Source of the DNA: Candidatus Latescibacterota bacterium | GTDB lineage: Bacteria; Latescibacterota; UBA2968; UBA8231 | Direction of reading: 5' to 3' | NCBI GenBank assembly: GCA_965242865.1 | Contig: CBDETK010000013.1 | Span: forward strand, 1,120,001-1,184,000 | DNA: 64,000 bases | In this document: one piece after another, positions 1 to 64,000 of the stretch | How positions within the stretch are numbered: the first letter of the stretch is position 1 | Layout: each line of letters starts with the position of its first letter | Position numbers and translations under genes: made by a program | Notes under the pieces: generated by a model | What the model was told of the DNA's origin: nothing | What the model saw: the letters and a program-made list of their open reading frames with translations, nothing else | Databases searched by the model: none

Positions 1-44
1 AAAGACTCAATTTGCTTGTCCCTCAATTCCTCAACAGTCGTCAT
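1..44 (-). CDS. 5' end of a gene running off the window (MTTVEELRDKQIES...)
   Basis: ATG at 44 with GAGGTG RBS-like sequence upstream; frame open to the window edge. Confidence 0.4.
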   Translation of the reverse strand, partial: MTTVEELRDKQIES

Positions 45-69
45 GGTATCCACCTCGTCCTTTCACGGT

Positions 70-172
70 TAAGTACGCGACACTCACTTTCTGCGGTTCC
101 CGCTACATCCGGGATCGAGGGCGTCCCGCCCTCGATCCTTAGGACAACGCGGGCTAGCGTCGCGTAGCAAAT
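70..172. mobile_element. MITE-like palindromic element, copy 1
   Basis: TACGCGAC...GTCGCGTA terminal inverted repeats, central hairpin GGATCGAGGGCG-TCC-CGCCCTCGATCC, flanked by 9-bp direct repeat TTTCACGGT (61-69 and 173-181); homologous copy at 34020-34110. Confidence 0.7.
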
Positions 173-174
173 TT

Positions 175-1239
175 TCACGGTATGAAGCTGGTCTCTTCAT
201 CGACAGCCAGCGCGAATTCCGCCAACAACTGGGCAGTGTGGTCCAAGTCGGCCCAAGACGCGATCTCGACCGGCGTGTGCATATAGCGCTGCGGCACGCT
301 GACCAAGCCGGTGGCCACCCCGGCCCGACTGAGCTGGATGGCGTTGGCGTCCGTGCCCGTGCCGCCGGGGTCGGCTTGGATCTGATGGGGAATTTTCTTC
401 TTTGTCGCCACCTGCACCAGCCGCTCGGACACGACCGGGTTGGCGTTGGCCCCGCGCAAAATGACCGGCCCCCCGCCCAGCTTGCACTCCCCAACTTGGC
501 GCTTATCCATATCGGGATGATCCGTGGCCCACGTGACATCCACGGCAATGCCCACCAGCGGATCGATTCCGTAGGTGCTGGTCTTGGCCCCGCGGATTCC
601 CACTTCCTCCTGCGCGGTGGCCACGGCATACACAGCGGCTCGACACGTGCGCTTGGCGCGGCGCACCCGCCGGAGCGCCTCGGCGACCACCCAAGCCCCG
701 GCCTTATTGTCAATCCCCCGCGACACCACCAGCCCGTTGCGGAGCTCCTCAAAGTTGGCGTCGTAGGTCGCCGGGTCGCCAACGGCCACGAGTTGCCGCG
801 CCTCGGCCGCGCTGGCCGCGCCAATGTCGATCCACAAGTCGTGTTTGTCCGGTACTTTGGTCCGGTCGGCTTGCTTCATCAGGTGAATGGGCTTTTTGCC
901 CAACACGCCCAAGACCGGGCCTTGCGCGGTGTGGATATGCACCTTGCGGCCGGGCACGAGCTGCAAGTCAAAACCGCCGATGGTGTCAAAGTAGAGATAG
1001 CCTTGGTCGTCGATGTAAATGATCTGAAAGCCCAGCTCGTCGGCGTGCCCGGCGAACATGATTCTGGGACGACCGGCCTCGTTGTAGCAGCCGATGGTAT
1101 TGCCGTGGACATCGACCTCGACTCGGTCGGCGTACTGTTCAACCTCGGCTTTCCACACCGCCCGCACCGGTCCTTCGTAGCCCGAAGGCCCAGGGGCCTT
1201 GAGCAGATCAACGAGAAACCGCTTAGATGCTGAACGCAT
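175..1239 (-). CDS. M42 family metallo-aminopeptidase
   Basis: GPSGYE, AGHADELG, GIDNKAG, QEEVG, GGTGTDA, RYMHTPVE motifs. Confidence 0.93.
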   Translation of the reverse strand: MRSASKRFLVDLLKAPGPSGYEGPVRAVWKAEVEQYADRVEVDVHGNTIGCYNEAGRPRIMFAGHADELGFQIIYIDDQGYLYFDTIGGFDLQLVPGRKVHIHTAQGPVLGVLGKKPIHLMKQADRTKVPDKHDLWIDIGAASAAEARQLVAVGDPATYDANFEELRNGLVVSRGIDNKAGAWVVAEALRRVRRAKRTCRAAVYAVATAQEEVGIRGAKTSTYGIDPLVGIAVDVTWATDHPDMDKRQVGECKLGGGPVILRGANANPVVSERLVQVATKKKIPHQIQADPGGTGTDANAIQLSRAGVATGLVSVPQRYMHTPVEIASWADLDHTAQLLAEFALAVDEETSFIP

Positions 1240-1261
1240 AAATCTCCTTTAGCTATTCGGT

Positions 1262-1385
1262 TCGTTGGGCGCACCCCCCGTTGGGCGCACCAATAAACCC
1301 CTCCGCCGCCGCTTCCGCTATTGGGCGCGTCCCCCGTTGGGTGCGCCCCCCGTTGGGTGCGCCCCCTGTGGCGCACCAATACCCC
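1262..1385. repeat. Cluster of degenerate ~16-bp REP-like repeats (CGTTGGGYGCRCCCCC)
   Basis: About five imperfect copies in the intergenic region. Confidence 0.65.
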
Positions 1386-1396
1386 CTCCTCTACGA

Positions 1397-2869
1397 CTAC
1401 GACGCACGATGCGATGATATAGAGGAAGGCAGTTTACAAAAAGTGCCGACAGCGCAGACCGCCGCGTTGACGCCCAATCCAACGACCCCGGCGTGAAAGC
1501 CCCACACCATCGGTTTTCCCCCCAAGGTCAACCCCAGCGCCACCGCCAGCCCGCAGACCATGCCGACCAGCGCGGTCCGCGCCGCAAGCCGCTTCCAGTA
1601 CAAGCCCAAAAAGAAGCACGGCACCACTTGGATCAAAACCTCGAACTTGAGCTCCAGCAGCCGCACCAACGTCGCCTCAGTGCCAATAGCCACTGCGACC
1701 AGCAACGCGACGATAGCCCACGAGCAGAGCTTGCCCACCTTCGTCAACTCGGCTTCGGTCGCCTGCGGCCGGAAATACGGCAGGTACATGTCCTTGGTGA
1801 ACATCGACGAAATCGACAGCAAGGCCGAGTCGGCCGTGGACATCAGCGCGGCCAGCACCGCGGCAAAGATCGCCACCACCAGCCAGTAGCCCAGCGCGGA
1901 TTCGCCCATCACCAGCGCACAGAGCCGGGCCAGGGCTTGTTCGCTTTCGGCTTTGCTCAGGTCGGGCAACACCACCGCGGCCGTCAAGCCGCAGACGAGG
2001 ACCACCAAGGTCGTGGTAAGCGGCATAAAGGCCATCAGGGTCAGCGACCGCTTGAGCACCGCGACCGAGCGGCTGGCGTAGAGCCGCTGGATCGCTTGCG
2101 GGTAAATGGCCGCCCCGCATCCCAAAAGCAGGGCGTAGCTGATCCACTTGTTGGCCCCCTCCCAGTTCGGCACTTGGACCTTGGGCGGATCCATTTCGCT
2201 CAGTTGGGCCACGACCTGCCCCAAGCCCCCTCCTAACTTCTGCGGGATGAGGAAGGCCAAGATGCCAAAGCCCAACAACAGCACCCCCCCCTGCATGACA
2301 TCCGTCCACGCCACCGAGCGCATCCCCCCCAAGGTCTCATAGACGACCATGATCACCGCCAAGCCGATAATGCCGTAGCTGCCCGGGATCGCGCCATCGG
2401 TGATCCCCTCGACGGCCGCGCCCATCGCCTTGAGCTGGGCCAGCGCGTAATTGCCCAGCGCGTAGATCATCAAGACCGTGCTCAACAGCGTCAGCGCCGA
2501 CGAGCGGAAGCGGTGCGTAATGTAGTCGCCCGGGGTGATAAACCCCTCTCGACGCGCCAGCGCGACCAAGCGCGGGGCAAAGAGCATGTAGCCGACGATG
2601 ACCGAGAACATAAAGAGCACCGACGCCGTCCACTCAAAGCCGATGCGGTAAGTCTTGCCGGTGTAGCCAAAGAGCGTATTGCCGCTGTACTGGGTTGCAT
2701 ACAGCGTCAAAAAGAGCACCAGCAGGCCCATCGAGCGCCCGGCCAGATAGAAATCGGCCATGCTGTTGGAGCGGCGGCGCGTGCGCGCAATCCACCCCAC
2801 CCCGATCATCGAGATTAGGTACAGCCCCACGGCGATGAGGGCGCCCGGACCAAACACCATGCCGCCCAT
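1397..2869 (-). CDS. Sodium:solute symporter (SSS, PanF/PutP-like)
   Basis: DFYLAGRS, GGMRSVAWTDVMQG, AALMSTADS motifs; many TM helices. Confidence 0.92.
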   Translation of the reverse strand: MGGMVFGPGALIAVGLYLISMIGVGWIARTRRRSNSMADFYLAGRSMGLLVLFLTLYATQYSGNTLFGYTGKTYRIGFEWTASVLFMFSVIVGYMLFAPRLVALARREGFITPGDYITHRFRSSALTLLSTVLMIYALGNYALAQLKAMGAAVEGITDGAIPGSYGIIGLAVIMVVYETLGGMRSVAWTDVMQGGVLLLGFGILAFLIPQKLGGGLGQVVAQLSEMDPPKVQVPNWEGANKWISYALLLGCGAAIYPQAIQRLYASRSVAVLKRSLTLMAFMPLTTTLVVLVCGLTAAVVLPDLSKAESEQALARLCALVMGESALGYWLVVAIFAAVLAALMSTADSALLSISSMFTKDMYLPYFRPQATEAELTKVGKLCSWAIVALLVAVAIGTEATLVRLLELKFEVLIQVVPCFFLGLYWKRLAARTALVGMVCGLAVALGLTLGGKPMVWGFHAGVVGLGVNAAVCAVGTFCKLPSSISSHRAS

Positions 2870-3108
2870 CAGTCTTGCTCCTCTGCATCAATCCAGTAGC
2901 GCTGAATCACCCAGCCCGTCCAAGCGGCCAACAGCAGCACCGCCCCCAGCGACACGGCCACCCATAGCGGAAAGCCCAGCACCAGCGGCCCCCGATACCC
3001 TTCGGGCCAGTACCAAGGCACGGCCAGCGCGTAGAGCAGCAAATAGACGATCCAGACGTAGCCGACCTTGCGCGGCTCCGAAACGAGTTGTTCGTGTGAG
3101 TCATTCAT
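2869..3108 (-). CDS. Small membrane protein accompanying SSS transporter (DUF3311/DUF997-like)
   Basis: Two hydrophobic segments, VPWYWP...VLGFPLW; translationally coupled to the symporter. Confidence 0.75.
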   Translation of the reverse strand: MNDSHEQLVSEPRKVGYVWIVYLLLYALAVPWYWPEGYRGPLVLGFPLWVAVSLGAVLLLAAWTGWVIQRYWIDAEEQD

Positions 3109-3118
3109 ACCGAGCAAA

Positions 3119-4330
3119 TCAAAGCGCAGACACCGGAATTGACAAGGCCGCTTCCGCCAGCGGCAGCGATTGTTCGGCCAAACAGACCACGCCGCCGCTC
3201 CCTACAGGCCGGTTTAATTTTTTCAATGCTTGGAAGTGCCGGACGTGGTTTTTAGTGGGCGAAGCGGTCTTTTTGAACTCCAGCGGATAGATCGCGCCAT
3301 CCTGCAGCACGAGCAGATCAATTTCTTTGCCATCTCGATCCCGATAATAATAGAATGGGGCTAGACGCCCGTTGTGCCAGTAACTCTTCAGCAGTTCGCT
3401 CACGATCCAAGACTCCAAGATGGGGCCGGACATGGCCCCGGCTTCGAGCGTCTCCGGGCTAGCCCACTCGGTCAGGTAGGCGCACAGCCCGGTATCGACA
3501 AAATAGAGCTTGGGGCTTTTCACCAGCCGCTTGGTGAGGTTGGTGTAATACGGCTCCAAGAGATAGACCATTCCAGCAGTCTGTAAGATCGACAGCCATG
3601 TTTTCGCGGTATTGGGCGCGACATCCGCATCGCGCGCCAAGTCCGAAAAGTTGACTATTTGTCCGGTTCGGGCCGCCGCGGCCCTCAGAAAGCGAAGAAA
3701 GGCCAGCTCATCGCCGACTCGGGCGAGGTCGCGAATATCGCGCTGGAGGTACGTTTGCAAGTACGCGCTGTAAAAAAGGCCCCAATCCATTTGCTCGTCC
3801 AGCGCAATGGCGGGGAAATCGCCGCGCCATATAATCCGGTAGAGTTCCTTTAAGCCGAGCGAGCCGCCCGTGCGGACCCTATCGCCCACAGCGTCCGGGA
3901 TCGGCAAAAACGGCCCATCCGCCCGCCCTAGCCGCTCGCGCCGCGAAAGCCCCAAAAGCTGCACAATGCCCACTCGCCCGGCCAAGGATTCGGACGCGCC
4001 TTGCATCAAGTGAAAGTGCTGCGAACCTGTGAGCCAAAACTGACCAGGCGTCCGCTCTCGATCTACGGCCATTTTGATATAGGGCAAAAGCTGCGGCGCG
4101 TATTGGATTTCGTCGATGAGCACCGGCGGCGCGAACCGCTGCATGAACAGGGCGGGGTCTTCGCGGGCCAAGCTCTGGACTAGGGGATCGTCTAAGGTGA
4201 CGTAGGTGCGGTCTGATTGGCTTGCGTGTTTCAACAGGGTCGTCTTGCCGACCTGTCTGGCCCCGCAGACCATGAGAACGGGGAATCGGCAAGACGCAAC
4301 AAAGGCTTCGAGCGTTCGGGAGACGTACAT
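3119..4330 (-). CDS. AAA_14 ATPase with DUF4143 domain
   Basis: GARQVGKT Walker A, LIDEIQ, LTGS, ESLAGR, KSPKLYFVDTGL, EIDL...EFK. Confidence 0.92.
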   Translation of the reverse strand: MYVSRTLEAFVASCRFPVLMVCGARQVGKTTLLKHASQSDRTYVTLDDPLVQSLAREDPALFMQRFAPPVLIDEIQYAPQLLPYIKMAVDRERTPGQFWLTGSQHFHLMQGASESLAGRVGIVQLLGLSRRERLGRADGPFLPIPDAVGDRVRTGGSLGLKELYRIIWRGDFPAIALDEQMDWGLFYSAYLQTYLQRDIRDLARVGDELAFLRFLRAAAARTGQIVNFSDLARDADVAPNTAKTWLSILQTAGMVYLLEPYYTNLTKRLVKSPKLYFVDTGLCAYLTEWASPETLEAGAMSGPILESWIVSELLKSYWHNGRLAPFYYYRDRDGKEIDLLVLQDGAIYPLEFKKTASPTKNHVRHFQALKKLNRPVGSGGVVCLAEQSLPLAEAALSIPVSAL

Positions 4331-4341
4331 GCTGACCTCAA

Positions 4342-4394
4342 ATCGGCTGATTTGCAGTGAGATTGCAAATTAGCCGATATGCAGGTGCTGTCAA
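4342..4394 (-). promoter_or_regulatory. Sigma70-like promoter overlapped by a 15-bp-arm palindrome (candidate operator)
   Basis: ATCGGCTGATTTGCA-N7-TGCAAATTAGCCGAT (1 mismatch) at 4342-4378; TTGACA on the minus strand at 4394-4389 followed 16 nt later by TAATTT. Confidence 0.55.
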
Positions 4395-4448
4395 GGAGAG
4401 GCTGTCGTACCCTTTAGAATATGTCGGCCAGCTTTAACGCGAAGCCCT

Positions 4449-4565
4449 TTATCCGGTGCCTGAAATTTTCAAGTTGTTCGGCCCGGCAATGACGAGGTGA
4501 TCTGGAAGTTCAAATTCTAAGTACTCGAATTTCTTAAAATTTTTGATAACCACTTTGTTAATCAT
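4449..4565 (-). pseudogene. Truncated N-terminus of an ABC/SMC-type ATPase (38 aa)
   Basis: MINKVVIKNFKKFEYLEFELPDHLVIAGPNN then unrelated LKISGTG-stop; breaks inside the Walker A motif; ATG overlaps the end of the upstream gene. Confidence 0.7.
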
Positions 4566-4920
4566 GCCGATTCTCCTTTGGAACAAAAAAGGGAGGGCTT
4601 TCGCTCCAGACGATGCGCCCTTTTCGCAGCCAATAGTGGCAGCGGCAGGGCAAGCCGGTTACGTGGACTGAGGGTGACAGTGAAATCTGTCCGTCCACAT
4701 GTTCCGTTATGCTCCACCGTTTGTCAACTTGAGGCGACACATCCAAGTGAACAACTTGTCGGCATGTCCTGCGAGGGCAGACAATAGCTGCATAAAACGG
4801 GTGTTTGCGTCCGCCAATGATGTACACCGTATTTTTGTGGAGATCGTCCGGCAAATCCTCTACCCACTCCGTGCGGTAAGGACGGAAACGCGCCCATATA
4901 TTGAAAATCCACCTAAACAT
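4558..4920 (-). CDS. DUF6527-like putative zinc-binding protein
   Basis: VEDLPD...CPxxxC...SLSPSV...CRCHYWLRKGRIVW pattern; coupled to the E1 gene. Confidence 0.8.
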   Translation of the reverse strand: MFRWIFNIWARFRPYRTEWVEDLPDDLHKNTVYIIGGRKHPFYAAIVCPRRTCRQVVHLDVSPQVDKRWSITEHVDGQISLSPSVHVTGLPCRCHYWLRKGRIVWSESPPFFVPKENRHD

Positions 4921-6307
4921 GGCTAGTGTTATTTTTCACGAGTAAGCTCCTGTCGCCTGTTCCCATGTATCGTACCATCAATGGATGTGGCCCTCCCTCG
5001 TCCGCGGCGTTTTCATAGCATCCATGCACTAGGCGAAATCGTTGAGTCGCAAATTCGGCATTGGCGTCAAAGCGATAGGCATGAATGCGGGCCATGAAAT
5101 CGTTAAACGCCATACACGCCGCCTGCATGTTGACAGACATAACCGCCGGTTGTTCCTCGCCGACAGCGGCTAAATAGCCGGCCACGCGCTGTTGTTGGTA
5201 GTACGCCGGGTCCTTTCGCTGCCAATTTTCGGCCGTCACCTGTTCCATAGTGTACGCGCCGCGCGATAGCAGGCTTTCACCTTCTGGGTGAATGTAATGC
5301 GATACGGCATCGGCGGCGGTGATACCACCTTTCCCGTCGGCCTCAAGGTGGACTCCTACGTCAAAATAGGGAATCAGATAAGCACTTGCTAGGCAATCGA
5401 GATGATACCGGCCAAAGGCGGAATCCACGCAGCCGAAGATCACATCGCAATCGACTAAAGCGGCGACGACATCCGGTGAATCCGTCAATCCTTGGTGAGC
5501 ATCTACTTTGGTTCCCAGGCCGATCTTCTGAATAGCTCGTTCAATCGCCAGCACCTTTGGCTGCTGTGTGCGGGCGTCATCTATAGTACTGTTGATGAGG
5601 CGGTTCAGGTTTTTCTCTTCTACTATATCATCGTCCACAATGACCAACTCGCTCACGCAATTACGCATGAGTAGTTCAATGATTACGCTTCCTGTGCCAG
5701 AACAGCCCACAACCCCCACTCGCATAGTGTGCAATAAATCCAACGTGCCCTTGCCGAAGGTTTGCGCTAGCTTTTCTTGGTACGCCGTTTGGCTTCGGGA
5801 TTTGTGGGCCTTCCAGATGTGGATATTATCGCCGACTGCGGAGACCGTTGGCATATCGGCGAACGTTCCATGTGCGTCCACCGTGCGGGCCGCGATCTGG
5901 CCATTCGACAACATAATGGCGGAGCCATTTGGCCGCCCGTCGTCAAACCAATTGCATACAGAAGAAAACAATTCCCGGTCGTTGCGGTCGTCAATTTTTG
6001 AAAACCGGCCACATCCTTTGGGATGGGAATGAATAGTGACTACAGACTGTCCATTCCGATCTATATCGCAGATTTTTTCTGGCGGCAGGCAGTCGCCAAA
6101 AGGCCAAGCGACAAAATCCTCTTTTCTGACCGACAGATGATGTGGCGGATACAAAACATCCGCAACGATGAGGCGGCGATGTCTCTTCCCTGTCCCTTGG
6201 TTGCACAACAAAATGGCGGCGGCCTCCAGCCCGTCTCCGGGGAAAAGGTGGTTTTTAACCGCCTCATATTGACTCGCGGTCATGGTCAGGATAGCGGTTG
6301 TCATCAC
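4913..6307 (-). CDS. JAB peptidase-ThiF/E1 fusion
   Basis: N-terminal EAAA...HSHP...FSKIDD JAB motif; C-terminal VGVVGCSGTGS, DDDIVEEKNLNR, FGCVDS ThiF motifs. Confidence 0.88.
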   Translation of the reverse strand: MMTTAILTMTASQYEAVKNHLFPGDGLEAAAILLCNQGTGKRHRRLIVADVLYPPHHLSVRKEDFVAWPFGDCLPPEKICDIDRNGQSVVTIHSHPKGCGRFSKIDDRNDRELFSSVCNWFDDGRPNGSAIMLSNGQIAARTVDAHGTFADMPTVSAVGDNIHIWKAHKSRSQTAYQEKLAQTFGKGTLDLLHTMRVGVVGCSGTGSVIIELLMRNCVSELVIVDDDIVEEKNLNRLINSTIDDARTQQPKVLAIERAIQKIGLGTKVDAHQGLTDSPDVVAALVDCDVIFGCVDSAFGRYHLDCLASAYLIPYFDVGVHLEADGKGGITAADAVSHYIHPEGESLLSRGAYTMEQVTAENWQRKDPAYYQQQRVAGYLAAVGEEQPAVMSVNMQAACMAFNDFMARIHAYRFDANAEFATQRFRLVHGCYENAADEGGPHPLMVRYMGTGDRSLLVKNNTSHV

Positions 6308-6690
6308 CCGACTTCGGCTTTTAGCTGATTTTCTACATACTCAATATGACTGACGATGGAATCGACCCCCGGCTGCCATGAGTAATGACGCGACCAACGC
6401 TGCCAAGTCTGACCAAAATGAATCTCAGAGGCCAGAGCACCTATTGCTGAACTATCTGATTTATCAAGCGGAGGATAAAAGTAAAACATGTCCAACATCG
6501 ATCCGGGATAGCCGCTTGGAATGAGCACCATTAGCGTGGATTTTTCTACCGCATAGCCTTTGGGAATGGGAAAGTCGTCAATGAGTAGGCCATACTTACC
6601 ATTACCCTCGGCGACCTTCTTCCATTTGGACGGATAACTCGCATCCAGATATTCGTTATCCTCCGGCGGCAACTCGTAGGGATTAACCAT
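6304..6690 (-). CDS. Prokaryotic E2/UBC-like protein (family E-like), cysteine-free
   Basis: IPKGY...LIPSGYP...LDMFYFYP...WQRWSRH...W.PGVD; start at ATG 6690 overlapping the Ubl stop. Confidence 0.82.
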   Translation of the reverse strand: MVNPYELPPEDNEYLDASYPSKWKKVAEGNGKYGLLIDDFPIPKGYAVEKSTLMVLIPSGYPGSMLDMFYFYPPLDKSDSSAIGALASEIHFGQTWQRWSRHYSWQPGVDSIVSHIEYVENQLKAEVG

Positions 6691-7408
6691 GGCCTTGCTG
6701 TGCCTGTCGCCGAACGGTCTCAAAGCGTTCAATGCCGGGACGGGATAAATCGACCGCATCGTTGGCCTTGATTCTTTCTCTTTTACCGCCGTGCAGCTTC
6801 TGGTTGAGCGACCATTCGTCATCGCGCTTGTCGGCCAGTACCAAAATACCGGCCCCGGTGATTTCTGCAGAATCCACGGTGTACTTGTCGCCGTCTATGC
6901 GGATGCGGTATTGGTGCCCTTTGGGTGGGCGGCGGTCGTTCTTGCCGCACTCCTCAAGGTCAATGGCGTCGTCCGAGGTGGGCGGGATGACGAAAAACGA
7001 GTCCGCATCTTGGACGACAATCGTCATGTCATCCGCAATTTCCACATCCACACCGCCTTCAATGTCGGCAAATAGACGCCCCTGCGGGAACTTGTCGTCC
7101 CGCTCTTTGAGGGCTTTGCCGGTAGTTTTTGCTTGTGGAAGGGCGAGGTTGCGCGATCCATTGAATTCTGGCCGCACTTCATTGCGCAACGGCGGGTTAT
7201 CCCCGATCGAGCTTTTCCCCACTACAAACCGTTCTCCACCGCGAATAATGAGATGCTCCCCTGCCAAGAGAGGAATATCTATGCCATCTTCGCGGCTCAG
7301 AAAAATTCGTCCCTCGCCGCAATCGGCGATTTCATAGAGCGCGTCAATGGAAACAAGCCCCGCACGGATTGGGGTTTCCTGCCCGTCAATTTGGATTGTT
7401 GGTTTCAC
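6683..7408 (-). CDS. Multi-ubiquitin domain protein (about three beta-grasp repeats)
   Basis: Repeated I.IDG...ITG..I...VDL..PGIERF units; C-terminus QAQQG-HG; GTG start with GGAGG RBS. Confidence 0.85.
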   Translation of the reverse strand: MKPTIQIDGQETPIRAGLVSIDALYEIADCGEGRIFLSREDGIDIPLLAGEHLIIRGGERFVVGKSSIGDNPPLRNEVRPEFNGSRNLALPQAKTTGKALKERDDKFPQGRLFADIEGGVDVEIADDMTIVVQDADSFFVIPPTSDDAIDLEECGKNDRRPPKGHQYRIRIDGDKYTVDSAEITGAGILVLADKRDDEWSLNQKLHGGKRERIKANDAVDLSRPGIERFETVRRQAQQGHG

Positions 7409-7438
7409 GTTGATTTCCTCCGGTGTTGTGTTTAATGG

Positions 7439-7463
7439 GTCTCTTGTCTAGTGTACAAGAGAC
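7439..7463. promoter_or_regulatory. Perfect inverted repeat, candidate operator between the divergent Ubl operon and the higA-like gene
   Basis: GTCTCTTGT-N7-ACAAGAGAC. Confidence 0.55.
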
Positions 7464-7561
7464 GCCCGCAAGCGCAAGAGGCCATTTGCGATCCAAGTGG
7501 AACGGCAGCGGCGCGAGGAGAGACGCTCGCAGACCCAACTCGCTATAGCAAGGAGTACCCC

Positions 7562-7951
7562 ATGGCTGAAGTACTCGATTTTACCAAACCTCATTTGCTG
7601 AGAAACGAAGAAGAATACGATATCGCTGTCGCCGAGATCGATGCCCTTCTCGACGCCGAGCCGCAGCCTGGGTCGGAAGAATATGAGCGGCTGGAGTTTT
7701 TATCGGTTCTAGTGGAGGCTTACGAAGACGCGCATCTTCCGGCCTACGCAGAGGCCACGCCCCAAGAAGTGGTCGATTTTATGCTGGAGCAGAAGGGTTT
7801 TTCTCGGGACGATCTGGCGCAGTGGCTGGGCAGTAGAATCCGAACAGCGGAATTTTTCAATGGCATCCGTCCGCTCTCTATCCGGCAGATTAGCACATTG
7901 AGAGCACATCTAGGCATTCCAGCGGACTTACTGGTGGACCTTTCCTCATAG
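7562..7951 (+). CDS. HigA-like antitoxin / HTH regulator (orphan)
   Basis: RNEEEYD.A...LE.L..LVEAYE...FMLEQKG...DLA..LGS.....E..NG.R.LS...LGIPADLL; AAGGAG RBS before ATG 7562. Confidence 0.82.
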   Translation: MAEVLDFTKPHLLRNEEEYDIAVAEIDALLDAEPQPGSEEYERLEFLSVLVEAYEDAHLPAYAEATPQEVVDFMLEQKGFSRDDLAQWLGSRIRTAEFFNGIRPLSIRQISTLRAHLGIPADLLVDLSS

Positions 7952-8035
7952 TTATTCCACGGCATCGGAGCACACAAGCGTCCCTCAACAATCTAAAGCA
8001 CCTCTGACCAGTCTCATTGAAACAAGCGGAGCTAG

Positions 8036-8269
8036 ATGATGACCGAAACGAATCCAACTCAAGAACGGCCTTACCCCTTAGACCACGAGGGACGTATTGC
8101 TCGCCTAGAGGGAGTGGTCGAACAAATCGGCGTCCGGTTAGGGCGGCTGGAAACGAAGATTGACGCGGTGGAGGCCAAAATCGACGGGCTGTACCGTTGG
8201 GTAGTGCCGTTGCAGATTACGACGATCTTGGCTATCGCAGGGCTTGCGTTTAAGGCATTCGGCGGCTAG
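8036..8269 (+). CDS. Small coiled-coil protein with C-terminal TM helix
   Basis: Heptad RIARLEG...RLETKIDAVEAKID followed by a hydrophobic tail; GGAG RBS. Confidence 0.7.
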   Translation: MMTETNPTQERPYPLDHEGRIARLEGVVEQIGVRLGRLETKIDAVEAKIDGLYRWVVPLQITTILAIAGLAFKAFGG

Positions 8270-8287
8270 TACGTTCTTTCAAGCGGG

Positions 8288-8410
8288 GAGCAGAGCATCG
8301 AGTACGGCGCGGGCCTGTGTGCCGTAGCGGGTGAATAGGTCCCGCTTCTTCACGTTCTCAGCCCGCTCGCGCCGAGTGAGCGGGGCTGGCCATAGACCAC
8401 GTAGCAGATC
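8288..8410 (-). pseudogene. Degenerate ~123-bp copy of the hsdR 3' region
   Basis: Aligns by eye with 20083-20206, with scattered substitutions and a 1-nt deletion. Confidence 0.85.
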
Positions 8411-8414
8411 CCAA

Positions 8415-8448
8415 ATATTGTAGAAATTGTCAAAGTATCCTACAATAT
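8415..8448. promoter_or_regulatory. Inverted repeat upstream of the sigma-factor gene, candidate operator
   Basis: ATATTGTAG-N16-CTACAATAT perfect arms enclosing TTGTCA. Confidence 0.45.
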
Positions 8449-8541
8449 ATGGTATTCATCCTCTATAAACTTCGCGGAAGAATCGAGCCATAGAGGGCCG
8501 GAGAGCGCATTAACGACCATGGAGCAAGATTGTGAAGACAA

Positions 8542-8585
8542 CTTTCCGGTTTCCCTTCTGCAATGCGATTATTAGAGAGTAGAAG
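8542..8585 (+). promoter_or_regulatory. Putative alternative-sigma promoter, copy 1
   Basis: CTTTCCG-N17-CGATTA-TTAGAGAGTAGAA; same motif and spacing at 13551. Confidence 0.7.
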
Positions 8586-8632
8586 GGGCCTTATGTGCTC
8601 GGAATCCGCCGTTATTTAAGGAAAGGAAGGTA

Positions 8633-9376
8633 ATGGCTTGCCCATTGACTAAACGAAAAGCGACTGGGGACCTATATATCCGTCCTCTTCAAGTAGAGAG
8701 ACAGATTGATGAGGTCCTTTCCCAAGACCCATCGACGCTCCGACGACGCCTCATTGTTGCAGACCCCCAAGCGTCCGACTATCTAAGTTCGGAGTGCCTT
8801 GTCCATCTCGCTCGCTACTACCATAGGCACGGCGACGACTCTAAGACTAATGCGGTACTCTCCGTCTTACTAGGTCGCTGTGAAAAAACCCTATCGGCCA
8901 AAATCCCAGACAATGAACTCCCGACTGCGAGGGAGGTACGAGAGGAAGTGATTGGACAGTTCGGCGAGTTATTTGCTACCGATGGTACGCAAGAGAACCG
9001 CGACGACCTTGACTATTTTGAGTGTCGCTTCAATGGGGCGTTTCGCACTTTTTACATCGATATCGTAAGAAGTGAAACAGCCCCTCTAAAGCGATTAGCC
9101 CCCCTGCCAGACCAAGCCGACGACACCCACAAGGAATTGCAGAGTCCAGAAACAGCAGATAGTGCTTTATTCTGCAAAGAACTCCACGAAGCGATTGATG
9201 CTTTGCCGGATGACATGCGCAAGGCTGTCATCCTTTGCCATATCGAGGGATACAAAATCGAATCTCAGAACCCCAACGAGGCGACAGCAGCGACGATCTG
9301 CAAAGTATCAGGCCGAACCATTCGTAACCGTCTTTTGAGGGCAGCAGGGAAACTTTCTAAATTTAAGGATCAATAA
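8633..9376 (+). CDS. Sigma-70/ECF-like RNA polymerase sigma factor
   Basis: C-terminal region-4-like ELHEAIDALPDDMRKAVILCHIEG...CKVSGRTIRNRLLRA; AAGGAAGG RBS. Confidence 0.72.
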   Translation: MACPLTKRKATGDLYIRPLQVERQIDEVLSQDPSTLRRRLIVADPQASDYLSSECLVHLARYYHRHGDDSKTNAVLSVLLGRCEKTLSAKIPDNELPTAREVREEVIGQFGELFATDGTQENRDDLDYFECRFNGAFRTFYIDIVRSETAPLKRLAPLPDQADDTHKELQSPETADSALFCKELHEAIDALPDDMRKAVILCHIEGYKIESQNPNEATAATICKVSGRTIRNRLLRAAGKLSKFKDQ

Positions 9377-9387
9377 TTCGGATATTT

Positions 9388-9412
9388 TAAGTCTTTGTTT
9401 ATCAATGACTTA
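9388..9412. promoter_or_regulatory. Palindromic IHF-like site
   Basis: TAAGTCTTTG-TTTAT-CAATGACTTA contains WATCAANNNNTTR; a similar palindrome lies at 55583. Confidence 0.5.
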
Positions 9413-9436
9413 ACGTTAAAATACTAAGGAGGAGAC

Positions 9437-10108
9437 ATGTCCGTGACCCCAACCCTCAATGAGTTACCACTACGCGAGGTGTTGTATGAGTTTTCGCTAG
9501 CGAAGACCGTACCTGATGCAGACCTGCTCGACGATTTCGTTCAGCGGTTTCCGCAGTATGCTGACCGCCTCACGGAATTCGCCATCGAACTCGCTATAGA
9601 TGCTCTCCGGCCCGAGCCCGAGATCGACGCGAAGGCGACGGTTGATCTGAACCGTGTGAGTCCCGTTGTCTCGCGGGCAATGAGCCGATACCTGAATCGG
9701 CTACACGCCGTGCGCCAAACAACCGAGCCGACTGTCGACCGCGCTTCGACACCAGAAGTTGCAGATGCTCCAAATCCCTTCGCTAAACTAAACCGATCAG
9801 CGTTTCGGGAGTTAGCAGAGCGGCTCGGCGCGAACACTGTGTTCGTTGCCAAGCTGCGAGACCGCCAAGTCAAGCCGGATACCATCCCAAGCAGTTTTTT
9901 GCGGTACCTTGCAGATGCGCTTGGGACTTCACTTGACTTATTAACTGCCCACTTTGCTGTACCAAGCGCGGAACTTGGGAGCCGACAGTTTTACAAGGCC
10001 GATGACAAGCCTGATGGCAGTCAACGCCAGAGCTTCGTCGAGGCTGTTAAGAGTTCGGCTCTCAACGAGAACCAGCAGCACCAACTTCTTTCTAAGTTTC
10101 TAAACTGA
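9437..10108 (+). CDS. Hypothetical protein with XRE-like HTH (candidate anti-sigma / peptidase substrate)
   Basis: FRELAERLGANTVFVAKLRDR...LRYLADALGTS HTH-like segment; AAGGAGG RBS; stop overlaps the next start. Confidence 0.65.
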   Translation: MSVTPTLNELPLREVLYEFSLAKTVPDADLLDDFVQRFPQYADRLTEFAIELAIDALRPEPEIDAKATVDLNRVSPVVSRAMSRYLNRLHAVRQTTEPTVDRASTPEVADAPNPFAKLNRSAFRELAERLGANTVFVAKLRDRQVKPDTIPSSFLRYLADALGTSLDLLTAHFAVPSAELGSRQFYKADDKPDGSQRQSFVEAVKSSALNENQQHQLLSKFLN

Positions 10109-13100
10109 TGGACGCATTCGAGCCGATCCGTAAGTCCGCGGCGTGTCTGCACAAGGCTATCGCGGCGCGGACGGACCCTCTAGATACTACGGCACTTATT
10201 ACGGTCGCTGTGGCTCATCTAGATCTTGAACTCGTCTGTCTTGAGCCGGGTGATCCTGCTCTAAAAAATGCCCAGGCGGTGTTCGACGAACAGAGCGGTA
10301 CGATCTGCTGTGAAAAGATAGGGGATGGCACTGACCTTGCCTTGCTTGTGGCTCACGAACTTGGACATGCAGTTGTCCATGCTGGTTCGGCAGTTTGCAA
10401 GACGGATGACATTGATCCAGCTCGTTCGACTGAGACGGTCCCCGTTGGCTTGCAACGTGTCGAGGATTATGGGGCGCGGGAAAGGCGCGAATTACAGGCC
10501 AATGTTTTCGCTCGGGAGCTTCTCTTGCCCCAGAGTCTTGCACGTCGGCTCCATATTGAGGAGACCATGACCGCCTCGGCTATCGCCTCGCGCATGGGCT
10601 TGCCAAAGGCACTCGTCCGACAGCAGATATTTGACGCTCTTCTACTTCCGACGGAAGAGGAAGTAACTCCGGCGGAGACTTCGACCGATACACCGCGTTC
10701 GGATCCCTCGCAGGACCGGGCAGCCGCACATCGTGGTGCCCCGTTCCTGCTTCAGGCCGGGCCGGGAACCGGAAAAACACGGACGCTGGTAAAGCGCGTA
10801 AAATCGCTTCTAGCGGAGGACATTGATCCTTCCTCCCTACTCATCCTGACCTTCTCAAATCGGGCCGCTGGCGAGTTGTTGGAACGGCTTATGGCCATAG
10901 TCCCCGAGGCCGCTGAGCGTATTTGGATCGGAACGTTCCATGCTTTCGGACTTGATCTGATACGACGTCACTATGACCGTCTTGGCCTGTCCCCTAATCC
11001 AGTCCTGTTTGACCGCAGTGATGCGATTGATATGCTGGAGGAGCTCCTCCCAACGCTGCCTCTCGTCCACTACCGCAACTTATGGGATCCGACGATAGTG
11101 CTGCGAGAAGTGCTCCCTGCCATCTCTCGTGCTAAAGATGAGCTCGTAGATCGAAGCCGCTACCGAGAGCTCGCCGAAGCTATGCGAGCGGACGCAGACG
11201 ACAATGACGCTCGCGTGGCAGCCGAGAAGTGCTTGGAGATCGCCGACATTTATGATCTCTACGAAAGTGCCATGAGCGAACGGGATGCTGTTGATTTTGG
11301 CGATCTCATCATGCGGCCGGTATTGCTCTTAGAATCCGATCCAGCACTCAAGCACACTGTTCAGTTGCGGCACCGACACCTTCTAGTTGATGAATATCAG
11401 GACGTAAATCGGGCGAGCGCATGTTTGCTAAAAGCGATTGCTGGTGATGGCAAGCGTCTATGGGTGGTCGGCGACTCGCGTCAATCCATCTACCGCTTTC
11501 GCGGAGCGTCCCCTATCAACATGGCTCGCTTTGGCGACGACTACCCGGGGGCAGTAGTTGACCAACTCTCCGTCAATTACAGATCGACAGACCAGATCGT
11601 CGCCAGTTTCGTCAAGGTAGCTCCCCGGATGGGTGCATCCAAAGGCATGTTGCCACTTGCTCTTGACGCTGACCGAGGTTTGGGACCCGGAAAACCAGAA
11701 ATTCGGTGCTATGACACTCCCGACGACGAAGCTGGAGGTATCGCCGGAAGCATCCAAGAACTCAAAAGGGCGGGGGTTTCTCTCCGCGATCAGGCTGTGC
11801 TTTGTCGCTCGAACCGCCATCTGAATGAAATCGCCACAGCACTTGAAGCACACGGCATTCCTGCACTGCATCTCGGCAGTTTATTTGAGCGTGAGGAAAT
11901 ACGCGATTTGCTAGCACTTCTCAGCCTCGCAGTTGATCGGTTGGGTAATGGTCTCGTGCGGGTGGGAGTAATGCCGCGCTATGATCTCTCGTTGCAAGGC
12001 ATATATACCGCCTTGCACCACCTGCGGGATAGCAAGCAATCGGCCCTTTCGGGTATAGGGACGCTTGCTAAGGCTCAAGGTCTCTCGCCTGACGATTCAT
12101 CGGCATTTGCCCGCCTTGCACAGGATCTATCGGGACTCTCCCCAAGCATTTCCGCATGGGAATTTCTCTCAACGTATTTGCTTGACCACACTAATCTCGT
12201 GTGCGAGATGGCTCAAGCCACTACAGTCACCGACCGCATTCGGAACGTTGCTATTTGGCAATTTCTTAACTTCGCCCGCGAACGGCTCAAGACAGACAAG
12301 GGGTTGCTGATTCAGCGGATGCTGGATCGTATTCGGCAACTCGTACTGCTCGCCGAAGAACGGGATTTGCGCCAAATGCCTGCCGCTGCCCTCCATCTAG
12401 ACGCAGTGCGGCTGATGACCGTTCATGGTAGTAAGGGGCTAGAATTTGAAGCAGTCCATGTCCCTAGACTGACGACTGGAAATTTCCCTTCGTCGTACCG
12501 TGGCGTAAGATGCCCACCACCTATCGGTATGACTGAAGGCGCAGAGAGCTCTTCGGTCTCAAAAGAGGCCAAACAGAAACACAATCACGAGGAAGAGTGC
12601 TTGTTTTTTGTTGCCCTCTCGCGAGCACGAACCCATTTACGCCTTTACTTGGCGCATCGGAACTCTAACGGCAGGAACTGCTCGCCATCGCCTTTCTTGA
12701 ATTGGCTGCCAACGGGGACAATCGACAAAGTTGCCCATCCGGTGATCCTGCCACCGCCAGCCAACATGCACAGCCCAGGGTCTATCCAAGTGAGGCGACC
12801 CACCGAATGGCACGTCACGGACAGTACGCTTATCTCCTACGAGAAATGTCCCCGTCGCTTCTTCTATACCCATGTGTTGGGGCTCGGTGGTGCCCGTAAA
12901 GCGACCGCCTATTCGCAGACTCAGGACTGTCTCTACAAACTCATTCGGTGGGTGGGCGAGCGTCGGCTAACAGCCGAACCTACACTTAGCGAGACTGAAG
13001 ACGCTTTCGATACGATCTGGCATGCACACGGGCCAATCTCCCACAAGTTCGCTGACGAATACCGCCGCCTCGCCTTGCGGTTAATAGGTGTCTTAGTTAA

Positions 13101-13536
13101 TGCCAACACTGGACAGCATTTCCGTGAAGTCAAACCGTTGGTGATTGATTTCTTAAATGGTCGCGTGTCCATAGAGCCAGATGCGATCATCAACTTACCG
13201 GACGGAAAAGTCGCTTTGTGCAAAATCCGCACCGGCGATAAGCGCAACAACGAATATAATCGCCTTGACTACGCACTCTATCAGTTGGCCAGTCAGCAAC
13301 ACTTCGGTAACCATTCAGTGACTCAGGTTCTGTACCTTACAAACACAAACGGGATGTTCAAAGATGTGCAGATCTCGCCGAAAACGCTCAACAATCGGCG
13401 GTGTACGATTGATGGGATGCTCGGTGAGATTGCTAAGGGGAAGTTCCCACCCAAGATCAATGAAATGACATGCCCGCGATGTCCGCACTTTTTCATCTGT
13501 GATGCTATGCCTCGTGGATCTCTGACGCTCCCATAA
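10108..13536 (+). CDS. ImmA/IrrE metallopeptidase-UvrD helicase-PD-(D/E)XK-like fusion
   Basis: AHELGH and ELQANVFARELLLP; AGPGTGKT, VDEYQD, GDSRQSIYRFRGA, NYRS, TVHGSKGLEF, VALSRAR; YEKCPRRF...CPRCPHFFIC. Confidence 0.9.
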   Translation: MDAFEPIRKSAACLHKAIAARTDPLDTTALITVAVAHLDLELVCLEPGDPALKNAQAVFDEQSGTICCEKIGDGTDLALLVAHELGHAVVHAGSAVCKTDDIDPARSTETVPVGLQRVEDYGARERRELQANVFARELLLPQSLARRLHIEETMTASAIASRMGLPKALVRQQIFDALLLPTEEEVTPAETSTDTPRSDPSQDRAAAHRGAPFLLQAGPGTGKTRTLVKRVKSLLAEDIDPSSLLILTFSNRAAGELLERLMAIVPEAAERIWIGTFHAFGLDLIRRHYDRLGLSPNPVLFDRSDAIDMLEELLPTLPLVHYRNLWDPTIVLREVLPAISRAKDELVDRSRYRELAEAMRADADDNDARVAAEKCLEIADIYDLYESAMSERDAVDFGDLIMRPVLLLESDPALKHTVQLRHRHLLVDEYQDVNRASACLLKAIAGDGKRLWVVGDSRQSIYRFRGASPINMARFGDDYPGAVVDQLSVNYRSTDQIVASFVKVAPRMGASKGMLPLALDADRGLGPGKPEIRCYDTPDDEAGGIAGSIQELKRAGVSLRDQAVLCRSNRHLNEIATALEAHGIPALHLGSLFEREEIRDLLALLSLAVDRLGNGLVRVGVMPRYDLSLQGIYTALHHLRDSKQSALSGIGTLAKAQGLSPDDSSAFARLAQDLSGLSPSISAWEFLSTYLLDHTNLVCEMAQATTVTDRIRNVAIWQFLNFARERLKTDKGLLIQRMLDRIRQLVLLAEERDLRQMPAAALHLDAVRLMTVHGSKGLEFEAVHVPRLTTGNFPSSYRGVRCPPPIGMTEGAESSSVSKEAKQKHNHEEECLFFVALSRARTHLRLYLAHRNSNGRNCSPSPFLNWLPTGTIDKVAHPVILPPPANMHSPGSIQVRRPTEWHVTDSTLISYEKCPRRFFYTHVLGLGGARKATAYSQTQDCLYKLIRWVGERRLTAEPTLSETEDAFDTIWHAHGPISHKFADEYRRLALRLIGVLVNANTGQHFREVKPLVIDFLNGRVSIEPDAIINLPDGKVALCKIRTGDKRNNEYNRLDYALYQLASQQHFGNHSVTQVLYLTNTNGMFKDVQISPKTLNNRRCTIDGMLGEIAKGKFPPKINEMTCPRCPHFFICDAMPRGSLTLP

Positions 13537-13550
13537 ATTTTTTGCGACGG

Positions 13551-13591
13551 CTTTCCGTTTTCTTCCGTTCTATCCGATTAATAGAGTAGAA
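13551..13591 (+). promoter_or_regulatory. Putative alternative-sigma promoter, copy 2
   Basis: CTTTCCG-N17-CGATTA-ATAGAGTAGAA upstream of the Ubl gene. Confidence 0.7.
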
Positions 13592-13648
13592 AGCAGAGAC
13601 AGGCAATGGAGCCTATATCTAGCTCTAAGGTCAAGGAGGCCTTATATA

Positions 13649-14155
13649 ATGGATCGTATCGATGTGTTTTACCAATGTGAGGGGATCAGCGAGATCGGGC
13701 AGATCGATGTTGACGCTGACGCTACCTTCGCGACGGTCAAATCCGAGCTCGCCGACAAGCACGGCCTCGCCGAGGAAGTGATCATCTCTCTAGAGGATGA
13801 TGACGAACGAATCGACGAAAACAGGCAAGTGAAGGAATTCGCCGACCTGACCGTCATTATGGTCCACCTGAATCGCTGCCGTTGCATCGAAGCCAGTGTG
13901 AACTATAACGGTCGTACTGTCGATCACAGCTTCGGACCGAGCGCGACTATCGCCCGTGTCAAAAAATGGGCGGCTGAGGAGTATGGAATGAGTCCCGAAG
14001 ATGCCGGTGAACATTCCCTGCAAATCGTCGACACTCAAAACAGGCCAGCACCGGGGACTCATATTGGTAGGCTGGTTTGCTGCCCTGATTGCAACTTGGC
14101 CTTCGACCTCGTTGCCGACGAGCGCGTGAACGGGTCGACCGGGAGCACAGCTTGA
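13649..14155 (+). CDS. bilA: Ubiquitin-like protein of a Bil/ISG15-like defence system (two beta-grasp domains)
   Basis: V.YNG....[12 protein letters not shown]...LV..ERVNG followed by a short tail STGSTA; first gene of a Ubl-E2-JAB-E1 operon. Confidence 0.8.
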
Positions 14156-14619
14156 GCCCCCCTGACCAACGGGCATTCGAGGCGGACGTGGCAAAGGCCA
14201 CGTTCCGCCTTGGAGAACGACAAGGGCGTTGGTGCTTGATCTGCATAGATTGGCCCTTCGTCTTGATCTCTGTGACTGCAAAAGACAGACGCGAATATGT
14301 GCTACGCTTCAACTGTGCAGGTTATCCGCAAGACCCGCCCACGGGCGGCCTGTGGGATCGCACCCGGAATGCGATCTTGGAACCCAATTGCTGGCCACAG
14401 GGCCAAGGGGGTCGCGTTTCGGCAGTTTTCCGCTCCGACTGGAAGAGTGGATCTGCTTTGTACTTACCTTGCGACCGTGAAAGCATTGCTGGACACGATG
14501 GCTGGCGAACCGAGATGCCGTCAAAAATCTGGCGTCCGGCTGACGGGATCATCCAATACTTGGAAATCGTTTATGAACTTCTCCATAGCCCAGATTATAC
14601 GCCGCTGCCTTGCACCTAA
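14152..14619 (+). CDS. bilB: E2-like conjugating enzyme of the Bil system
   Basis: [17 protein letters not shown]...WP...ALYLPCDR (candidate catalytic Cys); TTG start overlaps the Ubl stop. Confidence 0.78.
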
Positions 14620-15091
14620 GCATGAACTGTCCTGTTCTTGGTTTCTCTGGCGTCGCTTGCTCACCGGCTTACGGGAGCGCGGTCACAGCGAGTCGCGGGA
14701 AAGCGGTGCTTTTCTACTAGGTTACCATAACGGCCAACGTGCCCGCATCGTTGATTTTGTCTTGTATGATGATCTCGATCCGCACTGCCTTGATACCGGC
14801 ATCGTCCGATTCGACGGGCGATATTTCGGAAAACTTTGGGATATTTGCAAAAACCGTGATCTGATTGTCGTGGCCGATGTTCATGTCCATCCGAGGGGAT
14901 CACAGCAAAGTGAGTCGGATCGCACCCATCCTATGATTTCGTGTAAAGGGCACTTGGCACTAATCCTGCCGCGTTTTGCAGCCAATCCGCTCCCAAGGCG
15001 CGAAATTGGTATCTACCGATACCAAGGGGCCAAGCAGTGGCAGAATATTGCGTCCACTGACCGGAGGGCTTTTTTCCATATCGGCCTATAG
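14573..15091 (+). CDS. bilC: JAB-family deubiquitinase of the Bil system
   Basis: ESGAFLLG...DVHVHP...QSESD JAB motif. Confidence 0.82.
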
Positions 15092-15101
15092 GGAATTATC
15101 T

Positions 15102-16466
15102 ATGAACGCTAAACCGAATGCCGACAGCCTGCACCGCTTGGTTAAGTACGCGCTCGATAGCGGAGAGGCCAAGACTCTCGCCGAGGCGGAGAAGCTATTT
15201 CGTGGCTATCGCCTTGCGCTTACCATTCACGGGGCCGAATCTCGAAGTTCACTCAATCAAGTCGCGTTGTTGACGGCGGTTGCTCTTGGCCGCCGTGTAT
15301 TCCTCGGCGGAGTTTCCGTAGAAGGCGACTTAGATGTACCGCTGAAAGTACCGCTACCGCTCCGCTCTAGGCTTCACGAGGCTGTGGGCGATCTCGGTGG
15401 ATCGGTTACGCCTTCTGACGACGAAACGCCGACCATTGCTATTGGTGGCGGCCCTCGCCCACGACAGCCTGGGTTTCACATCCGTACGGCAATCGCCGGA
15501 TGGCGCGGTGGCATCCTTCCGGCGCACTCAGAATTGGTGCCGACCCCTGGACCTACGATTCCGTTAGCGGCTATGCTGTCCGCTGGCCTCGCGGTCAATG
15601 AAGCCTTCCAGTTTGTGGACAGCGGCGGTCCTGCGGTGGGACGACGACCAATAGGATTGTCGCTGTGGCGGCCCGATGCAGACTGGCTGGCATCCGACTT
15701 AGACGGGCCTCAGATTGCCTATCTTCCATCGCGGCTTTGGCTGATCGGGCTCGGGCACCTAGGACAAGCGTATCTTTGGGGGCTTGGGTTACTGCCCTAT
15801 AAGGATCCGGGGAAGCTCTCTCTCGTCCTGCAAGATATAGATAAGATCACGCCATCGACCGAAAGCACATCGATCTTGAGCGGCGCGGGCACGGTGGGCC
15901 AAAAAAAGACCCGTGCTATGGCAGCTTGGGCAGAAAAACGTGGGTTTGCGACAGCGTTGCACGAGCGACTGTTCGATGCCAGTTTCCGCCGCCAAGATAG
16001 AGAACCAACCGTCGCGTTGTGTGGTTTGGATAATGCGCCAGGACGGCAAGCACTTGATCAAGTGGGCTTTGAGTTGATTGTCGAGGCTGGGCTTGGGAGA
16101 GGGCAACAAGACTTCCGTACCATGCGCCTGCACGTACTACCGGGGGCACGTTCGGCGAAGGAGCTTTGGAAACTGGCAGCACCTGCTGAAACAGCTACGG
16201 ATCGCCCCGCCTATCAAGAGATGCTCAAAAGTGGCGAATTGGATCGTTGCGGCGTTACGCTTCTAGCCGGTAAGGCGGTCGGTGCTCCCTTTGTAGGCAC
16301 CGTGGCTGCTACGCTGGTACTGTCTCAAGTGCTACGCTTACTCCACGGCGAGAGCCCCTATCAGCTAATCGATCTTAATCTGCTCTCTGTTGACCATTGC
16401 TCTACCGTTCCTAGTTCCAAGTGCTTTCAGTCTCTCAACCCCGGATACACTGCCGAACTCTATTGA
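15102..16466 (+). CDS. bilD: E1-like activating enzyme of the Bil system
   Basis: Inactive-like N-terminal half plus LIGLGHLGQ, LQD.D, CGLDN, EAGLG, LDRCG, GAPFVG. Confidence 0.8.
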   Translation: MNAKPNADSLHRLVKYALDSGEAKTLAEAEKLFRGYRLALTIHGAESRSSLNQVALLTAVALGRRVFLGGVSVEGDLDVPLKVPLPLRSRLHEAVGDLGGSVTPSDDETPTIAIGGGPRPRQPGFHIRTAIAGWRGGILPAHSELVPTPGPTIPLAAMLSAGLAVNEAFQFVDSGGPAVGRRPIGLSLWRPDADWLASDLDGPQIAYLPSRLWLIGLGHLGQAYLWGLGLLPYKDPGKLSLVLQDIDKITPSTESTSILSGAGTVGQKKTRAMAAWAEKRGFATALHERLFDASFRRQDREPTVALCGLDNAPGRQALDQVGFELIVEAGLGRGQQDFRTMRLHVLPGARSAKELWKLAAPAETATDRPAYQEMLKSGELDRCGVTLLAGKAVGAPFVGTVAATLVLSQVLRLLHGESPYQLIDLNLLSVDHCSTVPSSKCFQSLNPGYTAELY

Positions 16467-16573
16467 GGATTAAAAGATAAGATGCCGAACCTTAATTACA
16501 CCGCGAATAGCTTCCCTTCGAGTTGGGGCCGCTACTCCATGGCTCGCGTTCCATTGAGTAGTAAGACCGTTCT

Positions 16574-18241
16574 TCAAACGACGTTGGTTGCGGCTACAGC
16601 GGAGGCGTCGTGATGTTTCCTTTTATCGACGAGGTGTTGCTCCAATTGGTCAATCAGCCCCATCAGTTCATCGACTTTGGCGACGATGCGGTGCTGTTCG
16701 GCAGTCGGCGGGAGTGGCACAGGCGCACGAAGGAGGTCGGTATCATTGATGGCGGGATACGCGACCCCTTTCATTTGGGCCGTGACGAAATCGACAAAAA
16801 ATGGAGCGCGGAGATAGAAGAACAAGAGACGGCTATGCACCCCAGAGTGCGGATGTAAAACGGCGAATGCCGTGGAGGCAATCGGCGTTGGAGAGTATTC
16901 GCAATCAACTACGGCGATGTTGAGTAGATATGGACGAACAGTAGAGTAGATGACCGATTCAAGACGAACCAACTTTCGGGCACGGGAAGGAGCCTCGCTG
17001 GGGTCGAGAATAGGAACTGCGCTGATGATTGCACCGCGTTTGTTGTCAATCGCGCTTACGTCAATGTACGAGAACGTTTTATCAGGCACCTTCTGGCCGA
17101 GATCGTGCGCCAGATCGTGGAGCCGCACCCAAGTCCAAGACCGGGGAATCTCAAAAGGAATCTCGGCGGACATAAGAGGGCCATAGGACTTGCGCTTTCG
17201 CACCTTCTTCTTTTTAACCAGTTCCGCCTTCTCAGCAACGATCAATTCGAGCAATCGGCCCGCTGGTTCGTCCCCCGAATCCTGCTCCACCAACCGCCCC
17301 CGTACCGCAAGCTGAAGCACGGCCTCGCGCAACGGCACCAGATCGGCCGGATCCGTGAACAAGTCGTCCATCCGCTCGGCAATGCACATCCATGCAGCCG
17401 AGACCTCTTTGGGGGTAGCAGCATTCCGAAGCGTGGCGAGTGCTGAGTCTCGGCCGGCGATGCGGGCGGCCTCGCGGCTACTCCGCGCAGCCTCCAGCCG
17501 GTCAATTAAACCCATCAATTCATCGACTTTGGCGACGATGCGGTGTTGTTCTGCTTCAGGCGGCAACGGAAATAGTGCTTGGCGAGCCTTGTCCGTTCCC
17601 AGTCGCGGCAGGTTCATGCCGTGTGTTGAGGAGTTGGCATACTGCACAAAGTACGGTGACTTCAATACAAGTCGAATGAATTGTGGAGTGAGACCGACGA
17701 ATCCTCTTATTGGCATTATCTCAGAAGTACATACACCATCTTCATTGGCGATAATTACCTTGTCGAGATACGGACGTAGCTTTCCGTATAAGACATCGCC
17801 TTTGTAGAAGCGATTTTTGGCACTCTTGAAGGGTCTCATTCCATAGCGCACCCGGTTAAGAAGCCGAGAAGACACCTTCTCTATATCTTCAAGTTCAAGT
17901 ACCCAGGTCTCTTTACTGACTTCGCTAGGCTCGGCTTTCTTGGTCGTCCCGTAACTAGTGATCTCCCCCAAGTGCGTCCATTCCCAACTGACGGGGATTC
18001 CAAAAGGAAACTCGGCGTCTTTTATCGTCGGTAGCGGTTTCCTCGTTCTGATCTGATGACTTCGACGCGCTTTTTCATCCGCAATGCGTTCCAGAAGCAC
18101 CGAGGCCGATTCGTCCCCCGCATCCTGCGGCACCAGCCTCCCCCGCACCGCAAGCTGAAGCACCAACGCCCGCAGCCGCTCAACCCCTCCCGGCGCCTCG
18201 GCGATCACATCAAACGCGGCGATGAACTCCCCCGGCGTCAT
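16574..18241 (-). CDS. hsdS: Type I R-M specificity subunit
   Basis: Duplicated LQLAVRGRLV.QD, PF.IP.SW.W and PLPP.AEQHRIVAKVDELM conserved regions around two TRDs. Confidence 0.93.
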   Translation of the reverse strand: MTPGEFIAAFDVIAEAPGGVERLRALVLQLAVRGRLVPQDAGDESASVLLERIADEKARRSHQIRTRKPLPTIKDAEFPFGIPVSWEWTHLGEITSYGTTKKAEPSEVSKETWVLELEDIEKVSSRLLNRVRYGMRPFKSAKNRFYKGDVLYGKLRPYLDKVIIANEDGVCTSEIMPIRGFVGLTPQFIRLVLKSPYFVQYANSSTHGMNLPRLGTDKARQALFPLPPEAEQHRIVAKVDELMGLIDRLEAARSSREAARIAGRDSALATLRNAATPKEVSAAWMCIAERMDDLFTDPADLVPLREAVLQLAVRGRLVEQDSGDEPAGRLLELIVAEKAELVKKKKVRKRKSYGPLMSAEIPFEIPRSWTWVRLHDLAHDLGQKVPDKTFSYIDVSAIDNKRGAIISAVPILDPSEAPSRARKLVRLESVIYSTVRPYLLNIAVVDCEYSPTPIASTAFAVLHPHSGVHSRLLFFYLRAPFFVDFVTAQMKGVAYPAINDTDLLRAPVPLPPTAEQHRIVAKVDELMGLIDQLEQHLVDKRKHHDASAVAATNVV

Positions 18242-19746
18242 GCCGTCCGCTCCAATGCCTCGGCCAACGCCCGCTTTAGCTGCGCCCGCACGTTTGCCGC
18301 GGCAGCCCGTTCCTTCTCGTACAAGGCCAGCAATTCATTTGGGTCGCCGTGACCAGCCTCCGCCGCATTGGGGTTGGCGATGTCGAGGTTGAAGCCGCGC
18401 TCCCTGATTGCGTCGATGCCGACCTTCCAAGCGAACTCGTTTTCAGCCCGATAGTTCCACCACGCCTTCTCCGGTGCAAACTCCTCAATCCGCATCGGCT
18501 TGGTCTTGGAATAGGACTTGTAGCCCTCCGGGTAGGGATGCTCGTAGTACCACACCTCAGTAGTCGGCCTGCCCTTCTCAAAGAACAGCACATTGGTCTT
18601 GATCCCGGTGTACGGCGCGAACACCCCGTTGGGCAAGCGCACGATGGTGTGCAACTCGCACTCGGCGAGCAGTCGCTCTTTCAGGCGCGTTTTCACCCCC
18701 TCGCCAAACAAGGTGCCGTCCGGCAGCACCACCGCAGCCCGGCCCCCGGGCTTGAGCAACTCGACGATCAGCACCAAAAACAAGTCCGCGGTCTCCCGCG
18801 TGCGGAACTCGGCCGGGAAGTTGCGCTCAATGCCGTCCTCCTCCATGCCGCCAAACGGCGGATTGGTGAGCACCACATCGACCCGGTCGCCCATGCCGAT
18901 GTCGCGCAGGGGCCGGGCGAGGGTGTTGTCGTGCCGAATGCCCGTCGGCACGTCGAGGCCGTGGACGATCATGTTGGTGACACACAGCAGATGCGGCAGC
19001 GGCTTCTTCTCGACCCCTTGCATGCTCGCCTGAAGCTGCGCCTCTTGCGCTGGCGTCTTCACGTCCTGCCGCCGAATGTGCTCAATGGCGCACGTCAAAA
19101 AGCCGCCGGTGCCGCAGGCCGGGTCGAGGACCGATTCCCCGAGGCGAGGATTGAGCATGTCAACCGCGAATTGCGTCACCGCTCGTGGCGTGTAGTATTC
19201 GCCAGCATTGCCGGCACTCTGGAGGTCTTTGAGCAGTTGCTCGTAGATGTTGCCGAACAAGTGCCGGTTGGTGGCGTCGTTGAAATCAATGTCGGCCTCG
19301 ATCTTGTTGACCACCTGCCGCAGCAGGATGCCGGACTTCATGTACTGGTAAGCGTCCTCAAAAACGCCGCGCACCAAGCGACAGCGGCTCATCCGCACAT
19401 CCTCTTCCGCACTCGGCGGCTCAACCTCCATGCCCTTGAGCGCGGGAAACAGCGTTTCGTTGACAAAGGCGAGCAGCCTATCGCCGGTGGCCCCTTCCCG
19501 ATCCGCAGCCCACGCGCTCCAGCGCAAGTCCGCAGCGGTGCGAGTCTCGCCTTCCTCCATCCAAGTTACGTCAACCAACGGAGACGCGAAGCCCTCTTCG
19601 AGCAGTTCCAATTCCTGCTCGCGGTCGTTCCATATCTTGAGGAACAGCAGCCAGACGAGCTGACCAATGCGCTGGGCATCGCCATCGACGCCCACGTCCT
19701 TGCGCATGATGTCTTGAATGGACTTGATGGTGGTAGATAGAGACAC
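18238..19746 (-). CDS. hsdM: Type I R-M N6-adenine methyltransferase
   Basis: GEYYTPR, DPACGTGGF, NPPFGG. Confidence 0.95.
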   Translation of the reverse strand: MSLSTTIKSIQDIMRKDVGVDGDAQRIGQLVWLLFLKIWNDREQELELLEEGFASPLVDVTWMEEGETRTAADLRWSAWAADREGATGDRLLAFVNETLFPALKGMEVEPPSAEEDVRMSRCRLVRGVFEDAYQYMKSGILLRQVVNKIEADIDFNDATNRHLFGNIYEQLLKDLQSAGNAGEYYTPRAVTQFAVDMLNPRLGESVLDPACGTGGFLTCAIEHIRRQDVKTPAQEAQLQASMQGVEKKPLPHLLCVTNMIVHGLDVPTGIRHDNTLARPLRDIGMGDRVDVVLTNPPFGGMEEDGIERNFPAEFRTRETADLFLVLIVELLKPGGRAAVVLPDGTLFGEGVKTRLKERLLAECELHTIVRLPNGVFAPYTGIKTNVLFFEKGRPTTEVWYYEHPYPEGYKSYSKTKPMRIEEFAPEKAWWNYRAENEFAWKVGIDAIRERGFNLDIANPNAAEAGHGDPNELLALYEKERAAAANVRAQLKRALAEALERTA

Positions 19747-19773
19747 GGCTTAGGATCATCCTTTCGCTATATA

Positions 19774-19892
19774 TATAGCAGTCCTAAATAACTTGAAGGC
19801 ATGAAATGTTGATCGGCACCGTCTTTTTCGCCTATGAAAAGTCATTCCCGCGAACGCGGGAATCCAGTCTTGAATGATGTAGGATTGCTATA
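19774..19892. mobile_element. TA-flanked MITE-like element with internal palindrome
   Basis: TATAGCAGTCCTA...TAGGATTGCTATA terminal inverted repeats in TA runs; contains GTCATTCCCGCGAACGCGGGAATCCAG. Confidence 0.65.
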
Positions 19893-19908
19893 TAAATGAA
19901 CTCAGGCA

Positions 19909-22245
19909 CTAGGCGGCGGTATCGTAAATGGCCGCTGCGAGCTCCTGCACGGCGGCGATGTACTCGTCTCTGCCGCCAAAGTGCCGAACCAACTCCAGCG
20001 GGGTCCCGAGGTCCGACAGCGGCTGCACACGCAGAACGCCCAGATCTTCAACCGAGGCCAGCCCTTCGTCCGCATACTTATCGAGCAGCGCATCGAGCAC
20101 GGCGCGGGCCGGTGCGCCGTAGCGGGTAAATACATCCCGCTTCTTCACGTTCTCAGCCCGCTCGCGCCGAGTGAGCGGGGGCTGGCCATAGACCACGCGG
20201 CAGATCAGGTCAAAGGCGTCCAAGTCTTGGCCGCCCTGCTCGCGCAACTCCTCAAACAGTACGCCCTGCTCGCGCAACTCCTCGAGCACCTCGGCCTTGC
20301 GGTCCGCCTCAGACCAGCGGCGCAAAAAGGCGTCTAAGGTGGCGTACTCTCGCTGCACGGTCTTGCGCGTGTAGTCGGTCAGGGACTCGGTGATGAGCCG
20401 GCCATCGCGGTCGAGATACTGGACGCGCTCGGCCATGACCTCGACCGCAACCCCGCTGACGACGTACCGCGTCGCGCCCTCCACCGCTGGCCCGTCCCTA
20501 TCTCTGCCATCACCCTCATAGCCATCAACGACATCGGACGCAATGGAATCGCCACTGTCAGGCTCATAAACGACGACCGGCTCGCCGTCAAAGTCCGGGT
20601 CGGCAAACAACTCGGTCGCCTTTTTGAAATCCATGATGGTAAACCAAAACTTGCCCGCGTCCTCGTGAATGCGGGTGCCGCGCCCGATGATCTGCTTGAA
20701 CTCAATAAGCGACTCAATGCGCTGGTCGAGCACGATGAGTTTGCAGGTCCTCACATCTACTCCGGTCGTCAACAGCTTCGAGGTCGTGGCAATGACTGGA
20801 TAACGCCGCTCAGGGTGAATGAAGTCGTCGAGCGCGAGCCGCCCCTCGTCGCTGTCGCCGGTGATGCGAACCACGAACTTCGAGACGTTACTCGCTTCCT
20901 GCGGCAGCCGCTTAGCGACCTCGTTGACTAGGGCCGAACGCATCCGCTCGGCATGGTCGATGGTCTCGCAGAAGACGATGGTTTTGCCGTAGGGATCGGT
21001 CGCCAACAGCTGCGCGACGACCTTCTCGGCGACGCGCCGGGTGCGCTCGTTTAGGACCAGCACCCGGTCCATGTCGCGCTGGTTGTAGATGCGATCTTCG
21101 AGCTCTCGACCGAGGTCATCGGTCATGCCCGTCGGGGGCCGCCACCCCTGCAAGTCCTTGTCGAGATCAACGCGCACGACCTTGAACGGCGCGAGAAAAC
21201 CGTCGTCAATGCCCTGCTTGAGACTGTAGGTGTAGATGGGGTCGCCAAAGTAACGGAGCGTACTGACCTCGGCGGTCTCCCTCGGCGTCGCCGTAAGCCC
21301 GAGTTGGACCGCCGGCTCAAAGTAATCGAGGATTTCCCGCCACGCACTCGCCTCGCGGGCACTGCCCCGGTGGCACTCGTCAATGACCACCAAGTCGAAA
21401 AATTCCCGGCTGAACTGCCGGTACACATCCTGCTCCTCCTCGTTGCCGCTGACGGCTTGGTAGAGCGCGATGTAAATCTCGTAACTCGGGTCCAAGTCGC
21501 GGTTGCGGACCTTGGTCATCACCGCGCCAAAAGGCTTGAAGTCGTTGGTGGCGGTCTGGTCCGCGAGGATGTTGCGGTCCACGAGGAACAGCACCCGCTT
21601 GACCTTCCCGGCCTTCCACAGCCGCCATATAATCTGAAAGACGGTGAAGGTCTTGCCCGTGCCGGTCGCCATGACCATCAACACCCGGCGCTGTCCCCGC
21701 GCAATGGCTTCGACCGCCCGCTGAATGGCAACCCGCTGATAGTACCGAAGCTCCTTACCGGCTAAATCTGCGTAGTAAGGCTGCCGGGCGAGCTTATCGG
21801 ATGCTTCGTCGAGTCCCTTCCAAGCCCGGTATCGCCGCCACAACTCGTCCGGCGACGGGAACTCGTCCAGCCCGATTTGCTTTTCTTTGGAGGACGACTG
21901 GCCGGTGCGGTCGTGGAACAGGAAGGCGTCGCCATTGGACGAGAAAACAAACGGCACGTCGAGGGCTGCAGCATAGCCAAGTGCCTGCTGCATCCCACCG
22001 CCGACCGGGTGGCTGTTGTCCTTGGCTTCAACTACGGCGAGCGGAAGGTTTGGCTGGCAGAACAGCAAATAGTCAGCGCGCTTCTTGTTGCCGCGCACGC
22101 CCAGCTTGCCCCGAACAATGACCTGCCCAGCAGTAAAGGTGTACTCGCGGCGGACCTGCGTCCGCTGATCCCACCCGGCCCGGACGATCGCTGGAGTGAT
22201 AAAGGCATCGCATATCTCCGCTTCGTTCAGGAGCTTCTTGTCCAT
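19909..22245 (-). CDS. hsdR: Type I restriction endonuclease subunit R (EcoAI/EcoEI-like)
   Basis: ADY...VEAK, MATGTGKT, DECHRGS, LTATP, QIIGRGTR. Confidence 0.95.
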   Translation of the reverse strand: MDKKLLNEAEICDAFITPAIVRAGWDQRTQVRREYTFTAGQVIVRGKLGVRGNKKRADYLLFCQPNLPLAVVEAKDNSHPVGGGMQQALGYAAALDVPFVFSSNGDAFLFHDRTGQSSSKEKQIGLDEFPSPDELWRRYRAWKGLDEASDKLARQPYYADLAGKELRYYQRVAIQRAVEAIARGQRRVLMVMATGTGKTFTVFQIIWRLWKAGKVKRVLFLVDRNILADQTATNDFKPFGAVMTKVRNRDLDPSYEIYIALYQAVSGNEEEQDVYRQFSREFFDLVVIDECHRGSAREASAWREILDYFEPAVQLGLTATPRETAEVSTLRYFGDPIYTYSLKQGIDDGFLAPFKVVRVDLDKDLQGWRPPTGMTDDLGRELEDRIYNQRDMDRVLVLNERTRRVAEKVVAQLLATDPYGKTIVFCETIDHAERMRSALVNEVAKRLPQEASNVSKFVVRITGDSDEGRLALDDFIHPERRYPVIATTSKLLTTGVDVRTCKLIVLDQRIESLIEFKQIIGRGTRIHEDAGKFWFTIMDFKKATELFADPDFDGEPVVVYEPDSGDSIASDVVDGYEGDGRDRDGPAVEGATRYVVSGVAVEVMAERVQYLDRDGRLITESLTDYTRKTVQREYATLDAFLRRWSEADRKAEVLEELREQGVLFEELREQGGQDLDAFDLICRVVYGQPPLTRRERAENVKKRDVFTRYGAPARAVLDALLDKYADEGLASVEDLGVLRVQPLSDLGTPLELVRHFGGRDEYIAAVQELAAAIYDTAA

Positions 22246-22420
22246 CGCTGGTTATCCAATTGCCCTACCTGTAAGGCCGCGCCGATACAAACTCAGAAGC
22301 TGAAACCCTAATTTGTAAGAACCCTTCCTAAGTTTTCTTTGGCTAGTCTTGCATGACGACTCGTGCCGTCATTTGTATGTTGCCGATTCCTTTTAGGTCG
22401 GCACGGTCTTTTTTATTTAT

Positions 22421-22447
22421 GTCATTCCCGCGAAAGCGGGAATCCAG
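22421..22447. repeat. REP-like palindrome
   Basis: GTCATTCCCGCGAAAGCGGGAATCCAG, same family as 19841 and 52860. Confidence 0.75.
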
Positions 22448-22498
22448 AAAAGGACCAAGCTAAATCAGAGACCGAAAATCTAATTTTAAGAACGCTTC

Positions 22499-23047
22499 TT
22501 AGAATATATCGTCGATCGGCAACGCAAAGCCCCGCAACGTCGGCGACTCCAACGTCTCCCCCTCCCCGTAGATACCTTCGACCGCAAAGCCGCGCTCGCC
22601 CAGCAACAGGACCGTTATGGTTCTTGCGTCCGTATCCACTATCCAGTACTCCCCCACCCCGTGCTCGGCATACAGCGCATATTTGAACGTCTTGTCGCGT
22701 TCTGCCGTTGAGGGCGACAGGATTTCGACGACCAAGTCCGGCGCACCCTGAAGGTTCGCCGGCGTGATGATGGAGGCGCGTCCATGGGAGACGAAGATCA
22801 GATCGGGCTGCACCACATCCCAGTCCGACAGCACCACGTCAAAGGGCGCGGGATACACCTCACCCAAGCGATTCTCATCCACAAATCGAAACAGTTTCGC
22901 TCCGAGCCGCATGGAAACTCTTTGGTGAGGCTCTCCCGGTGCAGGGGTCATAACTAACGCTCCATCCAGAAGCTCGTACCGCTCGTCTTCCGGCGTATTC
23001 AGGTAATCTTCGTACGTAAACTTGATTACAGGATTGGGAAGGCTCAT
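22499..23047 (-). CDS. Uma2 family endonuclease, copy 1
   Basis: RYELLDG, VVQPD, GAPDLVVEILSPST...DK...Y...GV.EYWIVD. Confidence 0.92.
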   Translation of the reverse strand: MSLPNPVIKFTYEDYLNTPEDERYELLDGALVMTPAPGEPHQRVSMRLGAKLFRFVDENRLGEVYPAPFDVVLSDWDVVQPDLIFVSHGRASIITPANLQGAPDLVVEILSPSTAERDKTFKYALYAEHGVGEYWIVDTDARTITVLLLGERGFAVEGIYGEGETLESPTLRGFALPIDDIF

Positions 23048-23101
23048 GGTTGCTGTCCTCTCTTCAAACGACGTTGGTTGCAGCGGCAAAGGCCCCGTGA
23101 T

Positions 23102-23650
23102 TTAGAATATATCGTCGATCGGCAACGCAAAGCCCCGCAACGTCGGCGACTCCAACGTCTCTCCCTCTCCGTAGATACCTTCAACCGCAAAGCCGCGCTC
23201 GCCCAGCAACAGGACCGTTATGGTCTTTGCGTCCGTATCCACTATCCAGTACTCCCCCACGCCGTGCTCGGCATACAGCGCATACTTGAACGTCTTGTCG
23301 CGTTCCGCCGTTGAGGGCGACAGGATTTCGACGACCAAGTCCGGCGCACCCTGAATGTTCGCCGGCGTGATGATGGAGGCGCGGGCATTGGAGACGAAGA
23401 TCAGATCGGGCTGCACCACGTCAAAGTTCGACAGCACCACGTCAAAGGGCGCGGGATACACCTCTCCCAAGCGATTCTCAGCCACGAATTGAAGCAGTTT
23501 CCATCCGAGCCAGATGGAAACGCTCTGGTGACGTTCGCCCGGTGCAGGGATCATAACCAACGCTCCATCCAGCAACTCGTACCGCTCGTCTTCCGGCGTA
23601 TTCAGGTAATCTTGATAAGTAAACTTGATTGCGGGATTAAGAAGGCTCAT
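23102..23650 (-). CDS. Uma2 family endonuclease, copy 2 (tandem duplicate)
   Basis: Same motifs; near-identical to copy 1 including the upstream leader. Confidence 0.92.
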   Translation of the reverse strand: MSLLNPAIKFTYQDYLNTPEDERYELLDGALVMIPAPGERHQSVSIWLGWKLLQFVAENRLGEVYPAPFDVVLSNFDVVQPDLIFVSNARASIITPANIQGAPDLVVEILSPSTAERDKTFKYALYAEHGVGEYWIVDTDAKTITVLLLGERGFAVEGIYGEGETLESPTLRGFALPIDDIF

Positions 23651-23678
23651 GGTTGCTGTCCTCTCTGGTGATGGATGC

Positions 23679-24575
23679 TCAGAACTGGTACTTCAGGCTG
23701 AGGTTCGCTCCCCAGAAGTGGGTGTCGTCCATCGTCACGATATATAAAACCGGTTCGCCCCGGCCGACCGTAGATTCATGGCTGCGGAGTTGGTTCCACT
23801 CCATTTCTTCGCTCTCGAACTCTTCAAACCCATCCACCCAGCGCACCCCCACGTCCAGCGCGACTCGGTCGCCGAGCGGACAGTTCACCCCGGCCAACAC
23901 CTGATAGCCAACGATCCGGTCGCGCAGCCGCGCCGCGCCGATGGTGGTCGAACCCGCGACTTTCGCTTTCAGGATCTCGTCTTCAAACGTCTTGATCCGG
24001 GCGGGATCGTCGTTCCGCTTCCAATGCGTGAAGTAGTAGATCGACGCGCTCGTCAACCCGGCTCCAGCCCCCACGTAAGGCGCGAAGGACGACCCCACAG
24101 CAAAGTCGTAATACAGGTTGGCGAAAACGTTGTGCGCCTGCAGGTCGTCGAGGCCGCCGACGGCCAACTCAATCTCCTGCTCCTGTTTTTCGAGGGTTAC
24201 GTCGTCGCCGATGTTTACGTCGGTTAGATGGTCATAGATCGTGGTTCGATGGAAGTACTCGCCCTCGATTCTGAGCGGCCCCCAAGCATATCCGAGGGCG
24301 AGCCCCGAGCGAATACCCGTGCCGCCGCCGAGGGCCTGCGTCCACGCCGATGGCCCCGGCACCGTATCGCATTCGTTGGTGACCTCCAACCCGTCTGGGT
24401 TGATGATCCGGTCGCACTTGGTGCTCCAGTCGTTGTCGTGGCCTGCTATGTCCATGTCCGGGGCCACGGCCACGCCCCAATCCATCTTGAGGTACAGTCC
24501 GTCCTCCGCTAAGACTGGGCCGAAGAAACCCAACAAAGCGGTCGAGACCATCCACGATAAAATGCTCTTAGACAT
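23679..24575 (-). CDS. Outer-membrane beta-barrel protein (Opa/OmpA-like)
   Basis: Signal peptide; LGY...RIEGEY, ANLYYDF...PYVGAGAG, YQVLAGV, terminal LKYQF. Confidence 0.8.
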   Translation of the reverse strand: MSKSILSWMVSTALLGFFGPVLAEDGLYLKMDWGVAVAPDMDIAGHDNDWSTKCDRIINPDGLEVTNECDTVPGPSAWTQALGGGTGIRSGLALGYAWGPLRIEGEYFHRTTIYDHLTDVNIGDDVTLEKQEQEIELAVGGLDDLQAHNVFANLYYDFAVGSSFAPYVGAGAGLTSASIYYFTHWKRNDDPARIKTFEDEILKAKVAGSTTIGAARLRDRIVGYQVLAGVNCPLGDRVALDVGVRWVDGFEEFESEEMEWNQLRSHESTVGRGEPVLYIVTMDDTHFWGANLSLKYQF

Positions 24576-24658
24576 CGCGCTTCCTTTCGTATAAGGATGA
24601 GAGATTTGAGGTGCCTCGTGGGGAAAAAGGCCCAAATAAACGGCACCGTAAAAATTAC

Positions 24659-25446
24659 TTATTGGGTATCCAGCGATTGAACATACGCTCCTAAACTCGC
24701 CAACTCTTCATTTGTAATGTCCTCGTCGGCCAAGCGAGGCATGTTGGTCCCCGGCTGGCCAAAGCGGACTTTGTGCTGAAACTCCCACGGATTCTCATTG
24801 GCAAGTATTTGCGGGAATTCATCGTAATCGGGCGAGGCCCCCGGCTGCCCCGGTATGGCATCAGACGGCTTCGTCCATCCGTCTGCGCCGTGACAGGATG
24901 CACACGCCTGATCGTATTGCATCTCGCCCCCTTCGCCACTGCTCGTAAACGCGCCCTCTGGATCGATGATCCGCTCGGTATCAATCGCGCCTTCAAGGAC
25001 GAACTTGGTTAGGTCCCAAAGCGCGGCATCACTCAAGCCGAGCGAGCCAAACGCATGATCGTCTTTGAGCAGGTCAAAACAAAAATCGCTTGCGGTGATT
25101 TAGTGGCTTCCAAGATGCCGGGAAATCCGGTCCGGTGACTGCCCGCGCCGTACAGCCCACTCACCCCTTTGTAATCCCAGCCGTGGCATTCCTTGCACCG
25201 ATGGGTGTCAGCACCTGTGCGGTCGTTAGACGTTTGATCGGGGCGTTGTGCCCACAGTGGGTGATCTTTGCTCGGTTCGCCGACGCCTGCAACCACCCAC
25301 CACTTATCGTACATTGCACCGCCATCTACGAGGTTGGCCTGGGTAAACTCCTTTGGCTGTGTAGATTCATTAGGCGAACTGGAACAGCCAATCGCCACGA
25401 GCGGCGCGATAAAGAAGATTGCAACCTTCATGATTCTGAACCTCAT
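24659..25446 (-). pseudogene. Diheme cytochrome c lipoprotein split by frameshift
   Basis: CKECH in ORF 25033-25446 and CASCH in ORF 24659-25036; removing the 5-bp duplication CAAAA at 25075-25084 restores a single 260-aa frame. Confidence 0.82.
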
Positions 25447-25532
25447 TTAATAGGGAAATAGGGACAAAATACTCGGGCCGGGCCGCGTCAAAGTACGGGC
25501 TCCACTGTCTCGGCCCAAATTAAAGAGAAGAT

Positions 25533-25903
25533 ATAGTTGCGGCAATCCCCAGTACGGGCCGAGCACCACCGGGCGCCGGGGGTGGCCGGGCTTTGGGGCC
25601 ATAGGCGAGCCGGGGCCGCTGGGCGATTCGTGGAAGCTGTTCCACGAGCCCGTCGCGCTGGCCGAGGAGCTGGTCGCGCTGGGTTATAGCGGGTTAAAGG
25701 TCTGGCCGTTTGACCAAGCGGCCCGCGAGTACGGGCCGGCGCACATTCCGCACCGCGCTATTGAGGCCGGCGTCCAGCCCTTGTGTGCGATTCGCGACAA
25801 AGACGGATACGTGAGCCTACCCCAAGGCAGCGGCTTGGGGGTCCGGCTAAATCCCGATTTGTTCAAGCCGGGACGACCGGGCTATCGGATTTCGAAGCGT
25901 TGA
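25533..25903 (+). pseudogene. Remnant of a mandelate racemase/muconate lactonising family gene
   Basis: Start-less frame ...LAEELVALGYSGLKVWPFD...AIRD joined directly to the C-terminal KDGYVSLPQGSGLGV. Confidence 0.7.
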
Positions 25904-25909
25904 GGGGCG

Positions 25910-26515
25910 TTAGGGTTTGGGTAGCGAGGAAGCAGAGGGGTGTGCGAGGATGCGGATTTCGCGCACAAACTTGTCGAATGAAGGGGCCTGCTGCGCTTTC
26001 TTCAAATCAATCTTGCTCGCAAATGCCGCTTGGTCAATGGTCTCGCGATACGTCGAACCCGTAGGCATATTGCTCGAGAGCCAACCTTTCGCGTCTCGAA
26101 TGCGTTCGGCATTTGCGGGTGCTACGAGGCGGTCGGAAAGCCCCCTATAGCCGGCCAGCGAATCGGCGGCCGCAACAAACCACGACTCAAACTCGCTTTT
26201 TGCAACGACGACCGAGATGCGTCTATCAGAGCGGCTTTCGGCGGCCCGGGTCGCCATAGCAGGAGCCAATTCCGCCGGACAGTCGTCGTCGGCATCGACC
26301 AGCACGACAATCCCGTCTGTCGCGGAGATGCGTCTCGCCGCTAAATTGACGGCTCTTTCCAACTCGCCCGGCTTGAGCAGTTTGCCCTTTGGTACGCGAA
26401 TGGGACGCTCTATCCCAACGTCATAGCACTGCAATTGCTCGTGCAAAACCCGGCGCAATAGAACCCGCATTGCTGCGACATCGCCGTAGCCTTCTACTAT
26501 GGCGATAAATTTCAC
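25910..26515 (-). CDS. DUF4276 family (TOPRIM-like) protein
   Basis: IVEGYGD, LVDADDDC, EFESWF, Y.ETIDQ, PSF.KF; coupled to the ATPase. Confidence 0.82.
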   Translation of the reverse strand: MKFIAIVEGYGDVAAMRVLLRRVLHEQLQCYDVGIERPIRVPKGKLLKPGELERAVNLAARRISATDGIVVLVDADDDCPAELAPAMATRAAESRSDRRISVVVAKSEFESWFVAAADSLAGYRGLSDRLVAPANAERIRDAKGWLSSNMPTGSTYRETIDQAAFASKIDLKKAQQAPSFDKFVREIRILAHPSASSLPKP

Positions 26516-27705
26516 GGCTCCAACCCGAATAGCTTCAATTGTTTAATGCCGAGTTGGGTCGCTTGGGGATCCGGCCTCAGCTGGTCCATGCGGAGTAGCT
26601 CGCCAGCGGTATATAGGTGTTCGCGCAACGCCGATTGCCCCGCTTCGTCCAAGAGGCCAATTTTTGTATCGCCATCCTCGGAGACGACGGCTTGTATGGC
26701 ACTGTCGGGTAGTCCTGCATCATCGAGCAGATCCGGGCTGTGGCTGGTAATGAGCACTTGTCGGTGCTCGCTCGCGTCGCGCAGACTATCTGTCAAAACG
26801 CCGGCCGCGGCTGGATGCAGGGCGACTTCGGGTTCCTCAATGGCCACCAGCCCTGCGGGGGCTTGGAACAAGGCCACGAGTACGCCGAGAGCACGCAGGG
26901 TGCCGTCTGACATATTGGTCGCGAGGAAGCGCCAAGGATGCGGAGCACCCCGGACAGCCTGCTTAAATTCGAGCATTGTGCGCGGGCCAACGGCCTTGGA
27001 GTCCACCGCGTGGACGCCCGGCACGACCGTTGCGAGGTACTCCTCCACGCGGCGCTTCACCGTGGGGGCGCGGTCCTTGAGTGTGGCGAGAACGCTGGCC
27101 ATGTTCGAGCCATCGCGGTTGAGTAGTTCGCCCGGATCGGGCGGCTGCGGCTCGCGGATGCGTTCGGGATTCAGATTGTAGAACCCCATCGAAATGAGGG
27201 CGTCGTACAAGGGGCGAAACGCCTCCGTGCCAGAAACGTTGACTAGAAAGAGGCGGTCCTTGGGAATGGCGGGGACGGGTTGAATACTGACGCGCTCAAG
27301 TGCGCCGTCTTTTATTCGGTAGTAGGCTTTGCCCTCCCCATCCGTCCCCGGGTAAATGGCGCATTCCTCTTTGGCAACCAGATAAGCCCCTCGTTTCGCA
27401 CCAATTCTGAAGGCGTAGTGGCCAAATCGGCCTTTAGACAACTGGAACTCAATGCGAATGGCAAAATGCGTGGGATGCCCGCTCGACCGCCGGCGCACCT
27501 CGCCAATACCGCCGCGGTCGCGAAGGGCGTGGTCCAGCGAATGGCGGAGCGCGTCGGCGATGAAGCAGAGCGCATCCACGAAATTGCTCTTGCCGCTGCC
27601 GTTGGGGCCGACGAGGATCGCCAGCGGACCGAGGCTCACATCGCACGCGCCAATGCTTTTGTAATTGCGGATAACTACGCGGGTTATTAGACGGGCATCT
27701 GACAT
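26512..27705 (-). CDS. ABC-type AAA ATPase (AAA_21-like)
   Basis: NYKSI, GPNGSGKS, MSDGTLR, IEEPE..LHP, ITSHSP. Confidence 0.9.
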   Translation of the reverse strand: MSDARLITRVVIRNYKSIGACDVSLGPLAILVGPNGSGKSNFVDALCFIADALRHSLDHALRDRGGIGEVRRRSSGHPTHFAIRIEFQLSKGRFGHYAFRIGAKRGAYLVAKEECAIYPGTDGEGKAYYRIKDGALERVSIQPVPAIPKDRLFLVNVSGTEAFRPLYDALISMGFYNLNPERIREPQPPDPGELLNRDGSNMASVLATLKDRAPTVKRRVEEYLATVVPGVHAVDSKAVGPRTMLEFKQAVRGAPHPWRFLATNMSDGTLRALGVLVALFQAPAGLVAIEEPEVALHPAAAGVLTDSLRDASEHRQVLITSHSPDLLDDAGLPDSAIQAVVSEDGDTKIGLLDEAGQSALREHLYTAGELLRMDQLRPDPQATQLGIKQLKLFGLEP

Positions 27706-27908
27706 GGCTGGCAATGGATCGGATCCGTCAAGCTGCACTCAATGAGAATCGCTGGATACAGGACAGCTTTCTCCTTTAGGGACACAAGATAGCCTTGCCC
27801 TAGGAAATCCGCTAATCCGGCTATGTTAAGGTTGCGGCTTAGACGTTACCGTTGTAAAGATAAAGGCGTCTCTAGAGGTCCAATCACCCCGCCACAAAGG
27901 AGCTTCAG

Positions 27909-29132
27909 ATGAAAATCGCCCACATCGAGCAAATCCCCATCGCCATGCCCCTAGCCCAGCGCTATGACAACCACGCCGGTCGCATGCGCATGTACGACAT
28001 GGACCAACACCTAGTGGTTAAAGTTCATGGCGACAACGGGTTAGTCGGCTACGGTGACTACGAGGACAATCCCAATCCCATCCCCCAAGCCGCGATTGAC
28101 GCGCTCATCGGCACCAGCCCTTTCGACTATTTGCTCAACAATTTCCACCTCGCCTTGGGCATGGCGCTCTACGACCTGATGGGCAAGTACTTGGGCGTAC
28201 CCGCGTACAAGCTAATGGGGCAAAAAGTGCGCGACGCCGTCCCCTGCGCCGCTTGGACCCGCCCCTGTCCCCCCGACGTCTTTGCCGGCGAAATCCAGCG
28301 CGCGGTCGCGGAGGGCTACCGCGTCTTCAAAATGCACTCGGACGCCCGCTACGACGTCATCGAGCAAACCCGAGCGGCGGAAAAAGTGGCGCCGCCCGGC
28401 TTCAAATTGCACTGGGATCTCAACCACAACCGCACGCTGGGCACGGTCCTGCCCATCGTCGCCGAGTTGGAAAAATCCCCGATCGTCGGATTTATCGAAG
28501 ACCCGCTGGTGTGGAGTGATATCGATGGCTGGCGCACCCTGCGCGAGAAGACCAAAATCCCCCTCGTCATGCACGTCCCCCAACTGGGCGGCATCCAAGA
28601 AGTAATCCGCGGCGTCGCCGATATTTACATGATTGGCGGGCGCATTGGCGACACCCTGACCTCGGGTTTTGCCTACGGCAAGGCCAATGTCCAGTGCCTA
28701 ATCCAGCAATGCGGCAATACCCTGATGAAGGCCCTCACCCTGCACCAAGCGGCCGTCCTGCCCACGGCTTCGGCCCATACCATCACCCTAGACGACCAGT
28801 TCGAGTCCGATATTGCCGAAAAAATTCCGGTCGTTGAGGGCTTTTCGCCCGTCCCCGAAGGCCCGGGGCTGGGCGTGGAAGTACGAGAAGAAGCCCTGGC
28901 CCAAGCCGCGGCCCGCGCCCACCTGCCCAGCTACGCTTACATCGGCGTGCTGCACTTTGCCGGCGGCCATAAAGCCTACAGCTTGGGCCGCCCCAACATC
29001 CACCGCTTGACCGGCACCGAAGAGGGCCGCCTCGAGGGCCTCAACTTTGAGTACTGGACCGACGACGGCTCAGCCGAATACGCCCGCGTTCTCAAGCGCT
29101 TGCAGGAGGAAGGGCCGTTTATCGAGGGCTAG
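27909..29132 (+). CDS. Mandelate racemase/muconate lactonising enzyme family protein
   Basis: MALYDLMGK.LGVP.Y.L.G, FKMH, WDLN, IEDP, VPEGPGLGVE. Confidence 0.88.
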   Translation: MKIAHIEQIPIAMPLAQRYDNHAGRMRMYDMDQHLVVKVHGDNGLVGYGDYEDNPNPIPQAAIDALIGTSPFDYLLNNFHLALGMALYDLMGKYLGVPAYKLMGQKVRDAVPCAAWTRPCPPDVFAGEIQRAVAEGYRVFKMHSDARYDVIEQTRAAEKVAPPGFKLHWDLNHNRTLGTVLPIVAELEKSPIVGFIEDPLVWSDIDGWRTLREKTKIPLVMHVPQLGGIQEVIRGVADIYMIGGRIGDTLTSGFAYGKANVQCLIQQCGNTLMKALTLHQAAVLPTASAHTITLDDQFESDIAEKIPVVEGFSPVPEGPGLGVEVREEALAQAAARAHLPSYAYIGVLHFAGGHKAYSLGRPNIHRLTGTEEGRLEGLNFEYWTDDGSAEYARVLKRLQEEGPFIEG

Positions 29133-29239
29133 GAATGCACACATCGCAATGAAGCGGAACAGGCGGCGATTTTCGCCAGTTGCTGGTGGGATTTGCGTTG
29201 CTTGGCCGAATGTTGCGTTAGGAAGCAAAATTCCGTCGT

Positions 29240-29893
29240 TCAATACCCAGATACGCCGGTTTTTTCTCCGATCCAATCGATCATGTCACAGAACGTCGGG
29301 CACTGTTGCGCCACCTGTTGCAAGTCTGCATCTCTGAGAATGGCAGCACTATCTATAATTTCGCGATAGGGCCGATTGAGATGCCTCCGAAAGAGCTCTT
29401 CGACAACTTTCTTCGGCGGTCTGTCTTGATTCTGCTTTTCTGGAGGCTGCCGCCAGCCGCTGGGCCTGATCTTGAGGCGGGACTGAAGTTGACTCGTCGC
29501 GGCAAGGAGCAGCACTTCCAAGTCGTGCTTCAACGCGCTGGCATAAAAACGCGCCATGTACCTGTCCGTTTGCCGGCCCTTTTTCCGCAAGTTCTGCTTC
29601 ACCAAGCGCGTTTGTACGGCTTGTAGTCCTGCTAAATTGTCGTGCCTGTACTCGGTATTCGCATAATCTCGGTTTGGATAGAGATCGGGTAAGCCAACGA
29701 CGAGGTCGTGCGGATCGTTTGCCAACTTTTCGACTGCTCGGGGTCCAATGTTTCTGAAGTATTTGGACTTGTTTTCAAGAGGTATTAGCTGAATGCCCCA
29801 GCCTTCCTTTGAAAGCCGCTGCTTCCAACCATTCCACAAGGCCGACAGGGCCTGAACGTCCGAGCGTCCTTCCACAAAAATCCACACCTTCAT
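29240..29893 (-). CDS. DUF4276-like protein
   Basis: IFVEG.SD, LPDLY, HDLEVLLLA, PE..N...PP, CPTF; coupled to the ATPase. Confidence 0.75.
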   Translation of the reverse strand: MKVWIFVEGRSDVQALSALWNGWKQRLSKEGWGIQLIPLENKSKYFRNIGPRAVEKLANDPHDLVVGLPDLYPNRDYANTEYRHDNLAGLQAVQTRLVKQNLRKKGRQTDRYMARFYASALKHDLEVLLLAATSQLQSRLKIRPSGWRQPPEKQNQDRPPKKVVEELFRRHLNRPYREIIDSAAILRDADLQQVAQQCPTFCDMIDWIGEKTGVSGY

Positions 29894-31245
29894 GCGCCGG
29901 CCTCCAACTCGCCAGAGCGGTGCAGGTCGCCCAAGGTGCCGGTTGCAACTTCCCCGAGCATTTGCACGAGCGTCCGGCGGTTCGCGGGACGATGCCACGC
30001 AACTTTCGCGTCATCTGCACTACGCGCCATCACGGCCACATCGGCTATGTCGAAGCAGTTGAGCAGGTCTGGGCTGTGCGTCGTCACCAGCACTTGGGTG
30101 CGCTCGGCCGCGGCCTTGATCATCTCGGCGACAATCGGCAACAGCCCGGGATGCAGGCCCAGTTCGGGTTCGTCAATGGCGATCAGCGGTGGTGGAAGCG
30201 GGTTTAACAGCGCCGTCGCCAAGCACAAGAAGCGCAACATGCCGTCCGACAGCTCCCACATCTCCATAGAGCGAGACATGCCTTGCTCGCGCACCCGGAC
30301 GAGCACTTGCGGCGGCGTTCCGTACGTGGTATCGCAGTGAATTTCCTCGAAGGTGGGATACGCCACGCGCAAAAAGTCGCGCAATTCCTCTGCTGCGGGC
30401 CGGAAATCGTAGCGGGTCAGGATTTCGTGCAGCACGGTCCCCAAATCGTCGCCATTGGACGATAAGGTCGTATCCGGCCTGATCTCAGCGGCTTTGGTGC
30501 GGAGCGCAGAAGACCGCGTCACATCGAACCCCGGATAGCACATTATGTTCGCGAATAAAACGCGTACCCAAGAAGGAACGGGAAACTCGTTGAAGAAGCG
30601 GATTTGCGAAAGCAGTAGCGCGGCCTCTTGTTGTGCGCCCGCCCGCCCGCTTCCCGAGGGGACAGCTTCGCGGACGACAGCGGCAGATTGCGCTTCATCA
30701 AACGGTATTAAGCGAAGCTGTTGGGTGTCAAAGATGCGTCGCTGATACGGGGTTGCCTCTAGATACTTGAGCGGTTCTTCAGGCACTAAATTTTCATATT
30801 CGACAGCACCTATAATTACGTCTTCTGGGATTGCCTCCAGAAACTTGAGCGATCCTTCAGATACTTCAGATACTGGCTTTTGCGTTCTCAGAACCTCGTA
30901 TTGCGAGTGCATCTGGCCCTGTGCATCGGCTTGCAGCACGACCTCGTACACAAGGGCCTCTCCCGCCGTTAGTGGAAAACCATCCCATGCAGGGGGCTTG
31001 CGAAAGGTGACGCTCCAAGCCAATTGCCCATTCCCGTTCCCGGCCGTCAGCAAAGACGCCGCCCCATGATGCCACCCCAGCGCGGTATTGAGCGGAAACT
31101 CGCAACACTCGCCAATCAGTTGCAGGCCATCGATCAGCGTACTCTTGCCAACCGCATTGGCGCCGATCACCACGGTCAGCGGCTTAAAGTCGGCCTTAAA
31201 CCCATCGAGAAGCCGGTAGCCCCCGATCTCAATGTGCGTAATCAT
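29890..31245 (-). CDS. ABC-type AAA ATPase (AAA_21-like)
   Basis: GANAVGKS, LSDGMLR, IDEPELGLHP, TTHSP. Confidence 0.9.
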   Translation of the reverse strand: MITHIEIGGYRLLDGFKADFKPLTVVIGANAVGKSTLIDGLQLIGECCEFPLNTALGWHHGAASLLTAGNGNGQLAWSVTFRKPPAWDGFPLTAGEALVYEVVLQADAQGQMHSQYEVLRTQKPVSEVSEGSLKFLEAIPEDVIIGAVEYENLVPEEPLKYLEATPYQRRIFDTQQLRLIPFDEAQSAAVVREAVPSGSGRAGAQQEAALLLSQIRFFNEFPVPSWVRVLFANIMCYPGFDVTRSSALRTKAAEIRPDTTLSSNGDDLGTVLHEILTRYDFRPAAEELRDFLRVAYPTFEEIHCDTTYGTPPQVLVRVREQGMSRSMEMWELSDGMLRFLCLATALLNPLPPPLIAIDEPELGLHPGLLPIVAEMIKAAAERTQVLVTTHSPDLLNCFDIADVAVMARSADDAKVAWHRPANRRTLVQMLGEVATGTLGDLHRSGELEAGA

Positions 31246-31265
31246 CTTTCGCTCCAATCGCCGAC

Positions 31266-32738
31266 CTAGGCCGGCCCCCGATACCAGTCCCGCAACGCCG
31301 GATACAGCACCCGATAACGCTCAAAAGCCCGCTGGTACTCTGCGGCCCGCGCCCGGTCGCAGCGCACCGTCTCGGCCAACTTGACCGTGCGCTGGCAGGC
31401 GGTGGCAAAATCCGCGTAGAGGCCGCTGCCGACGCCCGCCAACATGGCCGCTCCTACCGCCGACAGATCGTCGGTCGCGATTCGCACCACGTCGCGCCCC
31501 AAAATATCGGCCTGAATCTGCCGCCACACCTCCGAGTGCGAGCCTCCCTCGCCGATGCGCAGCTCGTCGATGGGCAAGCCGATTTCGGCAAAGCAGTCGA
31601 GCGAGTGCCGCAAGTCAAAGACGACCCCCTCCAGCACGGCCCGCACCAAATGCCCCTTTGTGTGCCCCAGCGACAGCCCGACAAAACCGCCGCGAGCGCG
31701 GGCGTCGGGCCGCGGCGTGGCCCTTCCTTCGAGCCACGGCATAAAAAACACGCCCTCGGCCCCGGCCGGCACGGCAGCCGCGGCTGCCGTCAACTCGTCG
31801 TACCGGCCTCCGAACTCCTCCTTGAACCACTTGAGCGAGGCCCCTCCAGTAAACGAGCATCCCAGCCAAGCGTACTTGCCCGGGATGGGATGGCACATCG
31901 GCCAGAGCTGGTCAAAGGCCCGCGGATCCAGCGTCTCGGCAAAAGCCGTGGCGTGTGCGGCCGTGCCAATGCCCAAGCCGATAACGCCCGGCTCAATGAC
32001 CCCGGCCCCGAGGATCATGCACGGCATGTCCCCGCCGCCGGCGACGACGGGCGTGCCCTCGGCCAGCCCGGTCTGCTCGGCCGCCGCTCGGGTTACGGCC
32101 CCGACTACGGCCGGCGAATCGACCAAGCGCGGGAACAGCCCCTCATCGACTTCCAAGGCCGCCAGAATTTCCCCGCACCACTGGCGCTCGTGTAGATCAA
32201 ACGCGGCCGTGGTCGAGGCATCCGACACCTCGGCCGCTATCTGTCCGGTGAGCCGGTAGCGCAGCCAATCCTTGGGAAGCAGCATCCAGCGGCTCTGCTG
32301 GTAAACGTCGGCTGCATGGGCTTTTACCCACAGCACCTTCGCCAGGGTATTGACCGGCCCCAATCGCATCAGCGTCCGCTCCCGCAGCAAGTCTCCGGCC
32401 CGCTGCTCGGCCCAATCGCACTCGGCTTGCGAGCGGTGATCGAGCCAGATCGGCACCCGCTGCAAGGGCTGCCCCGCGCCATCGACAAACACCGCGCCGT
32501 TGATCTGCCCGGACAGGCCGACGCAAGCGACCTGCGCTGGAGCTACATCGGCGAGGGCCTGACGCGCTGCCGCGCCCAGCCCGCGCCACCAGTCCTCCGG
32601 GTCTTGCTCCACCCACCGAGGATGCGGCTTGTAGAGCGGATACTCGGCCTGCCCCCTACCGATGAGATCGCCAGCCTCGTCGAGGAGGACGGCCTTGGTG
32701 CTCCCCGTGCCCAAATCAATGCCCAGTACACAGCGCAT
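31266..32738 (-). CDS. xylB: FGGY sugar kinase (xylulokinase-like)
   Basis: LGIDLGTGS.K, EQDPEDWW, GLSGQ, LPKDWLRY.LTG, AGGGD, RAVLEGV. Confidence 0.85.
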   Translation of the reverse strand: MRCVLGIDLGTGSTKAVLLDEAGDLIGRGQAEYPLYKPHPRWVEQDPEDWWRGLGAAARQALADVAPAQVACVGLSGQINGAVFVDGAGQPLQRVPIWLDHRSQAECDWAEQRAGDLLRERTLMRLGPVNTLAKVLWVKAHAADVYQQSRWMLLPKDWLRYRLTGQIAAEVSDASTTAAFDLHERQWCGEILAALEVDEGLFPRLVDSPAVVGAVTRAAAEQTGLAEGTPVVAGGGDMPCMILGAGVIEPGVIGLGIGTAAHATAFAETLDPRAFDQLWPMCHPIPGKYAWLGCSFTGGASLKWFKEEFGGRYDELTAAAAAVPAGAEGVFFMPWLEGRATPRPDARARGGFVGLSLGHTKGHLVRAVLEGVVFDLRHSLDCFAEIGLPIDELRIGEGGSHSEVWRQIQADILGRDVVRIATDDLSAVGAAMLAGVGSGLYADFATACQRTVKLAETVRCDRARAAEYQRAFERYRVLYPALRDWYRGPA

Positions 32739-32747
32739 CTATCCCTC

Positions 32748-33995
32748 CTATCCAAATCGATCTACGTTGCACAAACTCAGATTAAACCCCGGCTCCTCGC
32801 CCTGCACCACGCGCGCGGTCACCGCCCCAGTAACCGCCCCCAGCGACACCCCGATCATGGCGTGCCCGGCCGCCACCGTGAGATTGTCGTACGCGCCCGC
32901 CCGCCCCAAAAAAGGCAAGCCATCCGGCGTACAGGGCCGCAGGCCCCGCCACACTTCGATTAGGTCCAGCGCATCCGGCGTCCACGCCGGTACGTAGCGC
33001 GGCACCGCATGAACAATCGCGGCCACCCGCCGGCGGTTGATCGACGTATCCATGCCGGCCAATTCGAGCGTGCCGGCAAAGCGCAGCTTGTCCCCTATGG
33101 GGGTCGCGCCAACGCGGGCCTCCACCAACATCAGCGGGACCGCCGGGCACGGGTCTGGCTTGTGAAAGGTGACGCTGTAGCCCTTGGCCGGCTGCACCGG
33201 CAGGGACAAGCCCAGCGCGCGGGCCACGCCCGGCGACCACGCCCCACTGCATAGCACGACTTCGGCCGCGGCAAAATCCCCGCGCGTCGTCTCGACCGCT
33301 TGGATGCGACGCCCTTTTTTGCCAAACCCCAACACCTCGGTTTTCTCGTGGACCTGCACCCCGCGCTCAACGCAACGCGCGGCTAACGCTCGCACGAGAC
33401 GCGCTGGGTCCAAGTGGGCGTCTTGCGCGTAAAACGCCCCGCCCACGCAGTCCAATTCCACGCCCGCCCGCTGCCGCGCCTGTTGGGCGTCAACCCTTTC
33501 CACCGCCAGCCCTATCGCCTGCATCTGCTCGGCCTCTTCGCGGACGTGCTGCAAGCCTTGTTCGGTCTTGCACAACAAAAGCCGGCCCTCGTGCCCAAAG
33601 GCAAACCCCAATTCTGCGGCCCAGCCCTGATACAGCCGCAAGCTCTCCAAGTGCATATCGCGCAACAGCGGCATGGCCTGATGCACCCGCCGCACGGTGC
33701 TGGCCTTGCGGAACTGCCACAGCCAAGCCACCAGTTCGCGATCCCAGCGCCATTTGATGTAAAAGGGGCTATCCGGGTTGAACATCCACCGCAGGCCCTG
33801 GGCGATAACCCCGGGCTCGGCCAGCGGCACGCTGTGGCTGGGCACAATCAGCCCGGCATTGCCGTAGGAGCTCCCCGCGCAGACCTCGTCCTTTTCGACC
33901 ACAGTGACCGCACGGCCCTGCTCCTGCAGAAAGTGCGCCGCGCAAATCCCGACGACTCCGCCGCCGATGACCAGCACATCTACTTGTTGCGTCAT
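32748..33995 (-). CDS. FAD-dependent oxidoreductase, D-amino acid dehydrogenase-like
   Basis: VIGGGVVG, SSYGNAG, QPAKGYS, WRGLRPCTPDGLP, AGH. Confidence 0.88.
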   Translation of the reverse strand: MTQQVDVLVIGGGVVGICAAHFLQEQGRAVTVVEKDEVCAGSSYGNAGLIVPSHSVPLAEPGVIAQGLRWMFNPDSPFYIKWRWDRELVAWLWQFRKASTVRRVHQAMPLLRDMHLESLRLYQGWAAELGFAFGHEGRLLLCKTEQGLQHVREEAEQMQAIGLAVERVDAQQARQRAGVELDCVGGAFYAQDAHLDPARLVRALAARCVERGVQVHEKTEVLGFGKKGRRIQAVETTRGDFAAAEVVLCSGAWSPGVARALGLSLPVQPAKGYSVTFHKPDPCPAVPLMLVEARVGATPIGDKLRFAGTLELAGMDTSINRRRVAAIVHAVPRYVPAWTPDALDLIEVWRGLRPCTPDGLPFLGRAGAYDNLTVAAGHAMIGVSLGAVTGAVTARVVQGEEPGFNLSLCNVDRFG

Positions 33996-34019
33996 AGCCA
34001 AGCCTCGCGTTAGTCCGGC

Positions 34020-34110
34020 ATTTACTACGCGACACCAGCCCTCCGCCTTCCAAAGGATCGAGGGCGGGACGCCCTCGATCCCGGACGCAAAGCAAGAGTC
34101 GCGTACTTAG
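34020..34110. mobile_element. MITE-like palindromic element, copy 2 (inverted relative to copy 1)
   Basis: Same TACGCGAC ends and GGATCGAGGGCGGGACGCCCTCGATCC core; 9-bp direct repeat GTCCGGCAT at 34013-34021 and 34111-34119. Confidence 0.7.
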
Positions 34111-34208
34111 GTCCGGCATCTTGACGCCGGATGCGTTTCGCGCTACGTATTCGAGGGAGATTATACGCCGAAACCCTAGGTTGAGCCACCAGCAGAAAGG
34201 AACTATCC

Positions 34209-35252
34209 ATGCTAGATCGCGCCGTGCGCGTCGGAATGATCGGCTGCGGCACCCAAGCCAACGTTCACTTTACCGGCATCGAGGCCCTCGGTGCAGACCA
34301 AGCAACGGTTGCCGCGGTCTGCGATCTCGACGGCGACCGCCTCGCCGCGGCCGGCCAGCGCTGGCCCAAAGCCCGGGCGACCCAAGACTATCGGGCCATG
34401 CTCGCCCCGGGCGACCTCGACTTGGTCATCGTCGCCACCATGCCCAACACGCACGCGGCCATGTCGTTGGCCAGCCTCGACGCTGGGGCCTGCGTGTTGT
34501 GCGAAAAGCCCTTTATGATGAATGGAGCGCAGGCCGAAGCCGTTCTCGCCAAGGCCGCGGCGACCGGGCTGCAAATCCAGCTCGGCACCAACATGCGCTA
34601 CATGCCGAGTTCGCGGTATTTGCGCGATCTGGTCCAAGCCGGCACCATCGGCGAGCCGGTGTTCGCCAAGGCCTGGGGCTGCCATCACGACCCGCCCGTT
34701 TGGGGGCCGCACTATCACCGGGCGACCTCTGGCGGCGGCGTCCTCGCTTCGACCTTGGTCCACACGCTCGATTTGGCGATGTGGGTCGGCGGCTCGCCCA
34801 ATCCGCTCACTGTCAGCGCGGCGACCCGCCGCCTCTTTCCCGGCAAGCGCGGCCCCAAGATCGACGCGGCCATCCACGCGCGCTACGACGCCGAAGACCT
34901 CATCAGCGCCTTGGTGCGCTTTGACAACGGTGCCTTTTACTCCTTAGAGGGCAACTGGTGCAGCGAGGGGACCGACTTCCACAGCTTTGAGCTGACCACC
35001 ACCCAAGGCACCATCACCGGCGCACCCTTTGCGGTCAAAGTGGATGTCCAAGGCGAGATCGTCGATCAAACGCCCCCACTCGACAGCGACGACTGGTTCC
35101 AAAGCGTCCACACCCAAGACGCCGCCCTCATCGCCCAACTCCGCGCCGGCGAGCCTTGGACCATGCAGGACGCCCGCCAGCTACTCAACCTGCAAAAGGT
35201 CGTCGATGCCTGCTACGAGTCCGCGCGGACGGGCCGAGAGGTTGTACTATAG
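34209..35252 (+). CDS. Gfo/Idh/MocA oxidoreductase
   Basis: VGMIGCG, VATMPNTH, LCEKP, SGGGVL. Confidence 0.9.
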   Translation: MLDRAVRVGMIGCGTQANVHFTGIEALGADQATVAAVCDLDGDRLAAAGQRWPKARATQDYRAMLAPGDLDLVIVATMPNTHAAMSLASLDAGACVLCEKPFMMNGAQAEAVLAKAAATGLQIQLGTNMRYMPSSRYLRDLVQAGTIGEPVFAKAWGCHHDPPVWGPHYHRATSGGGVLASTLVHTLDLAMWVGGSPNPLTVSAATRRLFPGKRGPKIDAAIHARYDAEDLISALVRFDNGAFYSLEGNWCSEGTDFHSFELTTTQGTITGAPFAVKVDVQGEIVDQTPPLDSDDWFQSVHTQDAALIAQLRAGEPWTMQDARQLLNLQKVVDACYESARTGREVVL

Positions 35253-35293
35253 CCATCCAAGCATGAAAGTCCTGCTTTTTGATGTCGTCGTGT

Positions 35294-37168
35294 TTAGCCA
35301 TCTTTGGCCTCACTTGGATCATCTTCTCCCGACATGCGCTGTGCCTTTAGTTGGGCTCCCGCTTCTGTAATGACATACTGCTGGTTCGACGCCCGGGGTT
35401 TCTCCGGGTTGGTCATTTCCACAATCCCGGACTTAATCAGCGGATCGAGGTAGCGTTTCTTGAAATAACCCCGATTGGTTATGCCAAGAGCTTCCAGAAT
35501 ATCGCCCAGCCGACGAGGCACATCGCATAAGTCTATGATTTTCCAGTGAATTGCAGACAACGCTGTCAAAGGAAAAACTTGTGCAGTGGACAAGTCATTG
35601 GAATGTCCCTCAACTTGTGCAGTGGACAAGTCGGGCGGCTTGGGCTGAACTTGTACAGAGACCAAGTCCTCGCCTCGTGTATCAGCTTGCTCAGTTTGGC
35701 GAAATCGATCCTCCAGATGCTCAGCCAAGGCGTACTCTCTGCCAGCTTCGACAATTCTGAAAAGCACTTTTGTGACCAAGACATCGGCTAGTTCCCTCGC
35801 AGCCGGTCCTGCAAGACCTGTTACGGCCTTGACCTGCGAAAGCGTGATTACCTGTTCTCGGCAGCCAAATGCAAATACCCTTGCCTGTTCGTCGGTGAGT
35901 TGTACGCCGAGGCTTGCCTGAAAAAGAATCTGCTGCTCCGACAGAAGTTCTTCTTTTTTTAGGATAAGCTCAAAGCACTTGTGTCTCTTGATGTTGGCAA
36001 TCGCGGGCGGAACATAGCCCAACTCCTGCCAGTTGCGAAAGACATCGCGCAGTCCCCATCCGGCATTCTCGCTCAGCCCGATGCGCCGGAAAGCAGTCAC
36101 GATTCGGGGATTGCGAACCTCCTTTTCACCGGGTTCGAGTAGGTCAGCATCGGTGGCGAAGGCATCGCCGGGATTCCAGAAAACGGTCTGGTCCGTATAG
36201 TGACGGATACTCGCCTTGCGAGAATGATCGGAGTAATCTTGGTGGATGAGCAGGTTGACCATTGATTCGCGAAAAGCGCGGTAGTCCGGCGGCGTATCAT
36301 CTCGCTGCAGAGATGTGGGATCAACTCGGAATGGCACTTCAGCGAATCTCTGGTACCAATCAACAAGGGACTGCCAAGTGCGAATGAGATTCTCGTCGAG
36401 CACAAGTCGATCATTCCAGCGTTCACCAGCATCGGCCCTGTCGCGATCCCGCGCAAATCGCTGACAATCCACTACAGGACGTGGCAAGAGTTGCCGGAAG
36501 GCTGCATTGGTGCCAAACAAAAAAATCGCTGCACGAGATGGATATACCTGGCCGTTCTGTTCAACAAGCAAACCCATCTCGTTGAGGAAGTCCGCGTCGG
36601 ATAGTTTTACGTAGGATCGGTTCCCCGGCCGTCCTTCATAAGTCTCCCGGTACCACTTAATGCTCTCCCTGTCGAGTGCCGTACTCAGGTTAAGATCGAC
36701 GGATTGGCCGTCATAGCGCTCCGCTGCCGCGTCCATGAGAAATCGATTCCGTTCGTTGTCCGAGCAGCGAATGTCGCTTCCTCCGCTGCGAACAAACGAG
36801 CGGCGAATATCCCCGTTCAGGAAGACGGGCTTGTCCGAACGATGCGCTTCAGGCACATAGAAGACAAGCAGGTCCGAGTCGTCGTACTTGTGCAGTTCCT
36901 CCCGAACATCCATCACCACGCTTATCTTGTCGGGTTGCCGCAACGCAGTCAGAAACTCGCTCTGAACTTTATCGACCTCGAGAACGCCAACGACCTCCAT
37001 GTCCTGCCCGCTCTTCTTGACGCCGAACACAAGGTGACCGCCCTCGGTGTTTGCAAAGGCAGACACCGTCTCATAAGCATTTCGCGGCACGGCGCGTTGC
37101 GCTTCCTTGAACTCAACATCGCGCCATTCGTGCGCGTTGAGTAGTTCTATCAGTTCATCCTGCGTCAT
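35294..37168 (-). CDS. Schlafen/AlbA_2 domain + RecG-C/HATPase-like + HTH protein
   Basis: VEFKEA, SAFANTEGG.LVFGV, FRES.VNLLIHQDY, RNPRI..AF, EN.G.G, C-terminal LDPL..G..EMT.PEKP..NQQY. Confidence 0.85.
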   Translation of the reverse strand: MTQDELIELLNAHEWRDVEFKEAQRAVPRNAYETVSAFANTEGGHLVFGVKKSGQDMEVVGVLEVDKVQSEFLTALRQPDKISVVMDVREELHKYDDSDLLVFYVPEAHRSDKPVFLNGDIRRSFVRSGGSDIRCSDNERNRFLMDAAAERYDGQSVDLNLSTALDRESIKWYRETYEGRPGNRSYVKLSDADFLNEMGLLVEQNGQVYPSRAAIFLFGTNAAFRQLLPRPVVDCQRFARDRDRADAGERWNDRLVLDENLIRTWQSLVDWYQRFAEVPFRVDPTSLQRDDTPPDYRAFRESMVNLLIHQDYSDHSRKASIRHYTDQTVFWNPGDAFATDADLLEPGEKEVRNPRIVTAFRRIGLSENAGWGLRDVFRNWQELGYVPPAIANIKRHKCFELILKKEELLSEQQILFQASLGVQLTDEQARVFAFGCREQVITLSQVKAVTGLAGPAARELADVLVTKVLFRIVEAGREYALAEHLEDRFRQTEQADTRGEDLVSVQVQPKPPDLSTAQVEGHSNDLSTAQVFPLTALSAIHWKIIDLCDVPRRLGDILEALGITNRGYFKKRYLDPLIKSGIVEMTNPEKPRASNQQYVITEAGAQLKAQRMSGEDDPSEAKDG

Positions 37169-37275
37169 CTGTTCACTCCAGCCCGATCCTTACCTCTCGT
37201 TCTTGGTCAAGAATTTTCTTCATGAGAGTGTCTTCAACGCCTCGCGCTTCTCTTGTGAATTTTTTCAATTTTCGC

Positions 37276-38340
37276 CTAGCCCGAAGGCCGCATGGCCTCG
37301 CCGCGCAGCAAAAAGGCGCGGATGTCGTAGCGGCCCGGACGCTCAACCGGCAAATCTCCCGCTTCGATCATCACCTCCAGCGGCGAAGCCATCGTCCGCA
37401 ACGGCAGCGCGGTCACCTCGTGGAGCCGCGCCGACTCGTACGCGGCCATGATGATCTCCACCGCCGCCCGGCCGTTTTCCGCACGACCGCGATGCTCAAC
37501 CCGGCCTTCGATCCACTCCACGATCTCGCGCTGCTGCCCAACGCTGGGGTCCTCGCCCTCGGCCGAACGCTCCTCCCAAGTGCCGGTCTGAGTATTGAGC
37601 AGCCGCACCTTGCGCTCGTCGAGTTCGAGGATTCCCTCTGAGCCGTAGAAGACCCCGCCTTGGTAATTCGGGCCGGCCAACTCCTGCAAAAGCTGGCCGA
37701 TGGCCCCGTTGTCGAACTGGACCACGCACAGACTGCGATCCTCAATGGGGATGTCGCGCTCAAAACGCTCGGTCTTGCGCTCGACATTGCCCATCACCCA
37801 CACGGCCTGCGGGTCGCCCATCACGTAGCGCATCATGTCCAACAGGTGCGAGCAGTCGTTGAGCAAGCCCTGACCGCCGCGGGCGTTGACCTGTCGCACC
37901 TCACCAACGGCCCCGGCCGCCACCAGCTCCTTGGCCAAGGTCCACGCCGGATTGAAGCGGCGCTGGTGGGCAATGGCCAGCTTGACGCGGTTGCGCTGGG
38001 CGGCGATTAGCATGGCGTCGCAATCGCCCAAATTCGTCGCCATGGGCTTTTCGCACAGCACGGCTCGGGGCGTGCGCGCACAGGCGGCAATCGTCATCGG
38101 GGCGTGCAACTTGTGCCAAGTGCAAACCGAGACGATGTCGAGCGCCTCTGCGTCGAGCATTTGGCGGAAATCCTCGTAGCGTTGCGCGATCCCATGCCGC
38201 CCGCCGAACTCCTCTCGCGCCGCGGCCACTGGATCGGCCAGCGCCACCACCTCGACTTGGTCCACCCCGTTCCAGCCTTGTACGTGGTAGTTGGCAATGC
38301 CGCCACAGCCGATAATACCCACTCGATACTTCGCTGCCAT
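37276..38340 (-). CDS. Gfo/Idh/MocA oxidoreductase
   Basis: VGIIGCG, VCTW..LH, LCEKPMA, HQRRF. Confidence 0.9.
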   Translation of the reverse strand: MAAKYRVGIIGCGGIANYHVQGWNGVDQVEVVALADPVAAAREEFGGRHGIAQRYEDFRQMLDAEALDIVSVCTWHKLHAPMTIAACARTPRAVLCEKPMATNLGDCDAMLIAAQRNRVKLAIAHQRRFNPAWTLAKELVAAGAVGEVRQVNARGGQGLLNDCSHLLDMMRYVMGDPQAVWVMGNVERKTERFERDIPIEDRSLCVVQFDNGAIGQLLQELAGPNYQGGVFYGSEGILELDERKVRLLNTQTGTWEERSAEGEDPSVGQQREIVEWIEGRVEHRGRAENGRAAVEIIMAAYESARLHEVTALPLRTMASPLEVMIEAGDLPVERPGRYDIRAFLLRGEAMRPSG

Positions 38341-38367
38341 GTCGTCTTCCTTTTCCTTTGTTGAAGG

Positions 38368-40251
38368 TTAGCTGATCCACTCGACAAGCGCGTCCGCGCT
38401 CAGGCCCTCGGCCTCCACCACGAGCCGCGCTTCCGCGCCCGCCGCCCGGGCGATGCGCTCCGGGAAGTGCTCCCCGGCCCCATACACCAACAGCCGCCCA
38501 GGCGCACACAGCGCGAGGGCTGTCCGCACGTCGCCCAAGGCCCGAATCCCGGGCGCGAACAACGCTCCGGTCCACGCTTCGTCGTCGCTCAGGTCGCGGC
38601 CGCCCCAGTCCACGGCCGTGCGGCCGACGCCCCGAACCAACGCCCGCGCAAATAGGCACCAGACGCCGGCCTCGCCTAGGCCGACGAGATGACGCTGGCC
38701 CACGCGCCAATGCTGGTCCAAATAGGCCAGCCCCGTGAGAATATCCTGCACCCGGCAAGCCATGGTCGCCTGATTGTACGTGTGGTACAGGGGATCCAGC
38801 TCGTCGTGCCCTGCCCGCTCGGTGCCATCGGTTAGGAACGGGGCGACGACCAGCACGGCCCCACCCGCCTGCAACAGCCCCTGCGCCAGCTCGCCCGGCT
38901 CGTCGCCGGCCCAGTGCGCGTCGGCAATTAGCGTCGCCGGCACCGCGCCTTGGGGACCTCGCGGCACAAAAAACGCCGTACGCACCCGCTCCCCTCGGCC
39001 CACGCGCCCCAAGACTAGCTGCTCGGCCACATAGCCCGCTTCCCGTTGAAACCCCAAGCTCTCGACCGCTACTTGGGGCGCGGCCTCCACCCCGAGCAGA
39101 CTCGCCAACGCCGAGCGCGTGGGCCGCTCAAAGCACCCCAACCGCCCGGCCAACCGCTGCTCGCTACGGGCGATCACGGCCGCAAAGACCCCTGGCGCGT
39201 CGAGCGCGTGGGCCGGCTTTGCACGGCCGCTGAACACCAGCAAATCCTCGTCCCGCTCCACGGCAAACGCCTGCTCGGCGACCCGTCCCTGCCCGCCGAG
39301 CAGGTGGCACTTAAAAAACGCGTACACCGCCTCGCGGCTCGGCTGGTTGTAGTTGTGCGGGGCGTCTATCTGCACCGCGCTCACCTGATCTTGCGCTCCG
39401 TAGAGGTCGTAGATCGCACGCACGGCCGGGAATTCCACCTCGGGCGTGTTCGCGGTCCAGTCGCCGGTACACGACACCAGCAACAAGGGCCGCGGTGCCA
39501 TGCAACTGGCGATTTCTACGTTGTTGATGTCCAGCCGCAAGTGGCCCTGATTCTCGCAGCGACAGCCGCCCTGCATGAAGGCCGAGACCATGTTGACCGG
39601 GGCGGCGGCCTTAATCCGCTCGTCGACCGCCATCAGCAAAAAGGTCTGCGTCCCCCCGCCGGACGCGCCCGTGCAGCCGATGCGCTCGGCCTGTACATCC
39701 GCCAGCGAGGCGAGCAAGTCAATCGCCCGAATGCTGTTCCACAGTTGCAAGCTCAACGCGCCGATTCCCCACAGGGCCTCGCGCCGCCCCCCAATCTCCC
39801 GATGCACCAATTGATCGCTGTCGTTGTACCCGACCATGTCGTACGAAAAGGCCACGAGGCCCTGCCGCGCAAAGTTGATGCAGCGCCCGGCAATCGACCC
39901 CAACTCGGCGTTTTCGAGCCGCCCGCGCGGCCAGTGGCCGTGCGGACAAGCAACCGCCGGAAAAGGCCCCTCCCCGAGCGGCCGGTACAGATTGCCGCAG
40001 ACGAAAAACCCGGGTAGGCTCTCGAAAAAGACCTTTTCCACTGCATAGCCCTCCCGCTCAATCCGCCCAAAAATCTGCGCCTTGAGCGGCGTCTTGGCCG
40101 GCAGGGGCCACAAGCCAGCGCAGACGAGAATGTGCTGGCGGATGGCCGCGGCCCGCTTTTCCCACTCGGCCAGCGTCCCATAGCGGCGCAAGGCCCACGG
40201 CGTACTGACGTGCTTGGGAGCACCAAGCCGCGCATCGCGTACAACAGCCAT
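38368..40251 (-). CDS. Alpha/beta hydrolase (acetylxylan esterase-like, two domains)
   Basis: PHGH, YDMVG, GASGGGTQT nucleophile elbow, MAPRPL, PHNY. Confidence 0.82.
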   Translation of the reverse strand: MAVVRDARLGAPKHVSTPWALRRYGTLAEWEKRAAAIRQHILVCAGLWPLPAKTPLKAQIFGRIEREGYAVEKVFFESLPGFFVCGNLYRPLGEGPFPAVACPHGHWPRGRLENAELGSIAGRCINFARQGLVAFSYDMVGYNDSDQLVHREIGGRREALWGIGALSLQLWNSIRAIDLLASLADVQAERIGCTGASGGGTQTFLLMAVDERIKAAAPVNMVSAFMQGGCRCENQGHLRLDINNVEIASCMAPRPLLLVSCTGDWTANTPEVEFPAVRAIYDLYGAQDQVSAVQIDAPHNYNQPSREAVYAFFKCHLLGGQGRVAEQAFAVERDEDLLVFSGRAKPAHALDAPGVFAAVIARSEQRLAGRLGCFERPTRSALASLLGVEAAPQVAVESLGFQREAGYVAEQLVLGRVGRGERVRTAFFVPRGPQGAVPATLIADAHWAGDEPGELAQGLLQAGGAVLVVAPFLTDGTERAGHDELDPLYHTYNQATMACRVQDILTGLAYLDQHWRVGQRHLVGLGEAGVWCLFARALVRGVGRTAVDWGGRDLSDDEAWTGALFAPGIRALGDVRTALALCAPGRLLVYGAGEHFPERIARAAGAEARLVVEAEGLSADALVEWIS

Positions 40252-40355
40252 TATGTTCCTCCTATAATTGATATTCGACTTGACGCGCTTCTAAGGACGC
40301 GGGACATTGGGATTAATCAATCCCACTCAATGCTCATCACAGGAGCACCAACAGC

Positions 40356-40664
40356 ATGGGCAACCAGGTGAAGTCTATCAAACCTGTAGTACACCACATT
40401 CCCATCACCAAAGCACGCATCAACCTAGGTCAAGTCGTGCGCCGCGCCCACCTCAATCGCGAGTGTTTTGTCCTAGAGAAGGACGGCATCCCCGTGGCTG
40501 GCATCATGAACGTGGACGACATGGAAGACTGGCTCGAACACCAAGCCCCAGAGATGCGAACCCAGATTGGCCATGTAGAATACCAAGAGGGCAAGACGAC
40601 CTCACTCGATGCGTTCATTGCGGATGTACGCAAGAAAAGCCTCGGCAAGCGGCAAAGCAAGTAA
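40356..40664 (+). CDS. Phd/YefM-like antitoxin (orphan)
   Basis: IPITKARINLGQVVRR....FVLEKDGIPVAGIM..DD.E; no toxin ORF downstream. Confidence 0.7.
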   Translation: MGNQVKSIKPVVHHIPITKARINLGQVVRRAHLNRECFVLEKDGIPVAGIMNVDDMEDWLEHQAPEMRTQIGHVEYQEGKTTSLDAFIADVRKKSLGKRQSK

Positions 40665-40699
40665 TCCTCGGGGGCCTGTCGCGCCCTTTAGCCCCCGCA

Positions 40700-41887
40700 C
40701 TACCAAGGAATAGCGTCGTACAGAAAGGCCGCGGCCGCGGCATGCGCCCGACTGTTGGGATGAAAATCCGTCGGATGGACCCAGTACTGCTGGGCGTCCT
40801 TGCCAGCGAAGAGCGGGAGCAGATCCACGGAGTGGATTCCCTCCTGCTGCGCCACGGCCTCGATAATTTCGTGTACCTCTGTTAGGGGATAGGCGTCGAG
40901 TTGGTAGAATAGAGGCCAGACGACCAAAGAGAATGCAATCCCCCTAGCCGCGCAGTAATCCTTCATCCAGCCGAGCAACTGCCGGGTCTGGGGCCAATGG
41001 GGGTTGTTGGTGTAGAGTTGTCGATACCACTCAGTGGTCTCGCGGGCGATCTGCTGCCGCTTCCAGCGCGTGGCAAACCAACGCAGGGTATAGCTATCCC
41101 ATCCCGCCAAAAATCGGACGGCATTCGATCTGGACCGCAAGCCTATAAAATTGTTAAATTCACCGTCCAACTCTAGACGACGCCCACCGTTCTCACCGTC
41201 CAACGCTAGACGACGCCCGCCGTTCTCACCTGTAAAACCTCCCAATTCTCTGCCCCACTTCTTCAGACGCCCCTGCTTAATTGGATCGTTTAGGACAAAC
41301 GAATACACGACGTGATCGACCCGAGCAAAGTACTCGACATAGTGTTCCATGGCCTCGGCGACCTCCCCGATATGCCTGCCCCCTTCACAGGCATTGAAGA
41401 TCCGATAGTGCTCGGCGGGGTGCTCCCGATTCAAGCGGGTCTCCAAGACATTCGAAAAGCGATCCACGACCCGCACTCCCGTACCAAAACAAAAGGAGTC
41501 GCCGACCAACAAGACGATTTTGTCTCTCTCCGCGTCGAACTCAGCCATGGGCCGCTCGCGCCGTCTCTTCTCGTTGCGGCACCACTCAATGGCATTGGGC
41601 ACTTTGCGCGGCGATAGATCGGCGAGGGCGGGATCGTCGTTCGCATTCGCCCTATAGGTCAATTCCCCCAACGGGTGTGCCCGCCGCAGATCCCAGTCGG
41701 GAGTACCCGCAAAGTGGTCGTCGTAGCACATCAGTCTAAGGCTTGGATCGTTCGTCTGGTAGATGACCATGGGATAGATCGGATCGGCCCGAGCGACGAG
41801 CCAAAAAGAGATTTCAACGACGAGCGCACTAACGGCCAAACTCGCAATGGCCAACAGCAGTTTACCGCCAATTGTGTCACGATTCAT
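40700..41887 (-). CDS. SGNH/GDSL hydrolase family membrane-anchored protein
   Basis: N-terminal TM; VGDSFCFG, FVLND, D.HPN..AH; AAGGAGG RBS before ATG 41887. Confidence 0.8.
   Translation of the reverse strand: MNRDTIGGKLLLAIASLAVSALVVEISFWLVARADPIYPMVIYQTNDPSLRLMCYDDHFAGTPDWDLRRAHPLGELTYRANANDDPALADLSPRKVPNAIEWCRNEKRRRERPMAEFDAERDKIVLLVGDSFCFGTGVRVVDRFSNVLETRLNREHPAEHYRIFNACEGGRHIGEVAEAMEHYVEYFARVDHVVYSFVLNDPIKQGRLKKWGRELGGFTGENGGRRLALDGENGGRRLELDGEFNNFIGLRSRSNAVRFLAGWDSYTLRWFATRWKRQQIARETTEWYRQLYTNNPHWPQTRQLLGWMKDYCAARGIAFSLVVWPLFYQLDAYPLTEVHEIIEAVAQQEGIHSVDLLPLFAGKDAQQYWVHPTDFHPNSRAHAAAAAFLYDAIPW
41160..41230. repeat. 33-bp in-frame tandem duplication (GENGGRRLxLD)
   Basis: CACCGTCCAAC.CTAGACGACGCCC.CCGTTCT repeated with 33-nt period. 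Confidence 0.85.
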
Positions 41888-41914
41888 TTGCGGAATGTCC
41901 TCCTTTAACACACG

Positions 41915-42955
41915 TCAAGTCGCCCGCGGCCAGAGCAACGCCCGCTCCGCGTCAATGCGCGGATACACGATCTCGCCCGGGGCAAAACGCCGCTCCTTAG
42001 ACGCGGTGATGTGGATGGACGCCCCGGCCCAATCCACCGATAAAATCCACTCGGCCCCCGCGTCCTCCACCACGCGCACTACGCCCGGCACCCGCCCCCC
42101 GGTGGGCGCGATGTCCTCCGGCCGGACCCCGAGCAGCATTTCGCCCGCGCCGCTTCCGCTCTGCGCTGGCATCCGCTCAACCTCGTTGGGGCCAATCCAC
42201 CTATCCCCGCGCCGCTCAACGCAGAGGATGTTGATCGCGGGTTGCCCCAACTGACGCGCCACTACCGGCGAGACCGGCCGGCGATAAACATCCTCTGGGC
42301 TGCCCTGCTGCAAAATCCGCCCCTCGGCCAGCACGGCGATGGAATCGCCCATGGACAGGGCCTCGGCTTGGTCGTGGGTCACGTAAATCGCCGGGATGCC
42401 CAGCTCTTGCCGCAACAGGGCCAGCTCTAGGCGGAGGGACTCCCGCAGCTTGGCGTCCAAATTGGTCAACGGCTCGTCGAACAGAAACAGCCGCGGCCGC
42501 CGCACAATCGCCTGCCCAATGGCCACCCGCTGCATCTCCCCCCCGGACAAGCGGGCGGCTGGCCGGTCGAGCAAACGCTCGATCTGGAGTAGCTCGGCCG
42601 CCCAGCCGACGCGGCGGTCCAGCTCGTCGCTCGACAGCGCCCGGCGCGGTGCTTTGAGCGGAAATTCCAAATTGCGCCGCACACTCCAATCGGGATACAG
42701 GGCAAAGTGCTGAAAGACCAATGCAACGTCGCGGTCGGCCGGCGGCCAGTGCGTCACCTCGTCGCCGCCCAGCTCGACCCGGCCCGCGTCGGGCGCGTCC
42801 AAGCCCGCGACGATCCGCAGCAGCGTGGTCTTGCCCGCGCCAGTAGGCCCCAGCACCACCAGCATCTCGTCGGCCCCCAACGACAGGTCAATGCCCGCCA
42901 GGACCTCGGCTTGACCAAAGCACCGCCGCACCCCTTGTAGCTGCAACCAAGCCAT
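41915..42955 (-). CDS. Sugar ABC transporter ATP-binding protein
   Basis: GPTGAGKT, LSGGEMQR, FDEPL, VTHDQ. Confidence 0.9.
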   Translation of the reverse strand: MAWLQLQGVRRCFGQAEVLAGIDLSLGADEMLVVLGPTGAGKTTLLRIVAGLDAPDAGRVELGGDEVTHWPPADRDVALVFQHFALYPDWSVRRNLEFPLKAPRRALSSDELDRRVGWAAELLQIERLLDRPAARLSGGEMQRVAIGQAIVRRPRLFLFDEPLTNLDAKLRESLRLELALLRQELGIPAIYVTHDQAEALSMGDSIAVLAEGRILQQGSPEDVYRRPVSPVVARQLGQPAINILCVERRGDRWIGPNEVERMPAQSGSGAGEMLLGVRPEDIAPTGGRVPGVVRVVEDAGAEWILSVDWAGASIHITASKERRFAPGEIVYPRIDAERALLWPRAT

Positions 42956-43995
42956 CAGAGCCGCTGGCCGCTCGTCGGATCGAACAACAGCACCCGGTCC
43001 AAGTCCAAGCCCACGGCCGCGCCCACGGCCAGCCGCTGCCGCGCGGGCACCCGCATGACCAGCCGGCCGCACTCGGCCCGCAGGTGGATGTAGCGACACG
43101 CGCCTTGGTACTCGTCGCGCACCACCTCGGCCCGCAGCCGCGCCTTGGCGACCGGCCGCACGAACTCCGGCCGCACCCCCAGCGTCGCCGGTCCCGGGCG
43201 CACCGGCTCGGCCAGCGGCCAGACCCACCCGGGCGCGGCAAAGCAGTCCCCGCGAACTTCTCCGGCGATGAAGTTCATGCTGGGGCTGCCGATAAAGCGC
43301 GCCACAAACAGGTCGGCCGGCTGGTCATATACCCAAGCCGCGGCCCCGCGCTGGCGGATCCGGCCCTCGTCCATGACCACCACTTGATCGGCCAAGCTCA
43401 TGGCCTCCTCTTGATCGTGGGTCACGTACACGGTGGCGATGCCGGCGTCGAGCTGTTGGGCGCGGATCATCGCCCGCAGCTCCAGCCGCAAGTCCGCGTC
43501 GAGCGTGCCCAGCGGCTCGTCCATCAGGTAGAGCTGGGGCCGCCGCACCATGGCCCGCGCCAAGGCCACCCGCTGCTGATCGCCGCCGGCGAGCTGCCGG
43601 GGATAGCGCCCGACCAACGCGCCCAACCCCAACCGCTCGACCATGTCGGCCACCCGCTGCCGGCGTTCCCGACGACTCAACCCCATGCTCTCCAGCGGAA
43701 AGCCGATGTTGTCCTCGACCTTCAGGTGCGGATAGAGCGCGTAAAACTGAAATGCGAACCCCACGTCCCGCTCGGCCGGCGAACAGCCGGTGATGTCTGT
43801 GCCGGCCAGCACAATTTGCCCGGCCGTGGGCTGTTCGAGGCCAGCGACCATCCGCAACGTCGTCGTCTTGCCGCACCCGGAAGGCCCCAACAGCACGGTG
43901 AACTCGCCCTCGCCGCAGCGCAAGTCAAGGCCGCGGACGGCGCACGTGCCGTCGGCATACACCTTGGTCAAGCCCGCGCAGACGAGAAAGCTCAT
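42955..43995 (-). CDS. Sugar ABC transporter ATP-binding protein
   Basis: GPSGCGKT, LAGGDQQR, MDEPL, VTHDQ. Confidence 0.9.
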   Translation of the reverse strand: MSFLVCAGLTKVYADGTCAVRGLDLRCGEGEFTVLLGPSGCGKTTTLRMVAGLEQPTAGQIVLAGTDITGCSPAERDVGFAFQFYALYPHLKVEDNIGFPLESMGLSRRERRQRVADMVERLGLGALVGRYPRQLAGGDQQRVALARAMVRRPQLYLMDEPLGTLDADLRLELRAMIRAQQLDAGIATVYVTHDQEEAMSLADQVVVMDEGRIRQRGAAAWVYDQPADLFVARFIGSPSMNFIAGEVRGDCFAAPGWVWPLAEPVRPGPATLGVRPEFVRPVAKARLRAEVVRDEYQGACRYIHLRAECGRLVMRVPARQRLAVGAAVGLDLDRVLLFDPTSGQRL

Positions 43996-44156
43996 CGCTC
44001 CTCGAGCGGCCCATGCGAGGTTATGATGTGCAGGATGGTACCCAGCGCGGTGACAAAAAATCCATAGCGCAGCCCGTCGCCCCACAGCGGCTGCAACATC
44101 AAGCCCACGCCGACGACCATGCCCGCGAGAGCGACGCGATCCAACCACCGGATCAT
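43992..44156 (-). CDS. Small membrane protein in the ABC operon
   Basis: MIRWLDRVALAG...LMLQP...GFFVT...HIITSH; ATGA overlaps on both sides. Confidence 0.7.
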   Translation of the reverse strand: MIRWLDRVALAGMVVGVGLMLQPLWGDGLRYGFFVTALGTILHIITSHGPLEER

Positions 44157-45016
44157 CGCTTGATCGTCCCAAAGGTGACGCCGCGCAGCAGGTGCTGGCG
44201 CACCAAGACCGTGAAGACGATGATCGGCGCGACAAAAACGAGCATCCCCGCGCTGATTTGGGCCCACGGCAAACCCGACACATTGCCCTGCAAACCAGCA
44301 AAGTAAACCGGCACCGTAACGGCCTTTTGGTTGTTGAGCGTCATGGCAAACCCGTACTCGTTCCACGCGGAGATCAGGCAGAACACCGCGGTGACCGCCA
44401 TCCCGGGCACGGCCCGCGGCAGGACGACCCAGCGGAAGGCTTGGAAGCGCGTATAGCCGGCCACCAGCGCGGCCTCTTCGTACGCCGTGGGGATTTCGTC
44501 GATAAAGCCCTTCATCAGCCACACGGCCAGCGACATATTGAACGCCGTGTACAGCAGGACTAGGCCCATGTAGCTGTTTTGGAGCTCGAACTCGCGGTAC
44601 ATCATCAACAGCGGCACGACCACCGCGAGGGGCGGCAAAAAGCGCGTCGAGAGAATGAAGAACAGCCAGTCGCGCCCCCCGGGGATGGCAAAGCGGCTAA
44701 AGCCATACGCCGCGCAGGTGCCAATCAGCACCGAGCACAAGGTGCTAATCAGGCCAATGACCAAGCTGTTGCCCAAGTAGTGGAAAAAGGAGCGCTCGCC
44801 GCCGGCGTACACCGCGGCCAGTTGGCGGTAGCCATCGAGATTGGGGCGGAAAGACTTGCCGTCGGCCGCGACCGGGCTGGCCCACGTGGGCGCGAACTTG
44901 GGCTGCACGGCAATGCTGTCGTCCCGCGTCTTAACCGAGGTCAACACGAGCCAGACCAGCGGCAGCATGGCCGCGGCAAAGTAGCCTCCGACCCAGACAA
45001 TGCGCAGCGCCTTCAC
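44153..45016 (-). CDS. Carbohydrate ABC transporter permease (MalG-like)
   Basis: NSL...AAYGFSRF, EIP..YEEAA...G, AWNEY. Confidence 0.9.
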   Translation of the reverse strand: MKALRIVWVGGYFAAAMLPLVWLVLTSVKTRDDSIAVQPKFAPTWASPVAADGKSFRPNLDGYRQLAAVYAGGERSFFHYLGNSLVIGLISTLCSVLIGTCAAYGFSRFAIPGGRDWLFFILSTRFLPPLAVVVPLLMMYREFELQNSYMGLVLLYTAFNMSLAVWLMKGFIDEIPTAYEEAALVAGYTRFQAFRWVVLPRAVPGMAVTAVFCLISAWNEYGFAMTLNNQKAVTVPVYFAGLQGNVSGLPWAQISAGMLVFVAPIIVFTVLVRQHLLRGVTFGTIKR

Positions 45017-45888
45017 CGGACCGTGGCCTCCTCGCGCCGCTGCAGCGCGCTCGCGTAGCGCACAAACGCGCTGGCCAGCGCGATCACCAGCACCAGCACC
45101 ACATACGAATACGCCGCGCCCAAGCCCACCTTGCCGTCGCGGAACACCACCTGATAGAGCAGTGCACTCACCGTTTGGGTTGCCGGGTCGTTGGGGCCGG
45201 TGATCGCCATGACCAAATCGAACTGCTTGAGCGCGTCCGTGGCTCTCAGCAGCACGGCCAGCCCCAAAAGCGGCGCGCACAACGGCAGGGTGATCCGGCG
45301 AAAGACTTTCCACCGCGAGGCTCGGTCTATGGCCGCGGCCTCGTACAGGTACCCGGGGATGGCGTTGAGCGCGGCCAGCCCAATAAGCATCATAAACGGC
45401 GTCCACATCCACACGTCGATCAGCAAAATCGACAGGAGCTTGAGGTCCGGGTCCGTAATCCACTGGGGTTGGCCCAACCCCAGGGCGTCGAGGCACTGGT
45501 TGAGGATGCCGTAGTGCCCGTTGAGCACCAGCTTCCAAAAGAGCGCGATCACGGCCGGCGGCAACATCATCGGCACCAACAGCGCGGTCAGCACAAACGC
45601 CCGGCCACCAAAGCGATCTTTGAGCGCCAGCGCCAAGGCAAAGCCCAAGACCAGTTCCGCGGCCACGGCCGTGCAGACAAACAGCGCGGTCGTCCGCAGC
45701 GCGGCCCCGTACTGGGCGAACTTGAACGCCACCGCGTAGTTGAGCCCCCCCACGAATTTCCACGTCCCGCCGACCAAATCTACATTGGTGAAGCTGAGTG
45801 CGATGCTGTACAGCAGGGGGAAGACGTTTACGCCAATGAGCAAGCCGAGGGCCGGCCCCACAAACGCATACCCCGTTCTACTCCGCAC
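45013..45888 (-). CDS. Carbohydrate ABC transporter permease (MalF-like)
   Basis: DVWMWTPF, LYEAAAIDRA...F..ITLP. Confidence 0.9.
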   Translation of the reverse strand: MRSRTGYAFVGPALGLLIGVNVFPLLYSIALSFTNVDLVGGTWKFVGGLNYAVAFKFAQYGAALRTTALFVCTAVAAELVLGFALALALKDRFGGRAFVLTALLVPMMLPPAVIALFWKLVLNGHYGILNQCLDALGLGQPQWITDPDLKLLSILLIDVWMWTPFMMLIGLAALNAIPGYLYEAAAIDRASRWKVFRRITLPLCAPLLGLAVLLRATDALKQFDLVMAITGPNDPATQTVSALLYQVVFRDGKVGLGAAYSYVVLVLVIALASAFVRYASALQRREEATVR

Positions 45889-45901
45889 GCCGCCCTCTCC
45901 C

Positions 45902-46905
45902 CTACTCCATCTTGAGCAGGCCCGCTTCCATCAGAATCATCTCGTGCTCAGCGGCCAGCGCGTCGAGGGCCTCTGCGCTCGCGCTCGTTCCGTCGAGGGC
46001 CGCGCCCAAGTGGCGCACGGCCGCGGCCAACAGCTCGTTGTACACCGGCACGTTCCAAAAATCCTGCAAGTAATCCAGCGACGCGGCGAACGCGGCGTTG
46101 TACGGCGCGGCCGCGGCAAATTCTGCGCTCGCCAGCAGCTCGGTATTGGCCGTAAACGAGCCGGGATAGGCTATCCACTTCTTCTGGATGGCGGTCTGGG
46201 AAAACCAAGCGATGAACTGCTTGGCCCATTCTTGCTTTTGCGGCGCGGTCTTAGTCGAAATGCTAAAGCCCTGCCCGCCCAGCGAGATGACGCGCTTGTC
46301 CGCGTGGCGCGGAACCTTGAAAAAGCCCACTTGGTCGCCCATGCTGGCGACGAGGCCCGGATAGAACGGGAAGTAATCCAACACCATGGCCGTAGAGCCG
46401 TTGGAAAAGGCCTCCAAATTGAAGAAATAGTCGGCATTCGTGCCGCCTTCGGGCGCGAATTGCAGCAAAGACTTGAAAAACTCCAGCCCGGCCACGGCCC
46501 CCTCGGTATTGAGGTGGCCCTGCACCTCGTAGCTTTGCGGGTCGCCCCAAGCACCGCCCCAAGCCCACAGAAAGGGCTGAAAGCCCATGACGATGGAGTC
46601 GTACCCTCGGCCGGTCAGCAGGGAGCAGCCATAGCGCTTTTGTTGCGGGCGGTGGAAAAACTCGGCGAGGTCGCGAAATTCCTCCCATGTGTCGGGCGCG
46701 GCCAGCGGCCGGCCGTAGCGGGCGGCAAACGCCTCTTGCTCGGCTGGGTCGGTAAACCAATCGCGGCGATAGACAAAGCCAATGGCGTCCGTCTGGCAGG
46801 GCGCGGCGAAAAACCGACCGCTGCCCGGGGGGTATTCGCACAAGTAGCGCGCGGCCCGCGGATGGATCGCGCCCAAGTCAACGGCTTGGGGCAGCCAGGG
46901 TGCTC
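45902..46905 (-). pseudogene. Sugar ABC substrate-binding protein, 5'-truncated
   Basis: YRRDWF, APDTWEEF...AEFF, LGGQG typical of SBP_bac_1, but no signal peptide or N-terminal lobe; sequence upstream of about 46905 is unrelated. Confidence 0.7.
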
Positions 46906-47249
46906 TGGACGCCGGAGGATGGGACGGTATGAAATTGGCATTGACGCCTAAACTCAAAGACCGGCTCAGCCAAGCGCAAGGGCCTAGCTGAGCCGGAACT
47001 TGCAGGAAATGCTGAACGCTTGCAAGATAGAAAAAAATGTGCTCTAAAACCAGCGTCAGAACCGATTGACAGCCCCGATTAAGGCTTTGTATCTTAAAGG
47101 ATTAGCTCGCCTCAACGAAAGAAGGCTGTCCCATGAACATCATGTTAAGCCTATGATTCGCCCAGACCCATTTGTCCCCTGATGGAGTCAAGGGAGAAAA
47201 GTCTGTTCTACCTCTAATAACGAGGCTTACACAAGGAGATAAATCCAAA

Positions 47250-47522
47250 ATGTCCATCTTCATTGTTGTTCTAAACCGGGATGCCCCCGAATCCTTTAAG
47301 GGCAAAATAAACGAGTTATATCCACTTAGTTATAGATATGCAGACAATGTATTTTTTCTTGAAGATGAAAATATCCCTGAGATGATAGCCAATCGTCTTG
47401 GTATAAAAGTCGAAGATGAAAATCAGAGGACCGCTACTGGGGCCGTGTTTGGTCTCGATGGTTCGTATTCGGGATATACTGCAAAGGCCCTTTGGGACTG
47501 GTTGCGGAGGATAGAAAAATGA
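47250..47522 (+). CDS. Small hypothetical protein (AT-rich islet)
   Basis: AAGGAG RBS; ends YSGY...LWDWL; ATGA-coupled to the next gene. Confidence 0.7.
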   Translation: MSIFIVVLNRDAPESFKGKINELYPLSYRYADNVFFLEDENIPEMIANRLGIKVEDENQRTATGAVFGLDGSYSGYTAKALWDWLRRIEK

Positions 47523-47800
47523 GTACCCCTCCACAGGGAGATATTGGCGGTAATCCTCCTGTACCAGGATCGAGAGAGAACGGAGCTCGTAGAGATGGAT
47601 TAAACCCTGAGCTTGTTGAGCATAGATTAAATCAGTTGGAACAAACAGCTAAAGAAAACAGGAAAGATATTGCTGACATTAAAACTACTGTCACCAAAAT
47701 AGAAGCAGGCATGATAACCAAAAGCCAACTCATTCTCGCGCTTATATCCGTACTGGCTATCACGGCTATAAATCTGATTGTCTGGATGGCGAACTCGTAA
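47519..47800 (+). CDS. Small coiled-coil protein with C-terminal TM helix
   Basis: VEHRLNQLE...DIADIK..VTKIE then a hydrophobic tail. Confidence 0.65.
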   Translation: MSTPPQGDIGGNPPVPGSRENGARRDGLNPELVEHRLNQLEQTAKENRKDIADIKTTVTKIEAGMITKSQLILALISVLAITAINLIVWMANS

Positions 47801-47887
47801 TAGTCCCCTGCATAAAGAAGACATGGGCACCATCGTGCTCGTGTATAATTCCCTCATAAAAAGCAGACCAGCGGCCCCAGACCGCGC

Positions 47888-48583
47888 CTAGCATCCCTCG
47901 TCCTCGCCGGCGTTCAGCTTGTCTAGCACCTGCCACTTTTGCCGCTGGCGGCTCTCGGCCGAATCAAAAATCTCGCGGATGAAGTGGTCGCGGGTTTTGC
48001 CGTCGGCCAGTTCGGCTAGGCGGTTTTGCAAGTCGTCGTGCGAGGGGTCGCGGCCCAGCGCGGCGCGATAGACCCCGCACACGAAATCCGCTGTGGCCGC
48101 TTCGGCGAGCAAGTCTTGGGCCTCGTAGGCGAAGGCTTTGAGGGTATGAGCCAACGAAGCGGCCAACCAAGCCTTGTGCTCGGCCCGCGGCCCCAACGCC
48201 TCGTACAACTCGGCGCACAACGCTCCATCGCCCGCCCCCGGCCACGCCTCTTCCACCGGCTTGCCTTCAGCCCACGCTTGCAGGGTTTGGATATAGGTCT
48301 TGGCCCGGTCTCGACGCCGGTCGTCCAGTTCCCAAGCCCGCGTCAGCACATCTACGGCCGGCCGGCCCGGATAGGTCCCCTCGCCAATGGCGCGGACGAG
48401 CAGGTTGAGGTTGTCAAAGGCTCGGTAGTGGGTCAGCGAGTCAAAGCGCGCGATCAGGGAGCGGATGTGGTGCACCGCGTCGGGCAGCTCCTCCAGCGGA
48501 GCGACCCGGGCGTCAATGCGCTGCATGGCCTCGTCGGGTTCGTCGTCGCGGTGCAGAATGTTGCGCCAGTGCGAAGGGGTCAT
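47888..48583 (-). CDS. Hypothetical protein with C-terminal DUF4214-like helical domain
   Basis: FV..VY...LGRDP...L......L..G..R...I..I.DS.E. Confidence 0.65.
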   Translation of the reverse strand: MTPSHWRNILHRDDEPDEAMQRIDARVAPLEELPDAVHHIRSLIARFDSLTHYRAFDNLNLLVRAIGEGTYPGRPAVDVLTRAWELDDRRRDRAKTYIQTLQAWAEGKPVEEAWPGAGDGALCAELYEALGPRAEHKAWLAASLAHTLKAFAYEAQDLLAEAATADFVCGVYRAALGRDPSHDDLQNRLAELADGKTRDHFIREIFDSAESRQRQKWQVLDKLNAGEDEGC

Positions 48584-48735
48584 CTGGCCTCCTATTGGGT
48601 TCGGGATGCAGGGCAGGATATTCGCGAACAGCGGCCAACGGCACTGATCAATCTATGCCCTTGACGCTGGCGAGGGCAAGCCGCCTTGAGCGAGCAGGGA
48701 CCGCCCGCTATCTTAGCAAGCCAAAAAGGAGCACC

Positions 48736-49881
48736 ATGGCCCCCTTGTACGACGTCCTACTCAAAAACGGGCACCTCATCGACCCCAAAAACAACCTAGA
48801 CGGTCCGGCCGACCTCGCCGTCAAAGACGGCAAAATCGCCGCGGTGGGGCCGCAGTTGCCCGGCACCGCGACCCGAGAAGCCCAGGTCGCCGGCCTCTAT
48901 GTAACGCCCGGGCTCATCGACATCCACCTGCACGTGTACGGCGGCTTTGATGCTTGGCTCTTCCCGGACCCGCACACCCTGCCGCACGGCGTCACCACCT
49001 GCGTCGATACGGGCGGCGCTGGCTACCGGGATTTTGCCGATTTCAAAGAGACCATCATCGACCCGTCCATCACCCGCGTCCTCGCTTTTGTCAACATCGT
49101 CGGGGCTGGCATGACCGGCCCGCCCGAGCAAGACACTTTCGATATGGACCCCATTCCCTGCGCCGCTGCTGTGGAGCGCTACCCCGAGCACATCGTCGGG
49201 GTCAAGTCGGCCCACTTTGGCGGCCCGGGCTGGGAGTCCACCGGCGGGGCCATGGAGGCCGCGCGGCGGGCCGGCTGCATTGTCATGGTCGATTTCTCGC
49301 CCAAGCCCACCCGCACGTACCCCGAGTTGCTCGCCCGCTACAACCCCGGCGACATCCACACCCACTGCTACTCCATGCGCACGCCCATGCTCGACGACGA
49401 CGACCGCGTCTTCGACTTTGTCTGGCAGGCGCGGGAGCGCGGCGTGATCTTCGACTTGGGCCACGGCAACGCCTCCTTCCGCTTCCACATTGCCGTACCG
49501 GCCATGGCCCAAGGCTTCCCGCCCGATACCATCAGCACGGACCTGCACCGCCGCAGCCGCCTGCTGCCCAACGCCACCATGAATACCACCATGTCGAAAA
49601 TGCTGGCCCTCGGCATGCCCCTGCAAGAAGTCATCTACCGCTCGACCCAGTGCCCGGCCCAAGTCATCGGTCGGCCCGAATTGGGGCACCTGAGCGTAGG
49701 GGCTGAAGCCGATGTCGCGGTGCTGGCCGTACTCGAAGGCCGCTTCGGCTTTGTCGATGCCACCCGCAGCACCCTGCAAGGCCGCCACAAAATAGAGGGC
49801 CGCATGACCCTGCGAGCCGGCGAAATCGTCTGGGATCAGGACGGGCTGAGCTTGCCGTCTTGGGAGGAAGGGGCGCGTTAA
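48736..49881 (+). CDS. Amidohydrolase/deacetylase (dihydroorotase-like)
   Basis: PGLIDIHLH, GVTT.VDTG, GDIHTH, DLGHG, ISTDLH. Confidence 0.88.
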   Translation: MAPLYDVLLKNGHLIDPKNNLDGPADLAVKDGKIAAVGPQLPGTATREAQVAGLYVTPGLIDIHLHVYGGFDAWLFPDPHTLPHGVTTCVDTGGAGYRDFADFKETIIDPSITRVLAFVNIVGAGMTGPPEQDTFDMDPIPCAAAVERYPEHIVGVKSAHFGGPGWESTGGAMEAARRAGCIVMVDFSPKPTRTYPELLARYNPGDIHTHCYSMRTPMLDDDDRVFDFVWQARERGVIFDLGHGNASFRFHIAVPAMAQGFPPDTISTDLHRRSRLLPNATMNTTMSKMLALGMPLQEVIYRSTQCPAQVIGRPELGHLSVGAEADVAVLAVLEGRFGFVDATRSTLQGRHKIEGRMTLRAGEIVWDQDGLSLPSWEEGAR

Positions 49882-49919
49882 GCACTCGGCGGCCCGCTCC
49901 CTCTAATCCTGCCAACCTC

Positions 49920-51887
49920 ATGTCGCGCCGCGGAATTCGCTGGGTCGTTCTCTACTTCCTGTCCATTCTCGTGCCAGCGGCCTTGCTGGCTTTTTTGGGC
50001 GTGCGCTCGCTGCGCGATGTCCGCGACAGCGTGAGCCGGGAACTGCGCTCCAAGGCGGTGCTGGTGCAGGACGTCTTCGACCGCTTGATCAACAGCCGCG
50101 CCCAGCTCCTAGCCGCATTTATGGCAGAGGGCGGCATGGACCCGCGCCGGTACGCGGGTTTTTCCGAGATTGAGCAAATTTTCGCCGTCGGTCCCACCGG
50201 GGTGCTGCGCCATCCCGCGGTGCGGCCCTTGCGCTTGCAGACGCCCCAACCGGCCTTTGCCGCGCAGATGAAGCAGGCCGAGAAGCGCGAGTTCGGCCAC
50301 CAAGATTGGGCGGGCGGCGCCCAGCACTACCGCCAAGCCTACGAGGACGCGACCCATCCCGCCGAACAGGCCGAAGCCCTCAACGCCCTCGCTCGCTGCG
50401 CCCATAAAGGACAGGACACGGCCACAGTCGCGGCGGTACACCAGAGGCTGGTGGCACACTACGGCCCGGTTTTTGACGCCGACGGAGCGCATCCCGTTAC
50501 CCTGAGTCATTTGCGCTTGGGACGCTATGCCGAGCCTGCACCGGCTCAAGCCAGCCTAATGGCGTGGGCGCAAGCCCTGCTCGAAGGCCGCTATCCCCTC
50601 TATCCCGGCTGCCAGCAGGCCCTACAGGAGGCCCGCGCATTGGCCCACGGTCGGCTAGCGGCCATGGCAGACCAGCCAGCCCTGTTGGAGCGGTTAGCCC
50701 AGATCGAGCAGGCCCTTGATTTTGCGACGCGCTTAGGCCCGGTGGTGGCCGAGCAATGGGCTGCGGCGCGGGAGCGCGGCTATATATCGGGCGTCGATGC
50801 TGACGGGACGAGTTTTCTGATGTACGTACGCACGGCCCAAGAAGGCGGTGCCGTGGGCATTCTATTCGATTGGGACGCGCTGACGGCTCTGGTGCGGGAG
50901 CAGGTGGAAAGGCCGCTGGCCGAGCGGGGGTTTGCCTTAGCCCTGTTCGACGCGGATGCCGAGGCCGCCTTTGTCGCTGCCCAGCGGGAAACCATCTACG
51001 AGACCGGGCCGGCCAGCCGCTGGATGGACCGGGTGCGGCTGGGGCTTTGGGCGACCGATGCTTCGGCCGCCACCGGCTACCACCGCACGCGCAACTGGTT
51101 GATCGGCGGCGGCATCTTCGCCTTGGCCGTATCCGTGGTTTTAGGTGGATTCATGATCCTGCGGGACGCCGGACGCGAAGTAAAGGTCGCCCGCCTGCGG
51201 TCCGAATTTGTCGCCAATGTATCGCACGAATTGCGCACCCCGCTCACGTCCATTCGCATGTACGCCGAGACCCTGCTCATGGGCCGCTACCAATCGCCCC
51301 AGCAGATGCAGGATTATCTGACCACCCTCTTGCACGAGAGCCGACGCCTGTCGCACTTGGTGGATAACGTGCTCGACTTCGCCCGCATTGAGCGAGGGGA
51401 CCGGACCTACCAGCGCCAACCTTGCGACCTAGGGGTTGCGGCCCGGGCGGCGCTGGAAACCTTTGGCGGGGTATTGGCCGCAGAGGGCTTTGCGGTAGAG
51501 GAAGCCATGGCCGAGGGCCTGCCCCCGGTGCTGGCCGATCCAGAGGCCGTGGAAGGGGCGGTGGCTAATATCCTCGGCAACGCGGTCAAGTATTCGGCCC
51601 AGCACAAAGCCATTCGCCTAGCCGTCAACCAGCGCGGGGCCGAAGTGGTGGTTGAGGTGGCCGACCGCGGCATCGGCCTCCCCGCGGGCGAGGAGGAGCG
51701 CGTCTTTGAGCAATTCCACCGCGGCACCAACGCGGCCAGCACTGCGGGCACTGGGTTGGGCTTGTCCCTCGTCAAAAACGTGGTCGAGGCGCATGGGGGC
51801 CGGGTGGAAGCCGCCAACCGGCCCGGAGGCGGCAGCGTCTTTCGTCTGCACTTCCCGGTCCACACCGAGGACCCAGCGCATGCCTAG
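49920..51887 (+). CDS. Sensor histidine kinase
   Basis: Two TM segments; NVSHELRTPL, NAVKYS, DRGIG, GTGLGL. Confidence 0.92.
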   Translation: MSRRGIRWVVLYFLSILVPAALLAFLGVRSLRDVRDSVSRELRSKAVLVQDVFDRLINSRAQLLAAFMAEGGMDPRRYAGFSEIEQIFAVGPTGVLRHPAVRPLRLQTPQPAFAAQMKQAEKREFGHQDWAGGAQHYRQAYEDATHPAEQAEALNALARCAHKGQDTATVAAVHQRLVAHYGPVFDADGAHPVTLSHLRLGRYAEPAPAQASLMAWAQALLEGRYPLYPGCQQALQEARALAHGRLAAMADQPALLERLAQIEQALDFATRLGPVVAEQWAAARERGYISGVDADGTSFLMYVRTAQEGGAVGILFDWDALTALVREQVERPLAERGFALALFDADAEAAFVAAQRETIYETGPASRWMDRVRLGLWATDASAATGYHRTRNWLIGGGIFALAVSVVLGGFMILRDAGREVKVARLRSEFVANVSHELRTPLTSIRMYAETLLMGRYQSPQQMQDYLTTLLHESRRLSHLVDNVLDFARIERGDRTYQRQPCDLGVAARAALETFGGVLAAEGFAVEEAMAEGLPPVLADPEAVEGAVANILGNAVKYSAQHKAIRLAVNQRGAEVVVEVADRGIGLPAGEEERVFEQFHRGTNAASTAGTGLGLSLVKNVVEAHGGRVEAANRPGGGSVFRLHFPVHTEDPAHA

Positions 51888-52560
51888 AATTTTGGTAGTT
51901 GAAGACGAAGCGGCCATTGCCCGGATCCTGCTCGACAACCTGATCTTTGAAGGGTATGAGGCCGAGGCGGTCGCCGATGGCGCAAAAGGACTGGAGCGGG
52001 CCTTGGCTTGGCGGCCAGACCTGATTCTGCTCGACGTGGTGTTGCCCACCATGGATGGATACGAAGTGTGCCGTCGTCTGCGCGCCCAAGGAGCGGCCAC
52101 GCCCATCATCATGCTCACGGCTCGGGGCGAGGAGGTGGACAAAGTCTTGGGCTTGGAGTTGGGGGCCGACGACTACGTCACCAAACCTGTGGGCGTCCGC
52201 GAACTCATGGCCCGGGTCAAAGCGGTGTTGCGGCGAGGCGAGGCGGCCCCGGCTGCGGGCGCGGTGCTGGCGTTTGGAAAGGCGCGAATCGACTTCGACC
52301 GCTACGAGGCGACCGTGGACGGCCGGGCCGTGCATCTGTCGCCCAAGGCGTTTGGCGTGTTGCGCCTGCTGTGGGAAAGCCGGGGACGCACCCTGACCCG
52401 GGCCGATATCTTAGAGCAAGTGTGGGGCTACGAAGTGTACCCCACCACGCGCACGGTGGACAACCACATCGCCGAACTGCGCCACCGCTTGGAAGCCGAC
52501 CCGGCCCAGCCGCGCCACATCCGCACAGTCCACGGGGTGGGATACCGCTTTGTAGAGTGA
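51880..52560 (+). CDS. OmpR-family response regulator
   Basis: LVVED, LLDV.LP, MLTAR, GADDYVTKP, RTVDNHI, TVHGVGY. Confidence 0.94.
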   Translation: MPRILVVEDEAAIARILLDNLIFEGYEAEAVADGAKGLERALAWRPDLILLDVVLPTMDGYEVCRRLRAQGAATPIIMLTARGEEVDKVLGLELGADDYVTKPVGVRELMARVKAVLRRGEAAPAAGAVLAFGKARIDFDRYEATVDGRAVHLSPKAFGVLRLLWESRGRTLTRADILEQVWGYEVYPTTRTVDNHIAELRHRLEADPAQPRHIRTVHGVGYRFVE

Positions 52561-52591
52561 CGGCAAGTCGGGCCGCGAGGAGCGCGAGACC

Positions 52592-52885
52592 ATGAAGAAC
52601 GCTAAGTGCAACTTCTGCGAAAGCGAACGCTGCAAAGACCGGCGAATCGACTACCTGTACAGTCACCAAGGCCGATACCTGTTGGTGCCCAACACCCCGG
52701 TCGAAGTCTGCTCTCACTGTGGCATGATATACTACGACGCGACCGTGCTCAAGGAGATCGAACGGTGCTTTTTCGCCATTCAAAACAAAAAAGAAGAACC
52801 CGATCAGTATATCGAGATGCCGACCAAATCGTATTATAGCAGTTCTACATCCTTCAAGACTGGATTCCCGCGTTCGCGGGAATGA
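52592..52885 (+). CDS. YgiT-type zinc-finger protein, C-terminus supplied by a repeat element
   Basis: CNFC...NTPVEVCSHCG..YY; last ~16 codons lie in the repeat at 52835-52886. Confidence 0.75.
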   Translation: MKNAKCNFCESERCKDRRIDYLYSHQGRYLLVPNTPVEVCSHCGMIYYDATVLKEIERCFFAIQNKKEEPDQYIEMPTKSYYSSSTSFKTGFPRSRE

Positions 52886-52886
52886 C
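52835..52886. repeat. Half copy of the TA-MITE/REP element
   Basis: Reverse complement nearly identical to 19841-19892. Confidence 0.8.
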
Positions 52887-53011
52887 CCACGACGCGCCCC
52901 TCACCCGGCCCTTTCAGAGGGGCTAAGCGGAAACCCGACCGCAACATACAAATGACGACTCTATGCAAAAAAGACAGTCTCAGACGCGAAAGTACAACCT
53001 TTTTGCACGTC

Positions 53012-53030
53012 CATGACAAAAACATGACAA
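53012..53030 (+). promoter_or_regulatory. OmpR/PhoB-type direct-repeat box
   Basis: CATGACAA repeated with 11-bp period, upstream of the gene that follows the two-component system. Confidence 0.5.
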
Positions 53031-53094
53031 CTCGGGCCGCGGCGCTGTTTAGGTTCAAAGGTGAGCATTCACTTACCTAACAAGGAGGAGCATC

Positions 53095-55077
53095 ATGGAG
53101 CGCGTTATAGCGGTCCTCTTGAGTAGCGCATTGCTGACCGCCAGCGGCCTACTGGCCAGCAGTGTCGAGGAGACGTATCAGGCGGCCCTCATGCAGGAAA
53201 AGGGCGAGGGCGACCTCAAGGAGGCCATGCGCCTCTACCAGCAAGTGATCGAGGCGCACGAGAAAAGCGAAGGCGACGCGAGCATGGCGGCCCGGGCGCA
53301 GCTTCGCCTCGGGGTGTGCCAAGAGAAGATGGGGCTGGCCCAAGCGCACCAAACCTACGAAGCGGTGCGCGACCAGTACCCCGACCAATCCCAAGCGAAA
53401 GAGGAGGCGACGCAACGCCTAAAATCGGCGCGCCAGCGCGAGGCAACGATCGAGGAGCCGTCTGCTCTCTCCCCCTCCGCGGTCCGTGCCGACTCGGCGC
53501 ACGGGCTGTTGGTCATCGATGGACCACTTGGTGCTTCGACGGTGCCGCTCAGCGACGCGCAGGCGCACGGGCTGTTGGAGACAGCTCGATTATTGCGCTC
53601 GAGTAGTGAGCGGCTCAACAACGAGCAGGCGCGCGAGCTGTTGGGGAAGGAAGATGTCCTTTTAATCGACGGCCCGGGGTTCAGCGACGCGCAGCTGCGC
53701 GAGCAGTTGGAGGCCGTCCAGCGGCAGTTCAAGAATTTCCAGCAGCAGCAGCGGAAATACGCCGAGCAACAGCTCGAAAACTTCCAGCGGCAGCTAAAAC
53801 AGGTCGAGCAACGGCTAGAGAATTTCCAGCAGCAGCAGGGCGTCCGGTCCATTCCGCACTTCCTTGTACATCACCGAGCGGACCAGCACTACTACCACTA
53901 TGCCAACTCGCCGCCGGTAGTCCCCTACGCGCATAAAAAGGTGGCGGAGGTGCCCGTGCAGTGGAAATTCCGCCTCGAGGAAGGCGAACATCCGCAGCAG
54001 CCCCACATCTACGCCGCCCCGGACTTCGACGATTCGGGCTGGGACGCGATCGACATTGGCCAAGCCTGGGAGGATCAGGACTATGACGACTACGACGAGG
54101 GGGCTTGGTATCGCGCCCGGATTGAGGTGAAAGCCGAGGAGGGCCGGCCGGTGCTCATGGCCTTCGGCGGCGTAGATAAGGACGCTTATGTGTTCCTCAA
54201 CGGCCACTGGGTCGGCCAGCACCACCAGTGGAACCAGCCCTTCATTCTCGACATCAGCGACCACGTCGTGCGCGATGGCGAGAACACCGTAGCCCTGTAC
54301 GTGTACGACGGGCTGGGCATGGGCGGCATCTACGGCCTGATCAATGTCCACCAACCCACGGGCGAGGTGGAGACCGACGACTTTGCCGCCAATCGCGGCG
54401 GGAACTTGGCGATGGGACCGGGCAAAAACGGCTGGCCGGTTTTTGAGGCCCATCTCGCCCACGGCGAGCCGTACCGCCGCTATGCTCACCGGCCACCGCA
54501 CATTCCCTACGCCTACAAAAAGGTGGCCGCAGTGCCCGTGCAGTGGAAATTCAGACCCTACGCGGAAGAGCACCAAGCGCACCAAGACGCCACCCTGAGC
54601 CGCGTCGATTTCGACGACTCAAATTGGGCCACAATCGACATCGGGCGGGCTTGGGAAGATCAGGGCTACGGCAACTACGACGCCGGGGCTTGGTATCGCG
54701 CCCGGATTGAGGTAGAAGCCGAGGAGGGCCGCCCGGTGCATCTGGCCTTCGGCGGCGTCGATAACAGCGCTTATGTGTATGTCAACGGCGTCTTTGTGGG
54801 GGAACATCACGGGTGGAACAGCCCGTTCATCCTCGACATTAGCGAGGCGGTCGATTACAAGGGCCAAAACGTGGTTGCCGTGCGGGTGTACGACGGGCGG
54901 GACATGGGCGGCATCTACGGCAATGTAGCCGCGATCCAACCCACGAGCGACGAGAACCTCGACCGCTACCTAGCCAACTCGGCCGCAGGTCGCCTCCGCC
55001 AGAAAGAATTTGGCGAGGCGATCACCGGCGGCAACTCGGGCAAAAAGAGCTTTTGGAGCCGCTTAAACCCCTTTTAA
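53095..55077 (+). CDS. Secreted TPR + coiled-coil protein with two GH2-N-like sugar-binding domains
   Basis: Signal peptide; TPR-like N-terminus; two copies of WKF...FDDS.W...AWYR...FGGVD..AYV..NG..VG.H...GGIYG. Confidence 0.78.
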   Translation: MERVIAVLLSSALLTASGLLASSVEETYQAALMQEKGEGDLKEAMRLYQQVIEAHEKSEGDASMAARAQLRLGVCQEKMGLAQAHQTYEAVRDQYPDQSQAKEEATQRLKSARQREATIEEPSALSPSAVRADSAHGLLVIDGPLGASTVPLSDAQAHGLLETARLLRSSSERLNNEQARELLGKEDVLLIDGPGFSDAQLREQLEAVQRQFKNFQQQQRKYAEQQLENFQRQLKQVEQRLENFQQQQGVRSIPHFLVHHRADQHYYHYANSPPVVPYAHKKVAEVPVQWKFRLEEGEHPQQPHIYAAPDFDDSGWDAIDIGQAWEDQDYDDYDEGAWYRARIEVKAEEGRPVLMAFGGVDKDAYVFLNGHWVGQHHQWNQPFILDISDHVVRDGENTVALYVYDGLGMGGIYGLINVHQPTGEVETDDFAANRGGNLAMGPGKNGWPVFEAHLAHGEPYRRYAHRPPHIPYAYKKVAAVPVQWKFRPYAEEHQAHQDATLSRVDFDDSNWATIDIGRAWEDQGYGNYDAGAWYRARIEVEAEEGRPVHLAFGGVDNSAYVYVNGVFVGEHHGWNSPFILDISEAVDYKGQNVVAVRVYDGRDMGGIYGNVAAIQPTSDENLDRYLANSAAGRLRQKEFGEAITGGNSGKKSFWSRLNPF

Positions 55078-55205
55078 CGCCAAGGCCACTCAGAAGCGGT
55101 CTGCTCCGCAAACCCTGCTTGGGGTTGGCTGTCCAGTGGCCTTAACATCGCCCGTTTTTCATAGCGCGAGACGGCCTCCTTTCGTCTCGCAAAGGACGGA
55201 AATAG

Positions 55206-55244
55206 GAGTCTTCAGACCGCTTCTTAGAAACGGTCTGAAGACTC
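55206..55244. repeat. Perfect 14-bp-arm hairpin (REP-like or terminator)
   Basis: GAGTCTTCAGACCG-N11-CGGTCTGAAGACTC. Confidence 0.6.
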
Positions 55245-55348
55245 TGGTGGTCGTCCCTTGCGTCCAACCGATCATTGCCGTAGAAGTAAGCAGGTTGCGG
55301 CTTCTGCGTTCAGGCTTTTATTTAACGACGGCAAAGAACCTACAATCA

Positions 55349-55449
55349 GGGGCAGGCCCCCGTGCCTGCCCGTTAGAATCCCGTTGGGGCGGCCCCCCGT
55401 GCCTGCCCGTTAGAATCCCGTTGGGGCAGGCCCCCGTGCCTGCCCGTTA
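55349..55449. repeat. 37-bp tandem repeat of a REP-like hairpin (about 2.7 copies)
   Basis: GGGGCAGGCCCCCGTGCCTGCCCGTTAGAATCCCGTT units starting at 55349, 55386, 55423. Confidence 0.85.
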
Positions 55450-55582
55450 CAGCGGCAAATTTGGCACGATCGGTTGACGTAATGAACGAGACGATGGTTA
55501 AGCATTTCACATCAAGCAGGGGCCTTGCTGTGAGGCAAAACCCTGTTGAGTGCTTGGATTCATCGTCAAATTTAATGTGTCG

Positions 55583-55622
55583 TAAGTCCTTGAAAAACAA
55601 CGACTTACCCCCCCCCCCCCCC
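55583..55622. promoter_or_regulatory. IHF-like palindrome followed by a C15 homopolymer
   Basis: TAAGTCCTTG-AAAAA-CAACGACTTA then 15 C at 55608-55622. Confidence 0.55.
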
Positions 55623-55975
55623 GAAAATTCTCCGCTAGCACCAAGCACTAAACGCTCTACTTCTCAGCATAGGCCGACGGATCGTGCGCGGCTGTTGGGC
55701 GTCGCGTCGATCTGGCCGCGTGGCCCCAAGCGCACGCTGCCGTGCGGCCTTTATGCTGGTCCCCGTTTACGGCACCACCCCCGCAAGCTGTCTGCCAAAA
55801 ACCGAGGGCGGAATCTCCTCGCCCCGGACGCCGCCAGAACACCAGCAAAGGCGCACCCACAGCAAGAGGCGCGTTCTGAGTGCTCCAAGCATAGCCCTAG
55901 GGCTAACTCCGCCTCTTTGGGTGCGTTATGCCTCTCTTCCAGTTTCCACACCATATCCATACAAAGGAGCAAAAA

Positions 55976-57733
55976 ATGCTTTCGTTGAAATCTCTCAAAA
56001 CCCTGCTTGGGTTCGTCCTTTTGGGCGTCGTCGGCACTTGGATCGGCTGCTCGGACTCCGCGCCGGTCGCTTCTCGGCCAGCGGGCAAAGCCACCTGTTC
56101 CTTATGCGAATTCTTGGGCGACGACGCCTACACCGCTACCGACGGGCTGGCCGCCCCCGAAAGCCCTGACACCACCCAAACCGACGCCGACGCCGATAGC
56201 ACCCAGACCGCCGACGCTGACGCCGATAGCACCCAATCGGCCACCGTGGAGTTTGCCGACGCCAATTTGGAGCGAGCGGTGCGGGAGGCGTTGGACCGTC
56301 CGCAAGGGCCGATTACCCCGGCAGACTTGGCGGCCCTAACCGAACTCGACGCGAGTTATAAAAACATTGAGAGCTTGGCCGGCCTTGAACACGCAACGGC
56401 CCTGACAACGTTGTATCTGCGGGGCAACGCGATTACCGACGTGAGTCCCTTGGCCAGCCTGACCAATCTTCAAACGTTGTCGCTGTGGGGCAACAAGGTG
56501 GCGGATGCGAGTCCGCTGGCCAGCCTGATCAGCTTACGTACGCTGGATATGTGGGGCAACGCGATTACCGACGTGCAGCCGTTCGCGGGCCTAACGAACC
56601 TGCAATTTCTCAATCTAGGTGACAACGACATTGCGGACGTCAGTCCCTTGGCCAGCCTGACGAACCTGCAATGGCTGGGCGTGATGGAAAACGCCCTTAG
56701 CCAGCACGCCGCTAACCAACAACTCGCCGCCGCGATAACAAGCGGCCTCCGCGTCGAAGCGGTACTAGAAAAATACCCCCGCGTCGAAACCGTACAAGTC
56801 TATCCAGAAGAACCGGAACCGATGGCAAGGCCCGCCCTATACTTCGCGGACGATGACACGGGACCATATGCAGATGAAAGAGACAGACGGTCTCGGATTT
56901 GGCGTGCCGACTTGGATGGCAGAAACCGCCAATCCTTCATCCTCCCTGAAGAATATGCTCCTGGACCTTTAGGAGTACTCGAAGCCCAAGGAAGTCATCC
57001 AACAGGCATCGCGGTGGATTCGGAGAACAGAAAGATATACTGGACGGACGGGGTCCTAAATAGTTCGATACGGCGTTCCGACTTGGATGGCACAGGCACG
57101 GAAACCCTCGTCTCGAGATTGGGGGGGACATCGGGCATCGCGCTGGACGTGGAGAATGGAAAGATATACACGATAGTCGGGGTCGGGACTGCTACGGATA
57201 CTATTAGCTCTTTCAACTTGCATGGCAGAGACCGCCAAAACCTCGTCATCGATGACTTGAATGAGCCAGCCAGCATCGCGCTGGACGTGGAGAATAGAAA
57301 GATGTACTGGACGAACTGGGGCGAAGATAAGATTGAGTATGCCAACTTGGATGGGGATGGCGGTGTCTCAAGCCGCCAAGAATTCCTTGCGAGCACTATG
57401 AATGGCGATCCGGCCGATTGGGCATCGGGCCTCGCGCTGGATGGGGTGAACAGAAAGATATACTGGGTGACTTACTCGCGCCCTTCGGGCCCGAGTAAAA
57501 TTATGTGGGCCAACTTGGCTGGGGATGGCTCATTGGATGGGAGCGCCCAAGACTGCATCACCACGGAGTTGACGACGGCATGGGGCCTCGCGGTGGATGC
57601 GGCGGGCGGAAAGATATACTGGGTGGACAGGGACGCGCGGACGGTTGGGTGGGCCAACTTGGATTGCTCAGAACCCGAAGACATCATCGAGGGGTTGCGA
57701 TTTCCACTGTACATCGCGCTGGGTGTTTGGTAG
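55976..57733 (+). CDS. Lipoprotein with internalin-like LRRs and YWTD (LDL-receptor class B) propeller
   Basis: Lipobox-like WIGC; FADANLERAVR cap; L..L.L.GN.I.DVSPLASL repeats; GIA.D....KIYWTD repeats. Confidence 0.88.
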   Translation: MLSLKSLKTLLGFVLLGVVGTWIGCSDSAPVASRPAGKATCSLCEFLGDDAYTATDGLAAPESPDTTQTDADADSTQTADADADSTQSATVEFADANLERAVREALDRPQGPITPADLAALTELDASYKNIESLAGLEHATALTTLYLRGNAITDVSPLASLTNLQTLSLWGNKVADASPLASLISLRTLDMWGNAITDVQPFAGLTNLQFLNLGDNDIADVSPLASLTNLQWLGVMENALSQHAANQQLAAAITSGLRVEAVLEKYPRVETVQVYPEEPEPMARPALYFADDDTGPYADERDRRSRIWRADLDGRNRQSFILPEEYAPGPLGVLEAQGSHPTGIAVDSENRKIYWTDGVLNSSIRRSDLDGTGTETLVSRLGGTSGIALDVENGKIYTIVGVGTATDTISSFNLHGRDRQNLVIDDLNEPASIALDVENRKMYWTNWGEDKIEYANLDGDGGVSSRQEFLASTMNGDPADWASGLALDGVNRKIYWVTYSRPSGPSKIMWANLAGDGSLDGSAQDCITTELTTAWGLAVDAAGGKIYWVDRDARTVGWANLDCSEPEDIIEGLRFPLYIALGVW

Positions 57734-57783
57734 GCATGGAGGTTCACCTGCCCGGCTGGCATGGCGTTGAGGTCGCCACCACC

Positions 57784-57870
57784 GTAGGGGACAGGCCCCC
57801 GTGCCTGTCCCCGTACCTGTCCCATGCCTGTCCCGTACCTGTCCCGTGCCTGTCCCCATGCCTGTCCCCG
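57784..57870. repeat. GTAG-type REP with slippage-expanded 11-12-bp units
   Basis: GTAGGGGACAGGCCCCCGTGCCTGTCCCC followed by about five RTRCCTGTCCC units. Confidence 0.8.
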
Positions 57871-57902
57871 ATCCCGCCCCTCGGAATGCACCAGCACGAA
57901 CC

Positions 57903-58934
57903 TCATTCCCACGCCCGCTCCTCCAGCATGCCCTCGCATCGCCGCCCATCCTCAAAAACCACCCGCACCTCCACCTGCGGCCGGTCAAAGTCGGCCGGCA
58001 ATTCCCACAAATGCGTCGCCAGATTGCGCGACGATTCGGCCCGCGGATCAATCGGCCCCAGCGGCCCCAAGTCCCCCACCTCAACCTGCGTGTGCGGCGA
58101 CCCATCGAACACATTGACAAAGCGGCGACCCGACGCCCGATGCAGGCACAGTTCCATCGCCTCGTCTTGCCGAGACTCGAAGGCGTGGTATTGGCTCTTA
58201 AACCCCCCTTCCCCAGCGACTTCAACCACCCGATACCCCTGCGGCTCGCGCCCTTGGGGACCGCGACTTTCCAGCCCGGCCTTCCACCAGTTGCCCGCGA
58301 CCGCGGCGGTGGTCATCACCTCCATCGAGCCGACGAAGTGGCGGCCGTTTTCGTGGTCGTGGCCGTGCAATCCGATCACCCGCTCAAAGGGCTGCAACAG
58401 GGTCAGCACGCGCTGCGCCCCGGCCATCTCGTTGGTCGGAAAGGCCATGCCCGGCACCTGCCCCATGCGCTGGGGAAAGGTCGTCGATAGGGGCACGTGG
58501 CTGGCCACCACCAGCGGCGTACCCAAGTCCAGCCCCGCCAAATCGGCCGCCAGCCACTCCAACAGGGCCTCGTCGGCCAACACGTGCCAGTTGGCCGGGT
58601 GCTCCTCGGTCGGCTCGAAATAGCGCACCGCGTCGAGCAGCACAAAGTGGACCCCGCCTATATCCGCGCTGGCGTGCATCGTCCCCCCTGAGTCCCGGGG
58701 CCGATAGCCGCTGCACATCTCGTGGTTGCCGTAGCTCAGCAGCACCGGCACAGACACCCCCTCCATGATCTGGGCGTACTGGGCCAGTGCCGCGGACGTG
58801 ATCCCCAGATCGCCGCCGTTGATCAGGGCTTCGGGCTGATGCGCCAGCATGGATTCCACGCACCGCTCAAAGCCCGCACGGGCGTCTATGCCGGTGTCGA
58901 GATGAATGTCAGTGAAGTAGATGAACTTCATCAA
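57903..58934 (-). CDS. Calcineurin-like metallophosphoesterase
   Basis: TDIH, GGDL, GNHE, SHVP, GHDH. Confidence 0.88.
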   Translation of the reverse strand: MMKFIYFTDIHLDTGIDARAGFERCVESMLAHQPEALINGGDLGITSAALAQYAQIMEGVSVPVLLSYGNHEMCSGYRPRDSGGTMHASADIGGVHFVLLDAVRYFEPTEEHPANWHVLADEALLEWLAADLAGLDLGTPLVVASHVPLSTTFPQRMGQVPGMAFPTNEMAGAQRVLTLLQPFERVIGLHGHDHENGRHFVGSMEVMTTAAVAGNWWKAGLESRGPQGREPQGYRVVEVAGEGGFKSQYHAFESRQDEAMELCLHRASGRRFVNVFDGSPHTQVEVGDLGPLGPIDPRAESSRNLATHLWELPADFDRPQVEVRVVFEDGRRCEGMLEERAWE

Positions 58935-59018
58935 AACCTCCTTGGCAGAACGGCCGATGCGCGGCAGCCGGGCCGCCGCGCATCGGTGGATTCAATTACC
59001 TTGGGAGAGGGCCCCTGT

Positions 59019-59657
59019 TCACGGACGCCACGCCTCTTTCAGGCGGCCCCAAGTCGTTGGGGCGACCGAGGTGGAGGCATCTACGCGGTGGAACGTCGAA
59101 ATGGCGACATCGCCTTCCTCGGTGGTCGTCGTAATGGCCAAGGAGTCGCCCTCGATCTCGTAGGCGACGAACAGGTCGTAGCGGGTTAGTTGTCTCTCCA
59201 GAAAGCCACCGACGAACCCGGCGATGTACTCCGCTTCAAACGCCGGGTAGTCCTCTTCGGACATTCCCCCTGCGTCCGCTACGGCCCGGGCCAAGCCGCG
59301 GGCGATTTCGGTAAAAAACTCAACCGCCGGTTGGTCGCCGACGAACTGGCCGACTTCGTCGCCTTCGATCCACAGGCTGTCGCCTTCGGTCCGATACGTG
59401 CCGGTGACGTGGGCCGAGAGCCCCTGGATTGGCGGCACCAACTCGCTCAGTTCCGGGGGAATTTCAAAGAAGCCGTCCGGCAGGAAGGCGATCATTTTGC
59501 AAGTGCCATCGGCTTCAAAGGTCAGGCGGAAAGCAACCTCGCCTAAGTTATCCTGGACGATACTCCCTTCCCAAGTGCCGATGAGGGCCTCGTCTTGGGC
59601 GGCGAGCGGCAGGGCGAGCAGGCAGAGGAACGCGATAGACGACAAAAACTGGGGCAT
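59019..59657 (-). CDS. Secreted hypothetical protein with C-terminal TSV..TTWGRLK motif
   Basis: Signal peptide, LIGTWEG lipocalin-like start, terminal STSVAPTTWGRLK. Confidence 0.72.
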   Translation of the reverse strand: MPQFLSSIAFLCLLALPLAAQDEALIGTWEGSIVQDNLGEVAFRLTFEADGTCKMIAFLPDGFFEIPPELSELVPPIQGLSAHVTGTYRTEGDSLWIEGDEVGQFVGDQPAVEFFTEIARGLARAVADAGGMSEEDYPAFEAEYIAGFVGGFLERQLTRYDLFVAYEIEGDSLAITTTTEEGDVAISTFHRVDASTSVAPTTWGRLKEAWRP

Positions 59658-59777
59658 GAGGGTCTCCTTTAAGGGTAAGAAATGGCGATACGTGAAAAGT
59701 ACGTCGGGACCGCCTCGGCCACAACGCGACGCCGGGCAACATGCAGACGCTACCCGCCGCCTTTCGTTCCCACGGGG

Positions 59778-61046
59778 CTAATCGTCGGGCGTTTGCCGAC
59801 TGACAACCTGCTGCTCCTGTTGCACGCGCTGGTACAAGCGCTGCCATTCCTTGGAGCCATCGTCCGCCAAAACCTCGGTGCGCACACCCTCCACATAAGT
59901 GCCCGGCGCGCTGAGGTTCTCCATGTACATGCAGGTGCCGTCCGGGTAGCAAACCGCGTTGATCAGCCGCGGCTGGGGGTGCGTGTAGGGCCGTCCCTGC
60001 CGGGCGTGTTCTTCGAGCTGCTCCGGCGGAACGCGGTATTGCTCAACCGCGGCCTCATCCACCTCGACGCCGAGGCCGGGGCTGTCGGGGACCCGCTGGT
60101 GCCCGTTGATCACCTCAACCGGCTCGGTCAGCAGATGGTGGCTGTACATATTGATACAGCTAATCGCCGGCCACCGGGCGTGGGTCAGCACCGCGCCGAG
60201 ATGGGCGTCCCAGGTGGTGGTCAACCCATTGCCGACGATCTGCAACCAAAACGGCATGGCCACTTCCGCGGCGCATTGCCCCTCGCGCATGGTCTGCGAT
60301 TTGCCGCCCCCAATCACAAAGCCGTCGCACACTTCTTCGCGCACCGCCGTGATCAGCGGCGGCGAACCAAAGTGCATGGCCACCGGCCGGTTGACCGCTC
60401 GGCGAATTTGGCGATTGCCGAGCAGGTCCGCCTGCGGGATGGGCGTTTCAAACATGGCCACGTTTTCGTAGCGTTCGAGCCGCTTCATGATCGGAATGGC
60501 GTTGGCCGCGTTTTCCCAAGAGCCGTTGGGGTCGAGGTCGAGATGAAAATGAGGGGGCACCACTTGGCAGATGGCTTCGACCTGCGCGACGATGTCGTTC
60601 CAAGGGCGCGGTTTGTTCTTGAGACTCGTGTAGCCATGCGCCACGGCCTCGGCGGCTTCGGCGGCCCAGTGTTCCGGTGAGGCGTGGCTACACCACCAAG
60701 AGATCGGCGTCCAGTCGCGCACTTTGGTGCCCAGCAGGCGATGCACCGGGACTTCGAGGATTTTGCCGACCACGTCAAACAGCGCCATCTGCAAACCAGC
60801 GCCCAAGCCGTCTTCGTGCATCAGCTCGGCCGGGCTTTGGCCGATGGTGCGCGCCACCGCATCATCGGTCACCCGGCCGTAAGTGTAGTGAACGACGGTT
60901 TCTCCCCAACCTACGTGGCCGGTGTCGGTGACGACCTTACACAGCTCTAGGATGGACCAGTTGTAAACCGACTGGCGAGTAATCTCCTGCTGTCTCGGCG
61001 TGAACGGAACATCGACGACAATGCGTTCGACATGGGTGACTTTCAT
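59778..61046 (-). CDS. Mandelate racemase/muconate lactonising enzyme family protein
   Basis: GWGE, MALFDVVGK, LKNK, DPN, FETP, VPDSPGLGVE. Confidence 0.88.
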   Translation of the reverse strand: MKVTHVERIVVDVPFTPRQQEITRQSVYNWSILELCKVVTDTGHVGWGETVVHYTYGRVTDDAVARTIGQSPAELMHEDGLGAGLQMALFDVVGKILEVPVHRLLGTKVRDWTPISWWCSHASPEHWAAEAAEAVAHGYTSLKNKPRPWNDIVAQVEAICQVVPPHFHLDLDPNGSWENAANAIPIMKRLERYENVAMFETPIPQADLLGNRQIRRAVNRPVAMHFGSPPLITAVREEVCDGFVIGGGKSQTMREGQCAAEVAMPFWLQIVGNGLTTTWDAHLGAVLTHARWPAISCINMYSHHLLTEPVEVINGHQRVPDSPGLGVEVDEAAVEQYRVPPEQLEEHARQGRPYTHPQPRLINAVCYPDGTCMYMENLSAPGTYVEGVRTEVLADDGSKEWQRLYQRVQQEQQVVSRQTPDD

Positions 61047-61147
61047 GGGGTCTCCTTTCGGCGGGGACGAAGTAGATAGGTGTTGAACGGCAGCGGACGC
61101 GGAGTTAAGATAATCTCCCCTTAACCAGCACGCTATATCTTATATAA

Positions 61148-61236
61148 ATGAAGAATAAGGCGCATAACCCGGCCGCTCGACGCCATTAACGCCGCGGCCG
61201 CGTGGGCGAGTACGCTGCATCTGTGGTGGGCGCGGC
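61148..61236 (+). pseudogene. Collapsed remnant of a PIN-DUF1156 gene pair
   Basis: First 21 nt identical to the PIN gene start (62664-62684), joined to pieces matching DUF1156 63250-63341. Confidence 0.8.
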
Positions 61237-61427
61237 TGTTTGGCGCGCTGAAGCGGTTGCGGACGCGCCCAAGATGCCGCCCTTTAAGCAGGTGCGGGGA
61301 CGGTCGTTTCCCGGCAAGGTTTGAGGCGGGGCACTATACACTATCGAGCCTCTCATCATATTTTATATGATAAGCTAGAGGACAATCTACCAGCCCGTCC
61401 TAAGTTCTTTCCGACGCTGGGACCACA

Positions 61428-62300
61428 ATGATCTATTACCTACCAACCGTGCATAGTAACCGCCAAGGCTTCGAGAGCATCGGAGCCCTTGCCAAGGAGG
61501 CCGAAGATCTCTTTGCCGACCACCTAGAACTCAATATGTCTCGGGTGCGCTCTTTCGACGCCAACATGGCTGCCCCTTTGGGAGCGATTCTTGCCCAAGT
61601 GGCGGACCAATTCAACATCGTGGAGATCGTTGATATTCCCGACAAGGTGGAACAGGTGCTTCGGAAAAATCGGTTCTTAACCAATTATTGGTATGAACCT
61701 CTCGATGATGCTGACCACATAACGATGCCCTTTCGCCGCCTGCGCCTTAGGGATGAAGGCAAGTTCGAGCAATACATCTATCGGCAACTCAGCGGCAGAG
61801 GCATCCCCAAGATGTCTAAAGGAGCGAGCCGAGTTTTCAAAAAAAAGGTCTTTGAGGTTTATCAGAATGCCGTCACCCACTCCGAATCAGAACTCGGTGT
61901 TTTCGTCTGTGGCCAATTCTTCCTGCACCGGCATCGCCTCAACTTCACTATCGCCGATGCCGGTATCGGAATCCGCGATACCGTCCGCCGTTACTTCGAT
62001 CATCCCCGTATCGGTTCCCTCCCGGCTCTTGAATGGGCACTCGAGCCGCGTAACACCACGAAGTACGGCTCTCATCCCGGTGGGCTAGGTTTTGAATTTC
62101 TTCAGAAATTCGCCCGCCTCAATGAAGGGAAGATTCAGATCGCCTCTCGCTTCGGATTTTACGAGTTGAACTGCGACGGGGAAATCTTTGAGGAGATGGA
62201 GACGGATTTCCCCGGAACTGCCGTAACGATTGGGATCAATACGGCCGATGAGGGGGTCTATTTCTTGAAGAGTGAAATCGACACGGACAACGTGTCTTAA
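61428..62300 (+). CDS. STAS-like + GHKL ATPase/kinase (anti-sigma kinase-like)
   Basis: EVYQNAVTHS, IADAGIGI, GGLG, FPGT.V GHKL boxes; N-terminal L.MS.V.SFDA STAS-like segment. Confidence 0.82.
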   Translation: MIYYLPTVHSNRQGFESIGALAKEAEDLFADHLELNMSRVRSFDANMAAPLGAILAQVADQFNIVEIVDIPDKVEQVLRKNRFLTNYWYEPLDDADHITMPFRRLRLRDEGKFEQYIYRQLSGRGIPKMSKGASRVFKKKVFEVYQNAVTHSESELGVFVCGQFFLHRHRLNFTIADAGIGIRDTVRRYFDHPRIGSLPALEWALEPRNTTKYGSHPGGLGFEFLQKFARLNEGKIQIASRFGFYELNCDGEIFEEMETDFPGTAVTIGINTADEGVYFLKSEIDTDNVS

Positions 62301-62317
62301 TTAGAAAGGGTGAAAAC

Positions 62318-62674
62318 GTGACTGAACCAATTGCTGTGCAAGTGTTTGACCTCATCGGCGGTCCCCTGTGCGTATCCGCCAGCGATGGCCAGCGTCTGCA
62401 CGATAAGATCGCCCCTCTTTTAAGGAAGGAGACGCCAGTTGTCCTTTCCTTCAAGCGGGTGGACATCCTCATCTCCGCGTTTCTGAACGCGGCCATAGGC
62501 CAGCTCTACGGTGATCTGCCCGAGGATCGCCTTGATGAATTGCTTTCCTTCCGCGACTTGGCTGATGACGACCGCGAAATGATCACACACGTCATTGAAA
62601 ACGCCAAGGCGTATTTCAGCAGACCCGAGGACTTTGACCGGGCATGGCAGGAGGAACTAGGCGATGAAGAATAA
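62318..62674 (+). CDS. STAS-like DUF4325 protein
   Basis: DGQ.L...V.LSF..V..LISAFLNAAIGQLY. Confidence 0.82.
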   Translation: MTEPIAVQVFDLIGGPLCVSASDGQRLHDKIAPLLRKETPVVLSFKRVDILISAFLNAAIGQLYGDLPEDRLDELLSFRDLADDDREMITHVIENAKAYFSRPEDFDRAWQEELGDEE

Positions 62675-63218
62675 GGCGCATAACTTGGCGACCTATTCGT
62701 TCAGCAAGGACGAAACTCTCCTACTCGATGCCAACGTGTGGCTCTACCTGTATCCACCACCATCCCAAAAAATCAAGCGCAAATTCATCCAGCAATACAG
62801 CAAGGGGTTAGGATCCATGCGGTCCGCAGATGCACAATTGATCATGGACGCTATGGTGCTCGGTGAATACTTGAACACCTACTGCCGCATTGAATGGAAG
62901 GCCCTGCACCAGAGCCAGTATCCTAAATTCAAATCATTCCGCAAATCGGCGGATTTCAAGGAGGTTGGCAAAAAAGCGGCCTCCTTTGCAGGCTCCATGC
63001 TCAAGCTCTGTGCCTGCCACGATCATCCTTTTGCTGCGGCCAATATCAAGCAAGTGCTGGCTGATTTTGCAGCGGGGACAACTGATTTCAACGATGGCTT
63101 GCTGGCCGAAACATGTCGCCACAATGGCTGGAAGCTGGTTACGCATGACGGCGATTTCACGTCTGGCGGCATTGAGGTCTTGACCACAAACTCGCGCCTC
63201 TTGTCCGCCTGCCCATGA
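62664..63218 (+). CDS. PIN-domain (VapC-like) nuclease
   Basis: [24 protein letters not shown]. Confidence 0.85.
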
Positions 63219-64000
63219 CGCCTCCCCGCAAAAAGCTCATCGAAGTCGCCCTGCCGCTCGACGCTATCAACGCCGCGGCCGCGCGGGAGAAGTCGATTCG
63301 GCATGGGCATCCGAGTACGCTGCATCTGTGGTGGGCGCGGCGGCCGTTGGCTGCGGCGCGGGCGGTGATTTTCGCGCAGATGGTGGATGACCCGTCGGCC
63401 AGCCCCGAGCGGTTCCCTACGGAGGCCGACCAAGACGAGGAGCGCGAGCGGCTGTTTCGCCTTATCGAGGAATTGGTACAGTGGGAGAACACCACGGACG
63501 AACGGGTGTTGCAGCAAGCCCGCGACGAGATTTGGGCGAGCTGGCAACGGACCTGCGCCGACCACGCCGCTCACCCCCGGGCCGCTGAATTGTTCCGCCC
63601 GGATGCGCTGCCGGCCTTTCACGATCCGTTTGCCGGCGGCGGCGCGTTGCCGCTCGAAGCGCAGCGATTGGGGCTGGAAGCCCATGCCAGCGACCTCAAT
63701 CCGGTGGCGGTGCTCATCAACAAGGCCATGATCGAGATACCGCCTAAGTTCGCCGGTCAGCCCCCGGTGAATCCGGCGTCTCGCGGAGAAAAGGGCCTGA
63801 TCGAGCATACATGGAAGGGGGCGCAGGGGCTGGCCGAGGATGTGCGCTACTATGGGCAGTGGATGCGCGACGAAGCCGAGCGGCGCATTGGGCCTTTGTA
63901 TCCGCAGGTCGAGATTACCGAGGAGCTGGTGCGGCAGCGGCCCGACCTTGAACGCTACAAGGGGCGCAAGCTGACGGTGATTGCGTGGCTGTGGGCGCGG
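63215..64000 (+). CDS. DUF1156 domain adenine-methyltransferase-like protein (partial, runs off the window)
   Basis: [15 protein letters not shown]...[22 protein letters not shown]...[22 protein letters not shown]; ATG overlaps the PIN stop; absent from the ORF track. Confidence 0.9.

Follow-up and report, generated by a model that had tools for sequence, protein, structure and literature searches.

The segment of the window (the whole 64,000-nucleotide stretch of Candidatus Latescibacterota DNA analysed here) between positions 4558 and 7408 raises the question of which ubiquitin-like (Ubl) conjugation system it encodes, and of how complete this copy is. An initial annotation had read the segment as a four-gene Ubl conjugation operon, and an ORF check upheld this, placing four overlapping ORFs there, all on the minus strand (Table 1). 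Consecutive genes overlap by 8 nt (bubA/bubB, ATGGTTAA, the bubB start lying within the end of bubA in a different frame), 4 nt (bubB/bubCD, GTGA) and 8 nt (bubCD/bubE, ATGTTTAG), which makes translational coupling from bubA to bubE plausible. A Shine–Dalgarno (SD) sequence, GGAGGA, lies 7 nt upstream of the GTG start of bubA; the longest ORF for bubB extends to 6822, with homology beginning at the ATG at 6690. All four proteins exceeded the curated Pfam cut-offs for the families originally proposed, namely Multi_ubiq (1.6e-16), Prok-E2_E (3.7e-31), ThiF (9.1e-24), Prok-JAB (9e-8) and DUF6527 (8.8e-16), and BubCD carries both Prok-JAB and ThiF, in agreement with the annotated fusion of JAB to E1. 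The genes also occur together elsewhere: the bubA–bubE set was complete in 42 of 49 related loci, the other seven comprising four without bubE, two on cut contigs and one without bubCD.

Table 1. Features of the putative Bub locus and its surroundings in the window (L003, L005 and L015 are related loci)
Feature	Position	Strand	Description and source
bubA	6683..7408	-	241 aa, GTG start; Multi_ubiq
bubB	6304..6690	-	128 aa, ATG start; Prok-E2_E
bubCD	4913..6307	-	464 aa; Prok-JAB + ThiF
bubE	4558..4920	-	120 aa; DUF6527
Stub of fifth gene (OLD-like ABC ATPase)	4452..4565	-	38 codons; translation
Deletion scar	4409..4471		63 bp, against 1553 bp (ATPase gene body) in L003; BLASTN
Leader of bubA	7409..7493	-	85 nt, conserved; alignment with L003, L005 and L015
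Remnant of capH-like HTH gene, 5' part	7497..7543	+	47 bp; BLASTN
Bil operon (BilA-D)	13649-16466		PADLOC 1e-51 to 9e-170

Judged from its sequence, the locus very probably represents the four-gene form of the Type I Bub operon (bacterial ubiquitination-like; formerly 6E.1/DUF6527), with predicted oxyester Ubl tagging and de-tagging by BubE. The initial annotation had described a little-characterised pathway related to Bil and Bub; the kinship in Ubl conjugation stands, whereas the operon itself belongs to Type I Bub, the biochemistry of which, according to the preprint of Ye et al. (bioRxiv 10.1101/2024.11.21.623953), was resolved in 2024 together with solved structures. A literature search on DUF6527, BubE, BubA and oxyester Bub, of a kind that would miss later subscription-journal versions, found nothing beyond the 2024 preprints of Ye et al. 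and Gong et al. PADLOC and NCBIfam contained no model naming BubA, BubB or BubE, so a missing match there is not evidence against the assignment. The operon is one more example of an already described Bub type and its loss of genes is what sets it apart: the four core bub genes appear intact, and the copy is trimmed relative to its closest relatives.

Two other identities were considered and rejected. None of the PADLOC Bil models matched the four proteins, and all four of these models matched the neighbouring operon, from which the studied operon is therefore distinct, as annotated. Identity with Cap2/Cap3 of Type II CBASS was discarded because the N-terminus of BubCD is a JAB domain and not an E2; PADLOC E1–E2 models matched only the ThiF region of BubCD (approximately residues 160–307, best 7.9e-11), and no CD-NTase gene was detected among the neighbours scanned.

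The AlphaFold2 model of BubA (pLDDT 92.1, pTM 0.86) contained three beta-grasp-like units (approximately residues 1–65, 73–141 and 165–233), matching the estimate of about three repeats in the initial annotation, and by its modelled fold the protein is a Ubl3 (three beta-grasp domains). The best PDB folds found with Foldseek were the three-domain multi-ubiquitin proteins of Citrobacter and E. coli and linear poly-ubiquitin, the top matches including Citrobacter multi-ubiquitin 9d5a (E 6.4e-10) and BubA(155–229) in 9ea8_B (TMt 0.80). The C-terminus reads QAQQG followed by a His-Gly tail, which had been taken as cleavable after the Gly; alignments are consistent with this, Gly239 being invariant in all 44 aligned relatives and QQG standing at its position in 115 of the 119 BubA homologues that have the motif. 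The tail has two residues in 63 of 76 split BubA forms, a further 43 forms being fused to the E2, and a tree of 117 BubA homologues required at least 14 switches between split and fused states. The preprint text defines Type I by fusion of Ubl to E2, whereas in the window these are separate genes in different frames. In Table S1 of that preprint, though, at least 31 operons in which Ubl and E2 are separate are listed under Type I and, given these operons and the repeated switches, the fusion was not taken as defining.

BubB matched Citrobacter BubB (9eae_C, E 1.1e-24), and BubCD, which consists of a JAB/JAMM peptidase domain (approximately residues 1–160) and an E1 adenylation domain, matched Citrobacter BubCD over residues 8–440 (9ea4_A, E 7.1e-71). 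The candidate catalytic positions were almost without exception conserved. In BubB these were Ser100 and His102 (both 50/50 aligned relatives) and Asp67 (48/50), which align with S333, H335 and D299 of Citrobacter. In BubCD the JAB site comprised E28 (45/46) and H93, H95, S103 and D106 (each 46/46), whilst Arg236 and Tyr378 of the E1 domain (each 46/46) align with the Citrobacter adenylation residue R227 and crossover-loop residue Y370. There is no cysteine anywhere in BubB, nor within residues 340–390 of BubCD around Tyr378. Every residue predicted for a cysteine-free oxyester route is present, namely Tyr378 of the E1, Ser100/His102 of the E2 and Gly239 of the Ubl.

Two features had gone unremarked in the initial annotation: the E1 and E2 are without catalytic cysteines, and a fifth gene and the regulators have been lost. 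The former gene is evident from comparison with L003, a near-syntenic locus with 93 % identity to the window over operon and flanks alike. BLASTN aligned window positions 7493–4472 with L003 6916–9937 and window positions 4408–1432 with L003 11491–14470, leaving the scar listed in Table 1 between the two blocks. The ATG of the remaining stub overlaps the bubE stop, its reading ends inside the Walker A motif and it is 94 % identical to residues 1–32 of the L003 ATPase. An ATPase gene overlapping bubE was present in L003 and 30 other close relatives, with a full length of about 540 aa; the overlap was seen in the 24 loci whose gene ends were compared, which carry at least six phylum-level labels. 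Contigs assembled from sequencing runs X1 and X3 (one of which may be the window's own source) cross the scar with no differences, whilst a contig from run X5, representing a strain about 97.7 % identical, has 1543 letters at the scar position. As read from these alignments, a deletion of about 1.5 kb took out the ATPase gene in the window copy and, since so similar a strain has kept the segment, the deletion is recent. Loss of the ATPase was found in the window and in L023, and loss of bubE in four loci. A different gene, of ResIII type and about 950 aa in length, was seen downstream of bubE in L034, L039, L044 and L045.

The ATPase of the relatives possesses Walker A/B, signature and H-loop motifs and, in its C-terminal domain, acidic residues that are invariant. 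Its model (pLDDT 88.2) matched OLD and GajA over approximately 610–620 aligned columns with low TM-scores (0.3–0.4), and its PADLOC matches were of the NsnB/AriA/GajA/PtuA type; Pfam matched neither Toprim nor anything else at the C-terminus, and the nuclease domain is putative. Scanning metagenomes with the ATPase alignment brought up distant relatives only (24–39 % identity), none of 80 lying near Bub genes, so that the wider family lives without Bub; the scan returned no close orthologues from which the reverse association could be gauged. Likewise, the surrounding DNA fetched for three paralogous ATPases of the same genome (31–37 % identity) contained no Bub genes, and the neighbours scanned around the paralogues L052 and L054 were of housekeeping type.

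These observations allow the tentative suggestion, which we regard as possible though not probable, that Bub in this clade comprises five genes, with Ubl tagging coupled to an ATPase/nuclease of the OLD type. This ATPase would be an output or target, perhaps a nuclease whose activity BubA conjugation switches and BubE resets, and the window would hold a natural ATPase-null allele, polymorphic among close strains. Such a partner goes unmentioned in the main text and Table S1 of Ye et al. (2024), with 0 occurrences of 'ATPase', 'nuclease' or 'effector'; if the suggestion is true, the ATPase would be the long-sought output or target of a Bub pathway. Taken alone, the operon is a further example of a family with known chemistry but without a known biological role. 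The useful lead is comparative, in that the subgroup of the window normally has an OLD-like ATPase gene overlapping bubE, and strains with and without it at about 97.7 % identity offer a matched natural comparison for finding out on what Bub tagging acts.

Upstream of bubA the window has also been shortened. The leader holds a perfect 7-bp inverted repeat (7461–7455/7447–7441), and the same repeat pattern was found in L003, L004, L005, L011 and L015. Beyond it, window positions 7543–7497 correspond to L003 6650–6696, inside an HTH_3 gene (L003 6367–6747); this patch was placed by BLASTN, a MAFFT alignment of the region upstream of bubA having misplaced it. The 219 bp that follow the patch in L003, containing the gene start and a promoter-like element (TTGACA-17-TATCTT, L003 6879–6907) recognized by a consensus scan, are missing from the window, where a consensus scan found no sigma-70-like site upstream of bubA. 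L003 carries a divergent HTH_3 and Peptidase_M78 pair (CapH/CapP-like); the window has neither CapH+CapP nor CapW, and only the remnant is left. These regulators are frequent but non-obligatory neighbours of Type I Bub operons.

Together with that of the ATPase gene, the loss of the regulators and of the promoter-like element means that the window copy may be silent or inert. Taken further, the whole operon would be a silent or decaying remnant, its four genes unexpressed or without phenotype and intact for no other reason than that the losses are recent; we consider this the strongest of the alternatives, but with the odds clearly against it. It accommodates the three separate losses relative to L003, the recent date of the deletion indicated by the X5 strain and the replacement of the ATG start of bubA seen in the L003, L005 and L015 alignment by GTG, and decay occurs elsewhere among the related loci, with the ATPase broken in 3 and bubCD in 2 of 32. 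It fits less well with four full-length ORFs in which all catalytic residues are kept, with retention of the SD sequence and the leader, and with the assembly of the ATPase-less form from both X1 and X3, subject to the possible identity of one of them with the window's source. Moreover, distant Bub operons also lack the ATPase: the Citrobacter system works without one, as reported by Ye et al. (2024), and a Neotabrizicola plasmid has none. The dN/dS ratios of 0.10–0.40 for each of the four bub genes, obtained against L003 and L005 only (L015 was excluded, as an indel breaks the coordinate mapping past bubA), mostly reflect history predating the deletions.

If the operon is functional, its surroundings point to defence. 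It sits in a low-GC defence island that includes a type I restriction–modification (R-M) system, the Bil operon and a PDC-S01-like gene, together with UvrD-type and GajB-like helicase matches, and homologues were found on 94 plasmids, of which 53 are conjugative; the suggested defence role is drawn from this context alone. The preprint text of Ye et al. (2024) reports that none of the Bub operons protected E. coli against phage, and names no known targets. This absence of phage protection so far is compatible with a role in stress-response tagging, in which Ca2+-dependent BubA filaments would release Ubl upon a change in ions; Bub and Bil Ubl3 proteins are reported to form such filaments (Gong et al., bioRxiv 10.1101/2024.11.21.623966), and the window BubA is a Ubl3 by its modelled fold. 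The defence-island setting, the OLD/GajA/PtuA-like ATPase of the relatives and the spread of homologues on plasmids argue against it, and we hold it to be unlikely, slightly more so than decay of the operon.

BubE, the product of the last gene, matched PF20137 with 58 bits against a cut-off of 23.6, and possesses a hydrophobic N-terminal extension and a Cys4 site (C48, C53, C92 and C94). Seven positions (Y33, C48, W69, P83, S84, C92 and H95) were invariant in 45 sequences, C53 and C94 being so within a close clade of 30; among the Ser and His residues of the family, S84 and H95 alone are invariant. In the preprint, BubE is reported to be a Zn-stabilized Ser-His protease that removes BubA from conjugates, S92A/H102A mutants forming part of the biochemistry (Ye et al., 2024). 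A model of the BubA(160–241)–BubE complex scored 0.69 compared with 0.04 for the best control; among solved complexes 116 of 157 attained the score of 0.69, and among mismatched pairs 2 of 215 (approximate counts, as our own alignments were used); the runs agreed in at least 95 % of contacts, with a partner pLDDT of at least 85. A PDB sequence search revealed no relative of BubE (best E 0.46), which makes recall of a solved complex unlikely. In the modelled interface the BubA tail (232–241) lies against BubE residues 83–90 and 95 and, since S84 and H95 are the sole invariant Ser and His, His95 is probably catalytic and not a zinc ligand. The ligand pattern CPxxxC...CxCH of the initial annotation is real (C48, C53, C92, C94, H95), except probably in the part given to its histidine. 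The annotation had also assigned the zinc protein a role as E3-like adaptor, sensor or target; the conserved pair, the complex model and the reported protease fit better with BubE, a predicted de-tagging serine protease. An E3-like adaptor, transfer factor or target is improbable: the preprint allows either Ubl transfer or proteolysis for a Ser/His pair beside the BubA C-terminus, the weak cleavage by BubE in vitro took 48 h and the modelled interface cannot distinguish transfer from hydrolysis, but Citrobacter conjugation goes on without BubE (Ye et al., 2024) and in 4 of 32 close loci bubE is missing while the other genes are kept, a pattern that suits a dispensable negative regulator better than an essential ligase.

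The mechanism proposed for the Bub operon of the window follows residue-by-residue correspondence with the Citrobacter system, for which the preprint reports oxyester intermediates and JAB cleavage after Gly (Ye et al., 2024). BubA would be produced as a three-beta-grasp precursor, whose terminal His-Gly dipeptide the JAB domain of BubCD would remove, leaving Gly239 exposed. The E1 domain would adenylate Gly239 (Arg236, ATP) and load it on to Tyr378 as an oxyester; BubA would then pass to Ser100 of the cysteine-free BubB, helped by His102 and Asp67, and finally be transferred to lysines on targets. BubE, stabilized by zinc and acting through Ser84/His95, would strip BubA from the conjugates.

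Amongst known systems, Bil likewise combines Ubl, E2, JAB and E1 genes and occurs in a defence setting, but it works through cysteine thioesters, encodes JAB and E1 separately and lacks DUF6527. Type II Bub, as in E. coli ZDHYS365, shares a Multi_ubiq Ubl, a ThiF E1 and a DUF6527 protein with the same invariant Ser/His, but its E2 (DUF6791) is fused to the E1 and it has no JAB domain; a second Bub locus in the window's own genome, L001, is of this type. Likeness to the OLD family (Thermus scotoductus OLD 6p74, Gabija GajA and Septu/retron PtuA) concerns the fifth gene of the relatives, of which the window keeps the stub alone. The split Type I operon of the Neotabrizicola shimadae plasmid NZ_CP069372.1 has the gene order of the window (Ubl, E2, JAB–E1, DUF6527), with BubCD about 44 % identical, a Ubl gene annotated at 360 nt and neither an ATPase gene nor a stub behind bubE. 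RefSeq names the proteins of split operons multiubiquitin domain-containing protein, E2/UBC family protein, ThiF family adenylyltransferase and DUF6527 family protein.

The closest named system is the Type I Bub of Citrobacter sp. RHBSTW-00271 (BubAB, BubCD and BubE; PDB 9ea4, 9ea5, 9ea8, 9eae and 9eav). Common to both are the JAB–E1 fusion, a Prok-E2_E-type E2 with Ser-x-His and Asp, the E1 crossover-loop Tyr, a three-beta-grasp Ubl ending in Gly, and a DUF6527 protein with a Ser/His pair, a Zn site and a hydrophobic N-terminal extension. The BubA sequences are distantly similar, at a level too low for safe alignment, and the Zn ligands are arranged as C-x4-C...C-x-C in the window compared with C57/C59/C61/C99 in Citrobacter, as numbered in the preprint. 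Citrobacter BubAB is fused, whereas bubA and bubB of the window are separate and BubA ends in a 2-residue tail; and, unlike the Citrobacter operon, that of the window is without CapH/CapP and belongs to a clade that normally has a fifth, ATPase gene.

The four head-to-tail ORFs bubA, bubB, bubCD and bubE on the minus strand make up an operon that belongs to the known, recently characterised Bub family. The initial annotation had described a four-gene ubiquitin-like operon, and this was confirmed, with all of the families it foretold matched above the curated Pfam cut-offs: Multi_ubiq for the bubA product (1.6e-16), Prok-E2_E for bubB (3.7e-31), ThiF (9.1e-24) and Prok-JAB (9e-8) for bubCD, and DUF6527 for bubE (8.8e-16). 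Its interpretation as a ubiquitin-like conjugation pathway held, whereas the description of that pathway as little characterised did not. Operons of this kind, formerly ‘6E/DUF6527’, were renamed Bub in two preprints of November 2024 (Ye et al., bioRxiv 10.1101/2024.11.21.623953; Gong et al., bioRxiv 10.1101/2024.11.21.623966), and Type I Bub is described by Ye et al. as a JAB-E1 fusion (BubCD), an E2 (BubB), a Ubl (BubA) and a DUF6527 protein (BubE). Adjacent genes overlap by 8 nt (bubA/bubB, ATGGTTAA), 4 nt (bubB/bubCD, GTGA) and 8 nt (bubCD/bubE, ATGTTTAG). The longest bubB ORF starts at 6822, but likeness both to its relatives and to the BubB chain of known structure sets in only at the ATG at 6690. 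The GC content of the Bub region is 50–56 %, compared with ~63 % in the flanks.

Features of the Bub operon and its neighbourhood (window positions)
Feature	Position	Strand	Details
bubE	4920-4558	minus	120 aa
bubCD	6307-4913	minus	464 aa
bubB	6690-6304	minus	128 aa
bubA	7408-6683	minus	241 aa; GTG start; GGAGGA 7 nt upstream
Inverted repeat	7441-7461	minus	perfect 7 bp, 7-nt spacer, 33 nt upstream of bubA start
IrrE/M78 peptidase-UvrD helicase-PD-(D/E)XK nuclease fusion	10108-13536	plus	1142 aa; PADLOC GajB-type matches, best 8.4e-72
Bil operon	13649-16466	plus	complete; PADLOC BilA 1.2e-51, BilB 4.9e-60, BilC 4.1e-66, BilD 8.9e-170

In the preprint text of Ye et al., a fusion of BubA and BubB is given for Type I operons; among the Type I entries in part 1 of its Table S1, however, are 31 in which Ubl and E2 are encoded by separate genes. 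Among the best 120 of 245 BubA homologues (E ≤ 0.001), 76 were stand-alone, 43 were fused to E2 and one lacked the motif. The processing site was QQG in 115 of the 119 homologues with a motif, and exactly two residues followed the Gly in 63 of the 76 stand-alone forms, a tail length imposed by the overlap of the bubB start codon with the bubA stop. Fused relatives read QQG-M..., and comparison of their junction DNA with the window's bubA/bubB indicated that a single base would interconvert the split and fused forms. A tree of 117 BubA domains (three fragments were left out) required at least 14 such changes, or at least four when only strongly supported branches were counted. The 31 split operons, the homologue counts and the switches on the tree therefore indicate that the four-gene layout is real, common and evolutionarily labile, and it is no new architecture.

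The AlphaFold2 model of BubA (pLDDT 92.1, pTM 0.86, 30 homologues) contained three beta-grasp-like units, at about residues 1-65, 73-141 and 165-233. The top Foldseek matches were the three-domain multi-ubiquitin proteins of Citrobacter (9d5a, E 6.4e-10) and E. coli ZDHYS365 (9cd2), with linear poly-ubiquitin chains next in rank, and the third domain superposed on Citrobacter BubA(155-229) over 68 columns (TMt 0.80, rmsd 1.4 Å). Given these units and matches, the window BubA is by predicted fold a ‘Ubl3’, the three-beta-grasp class that forms Ca2+-dependent filaments (Gong et al.).

Upstream of the Bub operon, the related loci L003, L005 and L015 carry hsdR, hsdM and hsdS. In L003, the near-syntenic relative, a divergent Peptidase_M78 and HTH_3 pair lies between hsdS and bubA, of the CapP/CapH type that Ye et al. 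name for Bub operons. The window retains just 47 bp of this HTH gene (7497-7543) and lacks the following 219 bp of L003, which contain a promoter-like TTGACA-17-TATCTT. The last 85 nt 5' of bubA are retained. The inverted repeat pattern of the bubA leader is also found in L003, L004, L005, L011 and L015, and could represent an operator or a leader hairpin. The window's own R-M genes are separated from bubA by ~9 kb (roughly 7550-16590) with the Bil operon and other genes, a segment missing between hsdS and bubA in the syntenic L003, L005 and L015. The capH/capP place of the relatives is occupied by a divergent gene (7562-7951, plus strand) whose product had no Pfam or NCBIfam family; it matched PADLOC PD-Lambda-2_B (2.2e-29) over the N-terminal 121 of 402 model positions. 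A 124-bp patch at 8288-8410 is 87–94 % identical to part of hsdR in L003, L005, L015 and L004; as the hsdR of the window itself is ~12 kb away, the patch looks like a relic of the rearrangement by which the Bil segment arrived. At 7497-7500, between the bubA leader and the capH patch, a contig of sequencing run X5 has 3577 letters (with a 44-bp patch), where L003 has 219 bp and the window 2 bp; judged from these alignments, this spot is an insertion/deletion hot spot.

The defence-type neighbours comprise the type I R-M system, the Bil operon, a PDC-S01-like AAA_14/DUF4143 gene and the M78-UvrD-PD-(D/E)XK fusion. Ahead of the fusion gene are genes for a sigma-70 region-4-like protein and a 223-aa protein without a family (8633-9376 and 9437-10108). 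The same genome also carries a Type II Bub operon (L001, G000:C13:3435203-3438379) consisting of Multi_ubiq, a DUF6791+ThiF fusion and DUF6527, which brings its ubiquitin-like systems to three. BubCD homologues were found in 94 plasmid records, of which 53 were conjugative. The biological role is far less well supported than the conjugation chemistry. The genomic context of the window operon agrees with a role in defence; Ye, Gong, Chambers and Corbett state in their preprint that phage protection was not found, and they inferred defence or stress response from context. Within L003-L033, BubA identity was 86–89 % between MAGs labelled Latescibacterota and Rhodothermales, and 72–73 % to MAGs labelled Binatia, Nitrospirales and Gammaproteobacteria; such high identity between phylum labels suggests that the cassette was transferred between phyla recently. 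Among the sequencing records with the window stretch, several carry the label sponge metagenome. dN/dS values (against L003 and L005) were 0.10-0.40 for all four genes, indicating past purifying selection on each, and cannot say whether the trimmed copy is in present use.

The trimming concerns a lost fifth gene. A 38-codon ORF begins at an ATG that overlaps the stop of bubE; it encodes the N-terminus of an ABC-type ATPase and ends within the Walker A motif. In the close set (L003-L033 and L036, the 32 closest of 49 related loci) the gene behind bubE encodes about 540 aa and is intact in 28 loci, broken in three and absent from one (L023); it overlaps the end of bubE in the 24 loci whose gene ends were compared, and was absent from the 17 more distant of the 49. 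Its product matched AAA_15/AAA_21 in Pfam and NsnB/AriA/GajA/PtuA-type models in PADLOC, and an alignment of 26 sequences revealed invariant Walker A, signature, Walker B and H-loop residues, together with invariant acidic residues in the C-terminal third. The AlphaFold2 model (pLDDT 88.2) matched the Thermus OLD nuclease 6p74 (E 1e-11) and GajA over ~610-620 aligned columns with low TM-scores. By BLASTN the window and L003 are ~93.4 % identical in operon and chromosomal flank alike, and the deletion site measures 1553 bp in L003 vs 63 bp in the window. Contigs of runs X1 and X3 span the junction with 0 differences, although the window may itself derive from one of the two. The X5 contig, from another study and ~97.7 % identical, keeps 1543 letters at this site, which marks the deletion as recent and polymorphic. 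The AAA_14 + DUF4143 gene (3119-4330, minus strand; PADLOC candidate PDC-S01, 2.1e-106) adjoins the scar and is syntenic in L003.

Functional coupling of the ATPase to Bub is rather unlikely. The ATPase/bubE overlap is conserved, and the two are co-inherited across 40–89 % ATPase identity in loci labelled Latescibacterota, Rhodothermales, Binatia, Nitrospirales, Gamma- and Alphaproteobacteria and Chloroflexota, but Bub genes were found near distant ATPase relatives (24–39 % identity) in 0 of 80 metagenome loci, and within the fetched flanks of none of the three same-genome paralogues, two of which (L052 and L054) have housekeeping-type neighbours. Losses run both ways: the ATPase is missing in the window and L023, and conversely L019, L024, L026 and L036 keep bubA, bubB, bubCD and the ATPase without bubE, of which a decayed remnant persists in L036 and no trace in the other three. 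However, the ATPase is absent from more distant Bub operons, including those on plasmids, and linked defence genes are able to travel together without joint function. If coupling holds, the OLD-like ATPase would be a candidate for the missing output of Bub in this clade. In a more distant subclade (L034, L039, L044 and L045) the OLD-like ATPase is replaced by an ORF of ~930-980 aa with a ResIII helicase domain, which starts at or before the bubE end and may be a different partner module in the same position.

Ye et al. describe BubE as a Ser-His protease that removes BubA from conjugates and has a Cys4 zinc site. Invariant residues in 45 BubE sequences, including the Type II BubE of the same genome, were Y33, C48, W69, P83, S84, C92 and H95; S84 and H95 are thus the sole invariant Ser and His. 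C53 and C94 were invariant within the close clade (30 sequences), and as distant members have their cysteines arranged C-x-C-x-C...C, the zinc site of the window BubE is arranged differently. No relative in the PDB was found by sequence (best E 0.46). The complex model of BubA(160-241) with BubE scored 0.69, compared with 0.04 for the best control, on a scale whose mark was reached by 116/157 solved complexes and 2/215 mismatched pairs (rough counts, with own alignments used). At least 95 % of contacts agreed between runs, partner pLDDT was ≥85, and the BubA tail (232-241) was placed on BubE 83-90 and 95. The model agrees with hydrolysis by BubE at the C-terminus of BubA, although taken alone it would also be compatible with a transfer role.

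The Bub pathway described by Ye et al. operates without catalytic cysteines, through a Ubl~Tyr oxyester on E1 and then a Ubl~Ser oxyester on E2; the window BubB has no cysteines. BubCD and BubB matched the solved Citrobacter chains 9ea4_A (E 7.1e-71) and 9eae_C (E 1.1e-24), and residues were mapped from the printed alignments, allowing for two extra N-terminal residues in the crystallised BubCD chain. BubCD Y378, R236, H93, H95, S103 and D106 were each conserved in 46/46 sequences aligned with the fetched relatives, E28 in 45/46 (one gap), BubB S100 and H102 in 50/50, D67 in 48/50, and BubA G239 in 44/44. The conjugation chemistry of the window operon is well supported by this homology: the Citrobacter JAB residues E28/D104 correspond to E28/D106 (motif H93-x-H95...S103-x-x-D106), the E1 adenylation residue R227 to R236 and the catalytic Y370 to Y378 of BubCD, and the E2 residues S333/H335/D299 to S100/H102/D67 of BubB.

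Follow-up and report, generated by a model that had tools for sequence, protein, structure and literature searches.

Adjacent Bub and Bil ubiquitin-like conjugation operons in a Latescibacterota defence island and a candidate sigma factor switch linked to Bil

The closest described relatives of the locus analysed here are two bacterial ubiquitin-like (Ubl) conjugation systems, Type I BilABCD and Type I Bub. BilABCD is an ISG15-like system known from Collimonas sp. OK412 and others, and conjugation to phage structural proteins has been shown for the Collimonas system. The available parts of the published descriptions present it as a set of four genes, which were cloned under an inducible, non-native promoter (10.1101/2022.05.11.491447). 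Type I Bub (6E.1/DUF6527) has been described in Citrobacter sp. RHBSTW-00271, and a fusion of Ubl and E2 is stated for all Type I Bub operons (PMC11601596). In these published relatives, Bil uses Cys thioesters and Bub uses Tyr/Ser oxyesters. Two regulatory pairs are also relevant: CapH and CapP, an HTH repressor that is cut by an M78 peptidase upon DNA damage, and DdvS and DdvA, an ECF sigma factor and its anti-sigma factor, which according to the accessible part of the report control a CBASS-CRISPR island in Myxococcus xanthus (PMC11506125).

The window, meaning the whole 64,000-nucleotide stretch of Latescibacterota DNA that was analysed, was originally predicted to hold two different Ubl-tagging systems side by side, and this is borne out by Pfam and PADLOC matches: a Bub operon lies on the minus strand (4558-7408) and, divergent from it, a BilABCD operon on the plus strand (13649-16466), with every checked catalytic residue intact (Table 1). 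They are distinct families but, contrary to what had been proposed, not strictly unrelated, since both draw on the same E1, E2, Ubl and JAB superfamilies. Each has all four components, with the correction that the JAB of Bub is fused to its E1, and the predicted glycine ends of the Ubls (QQG and VNG) are there, although both ORFs continue past the glycine as short tails. The expected distance of about 6 kb measures 6.2 kb (7408 to 13649), but this interval is mostly Bil-owned genes rather than a spacer. The neighbouring type I restriction-modification (R-M) system, the lower GC content (0.50-0.58 in 1-kb windows from 4001 to 17000 vs 0.63 at 1-3000) and the repeat at 8288-8410 are all real, and in relatives the repeated sequence is found in hsdR only. 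The best overall explanation, and a probable one, is a defence hotspot holding two recombined modules, one of them a seven-gene Bil unit with its own switch.

Table 1. Features of the Bub-Bil island (positions in the window)
Feature	Position	Strand	Evidence or remark
BubE, DUF6527 serine-protease-like protein (120 aa)	4558-4920	-	Pfam DUF6527, E 8.8e-16
BubCD, JAB peptidase-E1 fusion (464 aa)	4913-6307	-	Pfam Prok-JAB and ThiF
BubB, E2-like (128 aa from ATG 6690, the likely start)	6304-6690	-	Pfam Prok-E2_E, E 3.7e-31 (ORF 6304-6822)
BubA, multi-ubiquitin Ubl (241 aa)	6683-7408	-	Pfam Multi_ubiq, E 1.6e-16; C-terminus ...QAQQG-HG
HTH-like gene (130 aa), divergent from BubA	7559-7951	+	PADLOC PD-Lambda-2_B, N-terminal part, E 5e-29
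Putative small ORF (77 aa), hydrophobic C-terminus	8036-8269	+	ORF only; weak sub-threshold coiled-coil Pfam matches
hsdR 3'-region remnant at module joint	8288-8410	-	93% direct copy of 20083-20206 within hsdR
Promoter-like motif upstream of sigL	8543-8571	+	same relative place in related loci
SigL, ECF-like sigma factor (247 aa)	8633-9376	+	Pfam Sigma70_r4_2, 27.7 bits (cut-off 25.7)
p223, 223-aa partner, candidate anti-sigma factor	9437-10108	+	predicted SigL binder
M78 (IrrE/ImmA-like) peptidase-UvrD helicase-PD-(D/E)XK nuclease fusion (1142 aa)	10108-13536	+	Pfam Peptidase_M78, UvrD-helicase, UvrD_C, PDDEXK_1
Promoter-like motif, second copy, upstream of bilA	13552-13580	+	sequence match
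BilA, Ubl (168 aa), end ...NG + STGSTA	13649-14155	+	PADLOC BilA, 1-162 of 162 positions, E 1.2e-51
BilB, E2 (DUF7665), TTG start 14152	14152-14619	+	Pfam DUF7665, E 2.1e-67; PADLOC BilB, E 4.9e-60
BilC, JAB/JAMM peptidase, ATG start 14573	14573-15091	+	PADLOC BilC, E 4.1e-66
BilD, E1, ATG start 15102	15102-16466	+	PADLOC BilD, E 8.9e-170
Type I R-M system	16574-22245	-	hsdS 16574-18241, hsdM 18238-19746, hsdR 19909-22245; Pfam and PADLOC

Judged by its sequence, the plus-strand operon is a Type I-like BilABCD. It shares with the described systems the order Ubl-E2-JAB-E1, full-length matches to the four PADLOC Bil profiles, the E2 Cys/His pair, the JAMM motif, the E1 Cys and a Ubl C-terminal Gly followed by a removable tail (the starts of bilB, bilC and bilD were refined from the sequence). 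N161 and G162 of BilA are conserved across 71 sequences and the tails beyond them are variable; C107 and H115 of BilB and E43, H104, H106, S115 and D116 of BilC are conserved, while C383, the glycines G216, G218 and G221 and other columns of BilD are invariant in 45 sequences. The difference lies upstream, where three more genes and a common motif set this locus apart from the four-gene system of the available descriptions. These genes were compared in the best 80 of 565 relatives, which span several phyla; among the 64 loci with at least 6.6 kb of upstream DNA, 61 have all three on the same strand as bilABCD. The spacing is tight, as the stop of sigL either overlaps the p223 start or directly adjoins it, the gap from p223 to the helicase gene is 3-10 nt, and about 115 nt remain before bilA. 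Bil is best regarded here as a seven-gene unit, and there is good reason for confidence that the three upstream genes are functionally part of it. More distant Bil operons (G042, G238) are without them.

The first of the three encodes a sigma fold: the AlphaFold model of SigL has a pLDDT of 89.7, and the best PDB matches by Foldseek, at E 5e-4 to 1e-2, are to ECF sigma factors. The second protein, p223, found no family in Pfam and NCBIfam searches and belongs to no recognised anti-sigma family; its model (pLDDT 84.5) consists of two helical domains and a linker with no predicted membrane segment, and Foldseek gave no significant fold match, the best (E 0.93) being among weak XRE-type HTH folds (E about 1). 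An interface between SigL and p223 is predicted by a complex model with a score of 0.85, against 0.00 for the best of three controls, with at least 69% contact agreement between runs and a partner pLDDT of at least 73. Among solved complexes 58 of 80 reach this mark, as do 2 of 110 mismatched pairs; these counts apply only roughly because alignments made for this analysis were used, and as solved sigma/anti-sigma complexes exist the result may reflect likeness to them. Across 60 sequences of the large third protein, H83-E84-x-x-H87 of the peptidase, Walker A, DEYQD and four Cys show at least 97% conservation.

A promoter-like motif, TTTCCG-N17-CGATTA, occurs twice in the window, where 0.06 matches are expected, once ahead of each of the two transcription units. 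It is exact at both places in 38 of the 61 seven-gene loci and at one place in 8 more; the other 15 have no exact match. Elsewhere in the genome it matches 7 further places, of which two small repeat-unit contigs account for 4.

These features make it somewhat more probable than not that the three genes form a sigma/anti-sigma/protease switch for Bil. In the working that we infer, which takes in DNA sensing, p223 cleavage, promoter use and all phenotypes, SigL would be a dedicated ECF-like sigma factor kept inactive by p223. The helicase-nuclease body of the large protein would sense foreign or damaged DNA, upon which its M78 domain would cut p223, and the released SigL would fire both TTTCCG-N17-CGATTA promoters, so feeding back on its own operon and inducing bilABCD. 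BilC would then remove the BilA tail, and BilD and BilB, each through a Cys, would attach BilA to phage structural proteins as in Collimonas. Such an arrangement resembles CapH/CapP in that genes for an M78/IrrE-like peptidase and for a small helical regulator lie side by side ahead of an immune operon. It differs in carrying the peptidase as a fusion with a UvrD helicase and nuclease, in having as presumed substrate a predicted sigma binder rather than a simple repressor, and in its proposed output, activation by a dedicated sigma factor. With DdvS/DdvA, as far as the accessible text describes it, it shares an ECF-type sigma factor and co-encoded anti-sigma factor over defence genes (PMC11506125), but DdvA is a transmembrane protein whereas p223 lacks a membrane segment in its model, and the proposed trigger for Bil is a cytoplasmic DNA-sensing protease. 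No published account of a DNA-sensing sigma/anti-sigma switch for Bil was found, and that Bil travels with an apparent sigma switch and a putatively DNA-sensing protease-helicase-nuclease is of more interest than its adjacency to Bub.

The same three genes could instead be an effector or separate defence system under its own sigma control, co-inherited as a two-layer defence in which the helicase-nuclease attacks phage DNA. The large protein has retained a full set of helicase motifs and a nuclease domain with a Cys cluster, more than a sensor would need, which speaks for an effector. It resembles Gabija GajB and AddAB/RecB-type enzymes in its UvrD-type SF1 core (PADLOC GajB, E 8e-72) and its C-terminal PD-(D/E)XK domain, in which four Cys are conserved, but it has no GajA partner, carries the N-terminal M78 domain and is in fixed linkage to the sigma pair and Bil. 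In a plasmid-borne Cupriavidus Bil, whose BilD is 45% identical, homologs of SigL and p223 are present and the helicase-nuclease gene is absent, so that the switch, if real, can operate without that protein. Against a pure effector, which would leave the M78 domain without an obvious role, stand the shared promoter-like motif ahead of bilA and sigL and the distribution of p223, whose profile is found in exactly 4 of 168 genomes of the phylum, the four with a close Bil. The exceptions among related loci also fit a regulator: in L040 a CapP-like M78 gene stands where the module would be, and L038 retains a 33-aa remnant of the helicase gene together with the bilA motif. The effector reading is unlikely, though it and the switch can both hold.

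The minus-strand operon compares closely with Citrobacter Type I Bub, with which it shares the JAB-E1 fusion, the Ser/His/Asp site of the E2, the Ser...His spacing of the DUF6527 protein and a multi-domain Ubl with a terminal Gly. BubCD matches Citrobacter BubCD (PDB 9ea4_A) with E 7.1e-71, its E28, D106, R236 and Y378 aligning to the published E28, D104, R227 and Y370, and BubB matches 9eae_C with E 1.1e-24, its D, S100 and H102 aligning to D299, S333 and H335. S85, C92 and H95 of BubE have the spacing of Citrobacter S92, C99 and H102 (PMC11601596), a match by position only and not by alignment. Unlike in Citrobacter, Ubl and E2 are separate genes, the likely BubB ATG overlapping the BubA stop within ATGGTTAA, and the Ubl tail has 2 residues. 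This stand-alone form is found in 71 of the 120 closest BubA clusters, 43 being fused to E2, and 60 of the 71 terminate exactly 2 residues past QQG; going by these homologs, it is a common natural variant. By homology to Citrobacter, the JAB domain of BubCD would trim BubA after QQG, removing HG and not a whole E2. BubCD would also adenylate BubA, which would pass through Tyr and Ser oxyesters to its targets, and BubE would take it off again.

It is improbable that this operon is a silent or decaying passenger, even though it has lost regulators that a close relative keeps. In that 93%-identical relative (G139) a CapH (HTH_3) and CapP (M78) pair lies upstream of bubA; homology to it ends 85 nt upstream of bubA, and no CapH/CapP, CapW or CapK/CapS adjoins the Bub operon in the index genome, which has a further, Type II Bub operon elsewhere with its own CapH/CapP pair. 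Published Bub operons have so far no demonstrated phage protection (PMC11601596, discussion). However, all four ORFs are open with every checked catalytic residue retained, protein identity to the relative is 88-95%, and loss of a repressor would raise expression rather than silence it.

That Bub and Bil are functionally paired, whether as complementary arms with different phage targets or through common substrates, peptidases or regulation, is very unlikely. They are adjacent and divergent within one island, and Bub here is without its own CapH/CapP. At the level of genomes, 11 of the 55 that bear Bil also have DUF6527; for comparison, it occurs in 13 of 401 sampled Alphaproteobacteria and in 28 of 168 Latescibacterota, figures uncontrolled for genome size or kinship. 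This co-occurrence above background makes some functional affinity possible. The locus level gives no such sign, as none of the 80 Bil loci of other genomes (the best 80 of 565 relatives) has a Bub match within about 10 kb, and among the 168 genomes of the phylum adjacency is confined to the index genome, one other having both more than 1.6 Mb apart. At the same site, four congeners (G139, G130, G125, G123) have the Bub operon, at 88-93% DNA identity, and hsdM/hsdR without Bil, while G145 and G142 carry 8536-16506 (79%) and hsdSMR without Bub; in G145 and G084 the R-M system accompanies the Bil unit. The Ubl C-termini differ (RVNG vs QQQG), the window residues match the published Cys and Tyr/Ser chemistries respectively, and the DNA upstream of bubA is free of the SigL-type motif, whose only matches in the window are those at 8543 and 13552. 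What stands of the original interpretation is that two complete, different systems are present and likely orthogonal; that their pairing is meaningful is not supported. Two independent modules appear to have been brought together at the hotspot by recombination, the hsdR remnant marking the joint, and the adjacency is very probably incidental, a one-off of island shuffling.

An assembly artefact at the repeat, or excision of the 11.8-kb segment between the hsdR-like copies as a circle in part of the population, is very unlikely: the assembly is metagenome-grade (93.6% complete, 6.8% contamination) and a 46-nt exact stretch (8340-8385) is common to both copies, but these are only 93% alike, the alternative join would truncate hsdR, the window sits within a 5.6-Mb contig and relatives have each module independently at this site beside this R-M system. 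Logan contigs of runs X8 and X9 cover 5425-8369 and 8356-17499, ending and starting inside the exact stretch, and so do not bridge it; contiguity is supported by the assembly and by one contig of run X11, from another study, which covers 8018-8568 with zero differences, weakly since its depth is 3.3 and the 46-nt node is beyond any 31-mer.

The island sits in the chromosome, at a defence hotspot that lies downstream of a sodium:solute symporter gene. The HTH-like gene next to bubA had no match in a Pfam search; copies about 85% identical occur elsewhere in congener genomes, and a 41% relative is located upstream of BilA in L036.

The gene content and GC profile of the region bear out in substance the original prediction of two ubiquitin-like (Ubl) conjugation operons beside a restriction-modification system in a low-GC region, with a GC content of 0.50-0.58 across 4001-17000 compared with 0.63 in the first 3 kb of the window. 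A tRNA scan found no tRNA genes in the window, so there is no tRNA-linked island border.

Features of the defence island and of the further Bub operon in the same genome (window positions unless a locus is named)
Feature	Position	Strand
AAA_14/DUF4143 gene (PADLOC PDC-S01)	3119-4330	
bubE	4920-4558	minus
bubCD	6307-4913	minus
bubB	6690-6304	minus
bubA	6683-7408	minus
HTH-like gene	7559-7951	plus
Small ORF	8036-8269	plus
123-nt fragment; 93% copy of internal hsdR piece	8288-8410	
Sigma-like gene (sigL)	8633-9376	plus
223-aa gene (p223)	9437-10108	plus
1142-aa M78 peptidase-UvrD-PD-(D/E)XK gene	10108-13536	plus
bilA	13649-14155	plus
bilB	14152-14619	plus
bilC	14573-15091	plus
bilD	15102-16466	plus
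hsdS, hsdM, hsdR	16574-22245	minus
Type II Bub operon (BubA, BubBD, BubE)	L004 (G000:C13:3428000-3446000), 8569-11550	

Both operons belong to known kinds. In the plus-strand operon, the PADLOC models for BilA, BilB, BilC and BilD all match full length in the order Ubl-E2-JAB-E1 (13649-16466); BilA covers its whole 162-position profile, and for the two ubiquitin-like domains that characterise a Type I BilA the ubiquitin Pfam family gives a single weak, sub-threshold match, to residues 18-75. Conservation, judged across 45-77 relatives, points to the residues that are expected of Bil. C383 and a glycine-rich motif of BilD are invariant in 45 sequences, and C107 and H115 of BilB are at least 97% conserved in 74, so that BilD has a putative adenylation site and both proteins carry the putative catalytic cysteines of a Bil E1 and E2; that of BilD is inferred from conservation because a sequence search of the PDB returned no match for the protein. 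BilC retains the conserved JAMM residues E43, H104, H106, S115 and D116, and in BilA a conserved N161-G162 is followed by a variable tail of 0-6 residues, which is what a predicted JAMM protease and a trimmable C-terminal glycine would look like. In the main texts of the Bil literature, protection against phage by the conjugation of BilA to phage proteins is described for Collimonas and four other systems, and Bil was cloned under an inducible promoter, not native ones (Millman et al., 10.1101/2022.05.11.491447). Bil has been studied so far as four genes under artificial promoters.

The comparison of loci shows that these four genes are regularly the end of a unit of seven. A scan of one genome per species gave 565 loci with a relative of BilD, of which the best 80 (52-80% identity), from Alpha-, Beta-, Gamma- and Deltaproteobacteria, Acidobacteriota, Binatia, Latescibacterota and others, were analysed. 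Among the 64 of these 80 with at least 6.6 kb of upstream sequence, 61 have all three genes that precede bilA in the window on the same strand and in the same order: those for the sigma-like protein SigL, for its 223-aa partner p223, and for a large protein that fuses an M78 peptidase, a UvrD helicase and a PD-(D/E)XK nuclease. The ends of these first three genes overlap or nearly touch, and a gap of about 115 nt precedes bilA. Within the phylum, a p223 profile matches 4 of 168 genomes, exactly the four with a close Bil, while the fifth Bil genome, which has no p223 match, holds a distant one. The same seven genes lie on a conjugative plasmid of Rhizobium leguminosarum, where their RefSeq labels are ATP-dependent helicase for one and hypothetical protein for the other six; current defence-finding profiles therefore miss the three upstream genes. 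The remaining 3 of the 64 loci have none of the three. One has a CapP-like peptidase gene in place of the module (L040), another only a 33-aa stump of the helicase gene and the bilA motif described below (L038), and the third an HTH gene resembling window 7559-7951 (L036), all of which fits a regulatory role of the module. No description of a sigma/helicase module with Bil was found in passages of the Bil, Bub and CapK/CapS literature and of Iyer et al. 2006; neighbours or split forms may be listed in supplementary Table S1 of Ye et al. and Table S4 of Millman et al. The seven-gene Bil with its apparent sigma switch is new as far as could be found.

SigL is predicted to consist of sigma-2 and sigma-4 domains only, which is the definition of an ECF (group 4) sigma factor. 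Sigma70_r4_2 scores above its Pfam cut-off and all NCBIfam ECF models score below theirs. In a Foldseek search with the structural model (pLDDT 89.7), the best PDB matches were all ECF sigmas, among them E. coli sigma-E, AlgU, M. tuberculosis sigma-H, SigW and SigK, with both domains aligned over 170-205 columns at E-values of 5e-4 to 1e-2; the domains are oriented differently, which keeps the TM scores low (0.21-0.30). The genes sigL and p223 overlap. The candidate anti-sigma factor p223 has no Pfam family even at E 0.1, and no HTH Pfam match; its model comprises two helical domains and a poorly predicted linker, for which Foldseek gave no significant match and a weak likeness to XRE/434-type HTH domains (E about 1). 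Co-folding of SigL and p223 scored 0.85 against 0.00 for the best of three controls, a pass that may partly reflect likeness, as solved sigma/anti-sigma complexes exist. By rough counts, as alignments made for this analysis were used, 58 of 80 solved complexes and 2 of 110 mismatched pairs attain the mark applied. At least 69% of contacts are common to the runs, with a partner pLDDT of at least 73, and the predicted interface lays p223 residues 8-96 on SigL residues 9-146. In the large protein, the HExxH of the M78 domain, the Walker A motif, DEYQD and four cysteines by the nuclease domain are each conserved in at least 97% of 60 sequences.

A promoter for such a sigma factor is suggested by the alignment of 59 intergenic regions upstream of bilA, in which TTTCCGG-TT is conserved, followed by 12-13 variable bases and CGATCA. 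Two matches to the pattern TTTCCG-N16-18-CGATYA lie in the 64-kb window, where 0.06 are expected, one 62 nt upstream of the sigL ATG and the other 69 nt upstream of the bilA ATG. Related loci have it at the same two positions, with exact matches at both in 38 of 61, at one in 8 and at neither in 15; the Cupriavidus plasmid locus discussed below has no exact match. An ECF-type promoter pair would be arranged in this way, the spacer being 17 nt long and one of the copies preceding the sigma factor's own operon. Across the whole genome there are 9 matches compared with 0 for a reversed control, including sites for which no link to the Bil system was found. Two 22-kb contigs of the index genome (C9 and C12; L092 and L093) are each built from a unit of about 10.4 kb repeated roughly twice in tandem (99% self-identity), are 92-99% alike, and carry an exact TTTCCG-N17-CGATTA match in each unit, the motif pairs being identical on both contigs. 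These units contain no homologs of the Bil or sigma genes and may be small circular elements assembled twice round. The leader between the motif and the start of bilA (13581-13648) is conserved across phyla and in many loci has a possible hairpin (CACTTC...GGAGTG) overlapping the ribosome-binding site.

These parts can be assembled into a model in which p223 would hold the sigma factor until the helicase-nuclease part of the large protein meets phage or damaged DNA; the M78 domain of the same protein would then cut p223, and the freed sigma factor would fire both promoters. Such a switch follows the logic of IrrE/DdrO and ImmA/ImmR. The same logic was borrowed for the model from CapH/CapP, with the difference that the output here would run through a sigma factor, and it is in logic, not in membership, that the module resembles that pair. 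CapH/CapP comprises a stand-alone XRE HTH repressor and a stand-alone M78 peptidase divergent from the operon, an arrangement absent here, where the M78 peptidase is a domain of a 1142-aa protein, unlike the stand-alone CapP. As an alternative, the whole helicase-nuclease could equally be an effector. A strict form of the switch is also opposed by the Bil of a Cupriavidus sp. EM10 plasmid (L095, 4647-6064; BilD 45% identical), which keeps the sigma-like and 223-aa homologs (E 1e-50 and 1e-38) with an unrelated 295-aa gene on the other strand in between, while the M78-helicase-nuclease gene is absent. That a large Type I Bil clade, spread over several phyla and conjugative plasmids, is hard-wired to a cytoplasmic sigma/anti-sigma switch whose trigger unites a UvrD helicase, a Cas4-like nuclease and an IrrE-type peptidase in one protein is a proposal that could go either way. 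If true, the sigma/anti-sigma switch would be a new way to turn on bacterial ubiquitination-like immunity, with a new kind of anti-sigma proteolysis, and would extend the known Cap regulators by a sigma-based circuit. If the three genes are the native sensor and switch, they would explain when a cell tags phage proteins.

The minus-strand operon is a Bub operon by its predicted domains and active-site residues. Bub is the present name of operons formerly called 6E/DUF6527, and its chemistry, as given in the main text of Ye et al. (bioRxiv 2024, PMC11601596), proceeds through a tyrosine oxyester on the E1 and a serine oxyester on the E2. BubCD is a single 464-aa ORF with Prok-JAB at residues 18-114 and ThiF at 176-320, and therefore has the JAB-E1 fusion typical of Bub Type I. 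It matches the Citrobacter BubCD in the PDB at E 7.1e-71, with E28, D106, R236 and Y378 aligned with the published E28, D104, R227 and Y370, the JAB residues E28 and D106 being retained. BubB matches the Citrobacter BubB at E 1.1e-24 and retains the Asp, Ser and His residues, S100/H102 aligning with S333/H335; the residues of both proteins fit a putative Tyr-E1/Ser-E2 oxyester pathway. BubE scores 58 bits against the Pfam DUF6527 cut-off of 23.6 and contains S85, H95 and four cysteines (48, 53, 92 and 94), of which Ser85, Cys92 and His95 match the published spacing, their equivalence to S92/H102 being by position only. The assignment of its Ser-His dyad relies on this spacing because a sequence search of the PDB gave no match.

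The operon departs from Bub Type I in that the Ubl-E2 fusion, the BubAB pre-protein, is missing from the window. The bubA gene ends in ...QAQQGHG-TAA (stop at 6685-6683), and the bubB ATG (6690) overlaps this stop in a different frame. The split is no local error: BubA and BubB are also separate in G139 and G130, both congeners, and stand alone in 71 of the best 120 BubA homolog clusters, the others being fused (43) or of other lengths (6). The operon was therefore filed as a split variant of Type I and not as a canonical Type I operon. In 60 of the 71 stand-alone forms, the stop lies exactly two residues past QQG. Fused and split forms are interleaved on a quick tree, the only source of the change counts, with 11 changes, at least 2 of which are forced by well-supported branches. 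This is evidence that the split form is common and recurrent, and it is new as far as could be found. Bub Ubl-E2 genes would then switch repeatedly between fused and split at one point, two codons past the reactive glycine. The split form corrects the published generalisation on Type I Bub, and with it the predicted job of the JAB domain can shrink to the removal of two residues. Joining of BubA and BubB by a programmed frameshift was considered and dropped, since there is no sign of one and a split form so common and so constant does not require it.

The adjacency of Bub and Bil is probably incidental. A DNA search of 31 genomes of the genus for the site after the symporter gene showed a variable hotspot, at which four congeners (G139, G130, G125 and G123) carry hsdM and hsdR behind the Bub operon, itself at 88-93% DNA identity, with Bil absent, and two others (G145 and G142) have 8536-16506 (79%) followed by hsdS, hsdM and hsdR, with Bub absent. 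The same sigma-to-hsdR block occurs in G084, from another family of the class. With these cassettes in congeners and a copy of part of hsdR at the joint, the window combines two cassettes that recombination in or near hsdR has joined. Upstream of bubA, G139 has a true CapH (HTH_3) and CapP (Peptidase_M78) (L005, 9778-10639); the homology of the window to this genome ends 85 nt upstream of bubA, and the CapH/CapP pair is gone (window 7494-8535). The HTH gene at 7559-7951 was rejected as a CapH, as it has no HTH Pfam match, or indeed any Pfam match even at E 0.1, no adjoining peptidase and no linkage to Bub in congeners. The same G139 locus, 93% identical, has, between PDC-S01 and bubE, a gene for a 552-aa AAA_15/AAA_21 ATPase that is absent from the window. 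Contigs from a public sequencing run of another study (X1; 90-95% relatives) join 4379 to 7544 and 7543 to 8010, and with their short sides (27 and 47 letters) hint at relatives without the Bub or HTH cassettes, which points to the gain and loss of single cassettes at fixed junctions.

The original prediction of a functional pairing of the two operons, against different phage targets or with cross-talk, finds no support, because Bub genes lie within about 10 kb of Bil in none of the best 80 of 565 loci and congeners hold either operon alone. In the co-occurrence counts proposed as a check, recurrent adjacency is absent among these loci and there is some enrichment at the genome level: DUF6527 is found in 11 of 55 Bil genomes searched (of the 80) compared with 13 of 401 sampled Alphaproteobacteria, figures uncorrected for genome size and kinship. 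Those 401 genomes include 4 with BilB, among them the genome on which the sample was centred, and 1 of the 4 also has DUF6527. In the 168 genomes of the phylum, DUF6527 occurs in 28 and BilB above its cut-off in 5; the index genome and G084 alone have both, with a distance of more than 1.6 Mb between them in G084. Genomes rich in defence systems would show the genome-level enrichment in any case, and the pairing is probably ordinary defence-island mosaicism. The window is a convenient natural source of two putatively orthogonal Ubl cascades from one host.

That the join is an assembly artefact, such as the chimera envisaged at the 8288-8410 repeat, is very improbable. Over 8018-8568, a low-depth (3.3) contig of 551 nt from another study is identical to the window. 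An 11.8-kb circle and a truncated hsdR would result from the alternative join. The assembly has 13 contigs (93.6% complete, 6.8% contamination), and the one with the window is 5.6 Mb long. In two runs of a single study (X8 and X9), public contigs over 4000-17500 agree fully with the sequence on either side and break inside a 46-nt stretch common to the two hsdR-like copies, so that they neither support nor refute contiguity.

Beyond the two operons, an element of about 120 nt between hsdM and hsdR (19770-19899), present in many copies at 82-95% identity in the index genome and its congeners, has the look of a dispersed repeat of the REP/MITE kind, and within it lies the palindromic GTCATTCCCGCGAACGCGGGAATCCAG, found a second time at 22421-22447. 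Two tandem Uma2-family (putative restriction endonuclease) genes at 22499-23650 have a 300-nt stretch in common at 96% identity, and two separate pairs of an AAA_21/AAA_15 ATPase and a DUF4276 gene (25910-27738 and 29240-31257) carry the defence-island character on to about 31 kb. Together with a Type II Bub and its CapH/CapP at contig position 3.44 Mb, the index genome has three Ubl-conjugation operons in all, a combination in one genome that is new as far as could be found. The Type II operon encodes BubA (Multi_ubiq, 115 aa), BubBD (DUF6791 and ThiF, 390 aa) and BubE (DUF6527), and its CapH/CapP position is occupied by an M78 peptidase gene together with a small ORF upstream. The surroundings of the operon include a second AAA_14/DUF4143 gene, a DEAD/MZB helicase and a large N6 methylase.

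Follow-up and report, generated by a model that had tools for sequence, protein, structure and literature searches.

A bipartite motif precedes both a divergent ECF-like sigma factor gene and a bilABCD operon: candidate promoters of a small defence regulon

In the 64,000-nt stretch of Candidatus Latescibacterota DNA analysed here (the window), the same two-box sequence motif precedes a gene for a sigma-like protein and, about 5 kb further on, bilA of an anti-phage operon. An earlier note on this DNA had taken the two sites for the -35 and -10 elements of promoters recognized by an alternative sigma factor that controls its own gene. Are the two sites, P1 and P2, promoters for the sigma-like protein encoded beside them, or do they serve another function?

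Two copies of the motif in the genome

The two sites have the following layout.

8541..8552, + strand: P1 -35-like box, aCTTTCCGGTTT, with the core CTTTCCG at 8542-8548; weight-matrix score 28.1 bits
8566..8571, + strand: P1 -10-like box, CGATTA, 17 nt past the -35 core
8572..8584, + strand: P1 downstream tail, TTAGAGAGTAGAA, the predicted start-site region
13550..13561, + strand: P2 -35-like box, gCTTTCCGTTTT, with the core CTTTCCG at 13551-13557; weight-matrix score 27.8 bits
13575..13580, + strand: P2 -10-like box, CGATTA, 17 nt past the -35 core
13581..13648, + strand: P2 tail (ATAGAGTAGAA, 13581-13591) and bilA leader

The earlier note had described identical boxes separated by exactly 17 nt, with mostly unlike spacers, some 60-70 nt before a start codon. 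Both sites bear this out: the spacers agree at 8 of 17 positions, and the distance from the end of the -10-like box to the ATG is 61 nt for the sigma-like gene (8633) and 68 nt for bilA (13649), with good Shine-Dalgarno sequences preceding both start codons. The tails differ solely by a 2-nt AG insertion. P2 starts 15 nt 3' of the helicase stop codon, and no terminator was found between the helicase gene and P2. Transcription would be expected to start at about 8577-8580 from P1 and 13586-13589 from P2.

The genome-wide scan for further copies that the earlier note had proposed returned exactly these two. The pattern CTTTCCG-N17-CGATTA has two forward and no reverse matches in the whole genome (5,997,474 bases), and a control pattern read backwards has none. 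With up to two mismatches allowed, the 64-kb window contains four matches against 1.48 expected, the exact ones being P1 and P2. A two-block weight matrix trained on 77 sites, all from other genomes, ranks P1 and P2 first and second genome-wide; the runners-up score 24.7 (one repeated element present in four copies) and then 22.2, the next best site inside the window scores 11.6, and the reversed-sequence control has a single match above 20. Given these counts and their controls, a chance origin of the two sites is excluded. No sigma-70-type promoter was detected at P1 or P2 (three were found in 7900-16700, against 5.7 expected), in keeping with the earlier description of the promoter as non-canonical.

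Conservation of the motif in related loci

The earlier note had reckoned with the motif being absent from homologous loci; it is instead found at both places across phyla, and is retained in dozens of distant bacteria. A degenerate form was looked for in Bil-type loci of many phyla: 41 of 44 have it 30-250 nt ahead of the sigma gene, 3 lacking a P1 match, and 35 of 40 have it between the helicase gene and the cargo (bilA), 5 lacking a P2 match. At Bub-type loci the site between helicase gene and cargo is present in 26 of 29, P1 in just 7 of 33. The background of the degenerate pattern is 44 further matches on the + strand and 33 on the - strand in 812 kb. Some loci carry an additional copy within the sigma ORF (the intragenic site), and extra copies also precede other genes.

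The -35 box has the family consensus ctTTCCGGgTt and the highest information content of the region, and the -10 box has the consensus gCGAT(t/c)Aa. Spacing is tightly kept: N17 separates the boxes at 34 of 34 distinct P2 sites and 35 of 45 distinct P1 sites, the remaining P1 sites having N16 (8/45) or N18 (2/45). The motif is asymmetric and bipartite, and its orientation is always that of the gene downstream. The -35 box includes a short palindrome, CCGG, which grows to TTCCGGAA in some loci. Around the boxes, 28 of 44 P1 sites have a run of at least five A or at least five T within the 32 nt 5' of the -35 box, compared with 66 of 2200 random windows. Many relatives have a purine-rich rGTrA element 5-9 nt past the -10 box at P1, and a GTAAGGG block past the -10 box of P2 is more strongly conserved than a promoter would require.

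Comparison of the two sites of each locus gives an agreement of 0.94 in the -35 box and 0.82 in the -10 box, and much less in the spacer (0.44) and flanks (0.30 and 0.37). The boxes also change together: loci L042-L045 have GGTTCCGG...GAATTA at P1 and P2 alike, and loci L075, L076, L077, L079, L081 and L082 share TTACCGG between the intragenic site and P2. The variable residue of an RF(N/D) protein motif tracks the last -10 base at P2, where N goes with A in 36 of 38 cases and D with G in 24 of 24, but this tracking fails at P1 (D with A, 6/6) and at the intragenic site; phylogeny confounds this co-variation between box and protein, which is also imperfect.

A divergent ECF-like sigma factor and its predicted partner

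Two small genes follow P1.

8633..9376, + strand: divergent ECF-like sigma factor, 247 aa; region 4 recognized by sequence, fold by model
9437..10108, + strand: protein X, 223 aa, candidate anti-sigma; alignment, AF2 model and complex prediction

The sigma-like protein consists of an N-terminal extension (residues 1-50), a sigma2-like domain (52-154), a disordered linker (155-174) and a sigma4 domain (175-247). Region 4 is the part that clears a curated cut-off by sequence (PF08281, 27.7 bits against 25.7). TIGR02937 reaches 22.1 bits, under its curated ECF cut-off of 42.9, and no region-2 family was detected by sequence in Pfam or NCBIfam. The protein has 84 homologues, and every module retains a sigma whose region 4 is intact. 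In Foldseek searches with the AF2 model (pLDDT 83) the top matches are all ECF sigmas, with E-values of about 1e-3 at best (best 6jbq_F, E 8.1e-4) and low TM-scores, which are low because the two domains are oriented differently. VIA comparison with sigmaE region 4 gives Z 10.4 and rmsd 2.9 over 68 aligned residues; the VIA matches include 2h27_A, sigmaE region 4 solved bound to -35 DNA, and the two-domain alignments cover residues 51-247. These models support identification of the gene as a divergent two-domain sigma of ECF-like fold. ECF promoters usually have an AAC-containing -35 element and a CGT -10 element, which the boxes of P1 and P2 do not resemble.

Protein X has no family match in Pfam, NCBIfam or PADLOC. 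Its AF2 model (pLDDT 80.6) has four N-terminal helices, a weak XRE-HTH-like domain (residues 110-175) and a conserved C-terminal motif. The HTH-like domain aligns with XRE HTH structures at Z 4.3-6.2, all below 8 and thus under the informative level of the tool; these include ImmR (7t8i_B, Z 4.8), CapH (7t5u_A, Z 4.8) and DdrO (6rnz_B, Z 4.7). Foldseek with X gave no HTH match at E 0.001 or better. Through the HTH-like domain X could bind DNA itself, and part of the motif may serve as an operator. The sigma-X complex is predicted with a score of 0.80, compared with 0.00 for the best of three controls. Among solved complexes 116 of 157 reached this mark, and among mismatched pairs 2 of 215, a calibration that holds only roughly here because our own alignments were fed in. 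At least 69% of contacts are shared between runs, with partner pLDDT of at least 73, and the predicted interface joins sigma residues 9-146 to residues 10-96 in the N-terminal half of X. Binding of sigma by X is therefore supported by the prediction. The score expresses the confidence of a model, however, and since sigma/anti-sigma complexes have already been solved, resemblance to known structures may account for part of it.

The helicase fusion and the Bil operon

The remaining genes of the locus are co-directional with these two.

10108..13536, + strand: 1142-aa fusion of an M78 (IrrE/ImmA-type) peptidase, a UvrD-type helicase and a PD-(D/E)XK (Cas4-like) nuclease; Pfam, NCBIfam
13649..14155, + strand: bilA, ubiquitin-like protein; PADLOC BilA 1.2e-51
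14152..14619, + strand: bilB, E2-like, DUF7665; PADLOC BilB 4.9e-60, DUF7665 2.1e-67
14573..15091, + strand: bilC, JAB deubiquitinase, in-frame ATG at 14573; PADLOC BilC 4.1e-66
15102..16466, + strand: bilD, E1, ATG at 15102; PADLOC BilD 8.9e-170

All 14 aligned homologues keep the HExxH motif of the M78 domain (H83, E84, H87) unchanged, and the fusion is a candidate DNA-sensing protease. Each of the four PADLOC models of Bil, a type 6C ubiquitin-like anti-phage system (10.1101/2023.09.04.556158, 10.1101/2023.09.26.559546), has a match in the cargo operon (13649-16466); bilB probably starts at a TTG overlapping the bilA stop, and a terminator-like hairpin lies past bilD at 16601-16620. The accessible text of those two reports makes no mention of a sigma factor, a helicase fusion or the promoter motif found here.

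Distant versions of the module retain the sigma, a 220-aa partner and the M78 protease-UvrD helicase-nuclease fusion, and in them the motif precedes Bub-type (ubiquitin-like) operons. Where the sigma is 27-32% identical, these operons are of the Multi_ubiq/Prok-E2_E/JAB-ThiF/DUF6527 and Multi_ubiq/DUF6791-ThiF/DUF6527 kinds. The motif moves with the regulatory module and not with the cargo.

In the bilA leader, relatives keep GTAAGGGAC and two hairpins, the second spanning the GGAG ribosome-binding site. Alignment of the leaders pairs 82.8% of cells, against 25-51% in slid controls, with five pairs changed on both sides. The slid control is biased towards the second helix, which was drawn from a single sequence and has only 75.8% of its cells paired. 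RNAalifold by itself yields the first, 4-pair hairpin only, and the leader in the window fits the second helix poorly.

A protease-gated switch and its alternatives

The reading that we favour, at a probability of roughly three in four, is that P1 and P2 are the cognate, autoregulated promoters of a protease-gated sigma/anti-sigma switch, and that the sigma module and bilABCD form one regulon. The sigma of 8633-9376 would recognize the -35 element cTTTCCGG(g)TT and the -10 element CGAT(T/C)A across the 17-nt gap. P1 would drive the operon of sigma, X and the M78-UvrD-nuclease fusion, and so positive autoregulation would follow; P2 would drive bilABCD. With one sigma shared between them, the regulatory module and Bil would make up a small regulon with a private, non-sigma-70 promoter. 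In the resting state X, as anti-sigma, would hold the sigma2 domain through its N-terminal helices. Engagement of abnormal or foreign DNA (ends or single strands from phage replication or damage) by the helicase-nuclease part may activate the M78 peptidase domain, which would then cleave X, and the freed sigma would bring RNA polymerase to P1 and P2. The ECF-like fold, the conservation, the constrained boxes and their co-variation support the earlier reading of an autoregulated alternative sigma. That the sigma module and Bil belong to one regulon is likewise favoured by the motif occurring at both places across phyla and following the module. The earlier note had called the motif direct sequence evidence of this; the comparative evidence agrees, but 'direct' overstates it.

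The motif might instead be mainly an operator, at which a module protein, likeliest X through its XRE-like HTH, represses both units, with transcription starting from a different and weaker promoter and the sigma-like protein having another role. X would then be analogous to CapH, ImmR and DdrO, substrates of M78 peptidases. Its alignment with the HTH domains of these three (Z 4.7-4.8), the neighbouring M78 domain with its invariant HExxH and the CCGG palindrome all fit, and so does control by repressors, the kind described for Bil and Bub operons in the sources available. We nevertheless think this unlikely. Dimeric XRE repressors bind inverted repeats, but the boxes of the motif are unlike each other, stand a fixed 17 nt apart and keep one orientation to the gene; no sigma-70-type promoter was detected nearby to be blocked; the HTH matches of X are all below Z 8, with none from Foldseek at its threshold; the predicted contact with sigma involves the N-terminal half of X; and every module keeps a sigma with intact region 4.

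About equally improbable is a dual arrangement, in which the boxes are the sigma promoter and a second site, either the GTAAGGGAC block past the -10 box or the structured leader of bilA, is bound by X or gates translation as RNA. The block is kept at P2 of Bil-type and Bub-type loci, and the paired leader with its helix over GGAG speaks for such a site; however, conservation near the start site may be mere start-site preference, and the derivation of the second helix from one sequence, its incomplete pairing, the RNAalifold result and the poor fit of the window's own leader weigh against it. Much less probable still is that P1 and P2 are direct repeats, left by or serving the movement of the three-gene cassette by recombination or insertion. 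They do bracket exactly the sigma-X-helicase cassette, which adjoins differing cargo operons, but the conservation pattern largely refutes this: the boxes alone are alike, which neither duplication nor site-specific recombination would leave, P2 is kept in Bub-type loci where P1 mostly is not, and further copies lie inside the sigma ORF and before other genes.

Relation to known systems

The proposed protease-gated switch has its nearest counterparts in several described controllers. In Myxococcus xanthus, the ECF sigma DdvS and its anti-sigma DdvA control a CBASS/CRISPR-Cas island through four DdvS-dependent promoters (PMC11506125). As far as the accessible text describes it, that system resembles the present one in its dedicated ECF-type sigma with an anti-sigma (here candidate X), in having several cognate promoters before defence operons and its own gene, and in proposed release by anti-sigma proteolysis. 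DdvA, however, spans the membrane and has a periplasmic TPR-CHAT module, whereas the partner here is soluble; the candidate protease here is fused to a helicase and nuclease; the cargo is Bil or Bub rather than CBASS or CRISPR; and the present sigma is far more divergent, falling under the ECF model cut-off, with different promoter boxes. The type III-E CRISPR protease 'Craspase' is reported to cleave Csx30, which releases an ECF-like sigma. It shares with our model a nucleic-acid-activated protease that is proposed to free a sigma from its inhibitor in anti-phage defence, but its sensor is RNA-guided Cas7-11 with a CHAT protease, and it is without a helicase, M78 domain or Bil cargo.

CapH+CapP, kin to ImmR/ImmA and DdrO/IrrE, pairs an XRE-HTH repressor with the M78 peptidase that cuts it, and is reported beside 25 of 162 Bil operons and 168 of 544 Bub operons. 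The accessible descriptions match the present module in an M78 peptidase with intact HExxH beside a small XRE-like HTH protein 5' of Bil or Bub, and in a likely input of DNA damage or foreign DNA. They differ in that CapH+CapP involves no sigma factor, CapP is a stand-alone peptidase, capH/capP are divergent from bilABCD, the present motif is an asymmetric pair of -35- and -10-like boxes and the HTH of X is only weakly supported. CapW/BrxR and CapK+CapS are other 'controllers of adjacent pathways' (PMC13373217). In the part of that source available, they too are portable, DNA damage-responsive regulator cassettes just 5' of varied immune operons including Bil and Bub, but they act as repressors (WYL-HTH, or STAS-wHTH with a kinase) rather than sigma/anti-sigma pairs and are unrelated to the present module in sequence and domains.

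We found no paper in the literature describing this sigma-promoter pair or module. Kept across distant bacteria, the motif pair points to an undescribed on-switch for ubiquitin-like anti-phage immunity.

A two-box motif precedes the sigma-like gene and bilA

Each copy of the motif joins a CTTTCCG box to a CGATTA box, at 8542–8548 and 8566–8571 before the sigma-like gene (P1) and at 13551–13557 and 13575–13580 between the helicase-fusion gene and bilA (P2). The pair stands as the earlier note described it: both copies have a 17-nt gap, their spacers are identical at only 8 of 17 positions, and the tail (T/A)TAGAG(AG)TAGAA follows both. P1 ends 61 nt before the start codon at 8633 and P2 ends 68 nt before that at 13649, in keeping with the short distance to a start codon claimed for each. 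P2 begins 15 nt past the stop codon of the fusion gene.

Features of the locus and its neighborhood
4913–7408, minus strand: second ubiquitin-like conjugation operon, directly upstream, with the three genes that follow
4913–6307, minus strand: JAB-ThiF E1
6304–6822, minus strand: Prok-E2_E
6683–7408, minus strand: unassigned 241-aa ORF
7451–7951: PD-Lambda-2_B-like fragment
8633–9376, plus strand: sigma-like protein, 247 aa, directly after P1
9437–10108, plus strand: X, 223 aa, no family, second gene after P1
10108–13536, plus strand: fusion of M78 (IrrE/ImmA-type) peptidase, UvrD-type helicase and PD-(D/E)XK nuclease, 1142 aa, third gene after P1
13649–14155, plus strand: bilA (PADLOC BilA, 1.2e-51)
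14152–14619, plus strand: bilB (PADLOC BilB, 4.9e-60)
14573–15091, plus strand: bilC (PADLOC BilC, 4.1e-66)
15102–16466, plus strand: bilD (PADLOC BilD, 8.9e-170)
16574–22245, minus strand: type I restriction-modification genes hsdS, hsdM and hsdR, directly after bilD

The four bil genes match all four PADLOC models of BilABCD, in the order Ubl, E2, JAB deubiquitinase and E1. Together with the PD-Lambda-2_B-like fragment, the hsd genes indicate that the locus lies in a defence island. The window scan found no motif copy at the second ubiquitin-like operon. Public annotations of the sigma gene include ‘hypothetical protein’, ‘DNA-binding response regulator’, ‘sigma factor-like HTH protein’ and ‘sigma-70 family sigma factor’.

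A genome-wide scan, one of the checks proposed in the earlier note, finds only two exact copies of the pattern in the 5,997,474-base genome, both on the forward strand; read backwards, the same pattern has no match in the whole genome. P1 and P2 also rank first and second in the genome (28.1 and 27.8 bits) by a two-block weight matrix trained on 77 sites from other genomes only, and the rest of the window contains no score above 11.6 bits. Chance does not explain the pair. The runners-up are a 24.7-bit match in one repeated element with four copies and then a single 22.2-bit site in contig C13 of the same genome; the reversed-sequence control gives one match above 20 bits. The four identical 24.7-bit matches lie in two small contigs, at 5812 and 16222 of C9 and at 2651 and 13156 of C12, where the unit repeats about every 10.4 kb. 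They are probably unrelated, since no ORF follows on the same strand, and as candidate regulon members both these and the C13 site are treated as probable chance or unrelated matches. No sigma-70-type promoter was found at P1 or P2 in the window, and an Rfam scan of 8200–14300 returned nothing relevant, its single match (E 0.8) being to a snoRNA model within the helicase gene.

Conservation of the motif pair in Bil-type loci

For the sigma-like protein, 84 homologues of about 260 aa were found. An alignment-based scan with one genome per species gave 155 relatives, from which 80 loci were kept; these come from Latescibacterota, Acidobacteriota, Gemmatimonadota-like and Verrucomicrobiota-like MAGs, and Alpha-, Beta-, Gamma- and Deltaproteobacteria. 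The gene order sigma–X–helicase is kept across relatives. The motif is visible by eye in the 130 nt upstream of 77 sigma genes (three truncated matches excluded), and a regular-expression scan locates a second copy about 4.9–5.0 kb downstream, right after the helicase gene. Where the module lies next to bilABCD (Bil-type loci), Bil genes were present downstream of P2 in 24 of 24 loci tested, with Bil-model matches for 43 of the 48 ORFs submitted.

The consensus is ctTTCCGGgTt-N13-gCGAT(t/c)Aa for P1 (45 distinct sites) and ccTTTCCGGgTT-N13-CGAT(c/t)Aa-N3-gGTAAaGGgAC for P2 (34 distinct sites). Counted by the convention of the earlier note, the gap is 17 nt in all 34 distinct P2 sites and in 35 of the 45 P1 sites, the remainder having 16 (8 sites) or 18 nt (2 sites). 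With a degenerate pattern, P1 is recovered upstream of sigma in 41 of 44 testable Bil-type loci (no match in L031, L034 and L039) and P2, after the helicase gene and ahead of the cargo, in 35 of 40 (no match in L029, L031, L032, L034 and L039); the pattern's background in 812 kb is 44 other plus-strand and 33 minus-strand matches. Comparison of P1 with P2 of the same locus gives an identity of 0.94 for the −35 box and 0.82 for the −10 box, against 0.44 for the spacer and 0.30 and 0.37 for the flanks. At 28 of 44 P1 sites a run of at least five A or T stands within the 32 nt ahead of the −35 box, as against 66 of 2200 random windows.

In the related locus on Rhizobium leguminosarum Tp73_4 plasmid pRL11 (L083), a 48-aa ‘hypothetical protein’ CDS annotated by RefSeq at 8341–8487 overlies P1 (8411–8439) and is probably an over-call; P2 of L083 is at 13402–13430. 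Most genes of that locus are annotated as hypothetical, and the fusion gene as ‘ATP-dependent helicase’.

The motif in Bub-type loci

Modules whose sigma is 27–32% identical keep an X gene (197 aa) and the M78-UvrD-nuclease gene, and have other ubiquitin-like operons downstream, called Bub-type here after the usage in the accessible text of the Bub and CapK/S papers. The cargo consists of a Multi_ubiq+Prok-E2_E fusion, JAB-ThiF and DUF6527 in Burkholderiales, Pseudomonas and others, and of Multi_ubiq, DUF6791-ThiF and DUF6527 in sphingomonads. The signal in these loci is TT(T/A)CCGG-N16/17-CGATT(G/A) followed by GAGTAAGGGG, and it lies between the helicase stop and cargo start codons in 26 of 29 testable loci. 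Judged from sequence, the motif is a property of the regulator and not of Bil.

Box variants change together within a locus. L042–L045 have GGTTCCGG...GAATTA at P1 and P2 alike, and six loci (L075, L076, L077, L079, L081 and L082) have TTACCGG both at P2 and at a copy inside the sigma ORF. Among Bub-type loci 31 of 33 have this intragenic copy, and among Bil-type loci 12 of 44; it lies 562–586 nt inside the sigma gene (for example at 10571 in L048, 10577 in L075 and about 10581 in L010), where it codes for ..AFR..AAIDALP.., and its −35 variant, TTTCCGG or TTACCGG, is the P2 variant of the same locus. Such a copy may act as an internal promoter that serves the X and helicase genes. Comparison of 9167–9200 shows that the intragenic copy is absent from the window, its −35 part having decayed. 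Extra co-oriented copies in L010 (8157 and 17979), L013 (8150 and 17973) and L012 (17979) precede a Peptidase_C14 (caspase-like) gene and an 895-aa PD-(D/E)XK gene that flank the Bil locus, a sign that regulons may be larger in some Alphaproteobacteria.

The last base of the P2 −10 box varies with an RF(N/D) sequence in sigma, part of an LDxxExxF(N/D) motif at residues 126–134 of the window protein: RFN occurs with A in 36 of 38 loci and RFD with G in 24 of 24. L071 and L081 depart from the rest of their clade and yet obey this rule at P2. Neither P1 nor the intragenic site follows the relation, and phylogeny confounds it; it is suggestive only. Differences in the sigma4 recognition helix between −35 variants are likewise only suggestive and not clean, L071 and L081 keeping the RNRRDR helix despite TTACCGG.

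Three loci (L050, L053 and L057) are missing the long helicase ORF and have a P2-like site with a GAGTAAG(G/A)GGGCC tail 1.6–2.1 kb after the sigma start. The sensor gene seems to have been lost from them by natural deletion.

Structural models of the regulator proteins

The AF2 model of the sigma-like protein (pLDDT 83) consists of two helical domains joined by a disordered linker at residues 155–174. This is the sigma2–sigma4 two-domain architecture of ECF sigmas, with 50 extra N-terminal residues. The top 11 Foldseek matches are all ECF sigmas, with 170–206 aligned columns, and the best of them is E. coli sigmaE (6jbq_F, E 8.1e-4). VIA alignments span both domains of AlgU (6in7_B; Z 9.5, 156 residues, 51–247) and of sigmaE (6jbq_F; Z 9.0, 162 residues), and alignment to region 4 of sigmaE, which included an entry solved on −35 DNA, gives Z 10.4 and rmsd 2.9 over 68 residues. 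Among sequence families, Sigma70_r4_2 is the sole one to pass its curated cut-off (27.7 bits against 25.7); TIGR02937 (sigma70-ECF), with 22.1 bits, falls short of its cut-off of 42.9 and matches residues 153–243 only, and Pfam reports no region-2 family (Sigma70_r2) in the protein. ECF promoters usually have an AAC-containing −35 and a CGT-type −10 element. The boxes found here, cTTTCCGGgTT and CGAT(T/C)A, resemble that consensus only in the CG of the −10 box.

X, the candidate anti-sigma, is modeled by AF2 at pLDDT 80.6 with four N-terminal helices, and an alignment of relatives reveals a conserved C-terminal motif. It has no Pfam family and no Foldseek match at E 0.001 or better. Residues 110–175 resemble XRE HTH domains weakly (VIA Z 4.3–6.2, all below 8), and the weak matches include ImmR, CapH and DdrO, which are known substrates of M78 peptidases. 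The predicted sigma–X complex scores 0.80, compared with 0.00 for the best of three controls. Of 157 solved complexes, 116 reached the mark that it passes, as did 2 of 215 mismatched pairs, counts that hold only roughly here because the alignments were self-supplied; since sigma/anti-sigma complexes have already been solved, the pass may stem in part from resemblance to known structures. Agreement between runs extends to at least 69% of contacts, the partners have pLDDT of at least 73, and the predicted interface pairs X residues 10–96 with sigma residues 9–146.

The 1142-aa protein matches Peptidase_M78 over residues 81–173 (24.8 bits against a cut-off of 22), as expected for a CapP-like M78 peptidase with an HExxH motif. 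The residues of that motif (H83, E84 and H87) do not vary among the 14 homologues aligned.

Proposed promoter function and alternative explanations

The simplest account of these observations is the one put forward in the earlier note, an autoregulated sigma promoter. We estimate a probability of roughly 0.75 that the sigma encoded at the locus has this motif as its cognate promoter, with one copy autoregulating the regulator operon and the other driving the defence operon. At the level of sequence, the arrangement is that of autoregulation, the motif preceding both the regulator's own operon and its targets. Transcription is predicted to start at about 8577–8580 and 13586–13589. A search of sequencing runs listed five that contain the locus, none of them recorded as RNA. 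By analogy with regulated anti-sigma proteolysis and with CapH/CapP, ImmR/ImmA and DdrO/IrrE, X would sequester sigma; the helicase-nuclease of the 1142-aa protein may sense abnormal DNA, and the fused M78 domain would then cleave X.

An asymmetric two-box geometry, a gap typical of the sigma-70 family and a fixed orientation argue for a promoter rather than a dimeric repressor site, and the upstream A/T runs and the lack of a sigma-70-type promoter at P1 and P2 fit a promoter in the same way. That X itself binds the motif DNA we regard as improbable. We also discarded the idea that P1 and P2 are the direct repeats of a mobile cassette: repeats marking cassette boundaries are contradicted by the conservation pattern, in which the boxes are alike and the spacer and flanks are not, and this explanation is the least probable of those considered.

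A second layer of control, acting through the conserved block after the −10 box or through the bilA leader, has about the same low probability as DNA binding by X. The leader (13581–13648) is conserved in an alignment of 13 loci, with GTAAGGGAC after the −10 box, and could form two hairpins, the second of which covers the GGAG ribosome-binding site. Leader pairing is retained in 82.8% of cells compared with 25–51% for slid controls, and five pairs are changed on both sides, but the second helix was drawn from one sequence and the comparison with slid controls therefore favours it. The window's own leader fits the second helix poorly.

Relation to known controllers and significance

Control of a defence island by an ECF sigma and its anti-sigma is a known kind of regulation: the accessible text on Myxococcus DdvS/DdvA describes such a pair with several cognate promoters (PMC11506125). 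The stand-alone CapH+CapP unit has two genes and no sigma, and capHP is read divergently from its cargo, according to the accessible part of its description (10.1101/2023.09.26.559546); the present module has three co-directional genes including a sigma, and its peptidase is fused to a helicase-nuclease. CapH is moreover an XRE-family HTH repressor, a fold that X resembles only weakly. In the accessible text of the Bil, Bub and CapK/S papers, the controllers reported for Bil and Bub are of the repressor type only (CapW, CapH+CapP as well as CapK+CapS); ‘sigma’ occurs there in the names of antibody or reagent suppliers, as a map contour level and in comparisons with anti-sigma-type kinases, and ‘helicase’ does not occur. 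Section 7 of the CapK/S paper (PMC13373217) does not mention the module. The full-text literature search found no sigma factor with an M78-UvrD fusion beside Bil or Bub; operon-neighbor tables in preprints might flag some instances as ‘CapP’.

Cupriavidus metallidurans CH34 is a strain for which a TSS atlas reportedly exists (PMC13492112). Plasmid searches with the sigma of the window and with that of L048 gave no CH34 copy among the matches listed; the accessible text of the CH34 genome paper places uvrD and thiF on pMOL28.

We see an even chance that the sigma/X/M78-UvrD-nuclease cassette and its promoter pair constitute a class of portable ‘controller of adjacent pathways’ of their own, the fourth, with a distinct mechanism. 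Such a class would work as a sigma/anti-sigma switch in the cytoplasm, one that a DNA-sensing protease-helicase-nuclease opens and that is specialised for ubiquitin-like conjugation immunity. The cassette itself occurs with Bil and with at least two types of Bub operon; its range extends from Latescibacterota and Acidobacteriota to the Alpha-, Beta- and Gammaproteobacteria and includes plasmids. In most Bub-type modules a third promoter inside the sigma CDS would separately drive the anti-sigma and sensor genes. The motif allows regulon members to be found from sequence alone, such as the genes for the caspase-like peptidase and the 895-aa nuclease in relatives, and a compact orthogonal set of sigma, anti-sigma and promoter could serve as a synthetic-biology part. 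At issue is how bacteria silence immune operons that are costly or self-harming until the need arises. If the promoter reading is correct, a private sigma with a fully specified promoter would provide a positive, amplifying switch for ubiquitin-like anti-phage immunity, with a precise DNA target (two boxes, a 17-nt gap and predicted starts) and, in the helicase-nuclease fused to a protease, a route to the signal.
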